Shown one piece after another: positions 1 through 64,000 of a DNA stretch of 64,000 nt (position 1 is its first letter; the number at the start of each line of letters is the position of its first letter). The notes below the pieces were generated by a model. It was given only the letters and a program-made list of their open reading frames with translations. It made no database searches and was not told the origin of the DNA. Made by a program: the position numbers and the translations under genes. The DNA is from a bacterium (GTDB taxonomy: Bacteria; SAR324; NAC60-12), in contig CBDDTI010000295.1 in assembly GCA_965233585.1 (NCBI GenBank), positions 96,001 through 160,000 of the forward strand. Direction: 5' to 3'.

Positions 1-1146
1 AGTTTAAAACAAATCTCAAACGTCAAAGATCATCTGAAAAAAGATGACCTCAAAGAAATTGCACTCGCCCTTGCAAAACAAGTACAGGTAGAAGAAGAAC
101 AAAAGATGCTTCAGGTTTTGAAAGATTCTGGAATTAATTGGGGAAGGGAATCTGGTTTTGTAAGTGAACCAGATGTCAATTTTCAAGTGTCATGGGAAGA
201 ATCTGATGTTTCTACAAATTTGTCTAAAGACGGTCATACCTTCCGTTTGCGTTGGAGTCTTCAAAGTCAAAATGACGCACTGGACAGGCTTAAAATGAGA
301 GTCAGAGTGTTGAATCAACCCGGTCCCATTTGGGAGCTTCCTATTGGACGTTTGGAAGCCAACAAAACCATTTCACAAGAACAAGAATTGCTTTTGCCAT
401 ACCGTGAGGCGTTCAGATTGCAAGCACAACTATTGGACGAAAAAGAAAGGGTTCTTTCAAAACATGACAAAATTGTCATTCCTAAACCAGTAGAAGCACC
501 AAAATTGAAAGTGCAATTTGCTATCAGAGACAATGGAGACTGGGGGTCTCGTGGCAATGGCAATGGGGTTGTTGAACCTGATGAAAAAATTGCATTGAGA
601 ATCAACATTTCCAATCATGGCAGCCGAGCAACGGGAAAGCTGAGAGCCACTCTAAAACCCAAACATACTATTAAATCTATTAGGCAGACAGGACGTCTCC
701 CAAAATTAAAATCAGGTGAAACGGGGTCTATGACCATGCTTTACACCACAAAACAAAAATCAGCGCTATTCATTGACCAACTTGACCTTTCAGATTCACT
801 TTTTCAATCCAATCATCTATCCTATCGCTTGAATCTCACACAAGCAGAACACCTCCAGAATTGTTGTGACATTCCTGAAGTGTCTTTGAAGGTTTTGGAA
901 AAAACAGAAGATGGTCAGGTCAAAATTCAAGCAAAGATCATGGCAAACGAAACAATCCAGTCTGCTTTACTTGCCAGAAATGAAAAAAAGATTGCGTTCT
1001 TTCATCTTCAAAAAAAGACTTTTGACGAACAAAAAAAAGTCAATTTGCAAAAAGGTTTCAACCGTTTCTCAATCACCGTCACGACACAACATGGTTTGAC
1101 ACTCAAAAAATCTCTGACTTTATGGCATCCCTATAAACCATTATGA
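1..1146 (+). CDS. C-terminal part of a large secreted protein, probably an S41/carboxyl-terminal protease of the MXAN_5808-like type (5'-partial)
   Basis: Frame is open from base 1 (SLKQISNVKDHL...) into the 106..1146 ORF. It contains D.G..G.GNGNGVVEPDE.I.L.I.I.N.G and C-terminal Ig-like segments that I recall from this family. The catalytic domain is not in the window. Confidence 0.5.
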   Translation, partial: SLKQISNVKDHLKKDDLKEIALALAKQVQVEEEQKMLQVLKDSGINWGRESGFVSEPDVNFQVSWEESDVSTNLSKDGHTFRLRWSLQSQNDALDRLKMRVRVLNQPGPIWELPIGRLEANKTISQEQELLLPYREAFRLQAQLLDEKERVLSKHDKIVIPKPVEAPKLKVQFAIRDNGDWGSRGNGNGVVEPDEKIALRINISNHGSRATGKLRATLKPKHTIKSIRQTGRLPKLKSGETGSMTMLYTTKQKSALFIDQLDLSDSLFQSNHLSYRLNLTQAEHLQNCCDIPEVSLKVLEKTEDGQVKIQAKIMANETIQSALLARNEKKIAFFHLQKKTFDEQKKVNLQKGFNRFSITVTTQHGLTLKKSLTLWHPYKPL

Positions 1147-2183
1147 TTCTTGCCACTCAACTGGCTTGGAGAAGCCTTAAAAATCATCTCCGTTTCAGCA
1201 CCTTCTTTACTTTCAATCTAGCGCTTGCGCTGAGTGGTTTAACCATACTTTACTCTTTGCAAGAGTCCATCAATGTCAGCTTGAAAGAGCGAGCAAAAGT
1301 TTTACTAGGGGCTGATTTGTTCATTTCTTCTTACCAAAAGTTTGATAAAAATCAGGTCAAATTGATAGATGACACCTTACAACCTGTTGCATCACAAAGT
1401 GATCAAGTCAAACTTTTTTCAATGGTTGTCAGCAATCAGAGGTCTAAGTTAACTCATGTCATTGGCATTGATTCACAGTTTCCATTGTATGGAGAATTGA
1501 CGCTTGAATCAGGTGAACCTTCTCTGGCTGAAAAGCAAGACTTTGCAAGTCAACCAAAAGTTTGGGCTTCACCAGAGTTTTTAGAATCTTTGAGAACGTC
1601 CCAAGGAGAGATGGTCAAGATTGGTCAAGTTAACTTTGAAATTACAGGCATCATTGCAGAAGCACCACCAGAGACCCTTTCATTGTTTGCAGGGATTCCT
1701 AAAATTTATGTGTCTGTCTCACAACTGAAACAGACAGGGTTACTGGAATTTGGAAGCCGTATTTTGTATGGGCGGTTTTATAAACTAGACCAACCAACAG
1801 AGGAAGTGGCAGAACGTTCAGAAAAAATCAGAGAAGTGTTGAGACCCTCAAAAAACACAGTGTCTGAAATCAGAATCAGGACAATTACAGACAGCAATTC
1901 ACAATTTGGTGATTTGACACAACGTCTTGGTCGCTTTTTAGGATTAAGTGCCTTGACAGCGTTGTTTTTAGGAGGCGTCGGCGTAGCTTATCTGTTCAGA
2001 CATTTTTTAGAAAGTCAACTGCAATCTTTTGCAATTTTAATGAGTCTTGGAAGCTCAAGAAGCCAAGCACAACTTGTCGTTTTGATGCAGTTGGTTTTGT
2101 TAGGCATTGCAGGGTCTTTGCTGGCACTTGGTATGACTAGCCTTTTCATGTCTTTGGCTTCCTTCATGCTATGGCTACTGTGA
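1143..2183 (+). CDS. ABC transporter permease, YbbP/MacB-FtsX type, apparently C-terminally truncated
   Basis: LAWRSLK N-terminus, LLGADL, FPLYGELTL, periplasmic domain, then FtsX-type AILMSLGSSR motif. It ends at 346 aa after the third TM segment. Confidence 0.75.
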   Translation: MILATQLAWRSLKNHLRFSTFFTFNLALALSGLTILYSLQESINVSLKERAKVLLGADLFISSYQKFDKNQVKLIDDTLQPVASQSDQVKLFSMVVSNQRSKLTHVIGIDSQFPLYGELTLESGEPSLAEKQDFASQPKVWASPEFLESLRTSQGEMVKIGQVNFEITGIIAEAPPETLSLFAGIPKIYVSVSQLKQTGLLEFGSRILYGRFYKLDQPTEEVAERSEKIREVLRPSKNTVSEIRIRTITDSNSQFGDLTQRLGRFLGLSALTALFLGGVGVAYLFRHFLESQLQSFAILMSLGSSRSQAQLVVLMQLVLLGIAGSLLALGMTSLFMSLASFMLWLL

Positions 2184-2187
2184 TGTC

Positions 2188-2706
2188 ATGACAACAGAAC
2201 TCTATCAATTTTTGGAACATCATCAAATCCGTTACCAACTCTTTGAACACCCCGCTGTCTTCACGGTGCAAGATTCTGAAAAATTGAATCTGCAAATAGA
2301 AGGAGGAAAAACCAAAAATTTGTTCTTGAGAGATGCCAAAGGTAAGAAACACTTTTTGGTCACTCTTGAGGCTTCTAAGTCAGCAGATTTAAAAGCACTT
2401 GCTAAGCAGATGAATTGCAGTCGTTTAGGCTTTGCCTCTGCAGAAAGACTACAACACCATTTGGGGGTTGCTCCGGGTTCTGTGAGCTTACTGGCATTAG
2501 TCCATGACCAGCAACATCAAGTAGAAGTTTGGATTGACCAAGATTTATGGAAAGAACAATTTGTCTTATGCCACCCCATGACCAACACCAGTACTCTACA
2601 AATTCCTTTATCCGATATGGAACAATTTTTTAAGAAAACGGGTCACAACTTCCAGCTGGTCAAGCTCAAAGCTCAACAACCACCTGCAATAGAAGGAACG
2701 ATTTGA
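2188..2706 (+). CDS. ProX/PrdX (YbaK superfamily) aminoacyl-tRNA editing protein
   Basis: HPAVFTV, KNLFLRD, LGFAS.ERL..LGV.PGSVS and HPMTNT motifs. Confidence 0.9.
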   Translation: MTTELYQFLEHHQIRYQLFEHPAVFTVQDSEKLNLQIEGGKTKNLFLRDAKGKKHFLVTLEASKSADLKALAKQMNCSRLGFASAERLQHHLGVAPGSVSLLALVHDQQHQVEVWIDQDLWKEQFVLCHPMTNTSTLQIPLSDMEQFFKKTGHNFQLVKLKAQQPPAIEGTI

Positions 2707-2954
2707 ATAACATCATCAGCTTTGGTCGGTGTTTCTAAATTAGAGCTATAACGAATGTCATCATCATTCAGATAAACATTGATAAAACTGCGAATGTTCT
2801 GGTCTTGGTCATACAGATTGGCTTTCAAATCGGGATAACGTTGGCAAAGTTGTACAAAAGCCTCACCAACGGTCTGAGCCGATTCAATGGAGATGGATTC
2901 TTGATTATTGGCATGACGTTGCAGTGCAGAGGGGATTTCAATGGTAATGGACAT
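2673..2954 (-). CDS. MoaD/ThiS/CysO ubiquitin-like sulfur carrier protein
   Basis: IPSAL...FINVYLNDDDIRY...IVPSIAGG-C. It lies directly downstream of cysteine synthase. Confidence 0.9.
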   Translation of the reverse strand: MSITIEIPSALQRHANNQESISIESAQTVGEAFVQLCQRYPDLKANLYDQDQNIRSFINVYLNDDDIRYSSNLETPTKADDVIQIVPSIAGGC

Positions 2955-2998
2955 AGTCGGTTTTTTAATGATTAGGGTTTATAAAGAATGGGGAAGTG

Positions 2999-3910
2999 TT
3001 ATTTTGTAAAATCCCAAAATTTTTCTTCCAAATATTTAGAGGCGTTGTCAGCTAGCACGGTGGCAACCACACTATCGGGGGCATCGCAAGCCACTTGACG
3101 AGCGGCATGTAAAGATGCCGCACTAGACACGCTTAACAAAAGACCTTCTTTTTTGGCAACTTCGTCTATCACTTGATAGGCATCTTCTGTGGAACAGGAC
3201 ATTTTGACATCAGCAAAGGTGCTGTCATAAAAGTCTGGTTGAATGGCAGATTCCATGTGCTTCCAGCCTTCTATTCCATGCAATGCTTGGTCAGGTTGCA
3301 CTTCTATCACTTGAATTTTTGGGTTGACTTTTTTTAAATAGCGTCCAACCCCCATCAAAGTCCCTGAAGTGCCAACTCCTGCCACAAAATGCGTGATGGC
3401 TTCTTCCGTTTGTGCATAAATTTCAGGTCCTGTTGTTTTAAAATGAGCCTTCCAGTTGGCTTCATTGGCATATTGATTGGCATAAAAGTACAAATCGGGG
3501 TCTTCTTGAACAAGCCTTTGAGCCTCCCTAATCGCACCATCTGATGAATGCTTGGCGTCAGTCAAAACAAGTTCTGCTCCGTATGCAGAAATGATCCTTC
3601 TGCGAGAACGCGTAACACTTTCAGGCATACAAAGTTTGACACGATACCCCAAAACTGCTCCAATCATAGCATAAGCGATTCCTGTATTGCCTGATGTGGC
3701 ATCAAGTAAAATTTGGTCTTGAGTGAGTTCTCCATATTTCGCTGCCTTCTCAATGATATGACTTGCCGCACGGTCTTTGACAGAACCACCGGGATTATAC
3801 CACTCTGCTTTGGCATAAAGCACGCCTTCAGGACAAAAACGATTCATGCGGAACAAAGGAGTATTTCCAATCGCAGAAAGATATTCAAAACTTGGCAATG
3901 TTTTCACCAC
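2999..3910 (-). CDS. cysM: PLP-dependent cysteine synthase family protein (CysM-like)
   Basis: IGNTPL, NPGGSVKDR (PLP lysine), ATSGNTGI and GVGTSGT motifs. Confidence 0.85.
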   Translation of the reverse strand: MVKTLPSFEYLSAIGNTPLFRMNRFCPEGVLYAKAEWYNPGGSVKDRAASHIIEKAAKYGELTQDQILLDATSGNTGIAYAMIGAVLGYRVKLCMPESVTRSRRRIISAYGAELVLTDAKHSSDGAIREAQRLVQEDPDLYFYANQYANEANWKAHFKTTGPEIYAQTEEAITHFVAGVGTSGTLMGVGRYLKKVNPKIQVIEVQPDQALHGIEGWKHMESAIQPDFYDSTFADVKMSCSTEDAYQVIDEVAKKEGLLLSVSSAASLHAARQVACDAPDSVVATVLADNASKYLEEKFWDFTK

Positions 3911-4085
3911 ACTTTTAAGATAAGATGTTTGATAAACAAACCTAAAATTCTAGGCTGATTCAGCAGAATTTTCAATCACTTCTTATGAGTTTTTTGAAGC
4001 GCTTTTGAAAAGTGATTGAGTCTTGCTAAAGAAAAAGTCAGAATGTTTTGAGCCAGCTCAATCTTGATTAAAATTTGACTAAAAA

Positions 4086-4439
4086 ATGATGGAATGGATT
4101 TTGAAGTTTTGGATTGCCACATGGTCTTTACTTGCAATCCTTTTTGGGACATGGACGATTTGGGGGCTGTCAGATTCATCAAAACGTCCTGAGAATAGAC
4201 CAACTAAAAAAGTATTAGGAGTTTGTGCAGATTTTTCAGTTCAAGCCAAGATGCCCCTTTGGTTTGTGCGAATGTGTGCTGTGCTTTTCATTCCTTTACT
4301 GCTGGGCATCGTGTTTTACCTTGCCTATTATTGGGCAATACTTCAAAGACGTCCCAAAGAACCACCAACCCCAAAACAAAAACCACCAGCCAAATCACAC
4401 GACGTCCAAATCACACGCATGGACTCTTATCACTTTTGA
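4086..4439 (+). CDS. PspC-domain membrane protein
   Basis: KKVLGVCA.F.....P.W.VR...V.......G...Y...W pattern of the PspC domain, with an extra N-terminal TM helix. Confidence 0.65.
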   Translation: MMEWILKFWIATWSLLAILFGTWTIWGLSDSSKRPENRPTKKVLGVCADFSVQAKMPLWFVRMCAVLFIPLLLGIVFYLAYYWAILQRRPKEPPTPKQKPPAKSHDVQITRMDSYHF

Positions 4440-4698
4440 AAGATTCACTTGCATTTTTGAACTACTCTGAACACCCTAGCAACTGACCAAACATGACAAA
4501 ATTTTGACCATTTTGACTTTCTTTATAAAAAATATAGACCTTGTTTTTTTTCAAAACACCCTTTCTAAGTATCGTGTTCAGAGTCTCTTTAAAACTAAAA
4601 TGAAGAGATTATCAAGGCTTTGGAAGATTTTATGAGTGATAAAATACTCGTGAATGCTTAACACAGCAAGTAACCGAAAAAAGAAGATCAAAAAACAC

Positions 4699-4728
4699 TT
4701 GACTCTTATTTCTTTAATCAGTTAGAAT
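4699..4728 (+). promoter_or_regulatory. Putative sigma70 promoter
   Basis: TTGACT-N18-TAGAAT pointing towards the 5551 gene, now separated from it by the IS. Confidence 0.45.
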
Positions 4729-4761
4729 CTCTCCCTTCTAAACATAGTGTTTAGGTTTTTT

Positions 4762-5521
4762 GGCATTGTTAAGTAATAAGTGATAGCTGATTATTCCGTT
4801 TTGCCATGAACAAAAGAACAGAATATTGTAATGCTTTAAGAGACTTGCTGTAACATTTGGTTTTCCTTCTCATTCTTGCCAAGAAATGTCTCAAGAGAGA
4901 ATTATACTCTTCTACCGTGTATGTTTCTGCCTTGGAACATGTATGAATTTCTTTGGGAATGACTTGTTTGTAAGCCTTCCAGTGATCAGTCATCACCTGA
5001 AGAGGTTTTGTTTCCTTGACCTTGTCCCATAAATGCCTACAGGCTTTTGAGTCTCTGTTTCCAAGCACACAATTGATAAATTGCTTCCCACATCTATCAA
5101 CAGCAATCCAGAGCCAGCAGTAGTTTTTTTTGACTGGATGTAGGTGTGCATTTCATCAATTTCCATAATTTCAATGTCTGTGTCCTTTCTTAATGCCTTG
5201 AGCTGTTCGCCAAAACTACAGACCCAATTATAAACTGAAACATGAGAACAATTCAGCAAACGACCGATTGACCTGAAACCAAGACCCTCCAAATACAACT
5301 CTAATGCTCTTCTTTTGATCTGTGGTGAGATTTGACCACGATAGGACTTGGTATATTGATAGTTGCAGGCATTGCAACGCCTCCTCGGTTTACCATATAA
5401 AAAACCATTCTTAACCGTCTTCTCACTTTCACATCTAGGACACGACTTCATTGCTACACCATGACTATCAATTCAATTAAATGAACTTAATATCGCATAT
5501 CACTTATAGTTTAACAATACC
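4762..5521 (-). mobile_element. IS1-family insertion sequence, intact, 760 bp
   Basis: 24-bp imperfect terminal IRs (GGCATTGTTAAGTAATAAGTGATA / GGTATTGTTAAACTATAAGTGATA). An 8-bp direct repeat GGTTTTTT flanks both ends (4754-4761, 5522-5529). InsA/InsB ORFs lie inside. Confidence 0.93.
4769..5451 (-). CDS. IS1-family transposase InsA-InsB, produced by -1 programmed frameshift
   Basis: Zn-finger CPRC...CNAC, HTH and DEMHTY in InsA. An A8C slippery site at 5123-5131 continues in the -1 frame as NYCWLWIAVDR...MTDHW...VEEYNS (DDE). Confidence 0.9.
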
Positions 5522-5550
5522 GGTTTTTTTAATCTGTAAGGAGAATTAAC

Positions 5551-6801
5551 ATGAAACAGAATTTTAGCGCAAAATTATCCGCAATCCGCAATCCGCAATC
5601 CGCAATCCGCAATCCGCAATCCGCAATCCGCAATCCGCAATCCGCAATCCGCAATCCGCAATCCGCAATCCGCAATCCGCAATCCGCAATCCGCAATCTA
5701 TATAGGCTAACCCCGCTTTTTCAAAAGTCAAGACAAAAATGGAAATTCTTTGCGTTTTCGTCAAAAAATTCTCTCACCTACTCAAATCTCACTTCTTCAA
5801 ACTCTTTCTCATTCTTCTCACGATTTTTGCGATCTTTGCCTGTGGTAAAAATGGCTTTGATGATCGGAATTAGCTGGATGGCTGTTGGTTGTACGCTCCC
5901 TTTTGTTGCTCCTGGATTTGATCCAACGCTCTACCCAAACCCACCAACCTACCCCAACAATTCATTATCAGAGCGAGCAGTCAAAGTACCACTCGGTTCA
6001 GAAGCATTTAGAGAAGGTTTATTCGGTGCAAAATGGACACGAGGCGTCGAAATATTATGGTTTGATACAGATACTCTTGCTATTGCTTATCTAACTACTG
6101 AAGAATCTGAAGAAAAGGGACAGAATGCCTTTTACTTTTCAGTGCCTAAAAACGCATTTATTGAAGGAGATTCAACTCTTTTTGATGCAATGGATAATTT
6201 TCGTAATCTCACTGAATTGAGTTACAAAAATGTGGATAGCACTGCCTCTCGTGCCCTCACTTTTTTGAGTGTTGCTGCAGGAAATGACAACTATCAGCCA
6301 TGTATTGAATCTGAAAGTTCTCCAATTAGCACTTTGGATGGAAAATATTCAATAACCCTGTTGCTGTCAGACTATACTGGTGATGATTGCGATAGACCAA
6401 CACAGGATGGTGATGGTATATTTGATTACCAAGATATATACATGAGATACAGAATAAAAGGAGACAATTCAAAAAAAGAACTTATATTTACGAAGAAGTT
6501 TGAAAGTATTAGTCATTATAATAGAGGACGTGGCGCCCGGACTATGTATCTTACAGAAGATAAAAAATATTTGGTTACGTCAAGGGGCATTGTTAGTCTT
6601 GATTCTCTCAAAATGATTGATTATGCACCTACTTATCCTGAGGCAGACGGACTGCAGACTCGGACTCCACCCGCAATGTATGGAGCTTTTATTAGCCCAA
6701 CTTTAGATAAGGTTGCCCTTTTGTATTACGTAGAAGATGCTAATTCAAAGACGGAATACTACCTAGAAATCACTGATTTTATTTTACCTGAAACGGAGTA
6801 G
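5551..6801 (+). CDS. Putative lipoprotein with a repeat-encoded N-terminal extension (alternative start 5851)
   Basis: AAGGAG RBS before ATG 5551. Hydrophobic signal plus lipobox-like MAVG-C follows Met at 5851. Mature part is unrecognised. Confidence 0.65.
   Translation: MKQNFSAKLSAIRNPQSAIRNPQSAIRNPQSAIRNPQSAIRNPQSAIRNLYRLTPLFQKSRQKWKFFAFSSKNSLTYSNLTSSNSFSFFSRFLRSLPVVKMALMIGISWMAVGCTLPFVAPGFDPTLYPNPPTYPNNSLSERAVKVPLGSEAFREGLFGAKWTRGVEILWFDTDTLAIAYLTTEESEEKGQNAFYFSVPKNAFIEGDSTLFDAMDNFRNLTELSYKNVDSTASRALTFLSVAAGNDNYQPCIESESSPISTLDGKYSITLLLSDYTGDDCDRPTQDGDGIFDYQDIYMRYRIKGDNSKKELIFTKKFESISHYNRGRGARTMYLTEDKKYLVTSRGIVSLDSLKMIDYAPTYPEADGLQTRTPPAMYGAFISPTLDKVALLYYVEDANSKTEYYLEITDFILPETE
5577..5698. 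repeat. Perfect heptanucleotide tandem repeat (ATCCGCA) x17 plus a partial unit
   Basis: Read directly from the sequence; it encodes the SAIRNPQ repeats. Confidence 0.98.
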
Positions 6802-6805
6802 AACG

Positions 6806-7900
6806 ATGAAAAAGTTATCACTCCAGCATTTTTCAAAAAGTAGAATGGGTTTTACACCCAGAGTCTGGACTCCTGCCCCTGTTTTCAAAGGGGGTGATGT
6901 CCTAGTCAGGAGGAGCAATTGGTATGTTGCTTTGGTCTTTCTTTTTGTCATCGGCTTTGTCATTGGATGTCTTTCTATTGCCACTCGTATTGACAATGCT
7001 GGTAAGGCAAGAGATGTAGATCAGTTAGTTGAGTTTATTCAATCCGAAGAAGTTTCAATACCAGACAAAAGAAAAGCTATCAGGTGGTTAGGACGTTATT
7101 CGGGGAATGCTGCTGCAGTACAGGTATTAGTCGCTTTGAATCCAAGAAATAGAGGCTTAACTTTTGAAGTGGTCAAGGCGTTGGGCAAGCATACAAACTC
7201 TGTTGATGCTTTTGAACGACTTCAAAGTCATGCTCAAAAGCAAGACAATGCCGATGTCCGAGCTGAAGCTTTCATCCAAATCTCTCTAACAACAGCGGTA
7301 GAAAATGATCAGGTTATTGAAACCTTAAAAACGTCTCAAGAGGATTCAGAAGCAGCAGTCGTCATCACAGGAAGCAGGCTTTTAAGAGAGAGAAATGATT
7401 TTTCGGGAGGAAAGAAGGTTTATGAAATCTTACAAAAGACCAGTTACAGCCCTGTCAAAAAATTAGCTCTCAAAGAGTTACAACATCATAAAAGTAAAGA
7501 CTATTTACCCTTAATATCTGAAGAGGTCAATTCCACTGATCCCAAAATCAGAAAATATGCAAGAGTTTATTTGAAAAACATAGGATTAAGTGGAGAAGAA
7601 ATATCAAAACTGTCTTCAGATAGAAGAGATTTACTGAATCAAATTGTGGCACTTGAGAAAACAGTAACTGATCTTGAGGCAAGAATGCGGTCAATGCAAG
7701 AAAATCAAAGTAGTCATACCAATTCTGGAACGGCTACAGAGAGTCAGCAATCTGGAACTAATCAACTTGCTAGTATTGCGACAGAATGTGCCAAGAAACT
7801 CGCTGCAGTAAAAGCTTGTGAAATGTTGACCTGGCCTGCTTCAACAGTTTGTACCAAAACAGCCGAAAGTCAATTCTCCCTCTGCCCAATCTCACCATAG
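6806..7900 (+). CDS. HEAT-repeat protein, putative lipoprotein/membrane-anchored, with coiled coil and Cys-rich tail
   Basis: Hydrophobic stretch ending VIG-C, HEAT-like units (KRKAIRWLG, VVKALG, VRAEA, KIRKYARVYL), heptad region LLNQIVALEKTVTDLEARMRSM, and four C-terminal Cys. Confidence 0.55.
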   Translation: MKKLSLQHFSKSRMGFTPRVWTPAPVFKGGDVLVRRSNWYVALVFLFVIGFVIGCLSIATRIDNAGKARDVDQLVEFIQSEEVSIPDKRKAIRWLGRYSGNAAAVQVLVALNPRNRGLTFEVVKALGKHTNSVDAFERLQSHAQKQDNADVRAEAFIQISLTTAVENDQVIETLKTSQEDSEAAVVITGSRLLRERNDFSGGKKVYEILQKTSYSPVKKLALKELQHHKSKDYLPLISEEVNSTDPKIRKYARVYLKNIGLSGEEISKLSSDRRDLLNQIVALEKTVTDLEARMRSMQENQSSHTNSGTATESQQSGTNQLASIATECAKKLAAVKACEMLTWPASTVCTKTAESQFSLCPISP

Positions 7901-7977
7901 GTGAATTATAAGTAACCCCAGTTGCTAGTCATCAAAAATGAGATAAACTTTTCTCTTTCCTCTATCCCTTGCTTCAC

Positions 7978-8080
7978 TCTAAAACTGAGCAGGGGATTTT
8001 TCACGCCTGCCATATTTGGTGAAGTAGGCATCTTCTATTCAGACCACTTTTTGAAGTTTGTTGACGCATTGAATAGTTTT
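7978..8080 (-). pseudogene. Decayed 3' remnant of a duplicate of the 9994..10335 RelE-like gene
   Basis: Translates NKLQKVV*IEDAYFTKYGRREKSPAQF* versus NKIQKVVWIEDAYFTKYGRRDKSPAHF*. TGG has become TGA. The downstream flank (CTATCCCT.GCTTCACT) is also shared. Confidence 0.85.
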
Positions 8081-8091
8081 TCAGAATAAAG

Positions 8092-8952
8092 TTAAAGGTT
8101 TTGGATTTGTTGTGGAGAGAGTCCAGTGATAGATTGAATCAAATCCATCTCCAATCCTTGAGCAAGCATCTTTTGAGCAATGTCAAGTTTCTCTTCTTGT
8201 CGTCCCTCTTCTCTTCCTTCTTCTCTTCCTTCTTGCTTACCTTTCTTCTCACCTAGCTCAATAGAGCTTTTTTGAATGGCAACAAACTCTTTTCTTTTGT
8301 GGTGGAGTTCTAACTCTTCAGATGTCATACCTGCTTCATTGACAATTTCTAAAGCCTTTTGGACAGAAGGATTGAAGGAATCAGGCACAAGATCAAACTC
8401 TTCAGCATGCTTGACAAAATAAATCCACTGATCTTGGAGTTCCTGTAAGTCTTCAAAGTTTTTTTGAAACTTGGGAAGTTCAATAAAGACCAGTTCAATC
8501 TCCCCTGAATATTCAGTAAGCTGTTCTTTTTCCAATAACCTGAAACAGTTGATAAGTCTATCATTGTTGTCAAACATGACAAAATCCACCACACTGACAG
8601 CAATGACAGGCTTGAGCAAGTGATACTGACTTCCTGTAACCAACTGCATAGAATACTTTTTACAAGCATTGTAGAGGACTCGTTTCTCAAAGCCATCATG
8701 GTTGATGACTTGCATCTCAATCATCACCTGCTCACCTGTGCTTAATGTGGCTTTGACATCTACATAGCTGTCTTTCATACCTTTGAGCAAAGGCGGATTG
8801 TAAGGGTCTTGAATCGTCAAATCTTCAATCTTTTCATCATTTTGAAAAGTTAAAATAGAATTGAGGAAGCTGAGCAGAAGGTCTTGGTGCTTGGCATTAC
8901 CAAAGACCATCTTGAAAGCATAATCTGTTTTGACATCTAAAAAACGCATCAC
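8092..8952 (-). CDS. Rpn family recombination-promoting nuclease / PD-(D/E)XK nuclease, copy 2
   Basis: D.AFK.VFG, DVKA...G..V.IEMQ, FIELPKF, and EGREEG...IA.KML..GL....I...TGLS tail. Confidence 0.92.
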   Translation of the reverse strand: MMRFLDVKTDYAFKMVFGNAKHQDLLLSFLNSILTFQNDEKIEDLTIQDPYNPPLLKGMKDSYVDVKATLSTGEQVMIEMQVINHDGFEKRVLYNACKKYSMQLVTGSQYHLLKPVIAVSVVDFVMFDNNDRLINCFRLLEKEQLTEYSGEIELVFIELPKFQKNFEDLQELQDQWIYFVKHAEEFDLVPDSFNPSVQKALEIVNEAGMTSEELELHHKRKEFVAIQKSSIELGEKKGKQEGREEGREEGRQEEKLDIAQKMLAQGLEMDLIQSITGLSPQQIQNL

Positions 8953-9881
8953 GTTTCTATGGAAGAGGCAAAAGAGTCCATTATTTAATAAGGTTTTGGA
9001 TTTGTTGTTGAGAGAGTCCAGTGATAGATTGAATCAAATCCATCTCCAATCCTTGAGCAAGCATCTTTTGAGCAATGTCAAGTTTCTCTTCTTGTCGCCC
9101 TTCTTCTCTTCCCTCTTCTCTTCCTTCTTGCTTTCCTTTCTTCTCACCTAACTCAATAGAGCTTTTTTGAATGGCAACAAACTCTTTTCTTTTGTGATGG
9201 AGTTCTAACTCTTCAGCTGTCATACCTGCTTCATTGACAATTTCTAAAGCCTTTTGGACAGAAGGATTGAAGGAATCAGGCACAAGATCAAACTCTTCAG
9301 CATGCTTGACAAAATAAATCCACTGATCTTGGAGTTCCTGTAAGTCTTCAAAGTTTTTTTGAAACTTGGGAAGTTCAATAAAGACCAATTCAATCTCCCC
9401 TGAATATTCAGTAAGCTGTTCTTTTTCCAATAACCTGAAACAGTTGATGAGTTTGTCAGTGTTATCAAACATGACAAAATCCACCACACTGACAGCAATG
9501 ACAGGCTTGAGCAAGTGATACTGACTTCCTGTAACCAACTGCATAGAATACTTTTTACAAGCATTGTAGAGGACTCGTTTCTCAAAGCCATCATGGTTGA
9601 TGACTTGCATCTCAATCATCACCTGCTCACCTGTGCTTAATGTGGCTTTGACATCTACATAGCTGTCTTTCATACCTTTGAGCAAAGGCGGATTGTAAGG
9701 GTCTTGAATCGTCAAATCTTCAATCTTTTCATCATTTTGAAAAGTTAAAATAGAATTGAGGAAGCTGAGCAGAAGGTCTTGGTGCTTGGCATTACCAAAG
9801 ACCATCTTGAAAGCATAATCTGTTTTGACATCTAAAAAACGCATCACGTTTCTATGGAAGAGGCAAAAGAGTTCATTATTT
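8093..9881. repeat. Near-identical tandem duplication with an 895-bp unit
   Basis: 8093-8987 and 8988-9881 align at an offset of 895 with only scattered substitutions. Confidence 0.95.
8981..9847 (-). CDS. Rpn family recombination-promoting nuclease / PD-(D/E)XK nuclease, copy 1
   Basis: Same motifs as copy 2; differs by only a few residues. Confidence 0.92.
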   Translation of the reverse strand: MMRFLDVKTDYAFKMVFGNAKHQDLLLSFLNSILTFQNDEKIEDLTIQDPYNPPLLKGMKDSYVDVKATLSTGEQVMIEMQVINHDGFEKRVLYNACKKYSMQLVTGSQYHLLKPVIAVSVVDFVMFDNTDKLINCFRLLEKEQLTEYSGEIELVFIELPKFQKNFEDLQELQDQWIYFVKHAEEFDLVPDSFNPSVQKALEIVNEAGMTAEELELHHKRKEFVAIQKSSIELGEKKGKQEGREEGREEGRQEEKLDIAQKMLAQGLEMDLIQSITGLSQQQIQNLIK

Positions 9882-9903
9882 AGTAGAGAATAGAATCTGT
9901 CAA
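9875..9903 (-). promoter_or_regulatory. Putative sigma70 promoter of Rpn copy 1
   Basis: TTGACA-N17-AATAAT on the minus strand. Confidence 0.45.
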
Positions 9904-9993
9904 GACTTTGGTGGCTAGAGAAAGCCTCTTAAAAGACATCAGAAACTCAACCAAACAGGATATTTTTCTCCTGACCCTATCCCTCGCTTCACT

Positions 9994-10335
9994 CTAAAAA
10001 TGAGCAGGGGATTTGTCCCGCCTGCCATATTTGGTAAAATAGGCATCTTCTATCCAGACCACTTTCTGAATTTTATTGAGAGTATAGACAATTTTCAGGC
10101 AGTCGCAAGAAAGCTCCTCAATGTGAACCATTTCATAGCCCCCCATGGACAAAGTATTCGTTTTCGTCAGCAAGCCGACATTTTTATTGACTTGAGGCTC
10201 CCACCGATCCACAAAAAGATTAATCGCTTCTACTAGCTTTAATACTTCTGGTTTGTGAGATGGCTTTTTGTATTTTTTGAGGATATTCAATTTAAAATCC
10301 TCTGAAATTTTAATGGCACTGTAACTAACTGACAT
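9994..10335 (-). CDS. Small basic protein, possible divergent RelE/ParE-fold toxin
   Basis: 113 aa; N-terminal IKISEDF and C-terminal LKIVYTLNKIQKVVWIED resemble RelE-superfamily beta strands. Overlaps the upstream small gene. Confidence 0.45.
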   Translation of the reverse strand: MSVSYSAIKISEDFKLNILKKYKKPSHKPEVLKLVEAINLFVDRWEPQVNKNVGLLTKTNTLSMGGYEMVHIEELSCDCLKIVYTLNKIQKVVWIEDAYFTKYGRRDKSPAHF

Positions 10336-10714
10336 CTGACTCCTCCAATTTTTCTAGTAATTCTTTCACAGTCACTCCCGTCCTTCCCACAGTATTGTCA
10401 ATAAGATGTATTTTTCTGCAGAAATCAGGATCTGCATCAAAATATTCTCCTCTTTCTTTTGCGGCTAAATCTTCTTCAAAAGACAAAAGTTCAAAATGTT
10501 CTTGTTGCTTGGTTTGACTATTCTGACTCAAAGTGCCTCGCAATAAACGCCATTCATGTTTCGTCAACTGATGGTGTTGTTCCTGTGAAACGGGGCTTTT
10601 AATTTCAAGACCTGTACACAACATGAAAGTGACTTCAGACCCTTCTCCTGTCACACTAACAATTTTGGCAGGACTGATGATCTGTTTTTGTTGAGATTTT
10701 TGACAGACTGACAT
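10325..10714 (-). CDS. Hypothetical protein, possible antitoxin partner
   Basis: 129 aa with an acidic C-terminal half ending TVKELLEKLEE. Its stop overlaps the start of the next gene. Confidence 0.4.
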   Translation of the reverse strand: MSVCQKSQQKQIISPAKIVSVTGEGSEVTFMLCTGLEIKSPVSQEQHHQLTKHEWRLLRGTLSQNSQTKQQEHFELLSFEEDLAAKERGEYFDADPDFCRKIHLIDNTVGRTGVTVKELLEKLEESDVS

Positions 10715-10898
10715 AGCAATTTAACTCCTTGAAAATGATGACGTTAGTTTTGGCTTTGACCTTCTTAAAATGAAAGATGCTTATCCAAAATAAAGTATTA
10801 ATGATACAAACAAAATTGATTTTTGTAAAGAAACATACAAAATATTTTATCAATATCCTATTTTTCCATTCAAAAATCAATCTTTTCTGTTGTTTTTA

Positions 10899-12290
10899 TT
10901 ACTCTGTGACTAAATCTTCAGGGTGCTGGCTGGCGGCGCAGCGGAATCCCACGTCATCGTTTGCATTGATGGGAGAGTCATCTCCACGCATGGAAGAACG
11001 TAGGTATTCCAAAGGACTACTCCATGAACCCCCACGCAACACACGGTATTTGCCATGTTCTGCACCTTGCGGATTTGTCAAACGTCTCGCAGGATACGCC
11101 CCGTACCAGTCATACACCCACTCCCAGACGTTGCCGTGCATGTCATAAAGCTGATAGCGATTTGGTAATTTATCTGCAATCAGATGAGGTTGCCTGTTTG
11201 AGTTTTGGTTATACCAAGCATATTCATCTGCACGTTGTTTTTGAAAGCTGTAAGAATCAAGACCTCCTGCACGTGCAACTTTTTCCCATTCTGCTTCTGA
11301 AGGCAGTCTTTTATTGATGGCTTGGCAGTAATACCGTGCGGCATACCACGTGACATAGACAACAGGATAATTACTGCGGTTGATGGGAGAGGTTAAGTCA
11401 CCCACCCAGTTTTGCAAGTAGTTTCCGTTGTGAAATTCTTGGGGAAACGAGCTTTTACGCAAGTAAGGGTCTTTGATGAGATATTTGAGATAATCAATAT
11501 TGCTCACTTCACAGCGGTCAATCCAAAACTCATCTAATTCCACAGCATGAGGCACTTTTTCGTCATCTCGCCCATCTGAAGAACCCATGATAAACACACC
11601 TTTTGGAATCAAAACCATGCCTTTTCTGACGGTCATACCCCCTATTTGCCCAGTTGCCACACATGGAGAATTGGGCAGGTCTTCAATGATTGTTTCTACA
11701 ACCGCTTCCTCAGGAAAAAGTTTTTTGTCAAGATTGGTCAGAATGTGCCGATACAATTCCCTTAAATTATGCTGATTGCCAACTAGACGACCAATCAAAT
11801 TGACTTCATACCGTCCACAAGAAGAACGACTTTTCAGACAACGCAATTTACGATGAATCCATTTTCTCAAAGCCTTTCTAGCCTTCTTCACCTCCACTTC
11901 ACGCAACAAAAATGCCTCGTGCCGAAAATAAGTTTTTTCAAAAATGTCTAAGGTAGAAACCCCTTGTTTAGCAGTGTCTATGATGGTGTCATATTTTTGA
12001 CAGAACTCTTGTTGACTGACAGGCACAGGCTTTTGTTGATTGCGTCTCAACGAACAAGATCTGGTGTCTGAACGACTTTTGATTCTCAAAGACTCTTTTA
12101 AAATTTCATAACGCATGTTGGAAATGACGTGCAGCAGCGGATAAGTTTCTCCACGACCTAACGCCTCTACAAATGCTTGGATCGCTTGCTCTGCAAATCG
12201 GTCTGAAAGCTCACGGAACAAGCTCTTTTGCTGTCCATAAACCAAAGATGCCCAAAGCACAAAGGCAATGATTAAAAATGATTGTCTCAC
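10899..12290 (-). CDS. Formylglycine-generating enzyme (SUMF1/FGE-sulfatase) domain protein with signal peptide
   Basis: F.MGS, F.ID..EV.N..Y, PV..V.W..A..YC, RLPSEAEWE..AR, LYDMHGNVWEW, RVLRGGSW and GFRCA motifs. Confidence 0.9.
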   Translation of the reverse strand: MRQSFLIIAFVLWASLVYGQQKSLFRELSDRFAEQAIQAFVEALGRGETYPLLHVISNMRYEILKESLRIKSRSDTRSCSLRRNQQKPVPVSQQEFCQKYDTIIDTAKQGVSTLDIFEKTYFRHEAFLLREVEVKKARKALRKWIHRKLRCLKSRSSCGRYEVNLIGRLVGNQHNLRELYRHILTNLDKKLFPEEAVVETIIEDLPNSPCVATGQIGGMTVRKGMVLIPKGVFIMGSSDGRDDEKVPHAVELDEFWIDRCEVSNIDYLKYLIKDPYLRKSSFPQEFHNGNYLQNWVGDLTSPINRSNYPVVYVTWYAARYYCQAINKRLPSEAEWEKVARAGGLDSYSFQKQRADEYAWYNQNSNRQPHLIADKLPNRYQLYDMHGNVWEWVYDWYGAYPARRLTNPQGAEHGKYRVLRGGSWSSPLEYLRSSMRGDDSPINANDDVGFRCAASQHPEDLVTE

Positions 12291-12964
12291 TTTTGTTGAT
12301 TCAGTCTTGTCATTAAAGGGTCTTCTATACCTGCCTCCTCAAAACCTTGTTGACGCAAAAGACAAGAGGGGCAATTCATACAAGGTGGAATCATACCTTG
12401 ATAGCAAGTGTGGCTGTGAGCCAACGCCTCCATTGCCCCACATTCTACACCAAGTTTCACAGTACCCGCTTTACTCATGTCCATCAAAGGAGTTTGAATG
12501 GAAACAGGAGAGTCCAACCCAAGAGAAATAGCAGTCTCAAGAGCTTTGATGGTGTCCTCACGGCAATCTGGATAGTTGCCACAATCAGCTTGGCTGACAC
12601 CTGTGACAATGGTGTTGCATTGATTTTGATAAGCAAATGCTGCGGCAAAAGACAAGAAGATTAAATTTCTGGCAGGAACAAAAGTGTTGGGGATTTCACC
12701 ATCTGCCACAGATTCTGGAATGTTCATGGAAGCATCAATCAATGAATTGCCTGACAGCTTTTCAAAGGTATTGATTGGCAAAATGACATGAGGGACTTGA
12801 GCCAACCCAGCTACTTTGTTGGCACAATTCAGCTCAATACGATGCCTTTGCCCATAATCAAAGGTCAATGCTATCACTTCTTCATACTCCCTTTTTGCCC
12901 AATAAAGACAAGTTGTAGAGTCTTGACCCCCTGAAAAAACAACAATCGCTTTTTCCTTTTTCAT
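12287..12964 (-). CDS. queC: 7-cyano-7-deazaguanine synthase
   Basis: SGGQDSTT, TFVPARN, YPDCR and the C-terminal Cys cluster. Confidence 0.95.
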   Translation of the reverse strand: MKKEKAIVVFSGGQDSTTCLYWAKREYEEVIALTFDYGQRHRIELNCANKVAGLAQVPHVILPINTFEKLSGNSLIDASMNIPESVADGEIPNTFVPARNLIFLSFAAAFAYQNQCNTIVTGVSQADCGNYPDCREDTIKALETAISLGLDSPVSIQTPLMDMSKAGTVKLGVECGAMEALAHSHTCYQGMIPPCMNCPSCLLRQQGFEEAGIEDPLMTRLNQQK

Positions 12965-13105
12965 AATTTCACTTTAATAAAGTTGATTTCAAATTTTTAA
13001 GTCCATTTGTTCCTCACCTCCCAGCCCGAACTGTCAAATTTTGAACGTGCGAAACAAGCATCTATTTTCTCAAAATTGATTTGATTTGAAAGTATTAGTC
13101 TATTT

Positions 13106-13828
13106 TCAAGAAAGCCTTTTGCCAAGACTGAGGAACACTTTTGAAGGATCTCGCAGGTCTATTTTGGCATGTTGACGATTGGCTTGCTTTAAAATCTGCA
13201 CTCCCACTTGTTGCAACTGTTTGATCTTCTTCGGATAATCACCCAAACCAAGAGACACCTCCACGACAGGATAAATGAGTTTGACATTCGTTTGGTCAGA
13301 AAGGTCAATCGTGGTGTTTTGCCACTCTGGAGCATCGTTTTTTAGAGACTTGATAATTTGCTGAATCTTCTGAAAGGTCTTTTTTTGGGGCATTTGCGTT
13401 TTTCCACCTTTGACAATGATAGGCAAGACACTTGGGTCACCTTTGTCAAGAATGGCAAGAAGTTTTGAGTTTTCATCTAAGACATGAAATTCATCTTGAA
13501 ACTTCCAAACCACAAAAGGTTGATTTTCCTCAACAATCACATAGACTCTATCAGGGTAAATTTTCCTGACCACAACTTGTTTGAAAGTGGCGTATTGAAA
13601 ATGAGACAAAAGTTCTAAAGGGTTGACATCATTCCAAACGTCTCCTAATTCCAACATTTTTAAAATGTGCTGGGCTGAAAAAGTTTGATTCCCACTTACA
13701 GTAACTTGAGCCACAGGTGCAGGTTCTTTTGTGAAGAGATACCTCATGCCCCCAAACAACATTCCCAAACAAGTGATGGCAACAATCATCATCAACGCCG
13801 CATGAATGACCTTGGGCATTCGTGTCAC
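13106..13828 (-). CDS. ftsQ: Cell division protein FtsQ/DivIB
   Basis: N-terminal TM, POTRA-like V.VSGN...V.KIYPD.V.V.V.E, C-terminal IDLR; follows murB. Confidence 0.75.
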   Translation of the reverse strand: MTRMPKVIHAALMMIVAITCLGMLFGGMRYLFTKEPAPVAQVTVSGNQTFSAQHILKMLELGDVWNDVNPLELLSHFQYATFKQVVVRKIYPDRVYVIVEENQPFVVWKFQDEFHVLDENSKLLAILDKGDPSVLPIIVKGGKTQMPQKKTFQKIQQIIKSLKNDAPEWQNTTIDLSDQTNVKLIYPVVEVSLGLGDYPKKIKQLQQVGVQILKQANRQHAKIDLRDPSKVFLSLGKRLS

Positions 13829-14736
13829 TTTTGCCTCAACACTTTGGCTTCTAACTCCAACTGCACCCCATGTTCTTTCATCACTTTTTCTTGGGACATT
13901 TCAATCAATTTTAAAATATCGCTTGCGGTGGCTTGACCATGATTGACAATGAAGTTTGCATGCTTCTCGCTGATTTGTGCCTGACCGTTAGAGACTCCCT
14001 TCAAACCCACTGACTCAATCAACTGCCCAGCAGGTGCAACTGATGGATTTTTAAAGACAGACCCACAGCTTGGCATTTGTAGGGGTTGTCTGGCTTGCCT
14101 GAAGGCAGAATGCTTGTCTAAAAGAGATTTGACTCGTCTCACTGATGAATGTTGAAGTTGGAACAATGCCCCCGCAATCACCCCTTTCCCAGCCACCGAC
14201 GAAAAACGATAGCTAAAACTCAAATCTTCTGCTTTGGACTCGTGATACTTTCCTTGCCAATCTACCCAATCAATCTGTTTGAGGAAAAGGCACGTCTCGC
14301 TCCCGTATGCCCCTGCATTCATCGCCACTGCACCACCAATCGTTCCGGGAATTGATGCTAAAAACTCAATCCCCCCCTTGTTCCATGAAGAACATCTTTT
14401 GACGAATGTTGTATTCAAAACTGCTGAACCCGTATAGGCTTCTAGCCCTTCAAGGTTTTTCTTTTCTCTAAAAGACCCAGACAAATGCAAAACCACTCCT
14501 TGCCAATAACTCTCTGCTAAAATCAAGTTGGAACCTCTGCCTAAAACAAAAAATGGAATTTGAAACTCTTGAAGGACAGGTAAAATGACCTGTAAATCTT
14601 GCACACAACATGGCTCAATCAAACACTCTGCAATAGAGTCAAGCCTCAATGTATTGAATCGTTGCAGGGAATAATCCCAGTGGATTAAAGACGGGTCTAT
14701 CTTTTGGGGCAAGATTTTTTTCCAACTTAAAGACAT
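13825..14736 (-). CDS. murB: UDP-N-acetylenolpyruvoylglucosamine reductase
   Basis: LGRGSNL, IPGTIGGAVAMNAGAYG, GSVFKNP and HANFIVN motifs. Confidence 0.95.
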   Translation of the reverse strand: MSLSWKKILPQKIDPSLIHWDYSLQRFNTLRLDSIAECLIEPCCVQDLQVILPVLQEFQIPFFVLGRGSNLILAESYWQGVVLHLSGSFREKKNLEGLEAYTGSAVLNTTFVKRCSSWNKGGIEFLASIPGTIGGAVAMNAGAYGSETCLFLKQIDWVDWQGKYHESKAEDLSFSYRFSSVAGKGVIAGALFQLQHSSVRRVKSLLDKHSAFRQARQPLQMPSCGSVFKNPSVAPAGQLIESVGLKGVSNGQAQISEKHANFIVNHGQATASDILKLIEMSQEKVMKEHGVQLELEAKVLRQK

Positions 14737-14739
14737 GTT

Positions 14740-15078
14740 TTATTCAACAGAAACTGGAATTTGAGAAAAAATAGAATAAAGCTCTTCAAGGCAATAATAT
14801 TTGCGAGCTTCAGGATGAAAGATGTGAAGCATGCACTCATGGTAATCCATGACAACCCATGAGCCTTCAGCAAGCCCTTCAATGGCAGACGCACGATGCC
14901 CTTGCTTTTTCATCTCCATTTCCACACGGTCTGCAATCCCTCTTACATGGGCTTGGGAATGACCTTGACAGACCACAAAATAATCTGTCATCAACGACTT
15001 GCCTTGTGTGTCAAAACAAATAACCTCTTGTGCCTTAGCCTCAGACAACGTAGAGATGATTTTTTGAGTAAATGTCAT
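14740..15078 (-). CDS. rsfS: Ribosome silencing factor (Iojap)
   Basis: KA..V...D, DYFVVC.G.S..HV, EG....WV.MD, HIF....R.YY.LE.L motifs. Confidence 0.92.
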   Translation of the reverse strand: MTFTQKIISTLSEAKAQEVICFDTQGKSLMTDYFVVCQGHSQAHVRGIADRVEMEMKKQGHRASAIEGLAEGSWVVMDYHECMLHIFHPEARKYYCLEELYSIFSQIPVSVE

Positions 15079-15546
15079 TTATCCTTTGAAAAAAACTAAA
15101 TTCTCCAGTGTAGCACGATTCGGCTTCAAAAGTCGCTCAATGCAAAATTTGTGAAAACAAAAAACTTTTTCCTCTGCTTTGCTAGTATCACAAAACTCAT
15201 CAATAGCTCTTCGCCTCTCAATCATCTTGAATTAGAGGAAGAAATAGATATACACTAATAGCCGATTTTCAAAAAAATGAATGAGGTTGAAAAATCCTCA
15301 AGAAAAGCATTTTAAACGAGCTTGACACCATTCCCACATCACATGCACTTACCCATTGGAGAACTTGTAACAATTCTTATTTTTACGCCATTTTTGATTT
15401 AAAAAGTCAAAAATTTCAAGGAATGATAAGCTACTTACGGGTTCAAGAAGAGGCAGTCATTGGAATAGGGAATGTGATTTTTCAGATTAATCAAATAGGA
15501 ATGTCAAAAAGCAGCAATTCACTTACGAAACCAGAAGGAAAACATT

Positions 15547-16215
15547 ATGACAGCACATTTACAACGAGAGATAGAACAACTCAATCAGCAAGTGATGAAA
15601 CTAGGAGGTTCAGTTAAAAATTGCTTACAGATGGCATTGCAAGCATTGAAAGAACAAGACACAGCACTAGCACAAGAAACAATCGCTTATGATCTTGAGA
15701 TTGACAAAGCAGAAATTGCCCTTGAGGAAGAATGCTTGAAAATCTTTGCACTGTATCAGCCTGTTGCAGTAGATTTGCGATATTTGGTCTCTGTCCTAAA
15801 AATCAATAACGACTTGGAGAGGATTGCAGACTTAGCCGTAGATATTGCCAAATGTGTCTTGAAACTAGGTCATAGGAATTGGGAAGAAACCTTTGACTTT
15901 GCAGAAATGGGCAAGTCTGCTCAGCACTCTTTAGACTTGGCGCTAGAAGCCTTGATTGAGTCAGACACAGCGAAGGCAACCCTTGTCTGTGAAGAAGAAG
16001 ACCGCCTTGACAACTTCAATAAACAAGTAGAAAAGCAACTGTTGCAAGGTATCAAAGACAGACCTCACAACCTCGTTTACTTTCTGAACTTTCGGTCTAT
16101 GGGCAAATGTTTAGAAAGGATTGGAGACCACACCAAAAAAATTGCTGAAGATGTCGTCTATATGGTAGATTCCAAAATCATTAGACACCACCACAAGTTA
16201 GGAAAAAAAGAATGA
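15547..16215 (+). CDS. phoU: Phosphate signalling protein PhoU
   Basis: QPVAVDLR, DLERIADLA and LERIGDH...IAE motifs. Confidence 0.95.
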   Translation: MTAHLQREIEQLNQQVMKLGGSVKNCLQMALQALKEQDTALAQETIAYDLEIDKAEIALEEECLKIFALYQPVAVDLRYLVSVLKINNDLERIADLAVDIAKCVLKLGHRNWEETFDFAEMGKSAQHSLDLALEALIESDTAKATLVCEEEDRLDNFNKQVEKQLLQGIKDRPHNLVYFLNFRSMGKCLERIGDHTKKIAEDVVYMVDSKIIRHHHKLGKKE

Positions 16216-16304
16216 CACGCAAAGCCTTTAAGAAGTCTCTGATAACATATAAAATACCCTGTTCTAACTTTTGAAAAATAAACCCAATCTGATTTAGGAA
16301 TGCC

Positions 16305-17162
16305 ATGAAATATGCTTACCATGATCACAACTTTTTATTGGGTGCAGACACAGAAATTTTGCGAAACCTTGCCAACTCCCTTTATCCCCAATATTTGCAA
16401 AGACTCTATCAAGAAGGCAAGACCATTCAACCTGCCCCACTTCCTGTTCTTGATGCCGATTTTGTAGAAAGTAGTGAAGCTCTTTGGTTCCGCGTCTTGT
16501 CTGAAGTCATGTATGCAGAATTAAGTCAAAATCAAGAAGGAATTTTGCACACATTGCTCATGTTTGGCAGTGCCAGAATTGGCAACCAAGATTGGCACTC
16601 TGAAATCCCAGAAGTCAAAGACTCACTTGATGCAGCCAGACAAATTGCCAAGGAGTTTACTCAGTGGAGTCTTGAGCAGTCTCCAAACTCCAAGCAAGCC
16701 TTTGCGGTTTGCACAGGTGGGGGCGGAGGCATCATGGAAGCAGGCAATCAGGGGGCGCATGAGGCAGGCGGTGTTTCTCTTGGAATGAATATCATTCTGC
16801 CCTTTGAACAAGAACACAATCCCTACATTACAGAACATTTTGTTTTTAACTTCCGCTATTTCTTCACAAGAAAGTTTCATTTTTTAAGGCGTGGCAAAGC
16901 CATGATTGTTTTCCCCGGTGGATTTGGCAGTTTTGATGAGCTTTTTGAATCGTTAACACTCATTCAAACCAAAAAAATTGAACCCATTCCCATCATTCTT
17001 TTTCATACAAAATTTTGGAAAGATGTTGTCCAGTTAGAAAAACTTCTTGAATACGGAACGCTTAGTCAGGAAGATTTGGATTTATTCCGCTATGAAGATT
17101 CTGTTGAAAATGTGCTTGAATTAATCAAGGCAGAGTTTTCTCAATTCATACCTTCTTCTTAA
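16305..17162 (+). CDS. LOG family (TIGR00730-like) nucleotide monophosphate nucleosidase
   Basis: FGSAR, TGGGGGIMEAGN, F.YFFTRK and PGGFGSFDE motifs. Confidence 0.88.
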   Translation: MKYAYHDHNFLLGADTEILRNLANSLYPQYLQRLYQEGKTIQPAPLPVLDADFVESSEALWFRVLSEVMYAELSQNQEGILHTLLMFGSARIGNQDWHSEIPEVKDSLDAARQIAKEFTQWSLEQSPNSKQAFAVCTGGGGGIMEAGNQGAHEAGGVSLGMNIILPFEQEHNPYITEHFVFNFRYFFTRKFHFLRRGKAMIVFPGGFGSFDELFESLTLIQTKKIEPIPIILFHTKFWKDVVQLEKLLEYGTLSQEDLDLFRYEDSVENVLELIKAEFSQFIPSS

Positions 17163-17186
17163 CCTTCAAAATAGAACTCAACAACT

Positions 17187-18143
17187 ATGGTCAAGTTTCT
17201 GCTTTTCTTTGTTGCATTTTCCTTTTCTTCTATCATCACTTTTGCTTCTCAACCTGAAAATTTAATTCTTGGCAAACATGCTCAAACCGTCTTACTTGCA
17301 GACAAATCAGGGTGTCGCTTGTCTGTCTTCCAATACAATCAAGACCAAACTCAGTTTGAAAAAATCAAATCATATGTTTGTGAAAGTGGAAAACGTTCAG
17401 GCGATAAAAAAATAGAAGGAGATGAGCGCACCCCAACAGGTGTTTATTTTTTGCAAAGGGCATGGACAGGTCGCACCTTAAAAAGCAAATATGGTAAATA
17501 TGCAGATGTTTATGGCTCTGGTGCATTTGAAATGAGCTATCCAAACTATTTAGACCGCTATGTTTTGAACAATGGAGGGTCAGGAATCTGGTTGCATGGG
17601 ACAATAGAAGTCCGCCCAAAAGCCACAAGAGGTTGCATTTCTTTGGGCAATGACCACTTATTAGATGTCGGGCAGTACATTTCTCTACGTCAGACACAAA
17701 TTGTGGTTTCTGATTCTGTCAAAGAGATTTCAGATGAACAAATGCAAAGCCTTCGTCAAGGATTACTTGCCTTCTTAGAATCATGGCGTAGCACATGGGA
17801 GTCTGGCACAACACAAGACTATTTGAAGCATTACTCAGCAGATTTTAAAAATGCAGGGTTTGACTTTCAACAATGGCAGGGCTATAAAACCAAAATCAAC
17901 GCACGCAATCAAAATAGAAAAATTGGGGTTTCAGAAACTGTCATCTTCAAGGCAAAAAATATTTTTCATATCCAATTCAAACAAGACTATCAATCTTCTC
18001 ACACGAATCAAGTTGGTTATAAGACACTTTACGTCAAGGAAGAAGATGGTCGTTATCTCATTTTAAGTGAAGAATGGGCGCCACTGAATCAGCACCAATC
18101 TGCCCAACATGATGTTTTGCCAAGCCCAAACTCTTCAACATGA
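17187..18143 (+). CDS. L,D-transpeptidase/carboxypeptidase (YkuD domain plus NTF2-like C-terminal domain, Csd6-like)
   Basis: GDK..EGD.RTP.GVY, GSGIWLHG...TRGC and a C-terminal W...WE...YL..YS..F domain. Confidence 0.85.
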   Translation: MVKFLLFFVAFSFSSIITFASQPENLILGKHAQTVLLADKSGCRLSVFQYNQDQTQFEKIKSYVCESGKRSGDKKIEGDERTPTGVYFLQRAWTGRTLKSKYGKYADVYGSGAFEMSYPNYLDRYVLNNGGSGIWLHGTIEVRPKATRGCISLGNDHLLDVGQYISLRQTQIVVSDSVKEISDEQMQSLRQGLLAFLESWRSTWESGTTQDYLKHYSADFKNAGFDFQQWQGYKTKINARNQNRKIGVSETVIFKAKNIFHIQFKQDYQSSHTNQVGYKTLYVKEEDGRYLILSEEWAPLNQHQSAQHDVLPSPNSST

Positions 18144-21100
18144 CTTCTCCTTCTCATCAACCAACCCAAGCAGAACAACAGGCGATTGAACTTGCCCAAA
18201 AATGGCTGGAAAACTGTCACAAATTGGCTCATCGTCAAGAAAAGCAAGAACAAAATAAATTTGCCAAATTGGTTTCTGACCCCAAAGGTAAGTATGTCCT
18301 GACTCACTTGCTAGACCGTGCCTTCCGCTCTACTACGCCTGCTCGGATTGTAGAACAAACACAGTATCTTTTCGCAAGAGACAACTTGCCACAGTTTTTG
18401 AAGTTTTGGGAGAAGGGGTTGATTCACTTGCTCCAAACATTTGGCTCATTCCTGCCTCAACTGACAGCTTTTTCATTGACACAAAAAATCAAGTGGGACG
18501 TCAAACGGGTGATTTTGTCTGGTGAAGAACCTGCTTTGAGCAAACATCTTGCCAAACGTTATCAAGACGGTGTCTCTATGAACCTCAACATTTTAGGTGA
18601 GATGGTTTTGGGAGAAAAAGAAGCACAGAATCGTTTGAATGCTTTTTTAAAAGCACTGGAACGTCCCGATGTAGATTACATTTCTATCAAAATTTCTGGA
18701 ATCTTTTCCCAAATCCACCCCCTAGGATATGAACAATCCAAAGAGGCACTCAAGCAACGACTTGCACAACTTTATCGTCAGGCACAAAACTATCCTTCGC
18801 AACGGACAGGCAAGGCAAAGTTTATCAATTTGGACATGGAAGAATACCGTGACACTGAATTGACGATTGATGTCTTCAAAGAAACTTTGGAACAAGAAGA
18901 ATTTCACCAACTGCATGCTGGGATTGTGTTACAAGCCTATTTACCTGATTCGTGGCATTATCAAAAAGACCTGATAGCGTGGTCTAAGAAACGTCTCATC
19001 AACGGAGGCACTCCCATTAAAATTCGTTTGGTGAAGGGGGCAAACTTACAGATGGAGGCAGTGGAATCTGCCATACACGGTTGGGAATGCCCTGTCGTCA
19101 GAAGCAAGGTGCAAGCTGATGCCAATTATAAACGTATGCTAGAGACAGGGATTCGCCAAGAAAACATTCAAGCCGCTCATCTAGGCGTTGCCTCGCATAA
19201 TCTGTTTGACCTCGCTTATGCTGCTGTCCTTGCTGAAGAAGGACAAGTTTGGGAACATTTTACTTTTGAAATGCTAGAAGGCATGGCAGAGTCCCTCTGG
19301 AGGACTTTGCATGCAGAGTCTAAACCCGTTTTGCTTTACGTCCCTGTTGCAGAACCCCAACACTTTTTAAACGCTGTCGCTTACCTTGTGAGAAGACTTG
19401 ATGAAAATACTGCACCTGATAATTTTTTAGCTCACTCTTTTGGTCTTTCCTGTCCCAGTCCAGAATGGGATTTTCTCAAACAACAATTTTTAGACTCTTG
19501 CCAAATCAAGCACACGCTGACAGACCAGCCTTATCGCACACAACACAGAACACTAGAAGCAGGCAGTGTGACGCCTCATCATCAACCTTTTCAAAATGAA
19601 CCAGACACCGATTGGCATCTTCCCCAAAATCGGCTTTGGGCTGAAGCAATTCGTCAAAGATGGCAAAACCACAAGCTCATTGAAGTCCCTGTCCAGATTG
19701 GCTCAAAGCAACTTCAAAGCAACGAATATCAAGACTTCTACGACCCTAACACTAACGACAAACGACACGTCTATCGCATCTCTCTTTCTGATGAGCAGAA
19801 TGTCCTTGAGGCATTGAAAGTTGCTGAAAATGACCCAAGTGAGTGGAGTCAAACCACAACAGAACACCGTTGCCAAATTTTAAGCCGTGTTGCCCAAGGG
19901 TTCCGCAAGAAACGAGGGGATATGATTGGGTGCATGGCAGCAGTGACAGGAAAAGTTTTTTTGGAATCTGACCCCGAAATTTCAGAAGCGATTGATTTTG
20001 CAGAATACTATCCAAGGACGTTCAAAGATTTTGAAGACACTCTGCCACATCTCAAATTTTCTCCCAAAGGTGTGATTTTAGTCATTGCCCCTTGGAACTT
20101 TCCAATGGCAATCCCTGCTGGCGGAGTCTTAGCCGCTTTGACTTGTGGCAATCGTGTGTTACTGAAGCCTGCCCCGGAAGCCTTTCCCATTGCGTGGGAA
20201 TTTGCACAATGCTTTTGGCAGGCAGGAGTTCCCAAAGAAGCCTTTCAACTTGTCTGTTGCGAGGAAGGCAAGGTACTGGATACACTGGTTGGTCATTCCA
20301 GCATCAAACATCTCATTTTGACTGGTGGGACTGAAACAGCTTTAAAAATTCTAAAAAGACGCCCTGACATTCCTTTGTCTGCTGAAACAGGAGGCAAGAA
20401 TGCGACCATCATTTCTGCAACTGCTGACTTAGACCAAGCCGTGAAAGATGTGGTTCATTCTGCATTTTCTAATGCAGGTCAAAAATGTTCTTGCACTTCT
20501 TTGCTTGTGGTAGAAAAAGATGTCTTTGACGAACCTCAATTTGCAGAAAAGCTCAAAGATGCCGCAGAAAGTTTTAAAATAGGGTCTGCATGGGATTTGT
20601 CATCTGACGCAGGTCCAATGATCCAAATGCCAAATGCTCTACAAAAACGGGGTTTTGAAGAATTGACTCAAGGAGAACAGTGGCTTGTGAAAGCAAGATC
20701 ATTGAATCCTAAAATTTGGTCTCCTGCAGTGCGTTGGAACACGCCTCCTCAATCTTTTGCTCATCAATTTGAATTTTTTGCACCCATCTTGTCTGTCATG
20801 CGTGCTGAAAGTCTGCAACATGCCATAGAACTTGCCAATGCCACAGAATACGGACTCACCTCAGGCTTACAAAGTCTTGACGAACGAGAGCAAGAAGAAT
20901 GGAAGAAACGCATTCAAGCAGGCAATCTGTATATCAACAGAGGCACAACTGGTGCAATTGTACGAAGGCAACCTTTTGGAGGTCTGAAAAAGTCTGCCAT
21001 GGGTCAAGGAACTAAAGCAGGGGGTCCAAACTACGTCTTACAATTCTGCAATGTTGAAAGAATTGGCAAAATTGAAGAAAAGGACAGTCAAACTCATTCT

Positions 21101-21685
21101 GTCAAAACACAAAATGCTTTGAAATCTGTACCAGCTTTGCTCAAAAATATTGAAAAGGAATCACATCTTTTACACTCGGTCAAAGAGTTTGCATGGCAAT
21201 ATCAATCTTGTTTTGAAAAGCATTTTTCCGGTGAGGTAGATTTTTCTCATGTTTTAGGACAACATAACGTATTCCGCTATCTTCCTGCAGGTTTAGTGAG
21301 CCTGAGAATTGGAGAACATGCCAACCAAGAAGAAGTCTTGCTCACCATACTTGCAGCGCATTTGACTCATAATTCTGTGCAGGTCAGCATGAGTTCAAAA
21401 AGTCCAGCGAAAGAAAAAATTAAAGAAATTTGTAAGTTGTGCCGATATGATTGGAAAGAGGAAAAACTTGATGATGCCATCGGGCAAATCTCAAAAGCAC
21501 AACGGATTCGTGCGGTGGGTTGCACGCCTGATGAAATCAGTGCTTTGGCAAATGCTTTGGCTGAAGTTGGAAAACAAGTTTTTTCTGTTCCAAACACCCA
21601 AGAGGCAAGAATTGAAATGCTTTATTATCTACAAGAACAAAGTATCAGCGTCAATTATCACCGATACGGTTATTTGGGAATTTAA
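18140..21685 (+). CDS. putA: Bifunctional proline dehydrogenase / P5C dehydrogenase
   Basis: LDMEEY, RLVKGA, ASHN, YLVRRLDEN, then ALDH motifs PWNFP, ETGGKN, GQKCS and QPFGG. Confidence 0.95.
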   Translation: MTSPSHQPTQAEQQAIELAQKWLENCHKLAHRQEKQEQNKFAKLVSDPKGKYVLTHLLDRAFRSTTPARIVEQTQYLFARDNLPQFLKFWEKGLIHLLQTFGSFLPQLTAFSLTQKIKWDVKRVILSGEEPALSKHLAKRYQDGVSMNLNILGEMVLGEKEAQNRLNAFLKALERPDVDYISIKISGIFSQIHPLGYEQSKEALKQRLAQLYRQAQNYPSQRTGKAKFINLDMEEYRDTELTIDVFKETLEQEEFHQLHAGIVLQAYLPDSWHYQKDLIAWSKKRLINGGTPIKIRLVKGANLQMEAVESAIHGWECPVVRSKVQADANYKRMLETGIRQENIQAAHLGVASHNLFDLAYAAVLAEEGQVWEHFTFEMLEGMAESLWRTLHAESKPVLLYVPVAEPQHFLNAVAYLVRRLDENTAPDNFLAHSFGLSCPSPEWDFLKQQFLDSCQIKHTLTDQPYRTQHRTLEAGSVTPHHQPFQNEPDTDWHLPQNRLWAEAIRQRWQNHKLIEVPVQIGSKQLQSNEYQDFYDPNTNDKRHVYRISLSDEQNVLEALKVAENDPSEWSQTTTEHRCQILSRVAQGFRKKRGDMIGCMAAVTGKVFLESDPEISEAIDFAEYYPRTFKDFEDTLPHLKFSPKGVILVIAPWNFPMAIPAGGVLAALTCGNRVLLKPAPEAFPIAWEFAQCFWQAGVPKEAFQLVCCEEGKVLDTLVGHSSIKHLILTGGTETALKILKRRPDIPLSAETGGKNATIISATADLDQAVKDVVHSAFSNAGQKCSCTSLLVVEKDVFDEPQFAEKLKDAAESFKIGSAWDLSSDAGPMIQMPNALQKRGFEELTQGEQWLVKARSLNPKIWSPAVRWNTPPQSFAHQFEFFAPILSVMRAESLQHAIELANATEYGLTSGLQSLDEREQEEWKKRIQAGNLYINRGTTGAIVRRQPFGGLKKSAMGQGTKAGGPNYVLQFCNVERIGKIEEKDSQTHSVKTQNALKSVPALLKNIEKESHLLHSVKEFAWQYQSCFEKHFSGEVDFSHVLGQHNVFRYLPAGLVSLRIGEHANQEEVLLTILAAHLTHNSVQVSMSSKSPAKEKIKEICKLCRYDWKEEKLDDAIGQISKAQRIRAVGCTPDEISALANALAEVGKQVFSVPNTQEARIEMLYYLQEQSISVNYHRYGYLGI

Positions 21686-21756
21686 AATCTTTTTCAAAGC
21701 ACACGTCTTTGTTTCAAGGGCATTAGATAAATTTCATAAAAATACATTTTACTAAA

Positions 21757-22503
21757 ATGCGTACTCTACTTTTTATGACTTTGTTTTGTTTGATTTTGTC
21801 TAGCATTCCAGATGATTTACAAGCAAGAAGAAGGCAGAAGCCCAAAAATATCAAAATCGGTTTGCAAAGGTGGGTCAATAACGTGACCTACAATTACCAA
21901 ACTCGTACAGATGAAGGCTTTTCTAACGGAGAACTGGAAGAAACTAATGTCTCTTCCAGTGGGGAGATGTCTGATACAGCATTGCTGATGGAATATGTGA
22001 TTGCAACTCGTGTTGGGGTAGAAGCAGGGGTGGGTCTCATTCCATCTGTGAGAGATTTTGAGCTGAAAACAGACCGCCAAACGATTGGAGACGTCAAACA
22101 AACACTAACACTTTCATACTATTTTGGACTTAATGCCTATTTTTCTGCATTCACTGGCAACGGATTCAAGCCATTTGCAGGGATAGGCATCAGCTCATTT
22201 CAAGTCAGTAGCGTCTATTCTAATGGTGGCAGAATCAATATAGATTTGTCCGCAGATGAAAGTGCCGAGGTAGTCAGTAACTTCCCTGAAAAACAAACGA
22301 TGTCAGCAGTCGTGCAAGGGCAATATCTTAAACTAGGTTTTGATTGGATGATTGATGCGGCAGGGCTAAGAGTGCAATATGTTTATTTGCAAGATGCAAA
22401 GACGACCACAGAACAAACTAAAAAAACATTGTTAGACCAAAAGCAACAAGAAACTATTCAATTGAATGGTGGAATCAACATTGGCATCTTTTTTGCCTTC
22501 TAG
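21757..22503 (+). CDS. Putative outer-membrane beta-barrel protein (OmpW/OmpA-like)
   Basis: Signal peptide, alternating amphipathic strands, FKPFAGIG and a C-terminal Phe. Confidence 0.55.
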   Translation: MRTLLFMTLFCLILSSIPDDLQARRRQKPKNIKIGLQRWVNNVTYNYQTRTDEGFSNGELEETNVSSSGEMSDTALLMEYVIATRVGVEAGVGLIPSVRDFELKTDRQTIGDVKQTLTLSYYFGLNAYFSAFTGNGFKPFAGIGISSFQVSSVYSNGGRINIDLSADESAEVVSNFPEKQTMSAVVQGQYLKLGFDWMIDAAGLRVQYVYLQDAKTTTEQTKKTLLDQKQQETIQLNGGINIGIFFAF

Positions 22504-22693
22504 CCTGACTGCTTCTTCAAATCATTCAAATTGCAAAGGTTGTCTCTTCATCACTGATGAAAAAATAAAACCGTCCATGAACCCAAAAAAGCGATTTTTT
22601 GGGATTTTGCTTGCGTTTTTGTCAAAAAACTGCGACAACTTCAATCTGGTTAAGAAAGAAATCTGATTAAGACACATTGACCTAGTAAACAAA

Positions 22694-23080
22694 ATGGACC
22701 AAACAGTTCACGGAATCATCTCACTAATTTGTATGGGGAACCGTCAAAACTATCGGATTGAATTGAGTGCATACCAATCATGGCAGATTGATGGAATGAC
22801 ATTGGAAGAACTCAATCTTTACTTTCCTGAGGTATTGGAAACCTGCCACAAAGAAGCATTTGACCACGGCAGACTTGATGATTTTATAGAACAACAAAGT
22901 GCTAATGACGTCAGAGTCATTTTTACAATCGTTCCTCACACAAAGCAAACGATGCAAAAACGACTGGAACATCATCGCAAAATGGTTGCAACCTTTGAAA
23001 GCTATCGCAACCTCCAACGCTACCTCAAAGCAACCTTCAAACACACTTCAATCCGAGCAGACAAATCGCTCAATACTTAA
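22694..23080 (+). CDS. Hypothetical protein
   Basis: 128-aa ORF filling the gap; no recognised motif. Confidence 0.5.
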   Translation: MDQTVHGIISLICMGNRQNYRIELSAYQSWQIDGMTLEELNLYFPEVLETCHKEAFDHGRLDDFIEQQSANDVRVIFTIVPHTKQTMQKRLEHHRKMVATFESYRNLQRYLKATFKHTSIRADKSLNT

Positions 23081-23158
23081 TCAGTCCGTTTGGAAGTTTG
23101 CCTGCCAAAACTGGTTTGAAAAGCCCCCGAACCCAGCATGCAACTGCTTTCAAAAAAC

Positions 23159-24580
23159 TTACATGTTTGGCAGTAACATATTGATAATAGGAATGGACAG
23201 TTGATTGGCTTGAGCCGCTGCTGCACTAGAGGCATTGGTTAGAATCTGGTACCTTGTAATGTCAGACAAGGTTTTGACAATGTCTGCATCACGCACTGTA
23301 GACTCTGCTGCCAACAAATTCTCTGCTGTAATTCGCAAAACTGCCACATTACTTTCCAGAGAATTTTTTTGAGTCGCACCCAAATCCCCCCTCATTTTTG
23401 AAACTTCAGTGATGGCTTTGTCAATCAAACGTATCGCATCGGACGCATTTTCTACAGTCTCTACTTCAATGTCAGAGAGACTTGAAAATAGACTGTCATT
23501 TTGCACCCCTCTGCCCAATGAACTGGTAGAGACACTATTGAGAGCCAGCCCAACTCTTTGATCCACATTCTGCCCCACCTGAAACTGCAAGGAGTTTTGA
23601 GAGACACTGACAGTGCCATTGAACCCCAAAACTGGCTCACGCACAAAGACAGAAAGCCCATCAGTAAAGCGATTCCCTTCTGCACCTGTGAGAGTCCGAC
23701 CTTTCCCAACTGCTGCCTCGCCATTAATTGTGCCTTGAATGTCTGACCCGTTGCGAATCTCTTCAGTCTGACCACCGATTAAGCCCAAAGTGTCTTCAGA
23801 GACAGTGATAGAAAAGCTATTGTCTTGACCATATTTTTTATGGAAGATGAAGAGTGACACGCCATCATATTCCACCTCTAAATTCAGACCTGCCCGTTCT
23901 ATTGAACTGGATAAGCGACTCACAAATAAATCAGGAGCCTCATCTTCTCGTCCAACTAAACGGATAGATTTACCCCCTTCATTGAGAGTCATCACTAATC
24001 CCTCAGGATCATCAGCAAATTGCCCAGAGATTTCAGAACGTGTGGCTGTTTCTATCACGTCTATTTCATAGCCCTCCACAGGTGAAGAACGTGTTTTGTC
24101 TGTTGCTCCCAAGAAGTCCACAAACTGATTAGAAGCCACGCCTGAAACACCATTGCTGCCATCAAGCAAGAATTTATTCCCAAAACGTGTGGTGTTGGCA
24201 ATTCTTTCAATGGTATCGAGCGCATTTCGGAGTTGATTTTGCAGAGAGGCTCTTGCAATTTCGTCATTTGAGGCTTCATTGGCAGCTGCCAATGAAAGTT
24301 GCCTTGCTTCAATGAGTAAATTATTGACCTCAGACAAAGCACCTTCTGCTGTTTGCACAACAGAAATAGAGATTTCAGAGTTTTTAATGGCTTGTTCCAC
24401 ACTTGCAATTTGCGCTCTCAAATTCTCTGAAATGATCAAGCCCGCAGGGTCATCTCCACCATGATTGATACGTTGCCCTGAAGACAATTTTTCTAATGAT
24501 TTGGAGAGTTCACTTTGAGTCCAAGACAAATGTCTTAAAGCATTCAAAGATTGTGTATTGTTTCGGATATTGATTGCCAT
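23159..24580 (-). CDS. Flagellin (divergent paralog, 473 aa)
   Basis: LEKLSSGQRIN...DDPAGL.ISE.LRAQI; C-terminal AAES.VRDAD and AQANQ. Confidence 0.95.
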   Translation of the reverse strand: MAINIRNNTQSLNALRHLSWTQSELSKSLEKLSSGQRINHGGDDPAGLIISENLRAQIASVEQAIKNSEISISVVQTAEGALSEVNNLLIEARQLSLAAANEASNDEIARASLQNQLRNALDTIERIANTTRFGNKFLLDGSNGVSGVASNQFVDFLGATDKTRSSPVEGYEIDVIETATRSEISGQFADDPEGLVMTLNEGGKSIRLVGREDEAPDLFVSRLSSSIERAGLNLEVEYDGVSLFIFHKKYGQDNSFSITVSEDTLGLIGGQTEEIRNGSDIQGTINGEAAVGKGRTLTGAEGNRFTDGLSVFVREPVLGFNGTVSVSQNSLQFQVGQNVDQRVGLALNSVSTSSLGRGVQNDSLFSSLSDIEVETVENASDAIRLIDKAITEVSKMRGDLGATQKNSLESNVAVLRITAENLLAAESTVRDADIVKTLSDITRYQILTNASSAAAAQANQLSIPIINMLLPNM

Positions 24581-24592
24581 GATGCCTCCAAA

Positions 24593-26080
24593 TTATTGAG
24601 ATGCTAAAAGCCCCAAAACGTTTTGGGGCATGGCATTGGCTTGTGCAAGCTGTGCAGTTGCCGCTTGTGTCAAAATTTGACTTCTTGTGAAGTTTGTCAA
24701 CTCTTGAGCCATGTCTGCATCACGCAAGACGGATTCTGCGGCAGTCAGATTCTCTGCTGCCACCCTGAGAGAGTAGATGTTACTTTCTAAGGTGTTGCGT
24801 TGAAATGCTCCAAGTAGCCCCCGATTTGCAGAGATTTCCTCAATCGCTTTATCTACAAGCCTGATGGAATCTTGGGCACCTTGACCCGTACGGACATCTA
24901 CATCAGCAAGAGAAGAAAACCCGCTGTTGTTGTTAATGTCTCTTGCAATTTGAGTAGAGCTTGTGTCAAGCATACTGACAGCAACCGTCTGTCCTTCGTT
25001 TGCACCTACCTGGAATTGGAGTGCATTTTGTTTGACACGCACCAGTCCGACCACCGAATTTTCAGGTGCAGAACCATTGACCCGCAATCTGAGACCATCA
25101 GTAGATCTGTTGCCTCTCTTGCCAATCATCACATCGCCATCGCCAATGGCAATTTCTCCATTGATGGTGCCGCGAATATCTGTTCCGTAGCTGACAACTT
25201 CCTCATTCTCAAGAGTCGTCCCTTGTTCTCCAAGGAAAATACCTGCTTCTGTGCTAGAGGCACTGAAACCTTTTTTGCTTCCATACTGATTATGAACAAC
25301 GCTAAAAGCCCCTGAGGCTGCCCCCCTTGGCACGTCATGCTCAATACTGATGTCAAGCCCTGCCCTTTCAATCGCAGCTGCCAGACCTTCTAGTGCTGTG
25401 CTGACAGAGTCTTGCTCAGTGGCTTTGTATTTGACAACTTTGCCCTCTGAACGGACAGAAAGCACGACACCATTTTCAATGGCATCTTGGGACAGAGTTC
25501 CATCTAAAGTGGCTCGTGTTGCATTTTCTGAGACAAAGACTTCATACCCTTGATCATCTCCGACCTTAGTTGCCGCAGATGCTTTGAGAAACTGCACGAC
25601 TTTTTTCCCATCAGCAGACAAGACTAAATCTTGGGTGCTTCCAGTGGTTGCACGACTTCCATCAAGCAAGCGACGTTGTCCAAACTGCGTGTTTTGTGCA
25701 ATTCGGTCAATCGCAGCAAGTGCATTTTCAATTTCTGCTTGGTCTGCCGCAAGTTGTGTCTCGTCATTGATTCCCTCGTTGGCAGCATGCACAGCTCGTT
25801 GCCGAATGTCAATTAAAAGACGATTGACTTCTGTCAATGCACCTTCTGCTGTTTGTACCAATGACACAGCAGCTTCGTTGTTATCCAAAGCCTGCGTCAA
25901 GCCCCCAATTTGGGCACGCATGTGTTCTGAAATGACTAGCGTCGCAGGTCCTTCTGCTGCTGAATTGACTTTGATCCCTGAAGATAAGCGTTGAAGTGTT
26001 CTTCCTAAATCTTGGTCGTTTTTTAACATCAAACGGTGTGCATTCATTGCATTGATGTTATGGTTAATTCTAACTCCCAT
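24593..26080 (-). CDS. Flagellin (495 aa)
   Basis: LQRLSSG.K.NSAAEGPA; C-terminal AAESVLRDADMA and LAQAN..PQ.VL.LL. Confidence 0.95.
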   Translation of the reverse strand: MGVRINHNINAMNAHRLMLKNDQDLGRTLQRLSSGIKVNSAAEGPATLVISEHMRAQIGGLTQALDNNEAAVSLVQTAEGALTEVNRLLIDIRQRAVHAANEGINDETQLAADQAEIENALAAIDRIAQNTQFGQRRLLDGSRATTGSTQDLVLSADGKKVVQFLKASAATKVGDDQGYEVFVSENATRATLDGTLSQDAIENGVVLSVRSEGKVVKYKATEQDSVSTALEGLAAAIERAGLDISIEHDVPRGAASGAFSVVHNQYGSKKGFSASSTEAGIFLGEQGTTLENEEVVSYGTDIRGTINGEIAIGDGDVMIGKRGNRSTDGLRLRVNGSAPENSVVGLVRVKQNALQFQVGANEGQTVAVSMLDTSSTQIARDINNNSGFSSLADVDVRTGQGAQDSIRLVDKAIEEISANRGLLGAFQRNTLESNIYSLRVAAENLTAAESVLRDADMAQELTNFTRSQILTQAATAQLAQANAMPQNVLGLLASQ

Positions 26081-26113
26081 GATAACCTCGTTATAGTTTA
26101 AAGATTAAAAAAT

Positions 26114-26150
26114 GATTCCTCCATAGAACTACATTGATTCCCTCCATAGG
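26114..26150 (-). promoter_or_regulatory. Two direct-repeat ATGGA (CsrA-type) motifs in the leader of the 26080 flagellin
   Basis: CTATGGAGGGAATCA and CTATGGAGGAATCA on the minus strand. Confidence 0.55.
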
Positions 26151-26153
26151 TTT

Positions 26154-26184
26154 AAAAAGAAGCCTATCAAACATAGACTTCTTC
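26154..26184 (-). terminator. Intrinsic terminator after the 26216..27661 flagellin
   Basis: GAAGTCTAT-GTTTG-ATAGGCTTC followed by TTTTT on the minus strand. Confidence 0.7.
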
Positions 26185-26215
26185 AAAAATTGAAAGTCTT
26201 TTTCAAGACAAAGAT

Positions 26216-27661
26216 TTATCCAAGTAAGGACAACACCATCTGGTCTTTGGTGTTTGCCTGTGCCAGCATAGCGGTTGCCGATTGCATCATAATCTGATTC
26301 TTGGTGAAGGTTGTCATCTCTTCTGCCATGTCTGTATCACGAATCACAGACTCTGCAGAGATTAGGTTTTCACTAGCCACACGCAGATTGTTGAGATTAC
26401 TTTGCAAGGTGTTTTTTTGGAATGCCCCAAGCTTTCCACGTTCTATGGTCGTTTCTTCTATCGCTTGGTCTATGATACTTAATGAATCCTGTGCAGAACG
26501 AAAGGACGTCACATCTACTTCTTCCAAAGATTTGATGTCACTGACGTTCTCCAGTCCTTTCCCCAATGCAGAAGGCGCCATGTTTCTTAACGACACAGCG
26601 ATCGTTTGACCTTCATTTGCACCAATTTGAAATTGCAATGAATTTTGAAACACTGACACAGTCCCTGCAATTTGGGCTTGTCCTTCTGAAATGGCTTCTC
26701 CGTTATAACGAACGGCAAGCCCTGCAATGTTGGGTGCATTGTCTTTGCCTGTTAAAATCTGCCCACGACCGACGGCATCTTCCCCGTTGATTGTGCCTTT
26801 GACGTCTGCTCCTCTCTCTGCTTCCTGTGTGACATTACCTATGTCAGACAACACACCCCCCGTCTCTGATGACACCGAAAAAGAGTTCTCACTCCCGTAT
26901 TCTTGATGCGTCAATGTGACACTTCCATTGTCATTCTTAGAGACCTCTATCTTCAGTCCTGCGGCTGCAATTTTAGATTTCAGTTCATTGATGTTGCTGT
27001 CCAGATTCTCTCCTGCAATGGTTGTGAAAGAGACAGTTTTACCCCCCTCACTGACAGTGAGAGTTTCCCCATCATCTATCAGCTGTTGAGTCAAAGCCAC
27101 ACTACCTGTGACAGAAGTCTTAGATGCCACTTGCGAAATCTCAACATCATAACCCTCTATGGGTGATGTGTTGGTGTTGGGTCCTGCAGAGACAAACTGC
27201 AGACCTTCTCCATTTGCCACTCCGTTTGCACCACGACTGCCATTGAGCAGTTGCTTTTTGCCAAATTGGGTGTTTTGGGCAATTCTTTCAATGGTAGCAA
27301 GGGCATTGTCTATCTCTGCTTGGTCTGCCTCAAGCATCTTTTCATCGTTCACACCTGTATTGCTGGCATGAATAGCAAGCTGACGAACATCTACAAGCAG
27401 CTTATTCACTTCTTGCAATGCTCCTTCTGCGGTTTGCACCATAGAAATCCCACTTTCAGAGTTGTCTATCGCTTGTTCAAGTCCTGCAATCTGCGCTCGC
27501 ATTTGCTCTGAAATCACAAGCGATGCAGGACCATCTGCGGCACGATTGATCTTCTCCCCAGATGAAAGTTTTTCTAGGGTTTTGGCTGAATTAAACGCAG
27601 CACTCCCTAATTGACGCTGCGTGTTGATGGCACTAATATTGTGTTTGATTCTAAACATCAT
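26216..27661 (-). CDS. Flagellin, near-identical triplet copy A
   Basis: Conserved flagellin N- and C-terminal domains; AAGGAGG RBS. Confidence 0.96.
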   Translation of the reverse strand: MMFRIKHNISAINTQRQLGSAAFNSAKTLEKLSSGEKINRAADGPASLVISEQMRAQIAGLEQAIDNSESGISMVQTAEGALQEVNKLLVDVRQLAIHASNTGVNDEKMLEADQAEIDNALATIERIAQNTQFGKKQLLNGSRGANGVANGEGLQFVSAGPNTNTSPIEGYDVEISQVASKTSVTGSVALTQQLIDDGETLTVSEGGKTVSFTTIAGENLDSNINELKSKIAAAGLKIEVSKNDNGSVTLTHQEYGSENSFSVSSETGGVLSDIGNVTQEAERGADVKGTINGEDAVGRGQILTGKDNAPNIAGLAVRYNGEAISEGQAQIAGTVSVFQNSLQFQIGANEGQTIAVSLRNMAPSALGKGLENVSDIKSLEEVDVTSFRSAQDSLSIIDQAIEETTIERGKLGAFQKNTLQSNLNNLRVASENLISAESVIRDTDMAEEMTTFTKNQIMMQSATAMLAQANTKDQMVLSLLG

Positions 27662-27682
27662 AACCTCCTTGGTTTGATTGAA

Positions 27683-27698
27683 ATGCTATCCATAGCAT
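27683..27698 (-). promoter_or_regulatory. CsrA-type hairpin in the flagellin A leader
   Basis: ATGCTA-TGGA-TAGCAT, plus a second ANGGA overlapping the SD (CAAGGAGG). Confidence 0.7.
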
Positions 27699-27754
27699 AA
27701 AAAAACCCCTGATACATTCAAAGGCAACTTAAAAATTGTAAATTGTGAATGGTT

Positions 27755-28436
27755 AAATCTATTTATCCGTTGTCATTAGACACTCCTCCCTGAATCTCTC
27801 ATCAAAAAACTAGAGACTCTTAAAAAATGCTCCTTCCTCTTCTCCAATCCTTTCCAGAGACAAAGAAGAAACTCAAAAAAAACAAAAATCCAAAAAACTC
27901 CTCACGTTCTGATGACTTTTGTCAAATCCGTTGATCCATTGTCAAAGACACGTCTCCCTGAATCTCTCATCAAAAAACTAGAGACTCCTAGAAAATGCTC
28001 CTTCCTCTTCTGCAATCCTTTCCAGATTGAAAGAAGAAGAAGCTCAACAAAACAAAAATCCAAAAAACTCCTCACGTTCTGACGACTTTTGTCAAATCCA
28101 TTTATCCGTTGTCATTAGACACTCCTCCCTGAATCTCTCATCAAAAAACTAGAGACTCCTAAAAAATGCTCATTCCTCTTCTCCAATCCTTTCCAGAGAC
28201 AAAGAAGAAACTCAAAAAAAACAAAAATCCCAAAAAACTCCTCACGTTCTGACGACTTTTTGTCAAATCCGTTGATCCATTGTCAAAGACACGTCTCCCT
28301 GAATCTCTTAATCAAAACATCACGGACTCCTAAAAACTGCGGTTCGCTCTCCAATCCTTGCCAGAAACAAAGAAGAAGAAACTCAACAAAACAAAAATTC
28401 CAAAAAACTCCTCACGTTCTGATGAATTTTTTGTCA
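27755..28436. repeat. Intergenic array 1: four ~170-bp imperfect tandem repeats (A-B-A-B)
   Basis: Units start at about 27755, 27921, 28091 and 28262 and share CTCCCTGAATCTCT...CAATCCTT.CCAGA...CTCCTCACGTTCTGA. Confidence 0.95.
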
Positions 28437-28480
28437 GCATCAAGCAAAGACTTCCTGCCTGATGCCAATTCAAAAATCCA

Positions 28481-29926
28481 TCAGCTTAATAAGGAAAGCA
28501 CCATCTGGTCTTTGGCGTTTGCCTGTGCCAGCATGGCGGTTGCTGATTGCATCATAATCTGATTCTTGGTGAAGGCTGTCATCTCTTCTGCCATGTCTGT
28601 ATCGCGGATCACAGACTCTGCTGAAACCAAGTTTTCATTTGCCACACGCAAGTTGTTGAGATTACTTTGCAAGGTATTCTTTTGGAATGCCCCGAGCTTT
28701 CCACGTTCTATGGTCGTTTCTTCTATCGCTTGGTCTATGATATTCAAGGAATCCTGTGCAGAACGAAAGGACGTCACATCTACTTCTTCCAAAGATTTGA
28801 TGTCACTGACGTTCTCCAGTCCTTTCCCCAATGCAGAAGGCGCCATGTTTCTTAAAGACACCGCAATCGTTTGACCTTCATTTGCTCCGATTTGAAATTG
28901 CAATGAGTTCTGAAACACTGACACAGTCCCTGCAACTTGAGATTGCCCCTCTGGAATAGCTGCTCCATTGTAACGAACAGCAAGCCCTGCAATGTTGGGT
29001 GCATTGTCTTTGCCTGTTAAAACTTGCCCACGACCGACGGCATCTTCCCCGTTGATTGTTCCTTTGACGTCTGCTCCTCTCTCGGCTTCCTGCGTGACAT
29101 TACCGACGGTGGACAAAACACCATTTGTCTCTGATGCCACTGAAAAAGAATGCTCGCTTCCGTATTCTTGATGCGTCAATGTGACACTTCCATTGTCATT
29201 CTTAGAGACGTCTATCTTCAGTCCTGCAGCTGCAATTTTAGACTTCAGTTCATTGATGTTACTGTCCAGATTCTCTCCTGCAATGGTTGTGAAGGAGACA
29301 GTTTTACCACCTTCACTGACAGTGAGAGTTTCCCCATCATCTATCAGCTGTTGAGTCAAAGCCACACTACCTGTGATGGACGTTTTAGTGGCAACTTGAG
29401 AGATGTCAACATCATAGCCTTCCACAGGCGATGTATTGGTGTTGGGTCCTGCAGAGACAAACTGCAGACCTTCTCCATTGGCAACTCCGTTTGCACCACG
29501 ACTGCCGTTGAGCAGTAGCTTCGTTCCAAACTGAGTGTTTTGGGCAATTCTTTCAATGGTAGCAAGGGCATTGTCTATCTCTGCTTGGTCTGCCTCCAGC
29601 ATTTTTTCATCGTTCACACCTGTATTGCTGGCATGAATGGCAAGCTGACGAACATCTACAAGCAACTTATTCACTTCTTGCAATGCTCCTTCTGCCGTTT
29701 GCACCATAGAAATCCCACTTTCCGAGTTGTCTATCGCTTGCTCAAGTCCCGCAATCTGCGCCCGCATTTGCTCTGAAATCACAAGCGATGCAGGACCATC
29801 TGCGGCACGATTGATCTTCTCCCCAGATGAAAGTTTTTCTAGGGTTTTGGCTGAATTAAATGCAGCGATCCCTAATTGACGCTGCGTGTTGATGGCACTA
29901 ATATTGTGTTTGATTCTAAACATCAT
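28481..29926 (-). CDS. Flagellin, near-identical triplet copy B
   Basis: Same length as copy A and aligns to it without gaps. Confidence 0.96.
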   Translation of the reverse strand: MMFRIKHNISAINTQRQLGIAAFNSAKTLEKLSSGEKINRAADGPASLVISEQMRAQIAGLEQAIDNSESGISMVQTAEGALQEVNKLLVDVRQLAIHASNTGVNDEKMLEADQAEIDNALATIERIAQNTQFGTKLLLNGSRGANGVANGEGLQFVSAGPNTNTSPVEGYDVDISQVATKTSITGSVALTQQLIDDGETLTVSEGGKTVSFTTIAGENLDSNINELKSKIAAAGLKIDVSKNDNGSVTLTHQEYGSEHSFSVASETNGVLSTVGNVTQEAERGADVKGTINGEDAVGRGQVLTGKDNAPNIAGLAVRYNGAAIPEGQSQVAGTVSVFQNSLQFQIGANEGQTIAVSLRNMAPSALGKGLENVSDIKSLEEVDVTSFRSAQDSLNIIDQAIEETTIERGKLGAFQKNTLQSNLNNLRVANENLVSAESVIRDTDMAEEMTAFTKNQIMMQSATAMLAQANAKDQMVLSLLS

Positions 29927-29946
29927 AACCTCCTTGGTTGATTAAA

Positions 29947-29962
29947 ATGCGTTCCATCGCAT
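29947..29962 (-). promoter_or_regulatory. CsrA-type hairpin in the flagellin B leader
   Basis: ATGCG-ATGGAA-CGCAT, plus CAAGGAGG at the SD. Confidence 0.7.
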
Positions 29963-30006
29963 AAAAAGCCCCCGATACATTCAAAGGCACTTAAAAAAAT
30001 TGTGAA

Positions 30007-30670
30007 TTGTCAAATCCATTTATCCGTTGTCAAAAGACACTTCTCCCTGAATCTCTCATCAAAACATCAGAGACTCCTAAAAACTACAGTTCGCTCTCCA
30101 ATCCTTTCCAGAGACAAAGAAAAAGAAGCTCAAAAACAAAAATCCTAAAAAGCTCTTTGCGTTCTTATGACTTTTGTCAAATCCATTTATCCGTTGTCAA
30201 AAGACACTTCTCCCTGAATCTCTCATCAAAACATCAGAGACTCTTAAAGCTGGAGACTCCTAAAAAATGCTCCTCCCCTTTCCAGTCCTATACAGATTGA
30301 AATAAGAAGAAGAAACTCAAAAAAACCTTGCGTTCTTATGACTTTTGTCAAATCCATTTGACCGTTGTCAAAAGACACTTCTCCCTGAATCTCTCATCAA
30401 AACATCAGAGACTCTTGAGACTACTCTTAAAAAATGCTCCTCCTCCTCTCCAATCCTTTCCAGAGACAAAGAAAAAGAAGCTCAAAAAAACCTTGCGTTC
30501 TTACGACTTTTGTCAAATCTATTTATCCGTTGTCAAAAGACACTTCTCCCTGAATCTCTCATCAAAACATCACAGACTCTTAAAGCTGGAGACTCCTAAA
30601 AAATGCTCCTCCCTCCTCTCCAATCCTTTCCAGAGACAAAGAAAAAGAAGCTCAAAAACAAAAATCCCGA
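30007..30670. repeat. Intergenic array 2: four ~165-170-bp imperfect tandem repeats homologous to array 1
   Basis: Units start at about 30007, 30174, 30345 and 30510, beginning TTGTCAAATC.ATTT..CCGTTGTCAAAAGACACTTCTCCCTGAATCTCTCATCAAAACATCA. Confidence 0.95.
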
Positions 30671-30739
30671 AAAGTTGATTGCGTTTGATTTTTTCAGGAT
30701 CAAACGACAACCTTCCGTCTGATGCAAATTTAAAATCTA

Positions 30740-32182
30740 TTAACTCAATAAGGAAAGCACCATCTGGTCTTTGGCGTTTGCCTGTGCCAGCATCGCAGTT
30801 GCAGATTGCATCATAATCTGATTTTTGGTGAAGGCTGTCATCTCTTCTGCCATGTCTGTATCACGAATCACAGACTCTGCTGAAGTTAAGTTTTCACTAG
30901 AAACCCTAAGGTTGTTCAGGTTGCTTTGTAATGTGTTTTTCTGGAATGCCCCAAGTTTCCCTCGTTCCATAGTCGTTTCTTCTATCGCTTGGTCTATGAT
31001 ATTCAAGGAATCCTGTGCAGACCGAAAGGACGTCACATCTACCTCTTCTAGGGATTTGATGTCACTGACGTTCTCTATTCCTTTTCCCAGTGCAGAAGGC
31101 GCCATGTTTCTTAAAGACACGGCGATTGTTTGACCTTCATTTGCACCAATTTGGAATTGCAATGAGTTCTGAAACACTGACACAGTCCCTGCATTTTTGG
31201 TCTGTCCTTCTGGAATGGCAGCTCCATTGTAACGAACAGCAAGCCCTGCGATGTTGGGTGCATTGTCTTTGCCTGTTAAAATCTGCCCACGACCGACGGC
31301 ATCTTCTCCGTTGATTGTGCCTTTGACGTCTGCACCCCGTTCTGCTTCTTCTGTCACATTACCTACGGTGGACAACACACCTGCTGTCTCTGATGCCACT
31401 GAAAAAGAATGCTCGCTTCCGTATTCTTGATGCGTCAGTGTAATCGCACCAAGGTCTGTTCTGGAGACATCTATCTTCAGACCTGCGGCGGCAATTTTAG
31501 ACTTCAGCTCATTGATGTTGCTGTCCAGATTCTCTCCTTTGAGAGTGGTGAACGAAACGGTTTTGCCCCCTTCGCTGACAGTGAGAGTTTCCCCATCATC
31601 TATCAGTTGTTGAGTCAAAGCCACACTGCCTGTGGTGGTCGTTTTAGTGGAAACTTGAGAGATGTCCACATCATAGCCTTCCACAGGCGATGAGTTCGTT
31701 GTTGGTCCTGCAGAGACAAATTGTAAGCCCTCTCCATTCGCCACGCCGTTTGCACCACGACTGCCATTGAGCAGTAGCTTTGTTCCAAACTGGGTGTTTT
31801 GGGCAATTCTTTCAATGGTGGCAAGTGCGTTGTCTATCTCTGCTTGGTCTGCCTCAAGCATCTTTTCATCGTTCACACCTGCGTTGCTGGCATGAATCGC
31901 TAACTGGCGAACATCTACAAGTAATCTGTTGACTTCTTGCAAGGCGCCTTCTGCTGTTTGCACCATGGAAATCCCACTTTCAGAGTTGTCTATCGCTTGC
32001 TCAAGTCCTGCAATCTGCGCTCGCATTTGCTCTGAAATCACAAGCGATGCAGGACCATCTGCGGCACGATTGATCTTCTCCCCAGATGAAAGTTTTTCTA
32101 GGGTTTTAGCTGAGTCAAATGCTGCATTCCCTAATTGACGTTGTGTATTGATTGCACTGATGTTGTGTTTAATTCTAAACAT
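30740..32182 (-). CDS. Flagellin, near-identical triplet copy C
   Basis: Aligns without gaps to copies A and B. Confidence 0.96.
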   Translation of the reverse strand: MFRIKHNISAINTQRQLGNAAFDSAKTLEKLSSGEKINRAADGPASLVISEQMRAQIAGLEQAIDNSESGISMVQTAEGALQEVNRLLVDVRQLAIHASNAGVNDEKMLEADQAEIDNALATIERIAQNTQFGTKLLLNGSRGANGVANGEGLQFVSAGPTTNSSPVEGYDVDISQVSTKTTTTGSVALTQQLIDDGETLTVSEGGKTVSFTTLKGENLDSNINELKSKIAAAGLKIDVSRTDLGAITLTHQEYGSEHSFSVASETAGVLSTVGNVTEEAERGADVKGTINGEDAVGRGQILTGKDNAPNIAGLAVRYNGAAIPEGQTKNAGTVSVFQNSLQFQIGANEGQTIAVSLRNMAPSALGKGIENVSDIKSLEEVDVTSFRSAQDSLNIIDQAIEETTMERGKLGAFQKNTLQSNLNNLRVSSENLTSAESVIRDTDMAEEMTAFTKNQIMMQSATAMLAQANAKDQMVLSLLS

Positions 32183-32206
32183 AGTTACCTCATAATAGTT
32201 AGGTTA

Positions 32207-32222
32207 ATGCTGTCCATAGCAT
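32207..32222 (-). promoter_or_regulatory. CsrA-type hairpin in the flagellin C leader
   Basis: ATGCT-ATGGAC-AGCAT on the minus strand. Confidence 0.65.
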
Positions 32223-32266
32223 GACAAAGTTCTTTTGAATCATTCAAAAAAACGTTTAAAAATTCA

Positions 32267-33427
32267 TTAAATTTGAGCTGGGGTGTCAGATGCGTTGCTT
32301 AAAATTGAAAGCATGGCTTGTTCATTCTGCACCCGATTTTCTTCCCCGATGCTGGTTTTTTGGGGCTTTGACCCTGCCAGCAACATAAATCCTGTCATTT
32401 GCAATGTTTTGATGGATTCTTCCATCTGTTGAATGTCATTGTTCATCTGTCTCAACATGTGTTGACACAGTTTTTGTGCTTGAATTTCTGGCAAGCTGGG
32501 CAGTTGTAGCATGTTGTACCACTGCCCATCGCTAAGCACTCCTCCTAAATCGCAAGGATTCAGCGATGGAATTTGCATAGACAAAGGCTCGTCTTGATGT
32601 TCTAAATTGCCAATCAGCCGCTTTGTTCCATCTTGAATCGTTAACAATTCCTCGCCTGAAAATCCCCCATACCATAAGATATGCGTTTCATGGTCTGTCA
32701 TCTGGTTGCCTTCCCATAAAGCGTGCATGCCATTGATTTTGGCACTTCCTAATTTGCCAACTTTTGACGTTTGCATGATGCCCGGTGCCACAGAAATCAG
32801 GGCTGTCTTTTCACTGTAACCAAAGAAAAGGACTTGCGATTTGGACAAATGCTGAATTTTTAAAAATCCTTCTTGGTTGATAGTCAAGTCAAGTGACAAT
32901 CCCTTCTGAAAAATCATGCGTTGAGCGCCTAGTAAAAAGCTCTCAATGGTTTCATCTGGTGCAAGACAATACACTGCCGTTTTGCCCCCTTCATAAAATC
33001 CAACATACGTCTCATTGCGGAGTAGCTTTTGAGTCAAAGGGACTGAGCCGTACAAAACACTTGGAATTGGTGCTTTGACAGTTTGCACACGAATTGTCTG
33101 ACCATGCCTCATGTGTAGCGGTATTTTGACCGCTCTGCAAACTTGTCCTTTTGCCAAAAGCTGAAAGCGACCATCTAGCAACATGTCTCCTTCAAAGTGA
33201 GTGGTTTTGAGCCTCCTAAGCATGTTTTGATGCAGTGTTTCAAAGCTGGCACTTTCAAAGTCTTCAGACAGTGCTTTCAATTCTTTTTGAGTTTTTTTGA
33301 ATTGAAAGAGTGCATTTTGTAGGCTGGAGACCGATTTTTCTATCTGTTCCAATAGTTCATTAGAACCTAAAAAATCTAACGACTCCCTCCACAAGACTTG
33401 CTTGGGTTTTAATAATTTTCTTTCCAC
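32267..33427 (-). CDS. Highly diverged flagellin-like protein lacking canonical terminal motifs
   Basis: Colinear motif remnants of the neighbouring flagellins: T.F.G..LLDG, GSVPLTQKLL, EGGKT, GL.LD, KING..A..G, P..LG and Q.MLS.LS. GTG start. Confidence 0.7.
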   Translation of the reverse strand: MERKLLKPKQVLWRESLDFLGSNELLEQIEKSVSSLQNALFQFKKTQKELKALSEDFESASFETLHQNMLRRLKTTHFEGDMLLDGRFQLLAKGQVCRAVKIPLHMRHGQTIRVQTVKAPIPSVLYGSVPLTQKLLRNETYVGFYEGGKTAVYCLAPDETIESFLLGAQRMIFQKGLSLDLTINQEGFLKIQHLSKSQVLFFGYSEKTALISVAPGIMQTSKVGKLGSAKINGMHALWEGNQMTDHETHILWYGGFSGEELLTIQDGTKRLIGNLEHQDEPLSMQIPSLNPCDLGGVLSDGQWYNMLQLPSLPEIQAQKLCQHMLRQMNNDIQQMEESIKTLQMTGFMLLAGSKPQKTSIGEENRVQNEQAMLSILSNASDTPAQI

Positions 33428-33585
33428 TTTTTGCCTCTTTCTAAGTCATTAAAAAATTATTTTTGGTATAAAAATAAGACAGAGAACCCTTGAAAAAATA
33501 GAGATACTTTGAAAAACCAGAATCCCTTTTTATAGTTTTTCAGAAACGTGCGTTTTGTCTTTTTACATGTTCTCTTTTATGAGCG

Positions 33586-33805
33586 AACGCAAAAAGCCCT
33601 GAATACTCTTAAAATTGAGTACTCACGGCATTCTTTCATCTCCTTTCTTCTTTCTAATTTTTAATTTTTAGCAAACGCAAAAAGCCCTGAATACTCTTAA
33701 AATTGAGTACTCACGGCATTCTTTAACCTTCTTTCTAATTTTTAATTTTTAGCAAACGCAAAAAGCCCTGAATACTCTTAAAATTGAGTACTCACGGCAT
33801 TCTTT
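33586..33805 (-). terminator. Three identical 51-bp copies of an intrinsic-terminator-like hairpin
   Basis: Copies at 33586-33636, 33674-33724 and 33755-33805. Minus strand reads GCCGTGAGTACTC-AATTTTAA-GAGTATTCAGGGC-TTTTT, downstream of fliS. Confidence 0.8.
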
Positions 33806-33852
33806 CATCTTCTTTTCTCAATTCAGAGAGTTGACCACTGATTTAGTCTAAA

Positions 33853-34299
33853 TCAACCTTGTGCTACAAACTTCTGCCCCTGTGCAAGTTGTGCTTGCCT
33901 TACATTCATACGTTTGGTTTTTTCTGCTTTTTGTTGCTCTCGTATCTGCTTCCAACCATTGCTTAAATTCTCCATAATCTGGATAGATTCTTGAATGGGC
34001 GGAATTTCTTTAGTCAAATTGGCATAGACAATTTGTTTGAACACGTAGACGTACAGGTTCTTCAAATTACTTCCTATTTCCCCAGACTCATCAACACGCA
34101 GTGTAGAAAGCAATTCGCTGACGATGTTCTTGGCACGTGTCAAATAATGATGAGCTTCCTCAACTTCATTTGCCTCAATTTTGGTCACTGCTTTCTTCAT
34201 AAATCGTAATGACCCATCATAAAGCATGATGATTAAAGAAAGCTGGTCGGAAGTTTGAACATTTGCTTGATAATAGGCTTGATAGGTTTGTTTAGCCAT
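33853..34299 (-). CDS. fliS: Flagellar export chaperone FliS (paralog 2)
   Basis: LIIMLYDG, A..IV.EL...L, GEI..NL..LY.Y and L...W motifs. Confidence 0.92.
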   Translation of the reverse strand: MAKQTYQAYYQANVQTSDQLSLIIMLYDGSLRFMKKAVTKIEANEVEEAHHYLTRAKNIVSELLSTLRVDESGEIGSNLKNLYVYVFKQIVYANLTKEIPPIQESIQIMENLSNGWKQIREQQKAEKTKRMNVRQAQLAQGQKFVAQG

Positions 34300-34316
34300 G
34301 ACTGTTCTCCTTTGAG

Positions 34317-34739
34317 TTATCCTTGAACATTAACACGTTTGGCGCCTGGTGCAGAAGGTTCTGCTTGTTTGTTTTGTGTCGCAATAGAGACCCATGCCTC
34401 CCGCAGTTGCAGTAAAAGTTTCAACACGCTTGCCGTGATAGCGGCATCTTTTTTGATGTTTGCTTCAATCAACTGGTCAAACATGTAGAGGTATAAACTT
34501 TTAAGATTCGCTGCAATTTCTCCCCCCTTTTCCATGTCAAGTGAAACGGACAGTTCTGAAATAATGCTTCTTGCTTTAGTGATGCCCTGATGTGCTTTTT
34601 CCAAATTTTCCGAACGTATGCTTTCAATCGCCATTTTCAGATTGCGGATTGCCCCATCGTACAGCATGACCACGAGTTTTGAGCGGTCCATCGTGTTGAC
34701 TGAAGCCTGCCTGTAAGCATGTTGATACTGATGACTCAT
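34317..34739 (-). CDS. fliS: Flagellar export chaperone FliS (paralog 1)
   Basis: LVVMLYDGAI, SLDMEKGGEIAANL..LY.YM and LREAW motifs. Confidence 0.95.
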   Translation of the reverse strand: MSHQYQHAYRQASVNTMDRSKLVVMLYDGAIRNLKMAIESIRSENLEKAHQGITKARSIISELSVSLDMEKGGEIAANLKSLYLYMFDQLIEANIKKDAAITASVLKLLLQLREAWVSIATQNKQAEPSAPGAKRVNVQG

Positions 34740-34777
34740 ACCATGACCTAATAATGTTTTAGTGAATTAACTTTGAA

Positions 34778-37700
34778 TTAACCTTTTTTCTTATTACCGC
34801 CACCGCCTTTGTTTCCTGACAATGCAGCAAACTGCTGGCTTAAATAATTCTGCTGTGCTTTCAACTTTCCAAGCGTAGAATCCAGTTTTGCAAATTTGAC
34901 TTGCAATTCTCCTCTTTTGGCATCAACTCTCTCATTCATACGTTTGAGTTGATCATCATAGGCTTTGACTTGCTCTTGAATGTCTTTGGTCACATTTTTC
35001 ACCCGACCTTCTGCAGGGTCTAGCATCGCTTGAATGCTTTCATCTAATCTTGAGGCAATGCCTTTGCTGACAAGCACCTTGGCTTGTTTGTCGGCAGATT
35101 TGACCTCTTCTGGGGTCATTTCCACAAACAGCCTGAGACCTTCAACGGGGGTGTCAACGACACCTGAAAGAATTTGCCCACGTCCTGTCATTTCCCAGCC
35201 CTCAACAATCCCTGCAACATCTACGCCTTCTACTTGAGTTGTGTTTTCCAAGCCCAATGAATCCAATTCTTTGTTAGCATTGGGTTCTACTTCAATCGTA
35301 GAACTTTTGCCAAATGACCCAGAGACAAACTTTAATGCTCCATTTTCAGTGGTGACTTCAATTTTACGTGAGCCGAGTTTTTTGTCTTCATTCAATTTTT
35401 GCTGAATCTGCTGAGCCAATGCTTGTGCTGAACTATAAGTTTTTTGGTCTAACTGAATCGGATTGGAACGTCTCCCACGTTCAATGACAATCAATTCATC
35501 ATTTTGCTCATTCACAACAATCGGGTCTCCATCGTCTAATAATTCACCAATCAATTCACTTTTTTTTGCCGCTTGTGTGATTTGGACTTCAAAACCATTT
35601 TTGGTGAGTTGAGTTTTGTCTGTGATGTTCAAATAGCTGACACGAGGGTTGTCAGATTCTCCTCTTGTTCTGAACACATTTGCCACATCTGTAAAGCTGT
35701 CAGTCATTTTTTCATCAAGTTTTTTTTCGTCCAGAGACATCATACCTTTGTCATCTAAACGGAGTCCTACTGAAAACAACATGTTCGTACTTGATGGCAG
35801 TTCAGGCACTGCCAAAATGGAGGTGTTGGCAATTTCATTTTGCATCTGCACAACATTGCGGTCACTGAGCAAAGGACCTGCCACCTGAGACCCTGGGTCG
35901 TATTTGGTAAATTCTGTGACGGTGGCACTTAAAGTGTTGTAAGCATCTACAAAGTCACGCAAGAGTTCCCTGGCTCTTTCATGGTCTCCTTTCACAGTAA
36001 TCGTAATGGGACGATTATCGCTGGTTGTCAACAATTCAAGTTCCACACCTTCTATCACATCATCAACAATGTTGCTGGGTCTTGTTATTTCCAAACCTCC
36101 CCCTGTTTCAGAGGCGCCCAACCTTAATTTGGCATTTTGAGCTTGTTGAACTGTGGGGGTTTGCGTGGTGACAAAAAAATAGTCTTCCTCAAAAACTAGA
36201 CCTCCATCTAGGGCAATGGACAATCCTGAATCAAAAGGAATGGGGACGCCCGGTTGGTAGTCTGCTCCCACAGCCACAGAACCTGTATTGCCCAAATTGT
36301 CCTCCCACTGTAATTGTAAATTTCTAGTTGTTCCCACTGTTCCATCTCCCTGCATTGTAAAGATGTAAGTCTTCTCGTCATCTTGGTCATAGATTCCACT
36401 GACTTTGATGTCTGCAGTACTTCTCCTCCTCATCAGGTCTAGCAAGCCATCTTGTACCTTCAGGTCATGTTCTCTATCGGGGTCAAAAGGTTCAAATTTA
36501 GATTCTGTGTCAATGATTCCATCACGTGACCGCATCTCATCATCAAACCACCAAAAATCGGAGTTGACAGGGGCAAACAAGTCTATCGTTGCAGTATCTC
36601 CATCATGCAAGATGCCGGGTGGAATCTCAATTTCTACCCCATGAGGCAGTTTAATTTTAGAGGCATTTTCTCCAAAAGTGTTAAAATCCAACTTAAACAA
36701 CCCCTCATCATCTTCAAAATCATAACCGATGGCATCTTCAAGGCTTGTGTCATCTATGGTTTCAGACAGATAAGGAGCGCCAATGTTGACCTTCCCTGTC
36801 TCGCCTGTCTCAGTAAATTCATAATGCAAGAACAGCTTTTTGGGACCTCCAACCTGACCTCCATCTTCAGCACGCAACACAAGGGTTTGGTCTACTTCTG
36901 ATGTGTAAGTTCCTGTGGCTCTGACCTGACCTCTGTCATCTTGTGTTCTCCAAGCAGAGACATTCCCAACCCTTGACAGACGTTCTTCATCAGAAAGCCA
37001 CCACAACCAGTTAGAACGTTCTGAAAAGGCTTGAAAAGTAAAAGAATCGCCAAGCTGTGCTTCTCCGTCGCTGACCATAATAGCTGCACCATCAACAATG
37101 TGAATCGGCTCGCCCGGTTTGTAGGTGCGTTCATTGACTTCTATATCTCCTGAACGTCCCTGATTGTCCTTCCAAGATAAAATGATGCCAGACTCTGAGT
37201 TGATCACACCACCTTGTGAGACACTGACGCTAATATCCAAGTCATCTTCTCCTGTGTATTTGCCTGCGGCTTCTACAATAGGAGTAGAAGCCCCCCAACG
37301 TTTTGAATCTGTACCAACCTCAAGCACTGCTTCGCCTTCCCACTCAGGGTCTGTGTCATAGCTATTTTCGTAAAGAGGAGGGGGGACTTTGCCATTTTTA
37401 AGGTCAATTTCCACATTGATTCTTCCCTCTTCACCTGTGATTTTGCTGGTCAGCATCAACTGATAGGGTTTTTCAGAACTCCCTGTTTTGATGACGAAGG
37501 CTTCTACGTACTTGCTTTCTGAATTGATTGCAGAGCGAATGCCCTCTAACGTGTTGTTGTTACGACTAATCAAAATCGTTTCTTCAGGGTTCTTCTCAGG
37601 GTCTCCAACTTGCAGTTTAATTCTGCCAACGCCAACGCTTTCGTCAGGAGACTCAAAACCTTGTGAGGTGATTTGATGAGACAACGCCAGCTGATCTACA

Positions 37701-38059
37701 ATCACTTTGGTTTTTCCAACCTTTGCTCGTTGAGTGGCTGTTGGAAAGATGACAGAAGGGTCGCTTGACTCAACATTCTTGGCTTCCCAGACATCAAATT
37801 TGCGGAGTTCCTTGATCACTGCATAGAGTTTTTCTAACTCTGTCTTCACAATCTGCCACGATTCAAGTTGCGTCAATTTTTCATCTTTACGTTTTTGAAT
37901 CGGGACGGCTTTGCGCTTTTCTATGTCAACGAAGCGTCCAATAATCTCACGGGTGTTCAGCTGGGAGCCTAAACCCATGATGGCATTGGGATTCAGTTCT
38001 GCGGCCAAGTGTTCCTTATGTTTAGAAGTATCGGCAAAATCTGCCGTGTTCGTCTGCAC
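34778..38059 (-). CDS. fliD: Flagellar filament cap protein FliD, unusually large (1093 aa)
   Basis: GLGS.LNT..II...V..E N-terminus, V.QLA..H, N.VDDVIEGV.L.L, FVDAYN and a C-terminal coiled coil ...KFAKLD. Confidence 0.92.
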   Translation of the reverse strand: MQTNTADFADTSKHKEHLAAELNPNAIMGLGSQLNTREIIGRFVDIEKRKAVPIQKRKDEKLTQLESWQIVKTELEKLYAVIKELRKFDVWEAKNVESSDPSVIFPTATQRAKVGKTKVIVDQLALSHQITSQGFESPDESVGVGRIKLQVGDPEKNPEETILISRNNNTLEGIRSAINSESKYVEAFVIKTGSSEKPYQLMLTSKITGEEGRINVEIDLKNGKVPPPLYENSYDTDPEWEGEAVLEVGTDSKRWGASTPIVEAAGKYTGEDDLDISVSVSQGGVINSESGIILSWKDNQGRSGDIEVNERTYKPGEPIHIVDGAAIMVSDGEAQLGDSFTFQAFSERSNWLWWLSDEERLSRVGNVSAWRTQDDRGQVRATGTYTSEVDQTLVLRAEDGGQVGGPKKLFLHYEFTETGETGKVNIGAPYLSETIDDTSLEDAIGYDFEDDEGLFKLDFNTFGENASKIKLPHGVEIEIPPGILHDGDTATIDLFAPVNSDFWWFDDEMRSRDGIIDTESKFEPFDPDREHDLKVQDGLLDLMRRRSTADIKVSGIYDQDDEKTYIFTMQGDGTVGTTRNLQLQWEDNLGNTGSVAVGADYQPGVPIPFDSGLSIALDGGLVFEEDYFFVTTQTPTVQQAQNAKLRLGASETGGGLEITRPSNIVDDVIEGVELELLTTSDNRPITITVKGDHERARELLRDFVDAYNTLSATVTEFTKYDPGSQVAGPLLSDRNVVQMQNEIANTSILAVPELPSSTNMLFSVGLRLDDKGMMSLDEKKLDEKMTDSFTDVANVFRTRGESDNPRVSYLNITDKTQLTKNGFEVQITQAAKKSELIGELLDDGDPIVVNEQNDELIVIERGRRSNPIQLDQKTYSSAQALAQQIQQKLNEDKKLGSRKIEVTTENGALKFVSGSFGKSSTIEVEPNANKELDSLGLENTTQVEGVDVAGIVEGWEMTGRGQILSGVVDTPVEGLRLFVEMTPEEVKSADKQAKVLVSKGIASRLDESIQAMLDPAEGRVKNVTKDIQEQVKAYDDQLKRMNERVDAKRGELQVKFAKLDSTLGKLKAQQNYLSQQFAALSGNKGGGGNKKKG

Positions 38060-38130
38060 TGGCGGAGCCTGTCAACTCAAGCAACGCTTAGGTTTGAAAG
38101 CAAACCTTCATCGCATGTCTTGAGTTTTTC

Positions 38131-38151
38131 AAAAACTATTCCATAGTTTTT
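38131..38151 (-). promoter_or_regulatory. CsrA-type hairpin upstream of fliD
   Basis: AAAAACTA-TGGAA-TAGTTTTT on the minus strand. Confidence 0.55.
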
Positions 38152-38195
38152 GCTGATGTCAATGTCAAAGAGCGTGTTCTATACTTGACAGAACT

Positions 38196-39983
38196 TTAAG
38201 ATTGCGCACCTCCAAGCAGTTGTAGAACAGACTGAGGTACTTGATTAGCTTGTGCAAGCATGGCTGTTCCTGCTGAAAATAAGATTTGATTCTTGGTGAA
38301 AGAACTCATCTCTTCTGCCATATCGGCATCAGCCAGTTCAGACTCTGCTGCAGTCAAATTTTCGTGTGCAATTCGCAAGCTGTTTAAGTTGCTCTCCAGT
38401 GCATTTTTTTGGAATGCACCCACTTTTGCACGGAGCGTTGACACTTCGTCAATCGCAGCATCTATCAAAGTCATTGCATCTTGAGCACCTTCTGAAATAG
38501 TGACGTCAATGTCTGCAAGACTTTGGAATTGGTTTTGATTTTCAATATTTCTGGCAAGGTCGCTTGCTCTGGCAGACCCTACTGCAATTTTGGTTTGTTG
38601 CCCCTGACTTGGTCCAACTTGGAAGGCTAAAGCACCTTGTGTCAAGTGGACGTAGCCGTCAATCTTAGCATTTTCTCCATTGGGCTTCTCATTGCCAATT
38701 AACGTTTCATTAGAGCGGACATCAAGCAATGTTTTAGGCGTTTGAAAGCCACGCAAGGCAAGGACTTGATAAAGGACATCATCTGTGTCTTTGGTGTATT
38801 TGATGGCTAAGCCTTCTGCCTCTGAACCTGGGGCAGACTCTAACACGTTTCCATTTCCAAGAGCAGGCTCACCCAAATCTAATTCGGGGTGTCCTCCAAT
38901 TGTGCCTTCAATGTCTCTGCCAGGACTTGCAATGATTGCCTTATTTGCCTGCGTTCCTTGTCCAAAAAAATCATTCAACGTTGTTGTGACAGTAAAACTT
39001 GGCATACTTCCAAATTCACGATGCCGAATGACGAGGATTTTTTCATCAGTTTGTGGCAAGCCTTCAGGGACTCTTGCCACTTCGTTCAAAAATTCTTGGG
39101 TCATATCCCATGTTTGAGTGACCTCTCCATAAAAGTTAGCAGGTGTGTAAACCATCACTTCAAGGTTCAAGCCTGCTTCATCAATCCTGCCTTGTAGCGA
39201 AGTGGTAATCAGATGTTGAATAGTTTCTTCTGCTTGACGCTTCGCCTGTTGTTCAACAGCAGGGTCAGTGCCTTTTTTCTGTTGAGCAGCAAAATAAATG
39301 CGTTGAATTTTTTCAGAGAGTTTTTTGTCTTTGTGAATCTCCAAGCTGGCATTTTTGCCTTCTGATGTGACAACAATAGAAAAGTTACTTTCGGGAGACA
39401 CTTCATCTAATGTCAAACGATGTTGTGCTGCCACCATTGCCCTTGTTGGAATCTGTGTGATGTTCACTTTGTAACCTTCTGAAGGCGAGGCAGGGGTGTC
39501 TTCAGTTGCTGCAACAAATTCTATCCCATCGCCAACGGCAATGCCTTTGATGGCATTTTGTCCATCTAACAAACGGCGTGTGCCAAATTGCGTGTTGTCT
39601 GCAATTTGATTGAGTGTAGAAAGCAGATGTTCAATTTCACTTTGGTCTGCTTGCAACATTTTTATATCGTTTGTGCCTTCGTTTGCTGCATGCACTGCAA
39701 GCTGTCTTAAATTAATCAAGATGTTACTGGCTTCTTGTAATGCACCTTCCATCGTTTGCATCATAGAAACAGAAGTTTCAGAGTTAGAAATCGCTTGCTT
39801 GGTAGAGGCAATTTGGGACTGCATCTGCTCAGAGATGACCAATGCCGCAGGGCTGTCAGCCGCACGATTCAACTTTCTACCTGAAGAAAGACGTTCAAGA
39901 TTTGTCTGAATGCGTCCCTCTGTTGTAGATAAATGCCTTAAGGCATTCAAAGCAGCTAAATTCGTATTGACTCTCATGACCAT
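38196..39983 (-). CDS. Flagellin (595 aa, with insertions)
   Basis: LERLSSGRKLNRAADSPA; C-terminal AAES.LADADMAEE and MLAQANQVPQSVLQLL. Confidence 0.95.
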   Translation of the reverse strand: MVMRVNTNLAALNALRHLSTTEGRIQTNLERLSSGRKLNRAADSPAALVISEQMQSQIASTKQAISNSETSVSMMQTMEGALQEASNILINLRQLAVHAANEGTNDIKMLQADQSEIEHLLSTLNQIADNTQFGTRRLLDGQNAIKGIAVGDGIEFVAATEDTPASPSEGYKVNITQIPTRAMVAAQHRLTLDEVSPESNFSIVVTSEGKNASLEIHKDKKLSEKIQRIYFAAQQKKGTDPAVEQQAKRQAEETIQHLITTSLQGRIDEAGLNLEVMVYTPANFYGEVTQTWDMTQEFLNEVARVPEGLPQTDEKILVIRHREFGSMPSFTVTTTLNDFFGQGTQANKAIIASPGRDIEGTIGGHPELDLGEPALGNGNVLESAPGSEAEGLAIKYTKDTDDVLYQVLALRGFQTPKTLLDVRSNETLIGNEKPNGENAKIDGYVHLTQGALAFQVGPSQGQQTKIAVGSARASDLARNIENQNQFQSLADIDVTISEGAQDAMTLIDAAIDEVSTLRAKVGAFQKNALESNLNSLRIAHENLTAAESELADADMAEEMSSFTKNQILFSAGTAMLAQANQVPQSVLQLLGGAQS

Positions 39984-40017
39984 GACGGACTCCAGTAAAA
40001 TTAAAAACTTTCTTCAA

Positions 40018-40044
40018 GTATCGGCAGACTTTCAATTTGCTTGA
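40018..40044 (-). promoter_or_regulatory. sigma28 (FliA) promoter, proximal
   Basis: TCAA-N15-GCCGATAC versus the consensus TAAA-N15-GCCGATAA. Confidence 0.8.
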
Positions 40045-40089
40045 GCTTTTTTTGAAGTTTTTTTAAAACGACTGCACGACTTGACCAGA

Positions 40090-40116
40090 GTATCGGCACA
40101 AATCACAAAAACATGA
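40090..40116 (-). promoter_or_regulatory. sigma28 (FliA) promoter, distal
   Basis: TCAT-N15-GCCGATAC. Confidence 0.6.
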
Positions 40117-40190
40117 GTGTTTCAGCCAGATTTGTTTGCCTCCTTCTCTTTTTTTCTTCACTTCTTCACTGCCTCATTCCCCTCTAGTAG

Positions 40191-40963
40191 GGCAGTGTTC
40201 ACTTGATATTGGCATTGCATGTGAGAGTAAATTTGAGGAATGGAAATGAGAAGTTGTCATCATTGTGGGAGTCAGACTTATATCAAGAATGGAAGTTACA
40301 AAGGGGTTCAGAGGTATCGTTGCAAGTCATGTCAGAGAGCATTCACCTCAAATGGGTTGAGAATCCCACTAGAGACCAAGCGTCAAGCCTTAGAGATGTA
40401 TGTCAATAGTGTAGGCATCAGAAAGATCGCTCGTTTTTTGCAGGTGTCTCCAACTTCTGTTCTCAACTGGATCAAAAAAGCCAGAGTGTCTCAACTTCCA
40501 AAAGACGCACCAAGTTTCCATGAACAAGTAGATAGTATAGAGATGGATGAGATCTACACTTTTGTTCAAAAAAAAGTCAAAGAGTAGCCGTTTGGACAGC
40601 CTATTCTCGTCAAGAACAATGTGTGATTGCCTTTGTGATAGGCAAAGGATTAGCAGCAGCAAAGCAGCTGTATGCACTAGTCAAAGCACAACGAGCTAGA
40701 ATTGAAACGATTTATACAGATGCCAACTCATGCTATCAAGTGGCATTTGCACAACTCCAAATTCCAGAGAACCACGAAATAGGCAAGAGAAATACTCATC
40801 TCATTGAATCTTCTAATTCTTCCATCAGAGATAACCTAGCTCGCTTGATGAGAAAATCTAAACGACATTCCAAAACTTTTGACATGCTGGAACACTCTCT
40901 ACAACTCTTCTTTGACTATAAAAGGTTTGAAAAATATCATGACAATACCAAGTGAACACTGCC
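40191..40963 (+). mobile_element. IS1-family insertion sequence (second, distinct element)
   Basis: 25-bp IRs GGCAGTGTTCACTTGATATTGGCAT / GGCAGTGTTCACTTGGTATTGTCAT. No flanking direct repeat. Confidence 0.9.
40240..40955 (+). CDS. IS1-family transposase InsA-InsB, produced by -1 frameshift
   Basis: CHHC...CKSC, HTH and DEIYTF in InsA. An A8G run at 40568-40576 continues in the -1 frame as SQRVAVWTAYSR...YTDAN...IESSN. Confidence 0.9.
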
Positions 40964-41213
40964 CGTTTTCACAGGGGTGACGTTCTTTCGCAGGAATGAC
41001 GGCAGTATAAAGACTGCGAAGCAAGTCTGGAATGACATTTTTCAAATTGAGCTATGAAAAAGGCAAAGCCTGACGTGGTAGTTTAGGAGAGAATTTTGCG
41101 AATTAGGGAATCTTTTAAAAGGTCTTGACTAGGGGGTGGTGATGGTATGTAATAATTTTTTGTTTTTAAAAGTCAGATGATTGATTCAAACCAGAAAAGT
41201 TTCAGAGCAATAA

Positions 41214-41705
41214 ATGAAAATCAAACCGATTTTAATCATTGTTATTTTATCAGCTTCTTTTATACCGTTGGAAAGTGATGCAGGGTGTGGGAGAGATGAC
41301 CATTTTTTAGGCGCTCCAGCTGGTAAAAAAATGATGTCTTCTTTTGACGTGACGTTTTTCCCAACTTTTGCATTCAGTTCTACATCAGGCACATCGGGTT
41401 GCAGAAATTGGGATTTAGTGCAAATGGAAACAGAGCAAGCTCAATGGTTGCTTGGTCAGTGGAGTCAAATGTTGGAAGACGTTGCTCGTGGTCAGCAAAA
41501 TCATACTTCTGCATTTTCCAGCCTCTTGGGGTGTCCATCTCAAGCACAGGACATTAAGCTGTCTTTACTGAATAATTATCATACATGGTCTTTAGTTCAT
41601 GCCCCTAACGATTTGAATGAGGCAAGGGAGCTTTTACAGCAACTCTCTCTTTCTTTATCTCAAAATTCAAAGATTCAAAAAATATGTTTTTCAGACGAAT
41701 TTTAA
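41214..41705 (+). CDS. DUF3015-like secreted protein
   Basis: Signal peptide, AGCG, STSGTSGC and D.ARGQ..H...F..LLGC motifs. Confidence 0.7.
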   Translation: MKIKPILIIVILSASFIPLESDAGCGRDDHFLGAPAGKKMMSSFDVTFFPTFAFSSTSGTSGCRNWDLVQMETEQAQWLLGQWSQMLEDVARGQQNHTSAFSSLLGCPSQAQDIKLSLLNNYHTWSLVHAPNDLNEARELLQQLSLSLSQNSKIQKICFSDEF

Positions 41706-42178
41706 TTGTTGTGGTCGTGTTTTTGAGTTTATCTGCCCCAGCAATGGCATGTCATGAGGGAGGTGCTATGGGGTTTGCATCAGGCAATATTAATGGATTG
41801 GTGATAGATATTATTTCAATGCCAACTTTTGTGTTTGCAAGCACATCGGGTACATCAGGTTGTAAAAACTGGGAATTTGCAGAAGCAACTGAAAAAGAAC
41901 GTTACGTTGCGTTGAATTGGGAGGTTCTGGCACAAGATTCTGCAAGGAGTTCTGGCAAAAGCCTTGAAGCCTTAGCGATTCTTTCTCAATGCACTCAAGA
42001 GGCATTTGTTAGCTTTCAGAAGGCAATGCACACAAACCATCATCAGCTTTTTATAGGACAGATTCACTCACGGGAAGACTCTCAAGTGTTTTTGAGTCAA
42101 ATCCAACAACTTATTGAGAACAACCCGAAACTTTCTGTTTTATGTTTGTCGCCTCAAAACGTGAATGAGGTCAACTGA
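41684..42178 (+). CDS. DUF3015-like secreted protein, paralog
   Basis: STSGTSGC.NW and L.QD.AR..G..L.ALA.L..C motifs. Confidence 0.7.
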   Translation: MFFRRILIVVVVFLSLSAPAMACHEGGAMGFASGNINGLVIDIISMPTFVFASTSGTSGCKNWEFAEATEKERYVALNWEVLAQDSARSSGKSLEALAILSQCTQEAFVSFQKAMHTNHHQLFIGQIHSREDSQVFLSQIQQLIENNPKLSVLCLSPQNVNEVN

Positions 42179-42187
42179 ATCGGATTT

Positions 42188-42499
42188 TTACGATGTTTCA
42201 TCTTTGACCCAATTCAAAAAATCTGGCAATCCTTGAATGGAACATGAAACTAAACACGGATTTTCGTAGGGGTGATGTTCTTGAACAAATTCTTGTAATT
42301 CTGCAAGTCTGTGGTCAGTTGTTTTTGCAATGAGAATAGATTCCTTTTCTTGACAAAACTGACCTTGCCATTGGTAAAGAGAAGTGACATTGTCAATGAT
42401 GTTTACACAAGCAACTAAGGATTTTTTTAGGAGGGATTCTGCAAGTTGAATGGCTTGGTTATGGTTGGAAGCAGTGATATAAACAAGCTTTGCTTCCAT
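42188..42499 (-). CDS. cutA: Divalent-cation tolerance protein CutA
   Basis: LVACVNI, S.Y.WQG and HPYENP motifs. Confidence 0.93.
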   Translation of the reverse strand: MEAKLVYITASNHNQAIQLAESLLKKSLVACVNIIDNVTSLYQWQGQFCQEKESILIAKTTDHRLAELQEFVQEHHPYENPCLVSCSIQGLPDFLNWVKDETS

Positions 42500-42501
42500 G
42501 A

Positions 42502-42894
42502 CTAGCTTCGTTTTGCAATATTCTGACGAGTGATGGCTTTGACCAGTTTCATTTCGTAATAGTCGCCTCTTTTTTCTTCTGTGGAAAGCAATTTATTCTG
42601 GGCTTTCTTTTCAGCAGTTTTAGCACGATCTAAGTCTATTTCATTAGCTAACTCTGCAATGTCTGCCAAGACAATCACTTCATTATTTTCCACAGATGCA
42701 CAACCCCAATGCACAGCAACAAAATAAGTTTTTTCTTGATCTTGATACGAAAGGACTCCTGAATTTAAATTGGTAATCAAAGGAGCATGTTCTGGCAAGA
42801 TGGTCATTTCTCCAAGTTCACCGGGCAGTGTGACCCACTTGACTGAATCTGAAGAGACAAGACTTCTGTGAGGTGAAAGGAGTGAAAGCTTCAT
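42502..42894 (-). CDS. atpC: ATP synthase F1 epsilon subunit
   Basis: LPG..GE..ILP.HAPL and EIDLDRA motifs; operon position. Confidence 0.93.
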   Translation of the reverse strand: MKLSLLSPHRSLVSSDSVKWVTLPGELGEMTILPEHAPLITNLNSGVLSYQDQEKTYFVAVHWGCASVENNEVIVLADIAELANEIDLDRAKTAEKKAQNKLLSTEEKRGDYYEMKLVKAITRQNIAKRS

Positions 42895-42906
42895 AAATGG
42901 CTGGAG

Positions 42907-44337
<1,431 letters not shown>

Positions 44338-45189
44338 TTATAAACTCTCTGCACCACTGACAATCTCAATCAACTCTTTAGTGATTGCGGCTTGCCGTGT
44401 ACGATTGTAAAAGAGCTGGAGCTTCTTGATCAATTCTCCAGCGTTGTTTGTTGCCGCATCCATTGCTGTCATGCGGGAGGCATGTTCGCCTGCAAAGGTA
44501 CTCAACAATGCGATATAGGCACGGTTTTCAATGTAACGTTTTAGTAAAGTATTAGCAATGGCAGATGCTGAAGGGGGTTCAAGGATCAACTGAGAATTTG
44601 ATTTAACTTCAGATGTTGGGGGCTTCACAGGTAGAATCTGCTCAAACGTATGGGTTTGAGTCAACGCATTTTTAAAATACATGTAGGAGAGAAAAACTTG
44701 GCTCAAAGTTCCCTCTTCAAATTGACTTGCGTAGTCCCAAATGGTTTTTCTTAATTTTTGGATTTGTAGGTCTGTACTTAAACTATGCTCACTTTGAACA
44801 ATTTCAAACGGAGTGCGATTAAAAAAATCTTTAGCTTTGCGACCAAACGTGCAGATTTGAGGTTTTTGCAAGTGAGACTTTTCTATATGATTCAGAGTTT
44901 CTTTGCATAGAACTGTATTGAAATTGCCACACAATCCCCTGTCAGAAGAAATGACAATTACAATAGATTTATCACCAACACCCTGCTTAAAAAGAGGGTG
45001 TCCTTCTGATAAATCTGCACAGACTTTGGAAGAAAGTCTTTCTAATTGGGAGGCATAAGGAAAGGCTAGCTTGAACTGGTCTTCAGCACGTTTGAGCTTG
45101 GCGGCTGAGACCATTTTCATAGCACTGGTGATCTTTTGTGTGTTTTTGACACTAACAATTCTGTTTCGTATTTCCTTTAAACTAGCCAC
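44338..45189 (-). CDS. atpG: ATP synthase F1 gamma subunit
   Basis: KITSAMKMVSAAK, SDRGLCG and RQAAITKELIEI motifs. Confidence 0.98.
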   Translation of the reverse strand: MASLKEIRNRIVSVKNTQKITSAMKMVSAAKLKRAEDQFKLAFPYASQLERLSSKVCADLSEGHPLFKQGVGDKSIVIVISSDRGLCGNFNTVLCKETLNHIEKSHLQKPQICTFGRKAKDFFNRTPFEIVQSEHSLSTDLQIQKLRKTIWDYASQFEEGTLSQVFLSYMYFKNALTQTHTFEQILPVKPPTSEVKSNSQLILEPPSASAIANTLLKRYIENRAYIALLSTFAGEHASRMTAMDAATNNAGELIKKLQLFYNRTRQAAITKELIEIVSGAESL

Positions 45190-45205
45190 TGATGCCCTTT
45201 AAAAT

Positions 45206-46720
45206 TTAGTTGGAGAAATTGGAATGAAATCGTTTGATATGGTCTGTCAATTTTTGTTTGAGGTCATCATCAATCGCTTTCTTTTCCTCTAATGAAGAGC
45301 GAATCTGTTTTGCGTCTTCATCAGAATTAAAAAACGCCAGTAGCTGTTGTTCAAACTGATTGATAGAGGTCAAAGGTAAATCGTCAAGCCAACCTTGAGT
45401 TGCTGCAAAAATAGCAATCACTTGGTCAACTCCTTTCAAAGGGGCATACTGACCTTGTTTCAAGGATTCTACCAAACGTTGTCCACGAGCCAGCTGTTTT
45501 TGGGTAGCTACGTCTAGGTCTGACCCAAATTGGGCAAAGGCTTCTTTCTCTCTAAATTGAGCCAAATCCAGTCTTAACGTTCCTGCCACTTGTTTCATTG
45601 CTTTTAACTGTGCGGCACCTCCAACTCTGGAGACCGAAAGCCCAACATTGATTGCAGGACGAATCCCTGAATTAAAGAGTTCGCTTGAGAGAAAGATTTG
45701 ACCGTCAGTAATTGAGATGACATTGGTTGGGATATAAGCAGAAACATCACCTGCCTGTGTTTCAATAATGGGTAATGCTGTGAGCGAACCTGCTCCTAAA
45801 TCATCGTTTAATTTGCAAGCTCTTTCTAGCAAGCGACTATGAAGATAAAAGACATCGCCCGGATAGGCTTCTCTTCCCGGTGGACGCCTTAACAACAGAG
45901 ATAATTGCCGATATGCCACTGCTTGCTTAGAAAGGTCGTCATAAATGCAAAGGACATGCTTACCTTGGTCTCTGAAGTATTCGCCCATACTTACGCCAGA
46001 ATATGGGGCAAGAAATTGCAGAGGCGCAGATTCAGAAGCTGTTGCAGAAACAACAATCGTATAATCCATGGCACCATGGTCTTGGAGTTTTTGAACGATT
46101 TGAGCCATCGTAGATCGTTTTTGACCAATCCCAACGTAGATGCAAATCATATCACCACCTTTCTGGTTGATGATGGCATCTACTGCCAATGCAGTTTTTC
46201 CTGTTTGTCTGTCACCAATGATCAGCTCACGTTGTCCTCGTCCGATCGGAACCATAGAGTCAATGGCTTTCATGCCTGTTTCCATCGGTTGATGCACAGA
46301 TTTTCTTGCAACAATACCCGGAGCAATGACTTCAATCCTGCGTGTTGCTTTGGTGGGAATCGCCCCTTTTCCGTCAATGGGTTTGCCTAGAGGGTCAACG
46401 ACCCGCCCCAGCATTTCATCACCAACAGGGATTTCTGCAAGTCTTCCTGTTTTCTTAACTTCCTCACCTTCCTTGATATTGCGGTCACTACCAAAGATGA
46501 CAATACCCACATTGTCCTCCTCCAAATTGAGAGCCATGCCAATAGTCTGGTCTGAAAATTCTACAAGTTCACCTGCAGAAATATTATCTAATCCGTGAAC
46601 ACGTGCAATTCCATCTCCGACTTGCAGGACGGTACCCGTTTCTAAATGAACTGGTGAAACATCAAACTGTTCTATTTGCTTTTGAATAATGGAGCTAATT
46701 TCTTCTGCTCTAATTTTCAT
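45206..46720 (-). CDS. atpA: ATP synthase F1 alpha subunit
   Basis: GDRQTGKT and [21 protein letters not shown] motifs. Confidence 0.99.
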
Positions 46721-46726
46721 AATTTT

Positions 46727-47269
46727 TTAACCTTTCACAATAGATTGCCTAATACGATCCAATCTCCCTTTGGTGCTTCCATCAATAACCACTGAACCTG
46801 AACGAATCATTGATCCCCCAATGATAGAGTGGTCAACTAGATTGACAACTTCTACTTCCTTTTTAAAATAGTTTGAAGCAATTTTAACTAATTTTTGAAG
46901 GTCTTCTTGGGAAAGAGGAGATGCGGAAATAATTTGAACTTGGACTTTGCCAGCTGCAGCACGAGCAATCTCAATGAATGCTTGAGATGCTGCATCTATA
47001 AGGCGGATTCTCTTTTTAAAAAATAAAAACTTGAGAAACTTAATGGACAAGGGTGAGATTTTAAGTTTTTCTAAAGACTGAATCAAAATCGTTTCCCTCT
47101 GCTGAAAAGGAATTTGCCCATTTTGTAAAACATTTTGCAATTCTGAAGACTCTTGAAAGAGTTCACAGACAAGAGCCAAGTCGTGTTGAACTGTCTCTAC
47201 TACTTTTTCTTGAGAGGCAATTTGAAAAAAAGCCTTGGCATATCTTTTTCCGATTAAAGTTTGGCTCAA
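46727..47269 (-). CDS. atpH: ATP synthase F1 delta subunit
   Basis: RYAKA and IIGG..I..G..VIDGS motifs; TTG start. Confidence 0.93.
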   Translation of the reverse strand: MSQTLIGKRYAKAFFQIASQEKVVETVQHDLALVCELFQESSELQNVLQNGQIPFQQRETILIQSLEKLKISPLSIKFLKFLFFKKRIRLIDAASQAFIEIARAAAGKVQVQIISASPLSQEDLQKLVKIASNYFKKEVEVVNLVDHSIIGGSMIRSGSVVIDGSTKGRLDRIRQSIVKG

Positions 47270-47278
47270 AGCAGACTC

Positions 47279-47824
47279 CTACGCTGAAACGTTTTTGTAT
47301 TGTGTGACAACATCTCCGAGTTGTGGGAGTTCCTTAAGTTTGCCTCCTACGTCTTCTACAAGATGACATGCTGCCCATTCCAAGAGGTCAGCCTGCGCTT
47401 TTGAGTATCCATGTTGAATGGTCTGAATAGCCTGTTCCTTCATTTTTTCTGAACGTAATTGAGCCTCGGCAATGATCTTTCGTTCTTCATTGGCAGCATT
47501 CAAACGAGCTTCAGCCAGAATGGTCTCTGATTCTGTCTTATATTCATCTAACTCCCGTTTTTTTAAGGACAGCTCTTTTTCTAGGTATTCCAGACGTTGT
47601 TCCACTTGAGAGATGTCCTCTTTTTCTGCAACAGCTTTTTGACGAATCATGGCTGATACAGGCTTTTTAGCAAAGAAAACAATGATTCCTACCAAAGCGG
47701 TGAAATTTATCACTTTGTAGGCGAAGTCCAGTATGGGGCTTCCTGATTCTCCTGCTGCATAGGCAACTTGAGTGAAAAACACAAAACTGATCAATAAGCA
47801 ACGGAGTATCATATTTGGGGACAT
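47279..47824 (-). CDS. atpF: ATP synthase F0 subunit b
   Basis: INF..LV.I...F..KP followed by a coiled coil; operon position. Confidence 0.85.
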   Translation of the reverse strand: MSPNMILRCLLISFVFFTQVAYAAGESGSPILDFAYKVINFTALVGIIVFFAKKPVSAMIRQKAVAEKEDISQVEQRLEYLEKELSLKKRELDEYKTESETILAEARLNAANEERKIIAEAQLRSEKMKEQAIQTIQHGYSKAQADLLEWAACHLVEDVGGKLKELPQLGDVVTQYKNVSA

Positions 47825-47825
47825 A

Positions 47826-48314
47826 TCAGCAGGCTACTCTCTTTTGTAGGGTTTGTTTAAGCGGCTGTATCTCGTCTTGAAGAGCTTGTAAGGCAAGTTG
47901 AAATTCAGACTCTATTTCAGATTGTGCTTGTTCTAGCAGTTGTTTATTTTCTCTTTGAGAATCTCGCAAAATGGCAGCAGATGCTTCTTTGGCAGAATGC
48001 TGAGCTGCGTGATAAATTTGAGCCACCTTTTCCCTGTTAAGGTTTTTTTGAGACTGCAAGTCTTCTGAAACTTTTTGAAGCTCCTTTTCTAAAACCTGAA
48101 TAGAGGTTTGATTTTTTTGAAGAGTGTTTTTGCGATGGTCAATAGTCTTGAGTACGGGCTTAAACAAGAGTTGGTTCAACAAGAGAATCATGCTGAGCAG
48201 AATGAACAAGACGAAAATTGGGGTTGCCAACTGCAAATGGAGCAATCCATAATCCATATTAAATCCAAACCAAGCATTCTCTGTAAAAATGCTTCGGATT
48301 TGCTCATAACTCAT
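47826..48314 (-). CDS. ATP synthase F0 subunit b'
   Basis: TM segment plus LLFKPVLK.ID.R and a coiled coil. Confidence 0.85.
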   Translation of the reverse strand: MSYEQIRSIFTENAWFGFNMDYGLLHLQLATPIFVLFILLSMILLLNQLLFKPVLKTIDHRKNTLQKNQTSIQVLEKELQKVSEDLQSQKNLNREKVAQIYHAAQHSAKEASAAILRDSQRENKQLLEQAQSEIESEFQLALQALQDEIQPLKQTLQKRVAC

Positions 48315-48378
48315 AGGACTTTCACTTTCTAAATCAGACCAAAAAACCCAACATTGTAGTATGCAGAAATGAAGGAAG

Positions 48379-51375
48379 TCAAGTTTTTTTCTGACTCAAA
48401 TCTTTTTGGGAAAATTCCTGCACTTTGTCCCACGAAAGTTTCTGAAAATAAATGCCTTGATTCTGCAATAACCCTCTTAAAAAAATATAAAAACAACCGC
48501 CAATTTTTTCTTGAAAATCCTGTTTATTGTTAATTTGCAACCAATACTTGATCGCTTGTGAATAGATTCTAATTTGTAGGTCATAATGTTTTTGGGTCTC
48601 TTTTTTTAAAGCAGGTTCTTCATAACTTTCTAACAAATTGCTTTTCCAATCTACAAAATAGACTTGATCTTGGTATTCAAAAACTAAATCAATTGCCCCA
48701 TTCAATAGTTGTTTCCCATGATGCTTTAGGATAAATCTTGGTTCTCTCACCTGTTTAATGGTCTCGCACAAAGACCAATCTAAATCTGTGAGCTTGTTTG
48801 TCCATGCCTTCCAGATGATGTCTAAAGACGTTGCTTCAAACTCTGTTGAGATTCCATACTTTCGCATCAACTCTGCAATCCATTCCTCAGAGTCTTTTTT
48901 CCATGCCTCTACTTGATTGTTTGGAAAATACTTTTTGAGAGTTGCAATATCCACATTTTCAAGGGCTTCATGCAAAAAATTTCCTGTGTTCACTCCTTTG
49001 GGTAGCTCTGCCTCCTGCTGATGATCGTTTGAATCAAGAATATGTGTTTGATTTGCATCAGATTCCAAAGCATCACCTTGGCTTGATTCAGTTTGGATTG
49101 TTTGCTGACGAGATAAGCTAGTATAAGATCCCATCAGGAAAGGGTTTTGTTGTTCTTGTAATTTGACTTGAGAAGGTGTTTTTAGATTCAGTTGAATATT
49201 TGGAAGTTGTGTTAAAGTTGCTTCTTCTTTGGGAGGGGAAGAGTTTTTTGGAAAATTCTCAAAAGAAAAATTATTTTTTTCTTTGAGTTTTTCAAGTTCT
49301 TGGCAAAACTCACCGTAAAAACTGTTGTAACCTCTTTTGTTTTGATATTTTTTCAGAATGGGGAGGTACAACATGTTTTTGGCTCGTGTGCATGCAACGT
49401 AGGTTAAATTCAGCAATTCTTGGTCTAGTTCAATTTGTAGTTTCTGCTTTCGTTCTTCTGACATTTGGGAGTCAAAATAAATTTTCCTTTCGTCTCCATC
49501 ATGGATAATTGACCAGCCTTGAGATTGTTTCTTTTCATGCCATAGTCCAAAAACAAAGACATGTGAAAACTCTAATCCCTTAGAGGCATGAATGGTCATG
49601 ATGAGGACTTGATGATGTTGCAATGGTGTTACATTTTCTTGGTCAGTTTCATCATCAATGAATTGTGATTCTTTTTGGATAGACCTTTTTAGAATGAGTA
49701 ATAAAGCATCAATATGAGTTGTTTCTTGAACAGACCAATTTATGATAGATTCTACAATTTTTTGATAATTACTAAGGCTTTCTAGTTTGCCTTGTAAGAC
49801 ACAATTTTCTGCGAGATTGGTTGCTTGAAATAAATCCTGAAAAAGCTGGCTGTATTCTCCTTTGCTTGCTCTCAAAGCCCAATGAGACCACTGATAATCA
49901 TCTAAAAGGGGTTGGACTTCTTGAATTGACTGTTGTTTGGGGTTAAATAGGTATGTGAAATGTAATTTATATTGATTTTCTTGATTGATAAGAGCCTCTA
50001 AAAAGTAATAAATATCTCTAGCTTCTGGTGTTTGGAACAAGGCACTTTGCTTATAAAAAGAATAAGGGATTCCTTTGTTTTTAAGTTGTTTAGCAATGTC
50101 CTGTCCTTGCTTTTTAGTTCTCACTAAAACGGCTATTTGTTCTTTATCTGGCAAAACGTTATCTTGCAATAATTGCTGAATTTTCAAAGCAACACTTTGA
50201 ATGATATGACTTTCGTTATTTTTTTTGTCATCTTCAGCATTGTTCAGCCAAATCTCAATGCCTGTTTGGCAATTTGGCTGTGATTCCTGCCCCTTGCCTG
50301 ATTTGACCTCAACATTGGCGAAACACTCTTGAAATTTGGGATTTGTGGTATATCTTTGAAAGATTTGATTTATGACACAAATTAGTTCGGGAGTAGAACG
50401 AAAATTTTGATCCAAAATAATGGGGTTACGTCCTTGAAGAAGTTCTTGTTTTGCCTTTTTATAAGTTTCAATATCTCCTCCTTTGAAACGATAAATGGCT
50501 TGCTTTGGATCCCCAACAACAAAGAGTTTTGTAGAATCGGAGACAAACAATTTTTTTAAAATATTCCACTGCTTCAAATCTGTGTCTTGAAATTCATCAA
50601 TAATGACATATTGAAATCGTTGCCGTACCGCATGAACAAACAAAGACTTTTTTATCGCTTCTTCTGCTGTTGAAAGCATATCGTCAAATGTCCAAACGCC
50701 TAAACCATGTTTATAATCTTTCCATTGACTAGCAAGGGTTTGACAAATGGTTGGTATCAATTCTTTTTTGGACGCACAGGCAACTTCTCCTTGTTCAGAT
50801 AAAAAAGACAAAATATCACTTGGCAATCTTTTAAATTGAGAGTTGTTTTGGTCTTCAACAAATTTTGCCAGTAAATCTCTAATGGTTTGGTTTTGGAGAC
50901 TGTGAACCCATGATAAAAAGAATTTTGTAAATCCTGCATCGTGAGTGATTTGAGGGTCAAGCATCAGAGAGCAAATCAATGCAAATTCTTTGGTCATTCT
51001 GGCACAAAAACTGTGGATTGTTCCAATGAAAGCTGAATCAAAATCATTGAGAGCGTTTGACAACAGAAGTTGTTTAGCATCGTCAATGATCCAACGTGTT
51101 TGGTGAGTGGGTGCAGAATGTTCTTGTGAGTCTTCTCCTGCAAGCATTTTTTCAATTCGCAATCGGACTCTGTTTTTGAGTTCTGTAGCAGCTTTTTCTG
51201 TGTAGGTGATCAATAAAATCTGGCTTAAATTGGCACCCTTTTCCAAAATGAGTTCTACGATGATTTGTTCAATGGTATAGGTCTTACCAGTGCCTGCTGA
51301 TGCCTCAATGACTTGATGATGATCAAAATCTAATTTTTGTATGGCATCTGCTTTATCAAAGGAACGAGCTGACAT
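48379..51375 (-). CDS. recB: RecB-like UvrD helicase / PD-(D/E)XK nuclease
   Basis: EASAGTGKT, DEFQD, VGDPKQAIYRF, TIHASKGLEF, YVACTRA and nuclease GAIDLVF...VDWKSN...Q..IY. Confidence 0.85.
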   Translation of the reverse strand: MSARSFDKADAIQKLDFDHHQVIEASAGTGKTYTIEQIIVELILEKGANLSQILLITYTEKAATELKNRVRLRIEKMLAGEDSQEHSAPTHQTRWIIDDAKQLLLSNALNDFDSAFIGTIHSFCARMTKEFALICSLMLDPQITHDAGFTKFFLSWVHSLQNQTIRDLLAKFVEDQNNSQFKRLPSDILSFLSEQGEVACASKKELIPTICQTLASQWKDYKHGLGVWTFDDMLSTAEEAIKKSLFVHAVRQRFQYVIIDEFQDTDLKQWNILKKLFVSDSTKLFVVGDPKQAIYRFKGGDIETYKKAKQELLQGRNPIILDQNFRSTPELICVINQIFQRYTTNPKFQECFANVEVKSGKGQESQPNCQTGIEIWLNNAEDDKKNNESHIIQSVALKIQQLLQDNVLPDKEQIAVLVRTKKQGQDIAKQLKNKGIPYSFYKQSALFQTPEARDIYYFLEALINQENQYKLHFTYLFNPKQQSIQEVQPLLDDYQWSHWALRASKGEYSQLFQDLFQATNLAENCVLQGKLESLSNYQKIVESIINWSVQETTHIDALLLILKRSIQKESQFIDDETDQENVTPLQHHQVLIMTIHASKGLEFSHVFVFGLWHEKKQSQGWSIIHDGDERKIYFDSQMSEERKQKLQIELDQELLNLTYVACTRAKNMLYLPILKKYQNKRGYNSFYGEFCQELEKLKEKNNFSFENFPKNSSPPKEEATLTQLPNIQLNLKTPSQVKLQEQQNPFLMGSYTSLSRQQTIQTESSQGDALESDANQTHILDSNDHQQEAELPKGVNTGNFLHEALENVDIATLKKYFPNNQVEAWKKDSEEWIAELMRKYGISTEFEATSLDIIWKAWTNKLTDLDWSLCETIKQVREPRFILKHHGKQLLNGAIDLVFEYQDQVYFVDWKSNLLESYEEPALKKETQKHYDLQIRIYSQAIKYWLQINNKQDFQEKIGGCFYIFLRGLLQNQGIYFQKLSWDKVQEFSQKDLSQKKT

Positions 51376-51410
51376 TAGAGAACTGAGAAGGAATCAAGCG
51401 GAAGGAAGAA

Positions 51411-51428
51411 AGGAAGCCTAGACTTCCT
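51411..51428 (-). terminator. Probable terminator after rplQ
   Basis: AGGAAG-N6-CTTCCT hairpin followed by TTCTT on the minus strand. Confidence 0.5.
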
Positions 51429-51443
51429 GAAATTTGGGAGGTT

Positions 51444-51893
51444 TTATTTCTCTTCTGTGACTTCTTTGTTAACTTCTTGCAAGACAGAAGGAGTCTTAGG
51501 TTTTGAAGGTTTTTTACTAGCTAAAGGGTCTTTTGCTCCATCAACTAAAAGAATTAAAGACATCTCTGAAGAGTCACCTAATTTACGAGTTCCCAAACGA
51601 ATGATTCTTGTGTAGCCTCCTTGACGTGAAGTATATCGTTCAGGTAGTTCTTCAAATAACGTCTTCATTGCTTGCTTAGATTTGACAAAACGAAGAGCCT
51701 GCTTTCGGGCATGCAAATTCCCACGTTTGCCCAAAGTAATCATTTTGTCAACATAGCGACGTAACTCTTTTGCTTTTGGCGTAGTGCATGTGATTTGTTC
51801 ATTTTCAAGCAATGACGTGACCATGTTACGCATCATTGCTTTGCGATGAGATGTTGTTACACCAAGTCTTCTACCAGATTTTAAATGACGCAT
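51444..51893 (-). CDS. rplQ: 50S ribosomal protein L17
   Basis: MRH...GR.LG....HR.A and GGYTRI motifs. Confidence 0.98.
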   Translation of the reverse strand: MRHLKSGRRLGVTTSHRKAMMRNMVTSLLENEQITCTTPKAKELRRYVDKMITLGKRGNLHARKQALRFVKSKQAMKTLFEELPERYTSRQGGYTRIIRLGTRKLGDSSEMSLILLVDGAKDPLASKKPSKPKTPSVLQEVNKEVTEEK

Positions 51894-51902
51894 CTTATCT
51901 TT

Positions 51903-52874
51903 TTAATTATTATTTTGAGCCTCTAAGTCAATTCCTAGTGAAAGTCCCATTTCTTCAAGAATTGCTTTGATTTCGTTTAAGGATTTTTTTCCAAAGTTCT
52001 TCGTTTCAAGCATCTCTTTTTCAGTTTTTTGGACTAAAGTACCAATGGTATCAATTTTTGCATTTTGCAAGCAATTGATAGAACGCACTGACAATTCCAG
52101 CTCACTGACATTTTTATTAAGGTGTTCATTGATTTGGACAGCATCAGTATTTTCTTCTGGTTCAGTTTGTTCCTCAAAATTAATGAAAATGTCCATTTGG
52201 TCTTTCAATATTTTTGCTGCATAAGTGATGGCATCTTGGGGAGGAACAGAATGATTAGTCCACAACTGAAAAACTAACTTATCAAATTCTGTTTGTCTCC
52301 CAACACGAGCATTTTGCACTTCATATTGGATTCGTTTTACCGGAGAGTGGTTGGAGTCCAGATAAATTGTATTGACTGGTAAATTAGCATCTTGATTTTC
52401 TTCAGAAGCGACATAACCTTTGTTTTGACGCACATAAAGTGTCATGTTGAGCTGTGCATCTTGATTCAAAGTGGCAATTTTTAAGTCTTTATTCAGAATC
52501 TCTGCCCTCCCAAAAGTAGAAATATCTTTTGCAGTCAAAACTGTTGGTCCCTCTCCAATTAATTCTAATTCTACTGCATTATCTTCAAATTGTTTGATTT
52601 GCAGCTCACTCAGATTGAGGATAATATCAGTGACATCTTCAACGATGCCGGGTATGCCTGTAAATTCATGTGCAATATTTTCAATGTTGATCGCATAAAC
52701 AGCACTACCGCGAATAGAAGAAAGCAAGATGCGTCTGAGTGCATGCCCTATCGTGACGCCATAACCTTTCTCTAGTGGCTCTGCTACAAATCTAATGTAA
52801 TCGCCAGATTCTGAATCTTTATCAATCTGCAACCCTTTTGGTTTAACAATTTCTGTCCAATTTTTAGAAAACAT
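51903..52874 (-). CDS. rpoA: RNA polymerase alpha subunit
   Basis: [29 protein letters not shown] and NFGKKSL.EI motifs. Confidence 0.99.
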
Positions 52875-52880
52875 ATTTGA

Positions 52881-53264
52881 TTACACTCTTCGTTGTTTAG
52901 GGGGTCTACACCCATTATGAGGAACAGGTGTAACATCAGAAATTCTAGTTACCTTTAGCTCTTCAGCTGCTACAGCACGTAAAGCTGACTCTCTTCCTGC
53001 TCCTGGGCCTTTGATATGGATGGCAACTTCTTTGACTCCAAACTCAAGAGCTTTTTGAATAGCATGTTCTGCTGTCACCTTAGCGGCAAACGGAGTGCTA
53101 CGTCTAGCACCCTTGAATCCATGCAAGCCTGCACTAGACCAAGCAATGACATTCCCAGACTCATCAGAAACGCTCACGATTGTATTATTGAAAGAAGATT
53201 GAACATGAACAACGGCTGAATCAATCTGCTTTTTCTCTTTTTTCTTTGCTGTTTTTTTCACCAT
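52881..53264 (-). CDS. rpsK: 30S ribosomal protein S11
   Basis: SFNNTI and [17 protein letters not shown] motifs. Confidence 0.99.
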
Positions 53265-53277
53265 GATTCCATATTAG

Positions 53278-53640
53278 TTATCGCTTTTTCTTTCGTCCCC
53301 TAGACCCTTTACGAGTTCTAGCATTTGTCTTAGTTCTTTGTCCCCGAGCTGGCAACCCTCTACGATGTCTCAGACCTCTGTAATTTCCCAAATCCATCAA
53401 CCGCTTAATACTCAAATTCACTTCACGTCTCAGATTACCTTCAACTTGAAGGTCACTTTCAATGATCTCACGAATAGAATTGACTTCTTGGTTACTCAAA
53501 TCTTTGACTCGTTTGTTCAAATCCAATTCAATTTTGGACAAAATTGATCTTGAAGTTGCTTTGCCTATTCCATAAATGTAGGTCAATGCAATTTCAACAC
53601 GTTTGTTTTTGGGTAAATCTACTCCCGCAATTCTAGCCAC
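53278..53640 (-). CDS. rpsM: 30S ribosomal protein S13
   Basis: ARIAGVDLP and [14 protein letters not shown] motifs. Confidence 0.99.
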
Positions 53641-53656
53641 TAAGCAACTCCTTCAA

Positions 53657-53770
53657 TTAACCTTGCCTTTGTTTATGTTTTGGAATTTCACAAATCACGC
53701 GAATAATGCCATGACGTCTAATAATCTGACATTTATCACATATTTTTTTAACAGAAGAACGAACTTTCAT
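53657..53770 (-). CDS. rpmJ: 50S ribosomal protein L36 (not in the ORF track)
   Basis: Manual translation: [37 protein letters not shown]. Confidence 0.97.
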
Positions 53771-53789
53771 AGTTAAATTTTCCTTTGAA

Positions 53790-55121
53790 TTAAAATTTTA
53801 ATCGTCTCTTAGAGACGTTTCTACGACGAGCTTTGCTTAAAAAACCATCGTAATTATGGTTCAACAAAAATGTTTCTACTTGGTTGATTGTGTCTAATCC
53901 CACACCAACAACAATCAAAAGAGCTGTGCCTCCAAAGAGAAAAGGCATGCCCATATTGACAAAAGTAACAGAGGGAAAAACACAGACTGCCACCAAATAT
54001 AAAGCACCAACAAATGTCAGACTTGTTAAAACAACATTGATGTATCCTGCTGTTTTTTTACCGGGGGGAATACCCGGTATGAATCCACCATGACGTTTCA
54101 TCTCTTCTGAGATTTTCAAAGGATTATACTGAATTGCAGTGTAGAAAAAACAGAAGAAGAAAATCATGATAGAAAACAGAACAGAATACAATAATTGTCC
54201 TGGTACGAGCTGATTCCCAATAGATTGCATCCACGGAACAGTCAAGAATGTTGTGATGGTTGCAGGAAAAGCTAAGATAGAAGAAGCAAAAATTGGAGGA
54301 ATCACACCAGCAGAATTAATTTTTAGTGGCAAATGAGAATTTTGCCCACCGTACATCTTGTTACCTTGCAACCGCTTTGCATACTGAACTGGAATTTTAC
54401 GATATGCTGTTTCAACAAAAATGACGCCAAACAAAATAGCAAGTGTGATTAAAATTGTAACAGCTAACAGCAGGATAGGAAGTTGCCCAGCTTGGACAAG
54501 ACTTGCAGAATTGATCATCGCCTGTGGTATATCTACAATAATCCCTGCGAAGATTAACAAAGAAATCCCATTGCCTATCCCTCTTTCATTGATTTGCTCA
54601 CCAACCCACATCAAAAACGATGTCCCTGCTGTCAATGTAATAATGGTAATGACTTGGAATGCCCATGGCTCCATTGCAGAAATGACAACAGGTGATCCAT
54701 CAGGAGCTGCCATGCTTTGAAGTCCTGTAGAAATCCCAAAAGATTGGGCGATGCTCAAGACGATTGTTCCGTAACGTGTGTAAAGAGTAATTTTTCTACG
54801 ACCTGTTTCTCCTTCTTTAGAAAGACGTTCCAATGTAGGAAAAACAACTGTAAGTAGCTGGATAATGATGGAGGCACTGATGTAAGGCATCACACCAAGA
54901 GCAAAAATTGTTAAGCGTCCCAATGCTCCACCTGTGAACATATCAAAGAACCCAAGTATAGAACCCGCTTGTGCCGCAAAAAAACTGGATAATGCTTGAC
55001 CATCAATACCTGGGACAGGAATATGAGCCCCAATGCGAAAGACAACCAGCATTAAGAGCGTGAAGATGATCCTTTGTCGTAATTCTTCAATTCTAAAAAT
55101 ATTTTGGATAATTGACCACAT
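53790..55121 (-). CDS. secY: Preprotein translocase subunit SecY
   Basis: [26 protein letters not shown] and [10 protein letters not shown] motifs. Confidence 0.99.
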
Positions 55122-55122
55122 A

Positions 55123-55566
55123 TTAGCTTAAAAGAATGACTTCTCCGCCTGATTGTTTAATTTTTTCAATTGCCGAGTGACTTGCTTTATCTACTTCAAT
55201 TTTGAAGGAACGTTTGACATCTCCGTTGCCTAAAAGTTTCACAGGTTTTTTAGTTGATTTAATCAATCCATTTCGTAATAGAGCTTCTTTGTCCATGAGA
55301 TCTCCGCTATCTATCTGATTTAAAGATTCCAGATTGACAATTTGATAGACTTTGCGAAAAGGACTAGTAAAACCAAATTTAGGTAGCCTACGATAGAGTG
55401 GCATTTGACCTCCCTCAAAGCCTCTTCTAATACTTCCCCCAGAACGTGATTTTTGACCTTTTTGACCACGTCCACATGTTTTGCCCCAACCACTACCAGG
55501 ACCACGTCCAACACGTTTTCGCTTTTTAGTTGAGTCTTTTGGTTTTTCTAATTGATGAAGATACAT
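55123..55566 (-). CDS. rplO: 50S ribosomal protein L15
   Basis: GRG.GSG.GKT and GFEGGQMPL.RRLPK.GF motifs. Confidence 0.99.
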   Translation of the reverse strand: MYLHQLEKPKDSTKKRKRVGRGPGSGWGKTCGRGQKGQKSRSGGSIRRGFEGGQMPLYRRLPKFGFTSPFRKVYQIVNLESLNQIDSGDLMDKEALLRNGLIKSTKKPVKLLGNGDVKRSFKIEVDKASHSAIEKIKQSGGEVILLS

Positions 55567-55569
55567 TGA

Positions 55570-55755
55570 TTATTTATTAAGTTGTTCTACTTGAATGAGA
55601 TGATTGACTTTTCTAATCATTCCTAAAACTGATGGTCTTGCAGTAAAAATGGATTCTTGACGTATTTTGCGAAGTCTCAAGCATTTTAAAGTTTCTCTCT
55701 GTGACTTTGGCTTCCCGATGGGGCTTTTGACTAACGTTAATTTGATTTCGCTCAT
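55570..55755 (-). CDS. rpmD: 50S ribosomal protein L30
   Basis: KSPIG....Q.ETL..L.L and GMI.KV.HL motifs. Confidence 0.95.
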   Translation of the reverse strand: MSEIKLTLVKSPIGKPKSQRETLKCLRLRKIRQESIFTARPSVLGMIRKVNHLIQVEQLNK

Positions 55756-55759
55756 AATA

Positions 55760-56257
55760 TCATGCCTTTAATTGTTCAACACTTTTATTGCGTCTTTCTG
55801 CAATTTCTTCAAACGATCTTAATGACATTAGAGCATCAAACGTAGCACGGACAAGATTGTGCGGATTTCTTGAACCCAAACTCTTCACACTAATATCATG
55901 GATTCCTACGGCTTCCAAGACAGCACTAATTGACGATGCTGCAATCACGCCATGTCCCTTATTTGCAGGTTTCATCAGAACTTCTCCTGCTCCAAAATGC
56001 CCAATCACTTCGTGAGGAATAGTACTGCCTGACATGACAACCTTTTTCATATTTTTAGAAGCATTGTTGGTTGCTTTTCTGATTGCCTCCGTCACTTCTC
56101 CAGCTTTGCCAAGAGCGTGACCAACATTTCCTCTGCCATCTCCTACGACAACCAAAGCATTAAAACTAAACCTTCGTCCACCTTTGACGACTTTTGCAAC
56201 TCTATTGATTTTGATGATTTTTTCAATCAAATCATTCTTGTCTTTCTTTTCTGCCAA
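55760..56257 (-). CDS. rpsE: 30S ribosomal protein S5
   Basis: [14 protein letters not shown] motif. Confidence 0.99.
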
Positions 56258-56267
56258 AATTATCTCC

Positions 56268-56633
56268 TTAAAAATTTAAACCTGCTTCTCTTGCAGAATC
56301 AGCTAATGCCTTGACGCGACCGTGGTAAAGAAAACCTCCACGGTCAAAAACAACAGAGGAAATAGATTCATCTAATAGTTTTTTTGCAATAGATTGTCCG
56401 ACTATTTTTGATGACTCTACATTACCAGCATATCCTGTAATCTGCTCAGTTATTTCTTTGTTAAGCGTTGAAGCTGAAGCAATCACATGTCCTGTCTCAT
56501 CATTAATGGCTTGTGCGTAGATGTGTCTGGCTGAACGAAACACAAACAAACGAGGTCTTTGCTGCGTCCCTTTGATTTTTCCTCGTATCTTTTTATGCCT
56601 TTTTTTTCTAGCTAAATGAGTTGATGCTGTCAT
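56268..56633 (-). CDS. rplR: 50S ribosomal protein L18
   Basis: RPRL.VFRS and FDRGG..YHGRV motifs. Confidence 0.99.
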
Positions 56634-56642
56634 AGATGTTTA

Positions 56643-57185
56643 CTATTTTTTGCCTGATTTACCTGATTTACGACGAATCATTTGTCCATCAATTAAAATT
56701 CCTTTACCTTTGTAAGGTTCTGGGGGACGGTGGGCTTGAATGTCTGCAATGGTCTGACCTAATAATCTTTTATCGCAACTTTCTAAGACAATTTGAGTGT
56801 CTCTGTTGATAGTAGCCTTAATGTCTTTGGGAAGCTCAAAATGAACGGGGTGAGAATATCCCAGGTTTAAAGATAACTCCTGACCCTTGACCGAGGCTCT
56901 GTACCCTACCCCAACCAAATTTAAAGTTTTTGTAAAACCTTGATTCACCCCCTGCGTCATATTTTTGATAGTTGCTTGCACGGTGCCCATAACTGTACGA
57001 GCCTTTTTGTCATTTTTGTAATCCGCATCTACGCAAATCTCAGAATCTGTAATTTTTAGCGAGATGGATTGTGGAATCTCAAAGTTTAAAGTTCCTTTAG
57101 GACCTGAAACTTCTAGTATGTTGTTAACATACGAAGTTTTTGTTTGACTTGTTAACAATACTGGACGTTTACCAATTCTTGACAT
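56643..57185 (-). CDS. rplF: 50S ribosomal protein L6
   Basis: MSRIGK and PEPYKGKG motifs. Confidence 0.99.
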   Translation of the reverse strand: MSRIGKRPVLLTSQTKTSYVNNILEVSGPKGTLNFEIPQSISLKITDSEICVDADYKNDKKARTVMGTVQATIKNMTQGVNQGFTKTLNLVGVGYRASVKGQELSLNLGYSHPVHFELPKDIKATINRDTQIVLESCDKRLLGQTIADIQAHRPPEPYKGKGILIDGQMIRRKSGKSGKK

Positions 57186-57201
57186 GACATTTTAATATAA
57201 A

Positions 57202-57603
57202 TTACCATACATGAAATAAAACCTCACCCCCTGTGTGAAGCCTCCGACAATCAGTGTCAGAAATCACACCTTTGGAAGTGCTGACTACTGAAATTCCTTG
57301 ACCTCCCAACACTTTTTTCATTTGACCAACTTTTGAATAAGACCTTCGTCCGGGTTTACTGATTCGTTTTAATCCCCTAATGACAGACCCTTGAAATTTG
57401 TCATACTTGAGTCCGATGACAATTTGCTTTTCTGCTATCAATTGACCCTCTACTTTCCAACTTTCAATAAAACCTTCTTGGTGTAAAACTTCACTCACGT
57501 TTGTTTTAATAACAGAGTAAGGAATGTTGACATATTTATGCTTTCTAGCAACAGCATTTCTAATACGAGTTAAATAATCAGCAATGGGATCAGATAATGA
57601 CAT
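57202..57603 (-). CDS. rpsH: 30S ribosomal protein S8
   Basis: DPIAD.LTRIRNA and SKPGRR.Y motifs. Confidence 0.99.
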   Translation of the reverse strand: MSLSDPIADYLTRIRNAVARKHKYVNIPYSVIKTNVSEVLHQEGFIESWKVEGQLIAEKQIVIGLKYDKFQGSVIRGLKRISKPGRRSYSKVGQMKKVLGGQGISVVSTSKGVISDTDCRRLHTGGEVLFHVW

Positions 57604-57620
57604 ATGATTTTCCTAAAAAA

Positions 57621-57806
57621 TTACCAACTGGACTTTGTAACGCCGGGGATTAAACCGAAACCTGCCTTGATACGAAAGCAAATCCGACACATTCCAAATT
57701 TTCTCAAATACGCCTTGGGACGTCCACAGAAATGACAACGATTGTAGCCTCTGACCTTAAACTTTGGTTTTCGCTTCGCTTTTTCTCGTAATGTTTTTTT
57801 TGCCAT
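57621..57806 (-). CDS. rpsN: 30S ribosomal protein S14, zinc-binding type Z (start corrected to 57806)
   Basis: MAKK...CHFCGR...CRIC...PGV.KSSW, 61 aa. Confidence 0.97.
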
Positions 57807-57813
57807 ATGTTTC

Positions 57814-58353
57814 CTACTTTCTAAATGGAAATCCAATTCCTTTTAATAAACTACGTGCTTCTTGGTCAGAATTAGAACTCGTGATGATAGATATATTCAG
57901 CCCTCTGATTTTGTCAATAGAATCAAAATCTATTTCTGGAAAAATGAGTTGTTCTTTGATTCCCAAATTATAATTACCTCTCCCATCAAATGAATTAGGA
58001 GATAATCCTCTGAAGTCTCTCATTCTTGGCAAAGAAACAGTGAGAAATCTGTCAATAAAATCCCACATTCTTTGAGACCGCAGCGAAACATAACAACCTA
58101 TTGGCATTCCTTCACGCAGTTTAAATGCAGCAATGGATTTTCGTGCTTTTGATTTGACTGCTTTCTGACTTGCAATCAAAGACAACTGGTCTATTGCCAA
58201 TTCCAACACCTTAGGATTTTGGACAGCTTCTCCTAGTCCCATGTTTAACACGACTTTTTCAATTTTGGGAATTTGATGTAAATTCTTATAACCAAATTCC
58301 TTCTGTAAAGATGGTCGGACTTCGTTTTTGTAGAGTTCAAGTGATTTTAACAC
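57814..58353 (-). CDS. rplE: 50S ribosomal protein L5
   Basis: [10 protein letters not shown] and FDGRGNY motifs. Confidence 0.99.
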
Positions 58354-58366
58354 AACGTTTTTTTAA

Positions 58367-58699
58367 TCAAATAGGATTAGAAGATTTTGCGGACAAACGT
58401 TTTTTTTCTTGTCCTTCTTGCTTCATTTTAATTCGGACCCCTTTTTTGTCAGCACTGGAGTACACAAGGACATTGGAATAATGGATGGGGCTTTCGTATT
58501 CTTGCCTTTTGCCTGATTCGTTTTGCTGAGTGGGTTTAAGATGCCTCATTGTCAAGTTGACACCAGACACTAAAATTCGGTTTTGTCTTTTATAAATTCT
58601 CAACACCTTCCCAACATTTCCTTTATCTTTGCCTGCAATGACTTGGACTTGGTCTCCAACCTTGATTTTTGCTTTTTTCAATATAGTGTTTTTTTTCAT
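58367..58699 (-). CDS. rplX: 50S ribosomal protein L24
   Basis: [11 protein letters not shown] and PIH.SNV motifs. Confidence 0.98.
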
Positions 58700-59055
58700 A
58701 AGACTTCTGGGGCTAGAGAAAGAATTTTACGGATTTGTAACTCACGTGCAACAGGACCAAAAACACGGGATCCAATCGGTTCATTTTTGTTGTCAACGAT
58801 GACAGCTGCGTTTCTGTCAAACCTAATATAAGACCCGTCTTCTCGTCTGACTTCCTTTTTAGTTCTTACAATGACAGCTTTAATCACGTCACCAGATTTA
58901 ATTCTGCCATGTGGTAATGCCGATTTGACTGAGGCAACAATAATGTCTCCTACTCCAGCGTAACGTCTTTTTGAACCTCCCAAAACCTTGATACACATAA
59001 TACGTTTTGCACCCGAATTATCCGCAACATCTAGCATGCTTTGCATTTGAATCAT
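58696..59055 (-). CDS. rplN: 50S ribosomal protein L14
   Basis: VADNSGA and FGPVAREL...SLAPEVL motifs. Confidence 0.99.
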
Positions 59056-59064
59056 AGTGCCTCT

Positions 59065-59334
59065 TTAGGAAATATTTTGTGGAGTTTTAGATTGCACAAC
59101 TTCAAATAGTCGCCAACGTTTCCTACGACTGATTGGACGACATTCAATGATTCTTACAACATCGCCAATTTGACAACTATTTAATTCATCATGTGCCATA
59201 TACTTTTTAGAACGTTTCACAGTCCTCTTATACAAAGGATGTTTGATAACTCTTTCTACTAAAACCAAGATAGATTTGTTAGCCTTATCACTGACGACAG
59301 AACCTTGCTTGATTTTTTTACTTCTTCTATTCAC
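59065..59334 (-). CDS. rpsQ: 30S ribosomal protein S17
   Basis: G.VVSDK, HP.Y and ECRPIS motifs. Confidence 0.98.
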   Translation of the reverse strand: MNRRSKKIKQGSVVSDKANKSILVLVERVIKHPLYKRTVKRSKKYMAHDELNSCQIGDVVRIIECRPISRRKRWRLFEVVQSKTPQNIS

Positions 59335-59534
59335 TGATTTTTACTTTTCAAAAGTTGTTCATTCATAATTGTTTGAATGCGAGCAATATTTCGCCTGCCT
59401 TTTTTGATTTCCTGATGATTTAAAAGCTGACCTGTTGTCAAGTTACAACGCATTCTCAACTGTTCTTCTTGAAGTTCTCCAAGTTTTGCTTTCAATTCTT
59501 TTTGAGATAAACCTCTTAAATCTGATAACTTCAT
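59331..59534 (-). CDS. rpmC: 50S ribosomal protein L29
   Basis: GQL.N...I...RR.IARI.T motif. Confidence 0.95.
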
Positions 59535-59947
59535 CTGACTATTTCTCTTTTTAAGATTTGTGTTGGAACAGGCAATTTGAAAGAAGCTTGAAGGAGAGCT
59601 TGTTCTGCATCTTTCATAGAGACGCCATCAATTTCATAAACTACTCTGCCCGGTTTGATGACAGCCACCCATGAATCAACAGAACCTTTGCCTTTGCCCA
59701 TACGAGTTTCAGCAGGTCTTTTCGTGATTGGTTTGTCAGGAAAAATTCTAATCCAAATTTTTCCGCCTCTTTTTAGCTTTCTTGTGATAGTTCGTCTTCC
59801 CGATTCAATTTGTCTTGAATTGATGTACCCTCTACCAACTGCTTGTAAACCTATTTGACCGAATGATATATGGTTACCTGTATTTGAGTTTCCTCCAAGC
59901 CTTCCCTTCATTTTTTTGCGGAATTTGGTTTTTTTAGGCATTAACAT
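59531..59947 (-). CDS. rplP: 50S ribosomal protein L16
   Basis: IFPDKP and RMGKGKG motifs. Confidence 0.99.
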
Positions 59948-59949
59948 AA

Positions 59950-60612
59950 CTATCTCTCCTTACGTTTACGAGGTTTAGTTCGCTGCTGTTCAAAATTTTC
60001 TCCACAATAGACCCAAACTTTCACACCAATGAGACCATAATTTGTTAATGCTTCTGTGAAACCATAATCTATTTTGGCTTTGAGAGTGTGCAATCTGACG
60101 CAACCTTCTCTAATCCATTCTTTACGAGCCATCTCTGCACCATTGAGCCTTCCAGAAACTCTAATTTTGCAACCTGCAATTCCAATTTTCATAGCAGAGG
60201 CAATGCTTCTTTTGATAGCTCTACGATATGCGACTCTTCTTTCAAGTTGAGAGGCAATATTTTCTGCCATTAATTGGGCATCAATTTCTGGTCTTTTCAC
60301 TTCTTTGATGTTTATGACAATCTCTTGTTGAGAAAATTTTGTGAGTGTCTTTCGCAGTTTTTCAATTTCATCACCTTTGCGTCCAATGATAATTCCCGGA
60401 CGAGCCGTATGAATGTCAATTTTTGCTTTTCTTGAGTTTCTTTCAATTTCAATTTTTGAAACAGAAGCATTCTTTAACTCTTTTTTAAGAAACTTCTGAA
60501 TTTCTAGGTCTTCTTGAAGTTGCTTTGCGTAACCCTTTTCACTGTACCACTTGGAGTTCCAAGTATGAGTGATTCCTAACCTTAAACTGATTGGATTAAC
60601 TTTTTGTCCCAC
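59950..60612 (-). CDS. rpsC: 30S ribosomal protein S3
   Basis: GQKVNP..LRLG and SGRL.GAE.AR motifs. Confidence 0.99.
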
Positions 60613-60633
60613 AATTCCTCAAAATTTTTAAAT

Positions 60634-60966
60634 TCATTTTCCTACAACTACTGTGATATGTGAACATTGTTTATTAATGCGTGCGCCTCGTCCCATTGCA
60701 CGAGGTCTAAATCTTTTGAAAAGCATGCCTTTATCTGCATACGCTGTCTTGACAAATAATCCATCAACATCAGCAGTTTCATATTTTTGATCATAGTTAG
60801 AGACTGCCGATTTGAGTAATTTTTTGATGATAGGCGATGCTGATTTAGGGATAATATCCAAATAGGCAAAGGCATCATTGACTTGCTTTCCACGAATGAC
60901 GTTCAAAACGATTCGCACTTTTTGAGGCGATATTCTAATATTTTTCGCAACTGCTTTGGCTTCCAT
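60634..60966 (-). CDS. rplV: 50S ribosomal protein L22
   Basis: ISPQKVR and RPRAMGR motifs. Confidence 0.98.
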   Translation of the reverse strand: MEAKAVAKNIRISPQKVRIVLNVIRGKQVNDAFAYLDIIPKSASPIIKKLLKSAVSNYDQKYETADVDGLFVKTAYADKGMLFKRFRPRAMGRGARINKQCSHITVVVGK

Positions 60967-60971
60967 ATTTT

Positions 60972-61250
60972 TTACTTAGAACGTTTATCATTTTTGGTTA
61001 CATGCCCTCGGTAAGTTCTGGTTGGAGAAAATTCTCCAAGTTTGTATCCCACCATCTCTTCTGTAATAAAAACTGGGATAAATTTGTTTCCGTTATGGAC
61101 AGCAATATTCAGTCCAATAAATTCTGGCAGTATGATTGACCGCCTAGACCATGTTTTGATTGCACGACGGTCTTGGTTTTTTTGAGCTAGTTCTACCTTT
61201 TTAAGCAGATGCTTGTCAACGAATGGTCCTTTTTTGAGAGAACGTGGCAT
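60972..61250 (-). CDS. rpsS: 30S ribosomal protein S19
   Basis: RSLKKGPF and KLGEF.PTR motifs. Confidence 0.99.
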
Positions 61251-61255
61251 ATAAT

Positions 61256-62083
61256 TTATTTCTTATGTCTTGAGCGAATGATATATTTAGAGGTTCTTTT
61301 AACCTTGCGTGTTTTGTATCCTTTGGTAGGGACACCCCAAGGAGTCACGGGGTGTCTGCCACCAGAAGTGCGCCCTTCACCACCACCATGAGGATGGTCC
61401 ACAGGATTCATTACAACACCTCTTACTGTTGGGCGAAACCCTTTCCAACGTTTCCTGCCAGCTTTGCCCCATTTGATATTTGAATATTCTGAATTTCCAA
61501 CCAAACCGATAGTTGCTAAGCAATTTACTAGTACCTTTCTAATTTCTCCTGATTTGAGTTTAATCTGCGCATATTTTTCATTTCTTGCCATCAACTGCAC
61601 GGAACTACCTGCACTTCTAGCTAACTGAGCTCCTTTTTGGGGGAATAGTTCAACACAATGCACAACTGTTCCAATGGGTATTTTGGAGAGGGGTAACGTG
61701 TTTCCTACGCTAATTTCAGCAGACTCACTTGACACAAGTGTCATTCCAACCTGAAGTCCTTCTGGTGCGACAATGTATCGCTTCTCGCCGTCTAAATATG
61801 AGAGCAAAGCAATATGAGCATTACGGTTCGGATCATATTCTATGGTTGACACCTTTGCAGGAACATTAAATTTATTCCTTTTAAAATCAATCTGACGATA
61901 GCGCCTTTTATGACCTCCTCCACGATGACGAATAGTGATTCTTCCGTCAGAGTTTCTTCCACTAATTCTTTTTAAAGGTTTAAGTAAAGACTTTTCAGGA
62001 GAAGAGGCAGTGAGTTCTTGAAACGTTGCACCGCTCATTCCACGCCTGCCTGCAGATGTTGGTTTATAGTTTCTAATCGCCAT
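61256..62083 (-). CDS. rplB: 50S ribosomal protein L2
   Basis: EYDPNR and [13 protein letters not shown] motifs. Confidence 0.99.
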
Positions 62084-62088
62084 GTTTT

Positions 62089-62382
62089 CTAAAATCTGGA
62101 GCTTTCAAAATATTCAATGTTGCTATCTTCTGATAGCTTAATAATGGCTTTCTTGCGTTCTGAAGTATGACCAATAAAGCGACCTCTCCTCTTCTTCTTA
62201 CTTTGGATTTTTGCAGTTCTCACCTGCAACACGGTCACACCGAATGCCTTCTCCATTGTTGCTTTGATTTGTTTTTTATCTGCAGTTTTTGCGACTTCAA
62301 AGACAACTTGATTGTATTCTTCACTTTGCAAAGTTGTCTTTTCAGTAAAACGAGGTTTTCTAATTAGATTATAGTTTGTCAT
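62089..62382 (-). CDS. rplW: 50S ribosomal protein L23
   Basis: P..TEK, F.V...A.K..IK and KKAI motifs. Confidence 0.97.
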
Positions 62383-63002
62383 ATTTTTAACCTTGACTCT
62401 AATTCTGGAATCACTCCTTTTTCAAGAATAATGGTTGAATACTTCAACATTTTGTAAACATTGAGTGAATGGTGATGAATCACCTCAACATTCTGAATAT
62501 TTCTGGAAGCTAACATGAGTTTCTGAGTATGCAAGAGGGTCACAATCAAGGTTTTTTCGCAATTCAGATTTTTTAATGTTTTGCAAAACTCTTTTGTTTT
62601 ATGAGTTTCTAACTCCGCACGTTCCACCACGACAAGGTCTTGACTCCTAATCTTTGTTGCCAATGCTGAAGACAAGGCTTTCTTCAAGACTTTCTTATTG
62701 ATGGATTTTGCAAAGTCTCTGGGTTTAGGACCAAAAACAACCCCCCCCTTCCGCCAAATGGGAGAAGACGTTCTACCTGCTCTGGCACGACCATTGCCTT
62801 TTTGTTTCCAAGGCTTTCTATTACTTGCAGAAACCTGCGAACGAGTTTTGGTAGATGCAGTGCCTTGACGCTGACTTGCTAAATAACAAACGACAGCTTC
62901 TTTAATCAAATGGGGGTAATAAGGAGTTTCAACAATTGAGTCACTAAAGCTGACTTCTCCCACAGATTCTTTTTTCCAGTTGACCACTGATAATGTTGCC
63001 AT
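62379..63002 (-). CDS. rplD: 50S ribosomal protein L4
   Basis: RQGT..TK.R, KPW.QKG.GRAR.G and GG..FGPKPR motifs. Confidence 0.99.
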   Translation of the reverse strand: MATLSVVNWKKESVGEVSFSDSIVETPYYPHLIKEAVVCYLASQRQGTASTKTRSQVSASNRKPWKQKGNGRARAGRTSSPIWRKGGVVFGPKPRDFAKSINKKVLKKALSSALATKIRSQDLVVVERAELETHKTKEFCKTLKNLNCEKTLIVTLLHTQKLMLASRNIQNVEVIHHHSLNVYKMLKYSTIILEKGVIPELESRLKI

Positions 63003-63013
63003 GATGACTTTTA

Positions 63014-63325
63014 CTAATCTTGTTTGATTGCAATATCAACTCCGCCTGAAATATCCAGACGCATCATCGCATCTACAGTTGACGGAGTCGTTTCCAATAT
63101 GTAAATCAATCTCTTGTGAGTACGAATCTCAAATTGTTCACGCGATTTTTTATCTACGTGCGGAGAACGTAAGACCGTATATTTGTTGATGCGGGTCGGC
63201 AAAGGAACAGGTCCTACGATCTTAGCCCCTGTCCTTTTGACTGTGTTGACAATCTCTTGGACTGTTTGATCAAGGAGCTTATCATCATAGGCTTTAAGAC
63301 GAACCTTGATTTTATTTTGACTCAT
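63014..63325 (-). CDS. rpsJ: 30S ribosomal protein S10
   Basis: GPVPLPT and [14 protein letters not shown] motifs. Confidence 0.99.
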
Positions 63326-63330
63326 AACTC

Positions 63331-64000
63331 TTACTCAATAATCTCAGTCACGACCCCTGATCCTATCGTTCTTCCTCCTTCACGAATGGCGAATCTCAAT
63401 TCTTTTTCCATTGCAATTGGAGTGATTAGATCAATAGATAATTCTGTATTATCTCCCGGCATAATCATTTCTGTTCCTTCTGCCAGAGTTGTCACTCCTG
63501 TAACATCGGTAGTTCTAAAATAGAATTGAGGACGATAGTTATTAAAAAATGGGGTATGCCTTCCGCCTTCATCTTTAGTCAAAACATAGACTTGAGCCTT
63601 AAACTTCGTGTGAGGAGTAATGGATCCTGGTTTACATAAAACTTGACCTCTTTCTATCTCATCTCGCTTTAGACCTCTCACAAGCAAACCCACATTATCG
63701 CCTGCACGACCTTCGTCCAAAGTTTTACGGAACATTTCTACACCTGTGATGGTTGTTTTTTGTGTGTCACGGATTCCGCAAACTTCAACTTCCTCACCTG
63801 TTTTAATGATTCCTCTTTCAATCCGACCTGTTGCAACTGTTCCCCTACCTGAAATAGTAAAGACATCTTCAACAGACATGAGGAAATCCTTATCTAAATC
63901 TCTCTTAGGTTCTGGAATGTTTGTGTCAACAGCTTTCATCAACTCTATGATACATTTGTATTCTTCTGAGCTTGGATCAGTGGAGCTGGACTCCATGACT
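63331..64000 (-). CDS. tuf: Elongation factor Tu (5'-partial; continues beyond the window)
   Basis: [31 protein letters not shown] and FAIREGGRT motifs. Confidence 0.99.

Follow-up and report, generated by a model that had tools for sequence, protein, structure and literature searches.

GGA-rich repeat arrays between flagellin genes of a SAR324 bacterium and their possible relation to CsrA

Among the described systems closest to the locus considered here, the flaA mRNA of Campylobacter jejuni is presented as both target and sponge of CsrA, together with FliW (PMC4894983), and a comparable hag-FliW-CsrA switch is described for B. subtilis (PMC7652899, PMC13443453). Sponges within larger transcripts are also on record. 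For instance, the Salmonella fimAICDHF leader is described as a CsrA-binding segment within a larger operon transcript (PMC4894983), and the E. coli RrA/B/F RNAs are reported to arise by read-through of a first terminator, with modest effects in vivo (PMC8144298). Whether one species can have FliW and RNA antagonists working together is put as an open question in a review (PMC7652899). We found no description of GGA-rich repeat arrays between flagellin genes in the literature that we searched, which left out most subscription journals.

A flagellin cluster with two repeat arrays

The window, that is the whole stretch of 64,000 nucleotides that was analysed, contains a run of flagellar genes from 39983 to 23159, all on the minus strand. 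The upstream part (33853..39983) carries a 595-aa flagellin, fliD and two fliS, and the end of the cluster (23159..26080) carries two more distant flagellins with spacers that lack arrays. Between these lie flagellin 1 (30740..32182, 480 aa, PF00669 and PF00700), upstream of array B; flagellin 2 (28481..29926, 481 aa), between arrays B and A; and flagellin 3 (26216..27661, 481 aa), downstream of array A. The first-pass annotation of this DNA had called the three near-identical, which is apt for the proteins (flagellins 1 and 3 are 94-95% identical to flagellin 2) but less so for the genes, at only 87-92% DNA identity.

Both spacers are filled, as had been noted, by four copies of a unit of about 170 bp. 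Array A (27752..28430, minus strand; 39 GGA, 29 A(N)GGA) is made of units A1 (28262-28430), A2 (28091-28261), A3 (27920-28090) and A4 (27752-27919), of 169, 171, 171 and 168 nt, and array B (30009..30670, minus strand; 34 GGA, 25 A(N)GGA) of units B1 (30512-30670, short at its 5′ end), B2 (30347-30511), B3 (30176-30346) and B4 (30009-30175), of 159, 165, 171 and 167 nt. The units are 79-97% alike in pairs, and they are non-coding, with length differences that are not multiples of 3 and overlapping ORFs of only 84-116 codons. The short inverted repeats described earlier are there, TGTC-N3/4-GACA pairing in 8/8 units and TGAC-N4-GTCA and TCTCT...AGAGA being visible in the sequence. Five of the eight units end in two AYGGAT words 2 nt apart, and the end of B2 is predicted to fold into a classic hairpin, an AUGGAU loop on a stem of 5 bp, a point in favour of a CsrA decoy. 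As a source of the unit we considered the flagellin leader, start or 3′ end and rejected all three: a likeness of 15/20 to the start region does not exceed the shuffle level (P 0.09-0.97 over 24 comparisons with shuffles).

The explanation that we favour, at about even chances, is a lineage-specific local expansion with incidental weak CsrA binding. The arrays would have arisen by local tandem amplification of one 170-nt unit in a G-rich spacer, through slippage or unequal exchange, as suggested by the 97% identity of A2 and A4 (a two-unit period of 339) and by a variant that A1 has in common with B4; the unit was probably copied together with the flagellin duplication. The units are mosaic in that A1 has another variant in common with A3, and this mosaicism would also fit a cassette of G-rich non-template repeats that promotes exchange between arrays, deleting, duplicating or shuffling flagellin genes. 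A joint skipping 169 nt within array A, seen in contigs from two of four runs, points the same way, but no joint between arrays A and B is among those listed for the four runs of this one study (the contigs are short and the test is weak), and the flagellin genes themselves already offer 1.4 kb at 87-92% identity, so that we hold this reading to be extremely improbable. Contigs from the same four runs cover the arrays in 30/30 bins in three runs and 25/30 in one; none of their pieces spans a whole array, which leaves the number of units unconfirmed. Three differences in unit A4 in these contigs could stem from A2 reads or from misassembly.

CsrA, FliW and signals in the spacers

The genome has one csrA (E 3e-23) with fliW directly downstream, so the earlier question of whether both genes are present is answered, and they adjoin. 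The predicted CsrA is of 78 aa, with R44, a C-terminal extension and N at position 55, a residue given as a CsrA feature in PMC13407953. Across 41 genomes fliW is found in 37, the same 37 that have the flagellin.

The leader hairpins with ATGGA loops noted in the first reading are all present and are predicted CsrA sites: at 32207..32222 for flagellin 1 (loop-GGA probability 0.64), 29947..29962 for flagellin 2 (0.98) and 27683..27698 for flagellin 3 (0.98), all on the minus strand. Relative to the other two stems, that of flagellin 2 has a compensatory pair change. In the flagellin 2 and 3 leaders an AAGGAGG ribosome-binding site 3′ of the hairpin, its GGA 22-23 nt downstream, makes a second predicted CsrA site; the flagellin 1 leader has the hairpin and a ribosome-binding site lacking GGA. 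Of the 5 best CsrA-type leader hairpins in a set of 2,248 ORFs, 3 belong to these flagellins, and the hairpin appears to be kept across the SAR324 group.

With the arrays lying between the three best-predicted CsrA targets, and with a csrA encoding R44 and N55 next to fliW, they might serve as a cis-encoded CsrA decoy, a weaker form of what was first proposed. Carried as trailers or intercistronic parts of abundant flagellin message, they would bind several CsrA dimers at A(N)GGA sites that are mostly single-stranded, and would thereby either raise flagellin translation or gather CsrA by the leader that follows. The dose would depend on how many units there are, and the decoy would work alongside FliW. 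This we regard as possible, though well short of an even chance. That mRNA-borne titration of CsrA is known (PMC4894983) speaks for it. On the other side FliW is already the antagonist, and in the review's account fliW is anti-correlated with the BarA-UvrY genes that Csr sRNAs need (PMC7652899).

Such a decoy would have to be transcribed. The only sigma-28-like promoter match between 23000 and 41000, TCAA-N15-GCCGATA at 40019..40044 (minus strand), lies ahead of the first flagellin of the cluster, and 95 spacers showed no sigma-54 or sigma-28 promoters above the reverse-strand count. With no such sigma-28 match within the cluster, transcription could plausibly run on through the arrays, and under the local expansion that we favour they would likewise be transcribed with the flagellins. 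Against the decoy stands a minus-strand hairpin 3′ of flagellin 1 and ahead of array B (30670..30716, -17.6 kcal/mol) with a short T tail, possibly a 3′ stabiliser or a leaky terminator. A similar hairpin 3′ of flagellin 2 and ahead of array A (28436..28466, minus strand, -17.0 kcal/mol) has no T tail. Two weak terminator-like hairpins on the same strand follow the arrays. One separates array B from the leader of flagellin 2 (29968..29988, -9.4 kcal/mol, T5), at a position where a hairpin is visible in several related leaders, and the other separates array A from that of flagellin 3 (27705..27725, -8.1 kcal/mol, T7).

A sigma-70-like match, TTGACA-16-GACAAT (10/12), ends array B (30006..30033, minus strand). 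The unit might then be an amplified sigma-70 upstream region, with TTGACA twice, 20 nt apart, acting as DNA, of which only the last copy keeps a -10 box. TTGACA occurs 13 times in the arrays, and a similar pair lies upstream of another flagellin. However, sigma-70-like matches in the region are fewer than chance would give (13 vs 16.7), array A has no equal match, intergenic DNA shows no enrichment of TGACA spaced by 15-16, and the GGA excess would be left unexplained. We consider this very unlikely.

GGA content against shuffles, genome and relatives

The strand bias described in the first-pass annotation is real: GGA number 8-11 per unit on the flagellin (minus) strand but 0-1 on its complement, with totals of 39 vs 1 in array A and 34 vs 2 in array B. 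The annotation also cautioned that some of the enrichment could be compositional, as it is. The minus strand is G-rich and C-poor (184 G and 72 C in array A), which accounts for about one half of the GGA and for almost the whole difference between the strands, the plus-strand expectation being only about 1.2. Counts nevertheless exceed those of dinucleotide shuffles in both arrays, for GGA (array A 39 vs 21.6±2.9, array B 34 vs 21.1±2.8), for ANGGA (17 vs 5.7 and 14 vs 5.8) and for A(N)GGA (29 vs 11.6 and 25 vs 12.1). Since the units are copies of one another, the fair test is the one made unit by unit, which gives P = 0.002-0.07 for GGA and P = 0.0015-0.06 for A(N)GGA. Other trinucleotides are equally enriched in the arrays (GTC 35 vs 15.2, ACG 18 vs 6.2, GGA 74 vs 43.4). 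Nor are the GGA columns of the aligned units better kept than others (12/30 variable vs 42/131), and only 2 of 10 consensus GGA are found in all eight units; this want of conservation counts against the decoy. The surrounding region is also G-rich on the minus strand, and the excess of G on sense may be no more than a leading-strand effect.

BLASTN of all eight units on the 12-Mb assembly returned the eight places in the arrays, to which the unit is confined, three weak matches (32-46 nt) from two further contigs, and no copies at many unlinked sites of the kind expected of a dispersed repeat, MITE or REP. For the genomic background we used 7 bacterial contigs (2.99 Mb), the other 740 of 747 (9.0 of 12.0 Mb) failing a coding-density and tetranucleotide test for this bacterium. 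A whole-assembly background, in which the flagellin arrays came 10th and 15th of 395 non-coding arrays and their spacers 1st and 4th of 758, was discarded because 376 of the 395 arrays are not this bacterium's own. On the bacterial contigs the array spacers come first and second for GGA and ANGGA among 276 co-directional ones (5.25 and 4.55 GGA per 100 nt; mean 1.17), and the arrays rank 1 and 2 among 19 non-coding arrays, ahead of the 17 others. Six or more A(N)GGA, a number that every unit has, occur in 46 of 14,234 intergenic 170-nt windows (0.3%) and in 4 of 405 composition-matched ones (1%). No stand-alone CsrB-like RNA was found elsewhere in the genome, where the best windows have 3 loop GGA.

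When considering relatives, the picture is one of a unit peculiar to this genome. It is absent from 40/40 of them, a point against the decoy, and a 23-mer of it had 0 stretches in metagenome contigs. An 18-mer gave 103 stretches, of which 80 were examined; all were single-copy with no alignment over 40 nt, and we put them down to chance. The array spacers again rank 1 and 2, here of 70 SAR324 flagellin spacers (GGA observed/expected 1.80 and 1.59, against a maximum of 1.47 in the other 68), so that in both the genome and the relatives they come out on top and on the correct strand, as a decoy would have it. Sense-strand G exceeds C in 67 of these other 68 spacers, and their GGA observed/expected is 1.17 on sense and 1.18 on antisense. 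Windows with at least 6 A(N)GGA occur in 9/68 on sense and 0/68 on antisense, which favours the decoy, but with local composition kept the excess of sense windows falls to 10 against an expectation of 5.0 (ratios of 1.20 on sense and 1.10 on antisense), and there is no clear sense-specific GGA excess beyond composition in the relatives. Nor is there a link between leader AYGGA and spacer GGA excess in relatives (1.14 vs 1.20; 1.09 vs 1.14 by flagellin class).

Unrelated repeats are found in 13 of the 68 other spacers, several of them GGA-poor, among them this genome's own second flagellin spacer (0.9 GGA per 100 nt). In one relative (G003), the flagellin spacers hold unrelated, independent repeats that are A(N)GGA-rich too (6.7 and 4.0 per 100 nt), a point for the decoy. 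We tentatively raise the possibility that SAR324 lineages repeatedly amplify GGA-rich units of the flagellin operon into a copy-number-tunable CsrA sponge, arisen at least twice.

Predicted folding and comparison with known systems

The expectation that GGA would sit in loops was not borne out by folding. In the arrays 11-13% of GGA lie in predicted loops vs 43% in E. coli CsrB, and over six model settings (25, 37 and 50 C, G-U pairs allowed or disallowed) the hairpin-loop fraction is 10-15% for the arrays, 37-44% for CsrB and 23-30% for CsrC, most array GGA falling inside G-U-rich stems. With G-U pairs allowed, 12-25% of array GGA are unpaired, as in shuffles (15-25%), vs 71-73% in CsrB (its shuffles 30%); with G-U pairs disallowed the arrays reach 43-64%, so the burial rests on weak pairs. 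The median opening cost is 2.0 and 2.3 kcal/mol in the arrays, near that of their shuffles (2.3 and 2.4), and 0.5 in CsrB. The low loop display and the shuffle-level opening cost count against the decoy. In its favour, 8/29 A(N)GGA in array A and 7/25 in array B are predicted to open at 1 kcal/mol or less, a number similar to that of CsrC (6/13). Buried GGA are reported to bind CsrA with mM affinity (PMC4005645). Covariation, which the first-pass annotation had suggested looking for, is absent from the aligned units (1/29 pairs; 113/500 shuffles as high).

With most GGA predicted to lie hidden in hairpin stems, we take the arrays to be, in all likelihood, a local expansion of a repeat with only weak binding of CsrA. 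Under this local expansion the array RNA would fold into G-U-rich hairpins, with many GGA in purine tracts that form the 3′ arms and T/C tracts that form the 5′ arms, and about two A(N)GGA per unit would stay open. Binding of CsrA would then be weak, a by-product, and the real control of the flagellins would likely run through the leader hairpins and FliW.

The folding also bears on a structural or ribosome-loading role, in which hairpins and Shine-Dalgarno-like words block 3′ decay or Rho termination and tune the flagellin ratio, protecting the 3′ end of the upstream flagellin message in the manner of REP/BIME elements. The units fold far more stably on sense (-40 to -54 kcal/mol) than on antisense (-15 to -26 kcal/mol), yet the z-scores are modest (means -1.25 and -0.56) and covariation is lacking. 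The genome has rho, and the sense strand is C-poor, just the reverse of what a Rho loading site looks like. AGGAG, which is Shine-Dalgarno-like, occurs 11 and 9 times in the two arrays, GGAG 18 times vs 8.6 expected, and in 8/8 units, perhaps by chance, a Shine-Dalgarno-like word lies 5-9 nt ahead of the start codon of a 7-codon ORF. With the sense G skew perhaps a mere leading-strand effect, we think a spacer of this kind unlikely.

If the arrays reflect only local expansion, the result is a modest one, namely that CsrA and FliW appear to control SAR324 flagellins in the known way. If the arrays do titrate CsrA, they would bear on the review's question of whether FliW and RNA antagonists work together in a single species, and would show that tandem amplification within an operon can give rise to a sponge that regulates it. 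On the wider reading, in which SAR324 lineages amplify such units repeatedly, an RNA antagonist would stand beside FliW, in a positive loop coupling flagellin translation to transcription, and would have had two or more origins in unrelated sequence, one in this genome and one in G003.

The likeness to CsrB proposed in the first-pass annotation holds for GGA density, strand and the presence of csrA, and fails for loop display, family match, GGA conservation, covariation and homologues. Per 100 nt, the arrays have 5.1-5.7 GGA and E. coli CsrB has 6.0; for A(N)GGA the figures are 3.8-4.2 in the arrays, 5.1 in E. coli CsrB and 5.1-5.3 over CsrB and CsrC, a nearness that favours the decoy. Unlike the CsrB, CsrC and Rsm sRNAs of Gammaproteobacteria, they lack an Rfam match, a repeated CAGGA hairpin module and a recognisable promoter and terminator pair of their own, and they lie inside a flagellin cluster of a host with FliW. 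An Rfam search of 23000-41000 at E<=5 gave no Csr/Rsm family match, its four sub-threshold hits being judged chance, and RF00018 (CsrB) had no match in the genome, with the E. coli control detected.

REP/BIME arrays consist of head-to-tail, imperfect palindromic units between co-oriented genes. The flagellin arrays resemble these and local intergenic repeats in this; unlike REP/BIME their unit is not dispersed, and unlike the genome's other local arrays they are extremely GGA-rich on the sense strand. A likeness is also found to the TwoAYGGAY RNA (RF01731; PMC4333381, PMC2864571) in the two AYGGAT words that end five of the eight units. As those sources describe it, each word of TwoAYGGAY caps its own stem, whereas array words 2 nt apart cannot both be loops; RF01731 had no match in 23000-41000 (Rfam, E<=5), and a further search, lacking a positive control, was blank.

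By analogy with the fimAICDHF leader and RrA/B/F, a GGA segment in a larger operon transcript would be expected to have a modest effect here too, though those are described as conserved over several related genera or as single-copy leaders with binding data, whereas the arrays are tandem, in one genome and known from sequence. A further parallel lies with C. jejuni flaA and B. subtilis hag, with which this locus shares a csrA next to fliW, the C-terminal extension and N55 of its product, and flagellin leaders with an AUGGA-loop hairpin and a ribosome-binding-site GGA. In flaA, as described, the titrator is the leader itself, with two hexaloop sites and probably one dimer, whereas here there are extra, multi-copy arrays outside the leader.

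Two repeat arrays in a flagellin cluster

The spacers between three tandem flagellins each hold four copies of a non-coding unit of 159–171 nt on the minus strand, array A at 27752–28430 and array B at 30009–30670, much as the first-pass annotation described them. The units are 79–97% identical overall (79–97% within A, 88–94% within B, 81–87% between the two), and with all eight as BLASTN queries they matched only these eight places in the assembly, plus three weak matches of 32–46 nt. The unit is thus confined to the flagellin locus, and the arrays are not of the dispersed-repeat kind. DNA contigs from four runs of one study cover the arrays, with no contig spanning either. We give about an even chance to the reading that the arrays are a local repeat expansion with some weak CsrA binding as a by-product; the identity pattern and shared variants suggest that a spacer segment would have been copied along with a flagellin duplication and then amplified in both spacers.

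The cluster runs, all on the minus strand, as flagellin, fliD, fliS, fliS, a 386-residue ORF and five flagellins. Matches to the sigma-28 consensus also precede other flagellins of this genome, and the sole such match in 23000–41000 lies at 40044, which makes a long transcript across the arrays plausible. Predicted hairpins lie upstream of the arrays (−17.6 and −17.0 kcal/mol), and weak terminator-like ones downstream (−9.4 and −8.1 kcal/mol). It is improbable that the arrays are a structural or ribosome-loading spacer, highly improbable that they are an amplified promoter, and least probable that they are a recombination cassette.

Upstream of the sigma-28-like promoter, two short overlapping ORFs (40240–40955, plus strand) look by eye like an IS1-type transposase pair. 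FliD (34778–38059, minus strand) is unusually long at 1093 residues; a large insertion separates its N- and C-terminal domains. The 386-residue ORF (32267–33427, minus strand), directly upstream of flagellin 1, is without a Pfam match, and several relatives carry at its place a flagellin-related ORF of 23–28% identity; between it and fliS lies a GGA-poor 81-nt tandem repeat of 2.7 copies with an internal palindrome (33582–33815).

GGA content against local and related backgrounds

The claimed excess of GGA on the flagellin strand holds against shuffled controls, with 39 GGA in A and 34 in B (21.6 and 21.1 in shuffles) and 17 and 14 ANGGA (5.7 and 5.8), while the opposite strand carries 1 and 2 GGA, its composition-predicted level. 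Since the units are copies of one another, the per-unit P is the honest figure (0.002–0.07 for GGA, 0.0015–0.06 for A(N)GGA). By coding density and tetranucleotides, 740 of the 747 contigs (9.0 of 12.0 Mb) are unlike the host bacterium of about 3.0 Mb, so that genome-wide backgrounds from the full file mislead; we therefore used the 7 bacterial contigs (2.99 Mb; coding density at least 0.7, matching tetranucleotides). There the array spacers rank first and second among 276 co-directional spacers of 300–3000 nt, for GGA and ANGGA alike, and the arrays take the top two places among 19 non-coding arrays. All eight units hold at least 6 A(N)GGA per 170 nt, a density that 46 of the 14,234 remaining intergenic windows reach, as do 4 of the 405 windows matched for G content and skew. 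These rankings favour a working cis-encoded CsrA decoy, which we hold to be possible but doubtful. Against a CsrB-like sponge, GTC and ACG are enriched as strongly as GGA, as expected from eightfold copying of one short unit, and GGA columns of the alignment are as variable as others (12/30 compared to 42/131).

Other repeats occur in the assembly. A 7-nt microsatellite, (ATCCGCA)n, GGA-dense on the other strand, lies in several places (window 5577–5698; contig C746 at about 70860–71761 and 488151–489106), and long arrays of 62-nt period, CRISPR-like in period with 68–72% matches, lie at C745:391545–404723, C745:87794–90717 and C109:19268–20461.

The unit sequence was not found in 40 relatives, all from other genera. 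We compared spacers from 20 loci designated by handle, two named loci and both clusters of the source genome; two other named loci, which would have been counted twice, and 40 more distant loci were set aside. The array spacers top the 70 SAR324 flagellin spacers for A(N)GGA-rich content, which again favours a decoy. The other 68, all outside the window and no shorter than 300 nt, were compared after 100 nt of leader had been cut off. The sense strand is G-rich in 67 of them, and 13 hold repeats of at least 50 nt unrelated to the unit; long, G-rich, repeat-prone spacers are thus the norm for SAR324 flagellin clusters. Observed/expected GGA in the 68 is 1.17 sense and 1.18 antisense; for A(N)GGA under local shuffling, these spacers give 1.20 and 1.10, with 10 rich windows compared to 5.0 expected. 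About 3–4% of their 170-nt windows match the unit in A(N)GGA richness, which is the fairest chance rate, small but not tiny given that the arrays were picked for looking GGA-rich.

Two observations favour a special role for the arrays. The source genome's second repeat-bearing flagellin spacer, whose flagellins are without the leader hairpin, is GGA-poor. Additionally, flagellin spacers of one relative, G003, hold repeats unrelated to the unit that reach 6.7 and 4.0 A(N)GGA per 100 nt, though many of the motifs lie in predicted stems; these sense A(N)GGA-rich tandem repeats (locus L008, 6223–8195 and 1806–2603; unit lengths of 41 and 58 nt, plus one pair of 88 nt) are possibly an independent second case.

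Predicted folding of the arrays

The proposal of a CsrB-like module with GGA in loops fared poorly when E. coli CsrB and CsrC served as yardsticks. Across six model settings, 10–15% of array GGA fell in predicted hairpin loops, compared to 37–44% for CsrB and 23–30% for CsrC. With G-U pairs allowed, 12–25% of array GGA was unpaired, not above shuffles, whereas CsrB gave 71–73% compared to 30% in its own; with G-U pairs disallowed the arrays gave 43–64%. The median opening cost of array sites equals that of shuffled arrays, and sites opening at 1 kcal/mol or less number 8/29 and 7/25 in the arrays, 15/19 in CsrB and 6/13 in CsrC. PMC4005645 describes millimolar CsrA binding for buried GGA and best binding for ANGGAX hexaloops; of four unit ends and segments folded, B2 alone forms such a loop above a perfect stem. 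Folding of the aligned units gave a consensus without covariation, and no Rfam family matched the arrays. Array RNA, if made, is predicted to fold into purine–pyrimidine hairpins rich in G-U pairs, in which about two A(N)GGA stay open in each unit, so that some weak CsrA binding is to be expected under a local expansion.

CsrA, FliW and known flagellin switches

Both csrA and fliW, which the first-pass annotation proposed to look for, are present; the single csrA adjoins fliW and encodes 78 residues with R44 and N55, the latter with a proposed role in FliW binding (PMC13407953). All 41 genomes carry csrA, and 37 carry fliW, the same 37 that carry flagellin of this type. Four SAR324 genomes (G005, G015, G027, G032) keep csrA, with neither fliW nor such a flagellin found, so another CsrA antagonist or role may exist there. 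Among 2,248 leaders of simple ORF calls (at least 120 codons, bacterial contigs), 5 show AYGGA within a short loop, as predicted, that precedes a ribosome-binding word, and 3 of these belong to flagellins 1–3. Of 95 flagellin leaders from 24 loci, some with miscalled starts, 61 carry ANGGA at a position before the final 16 nt, and in 43 a GGA falls in a predicted loop. A recurring SAR324 design is seen in the leaders of relatives' loci L005–L024: first comes a 5′ hairpin whose sequence varies, next a hairpin that has an AUGGA loop but differs in its stem from leader to leader, and last the ribosome-binding site.

No description of GGA-rich arrays between flagellins was found in the literature searched, which included the accessible parts of PMC4894983, PMC7652899, PMC4679880, PMC13443453, PMC4005645, PMC13407953, PMC2864571, PMC4333381 and PMC8144298. 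The arrays are members of neither the CsrB/Rsm nor the TwoAYGGAY family. The csrA–fliW pair and hairpin leaders of SAR324 flagellins correspond to the known hag/flaA arrangement (PMC4894983, PMC7652899, PMC13443453), and a local expansion would make this locus one more case of familiar elements, a local tandem array beside a CsrA–FliW flagellin switch. A decoy, if true, would be a CsrA antagonist of new form, and the arrays may work somewhat like CsrB and the flaA and fim message sponges.
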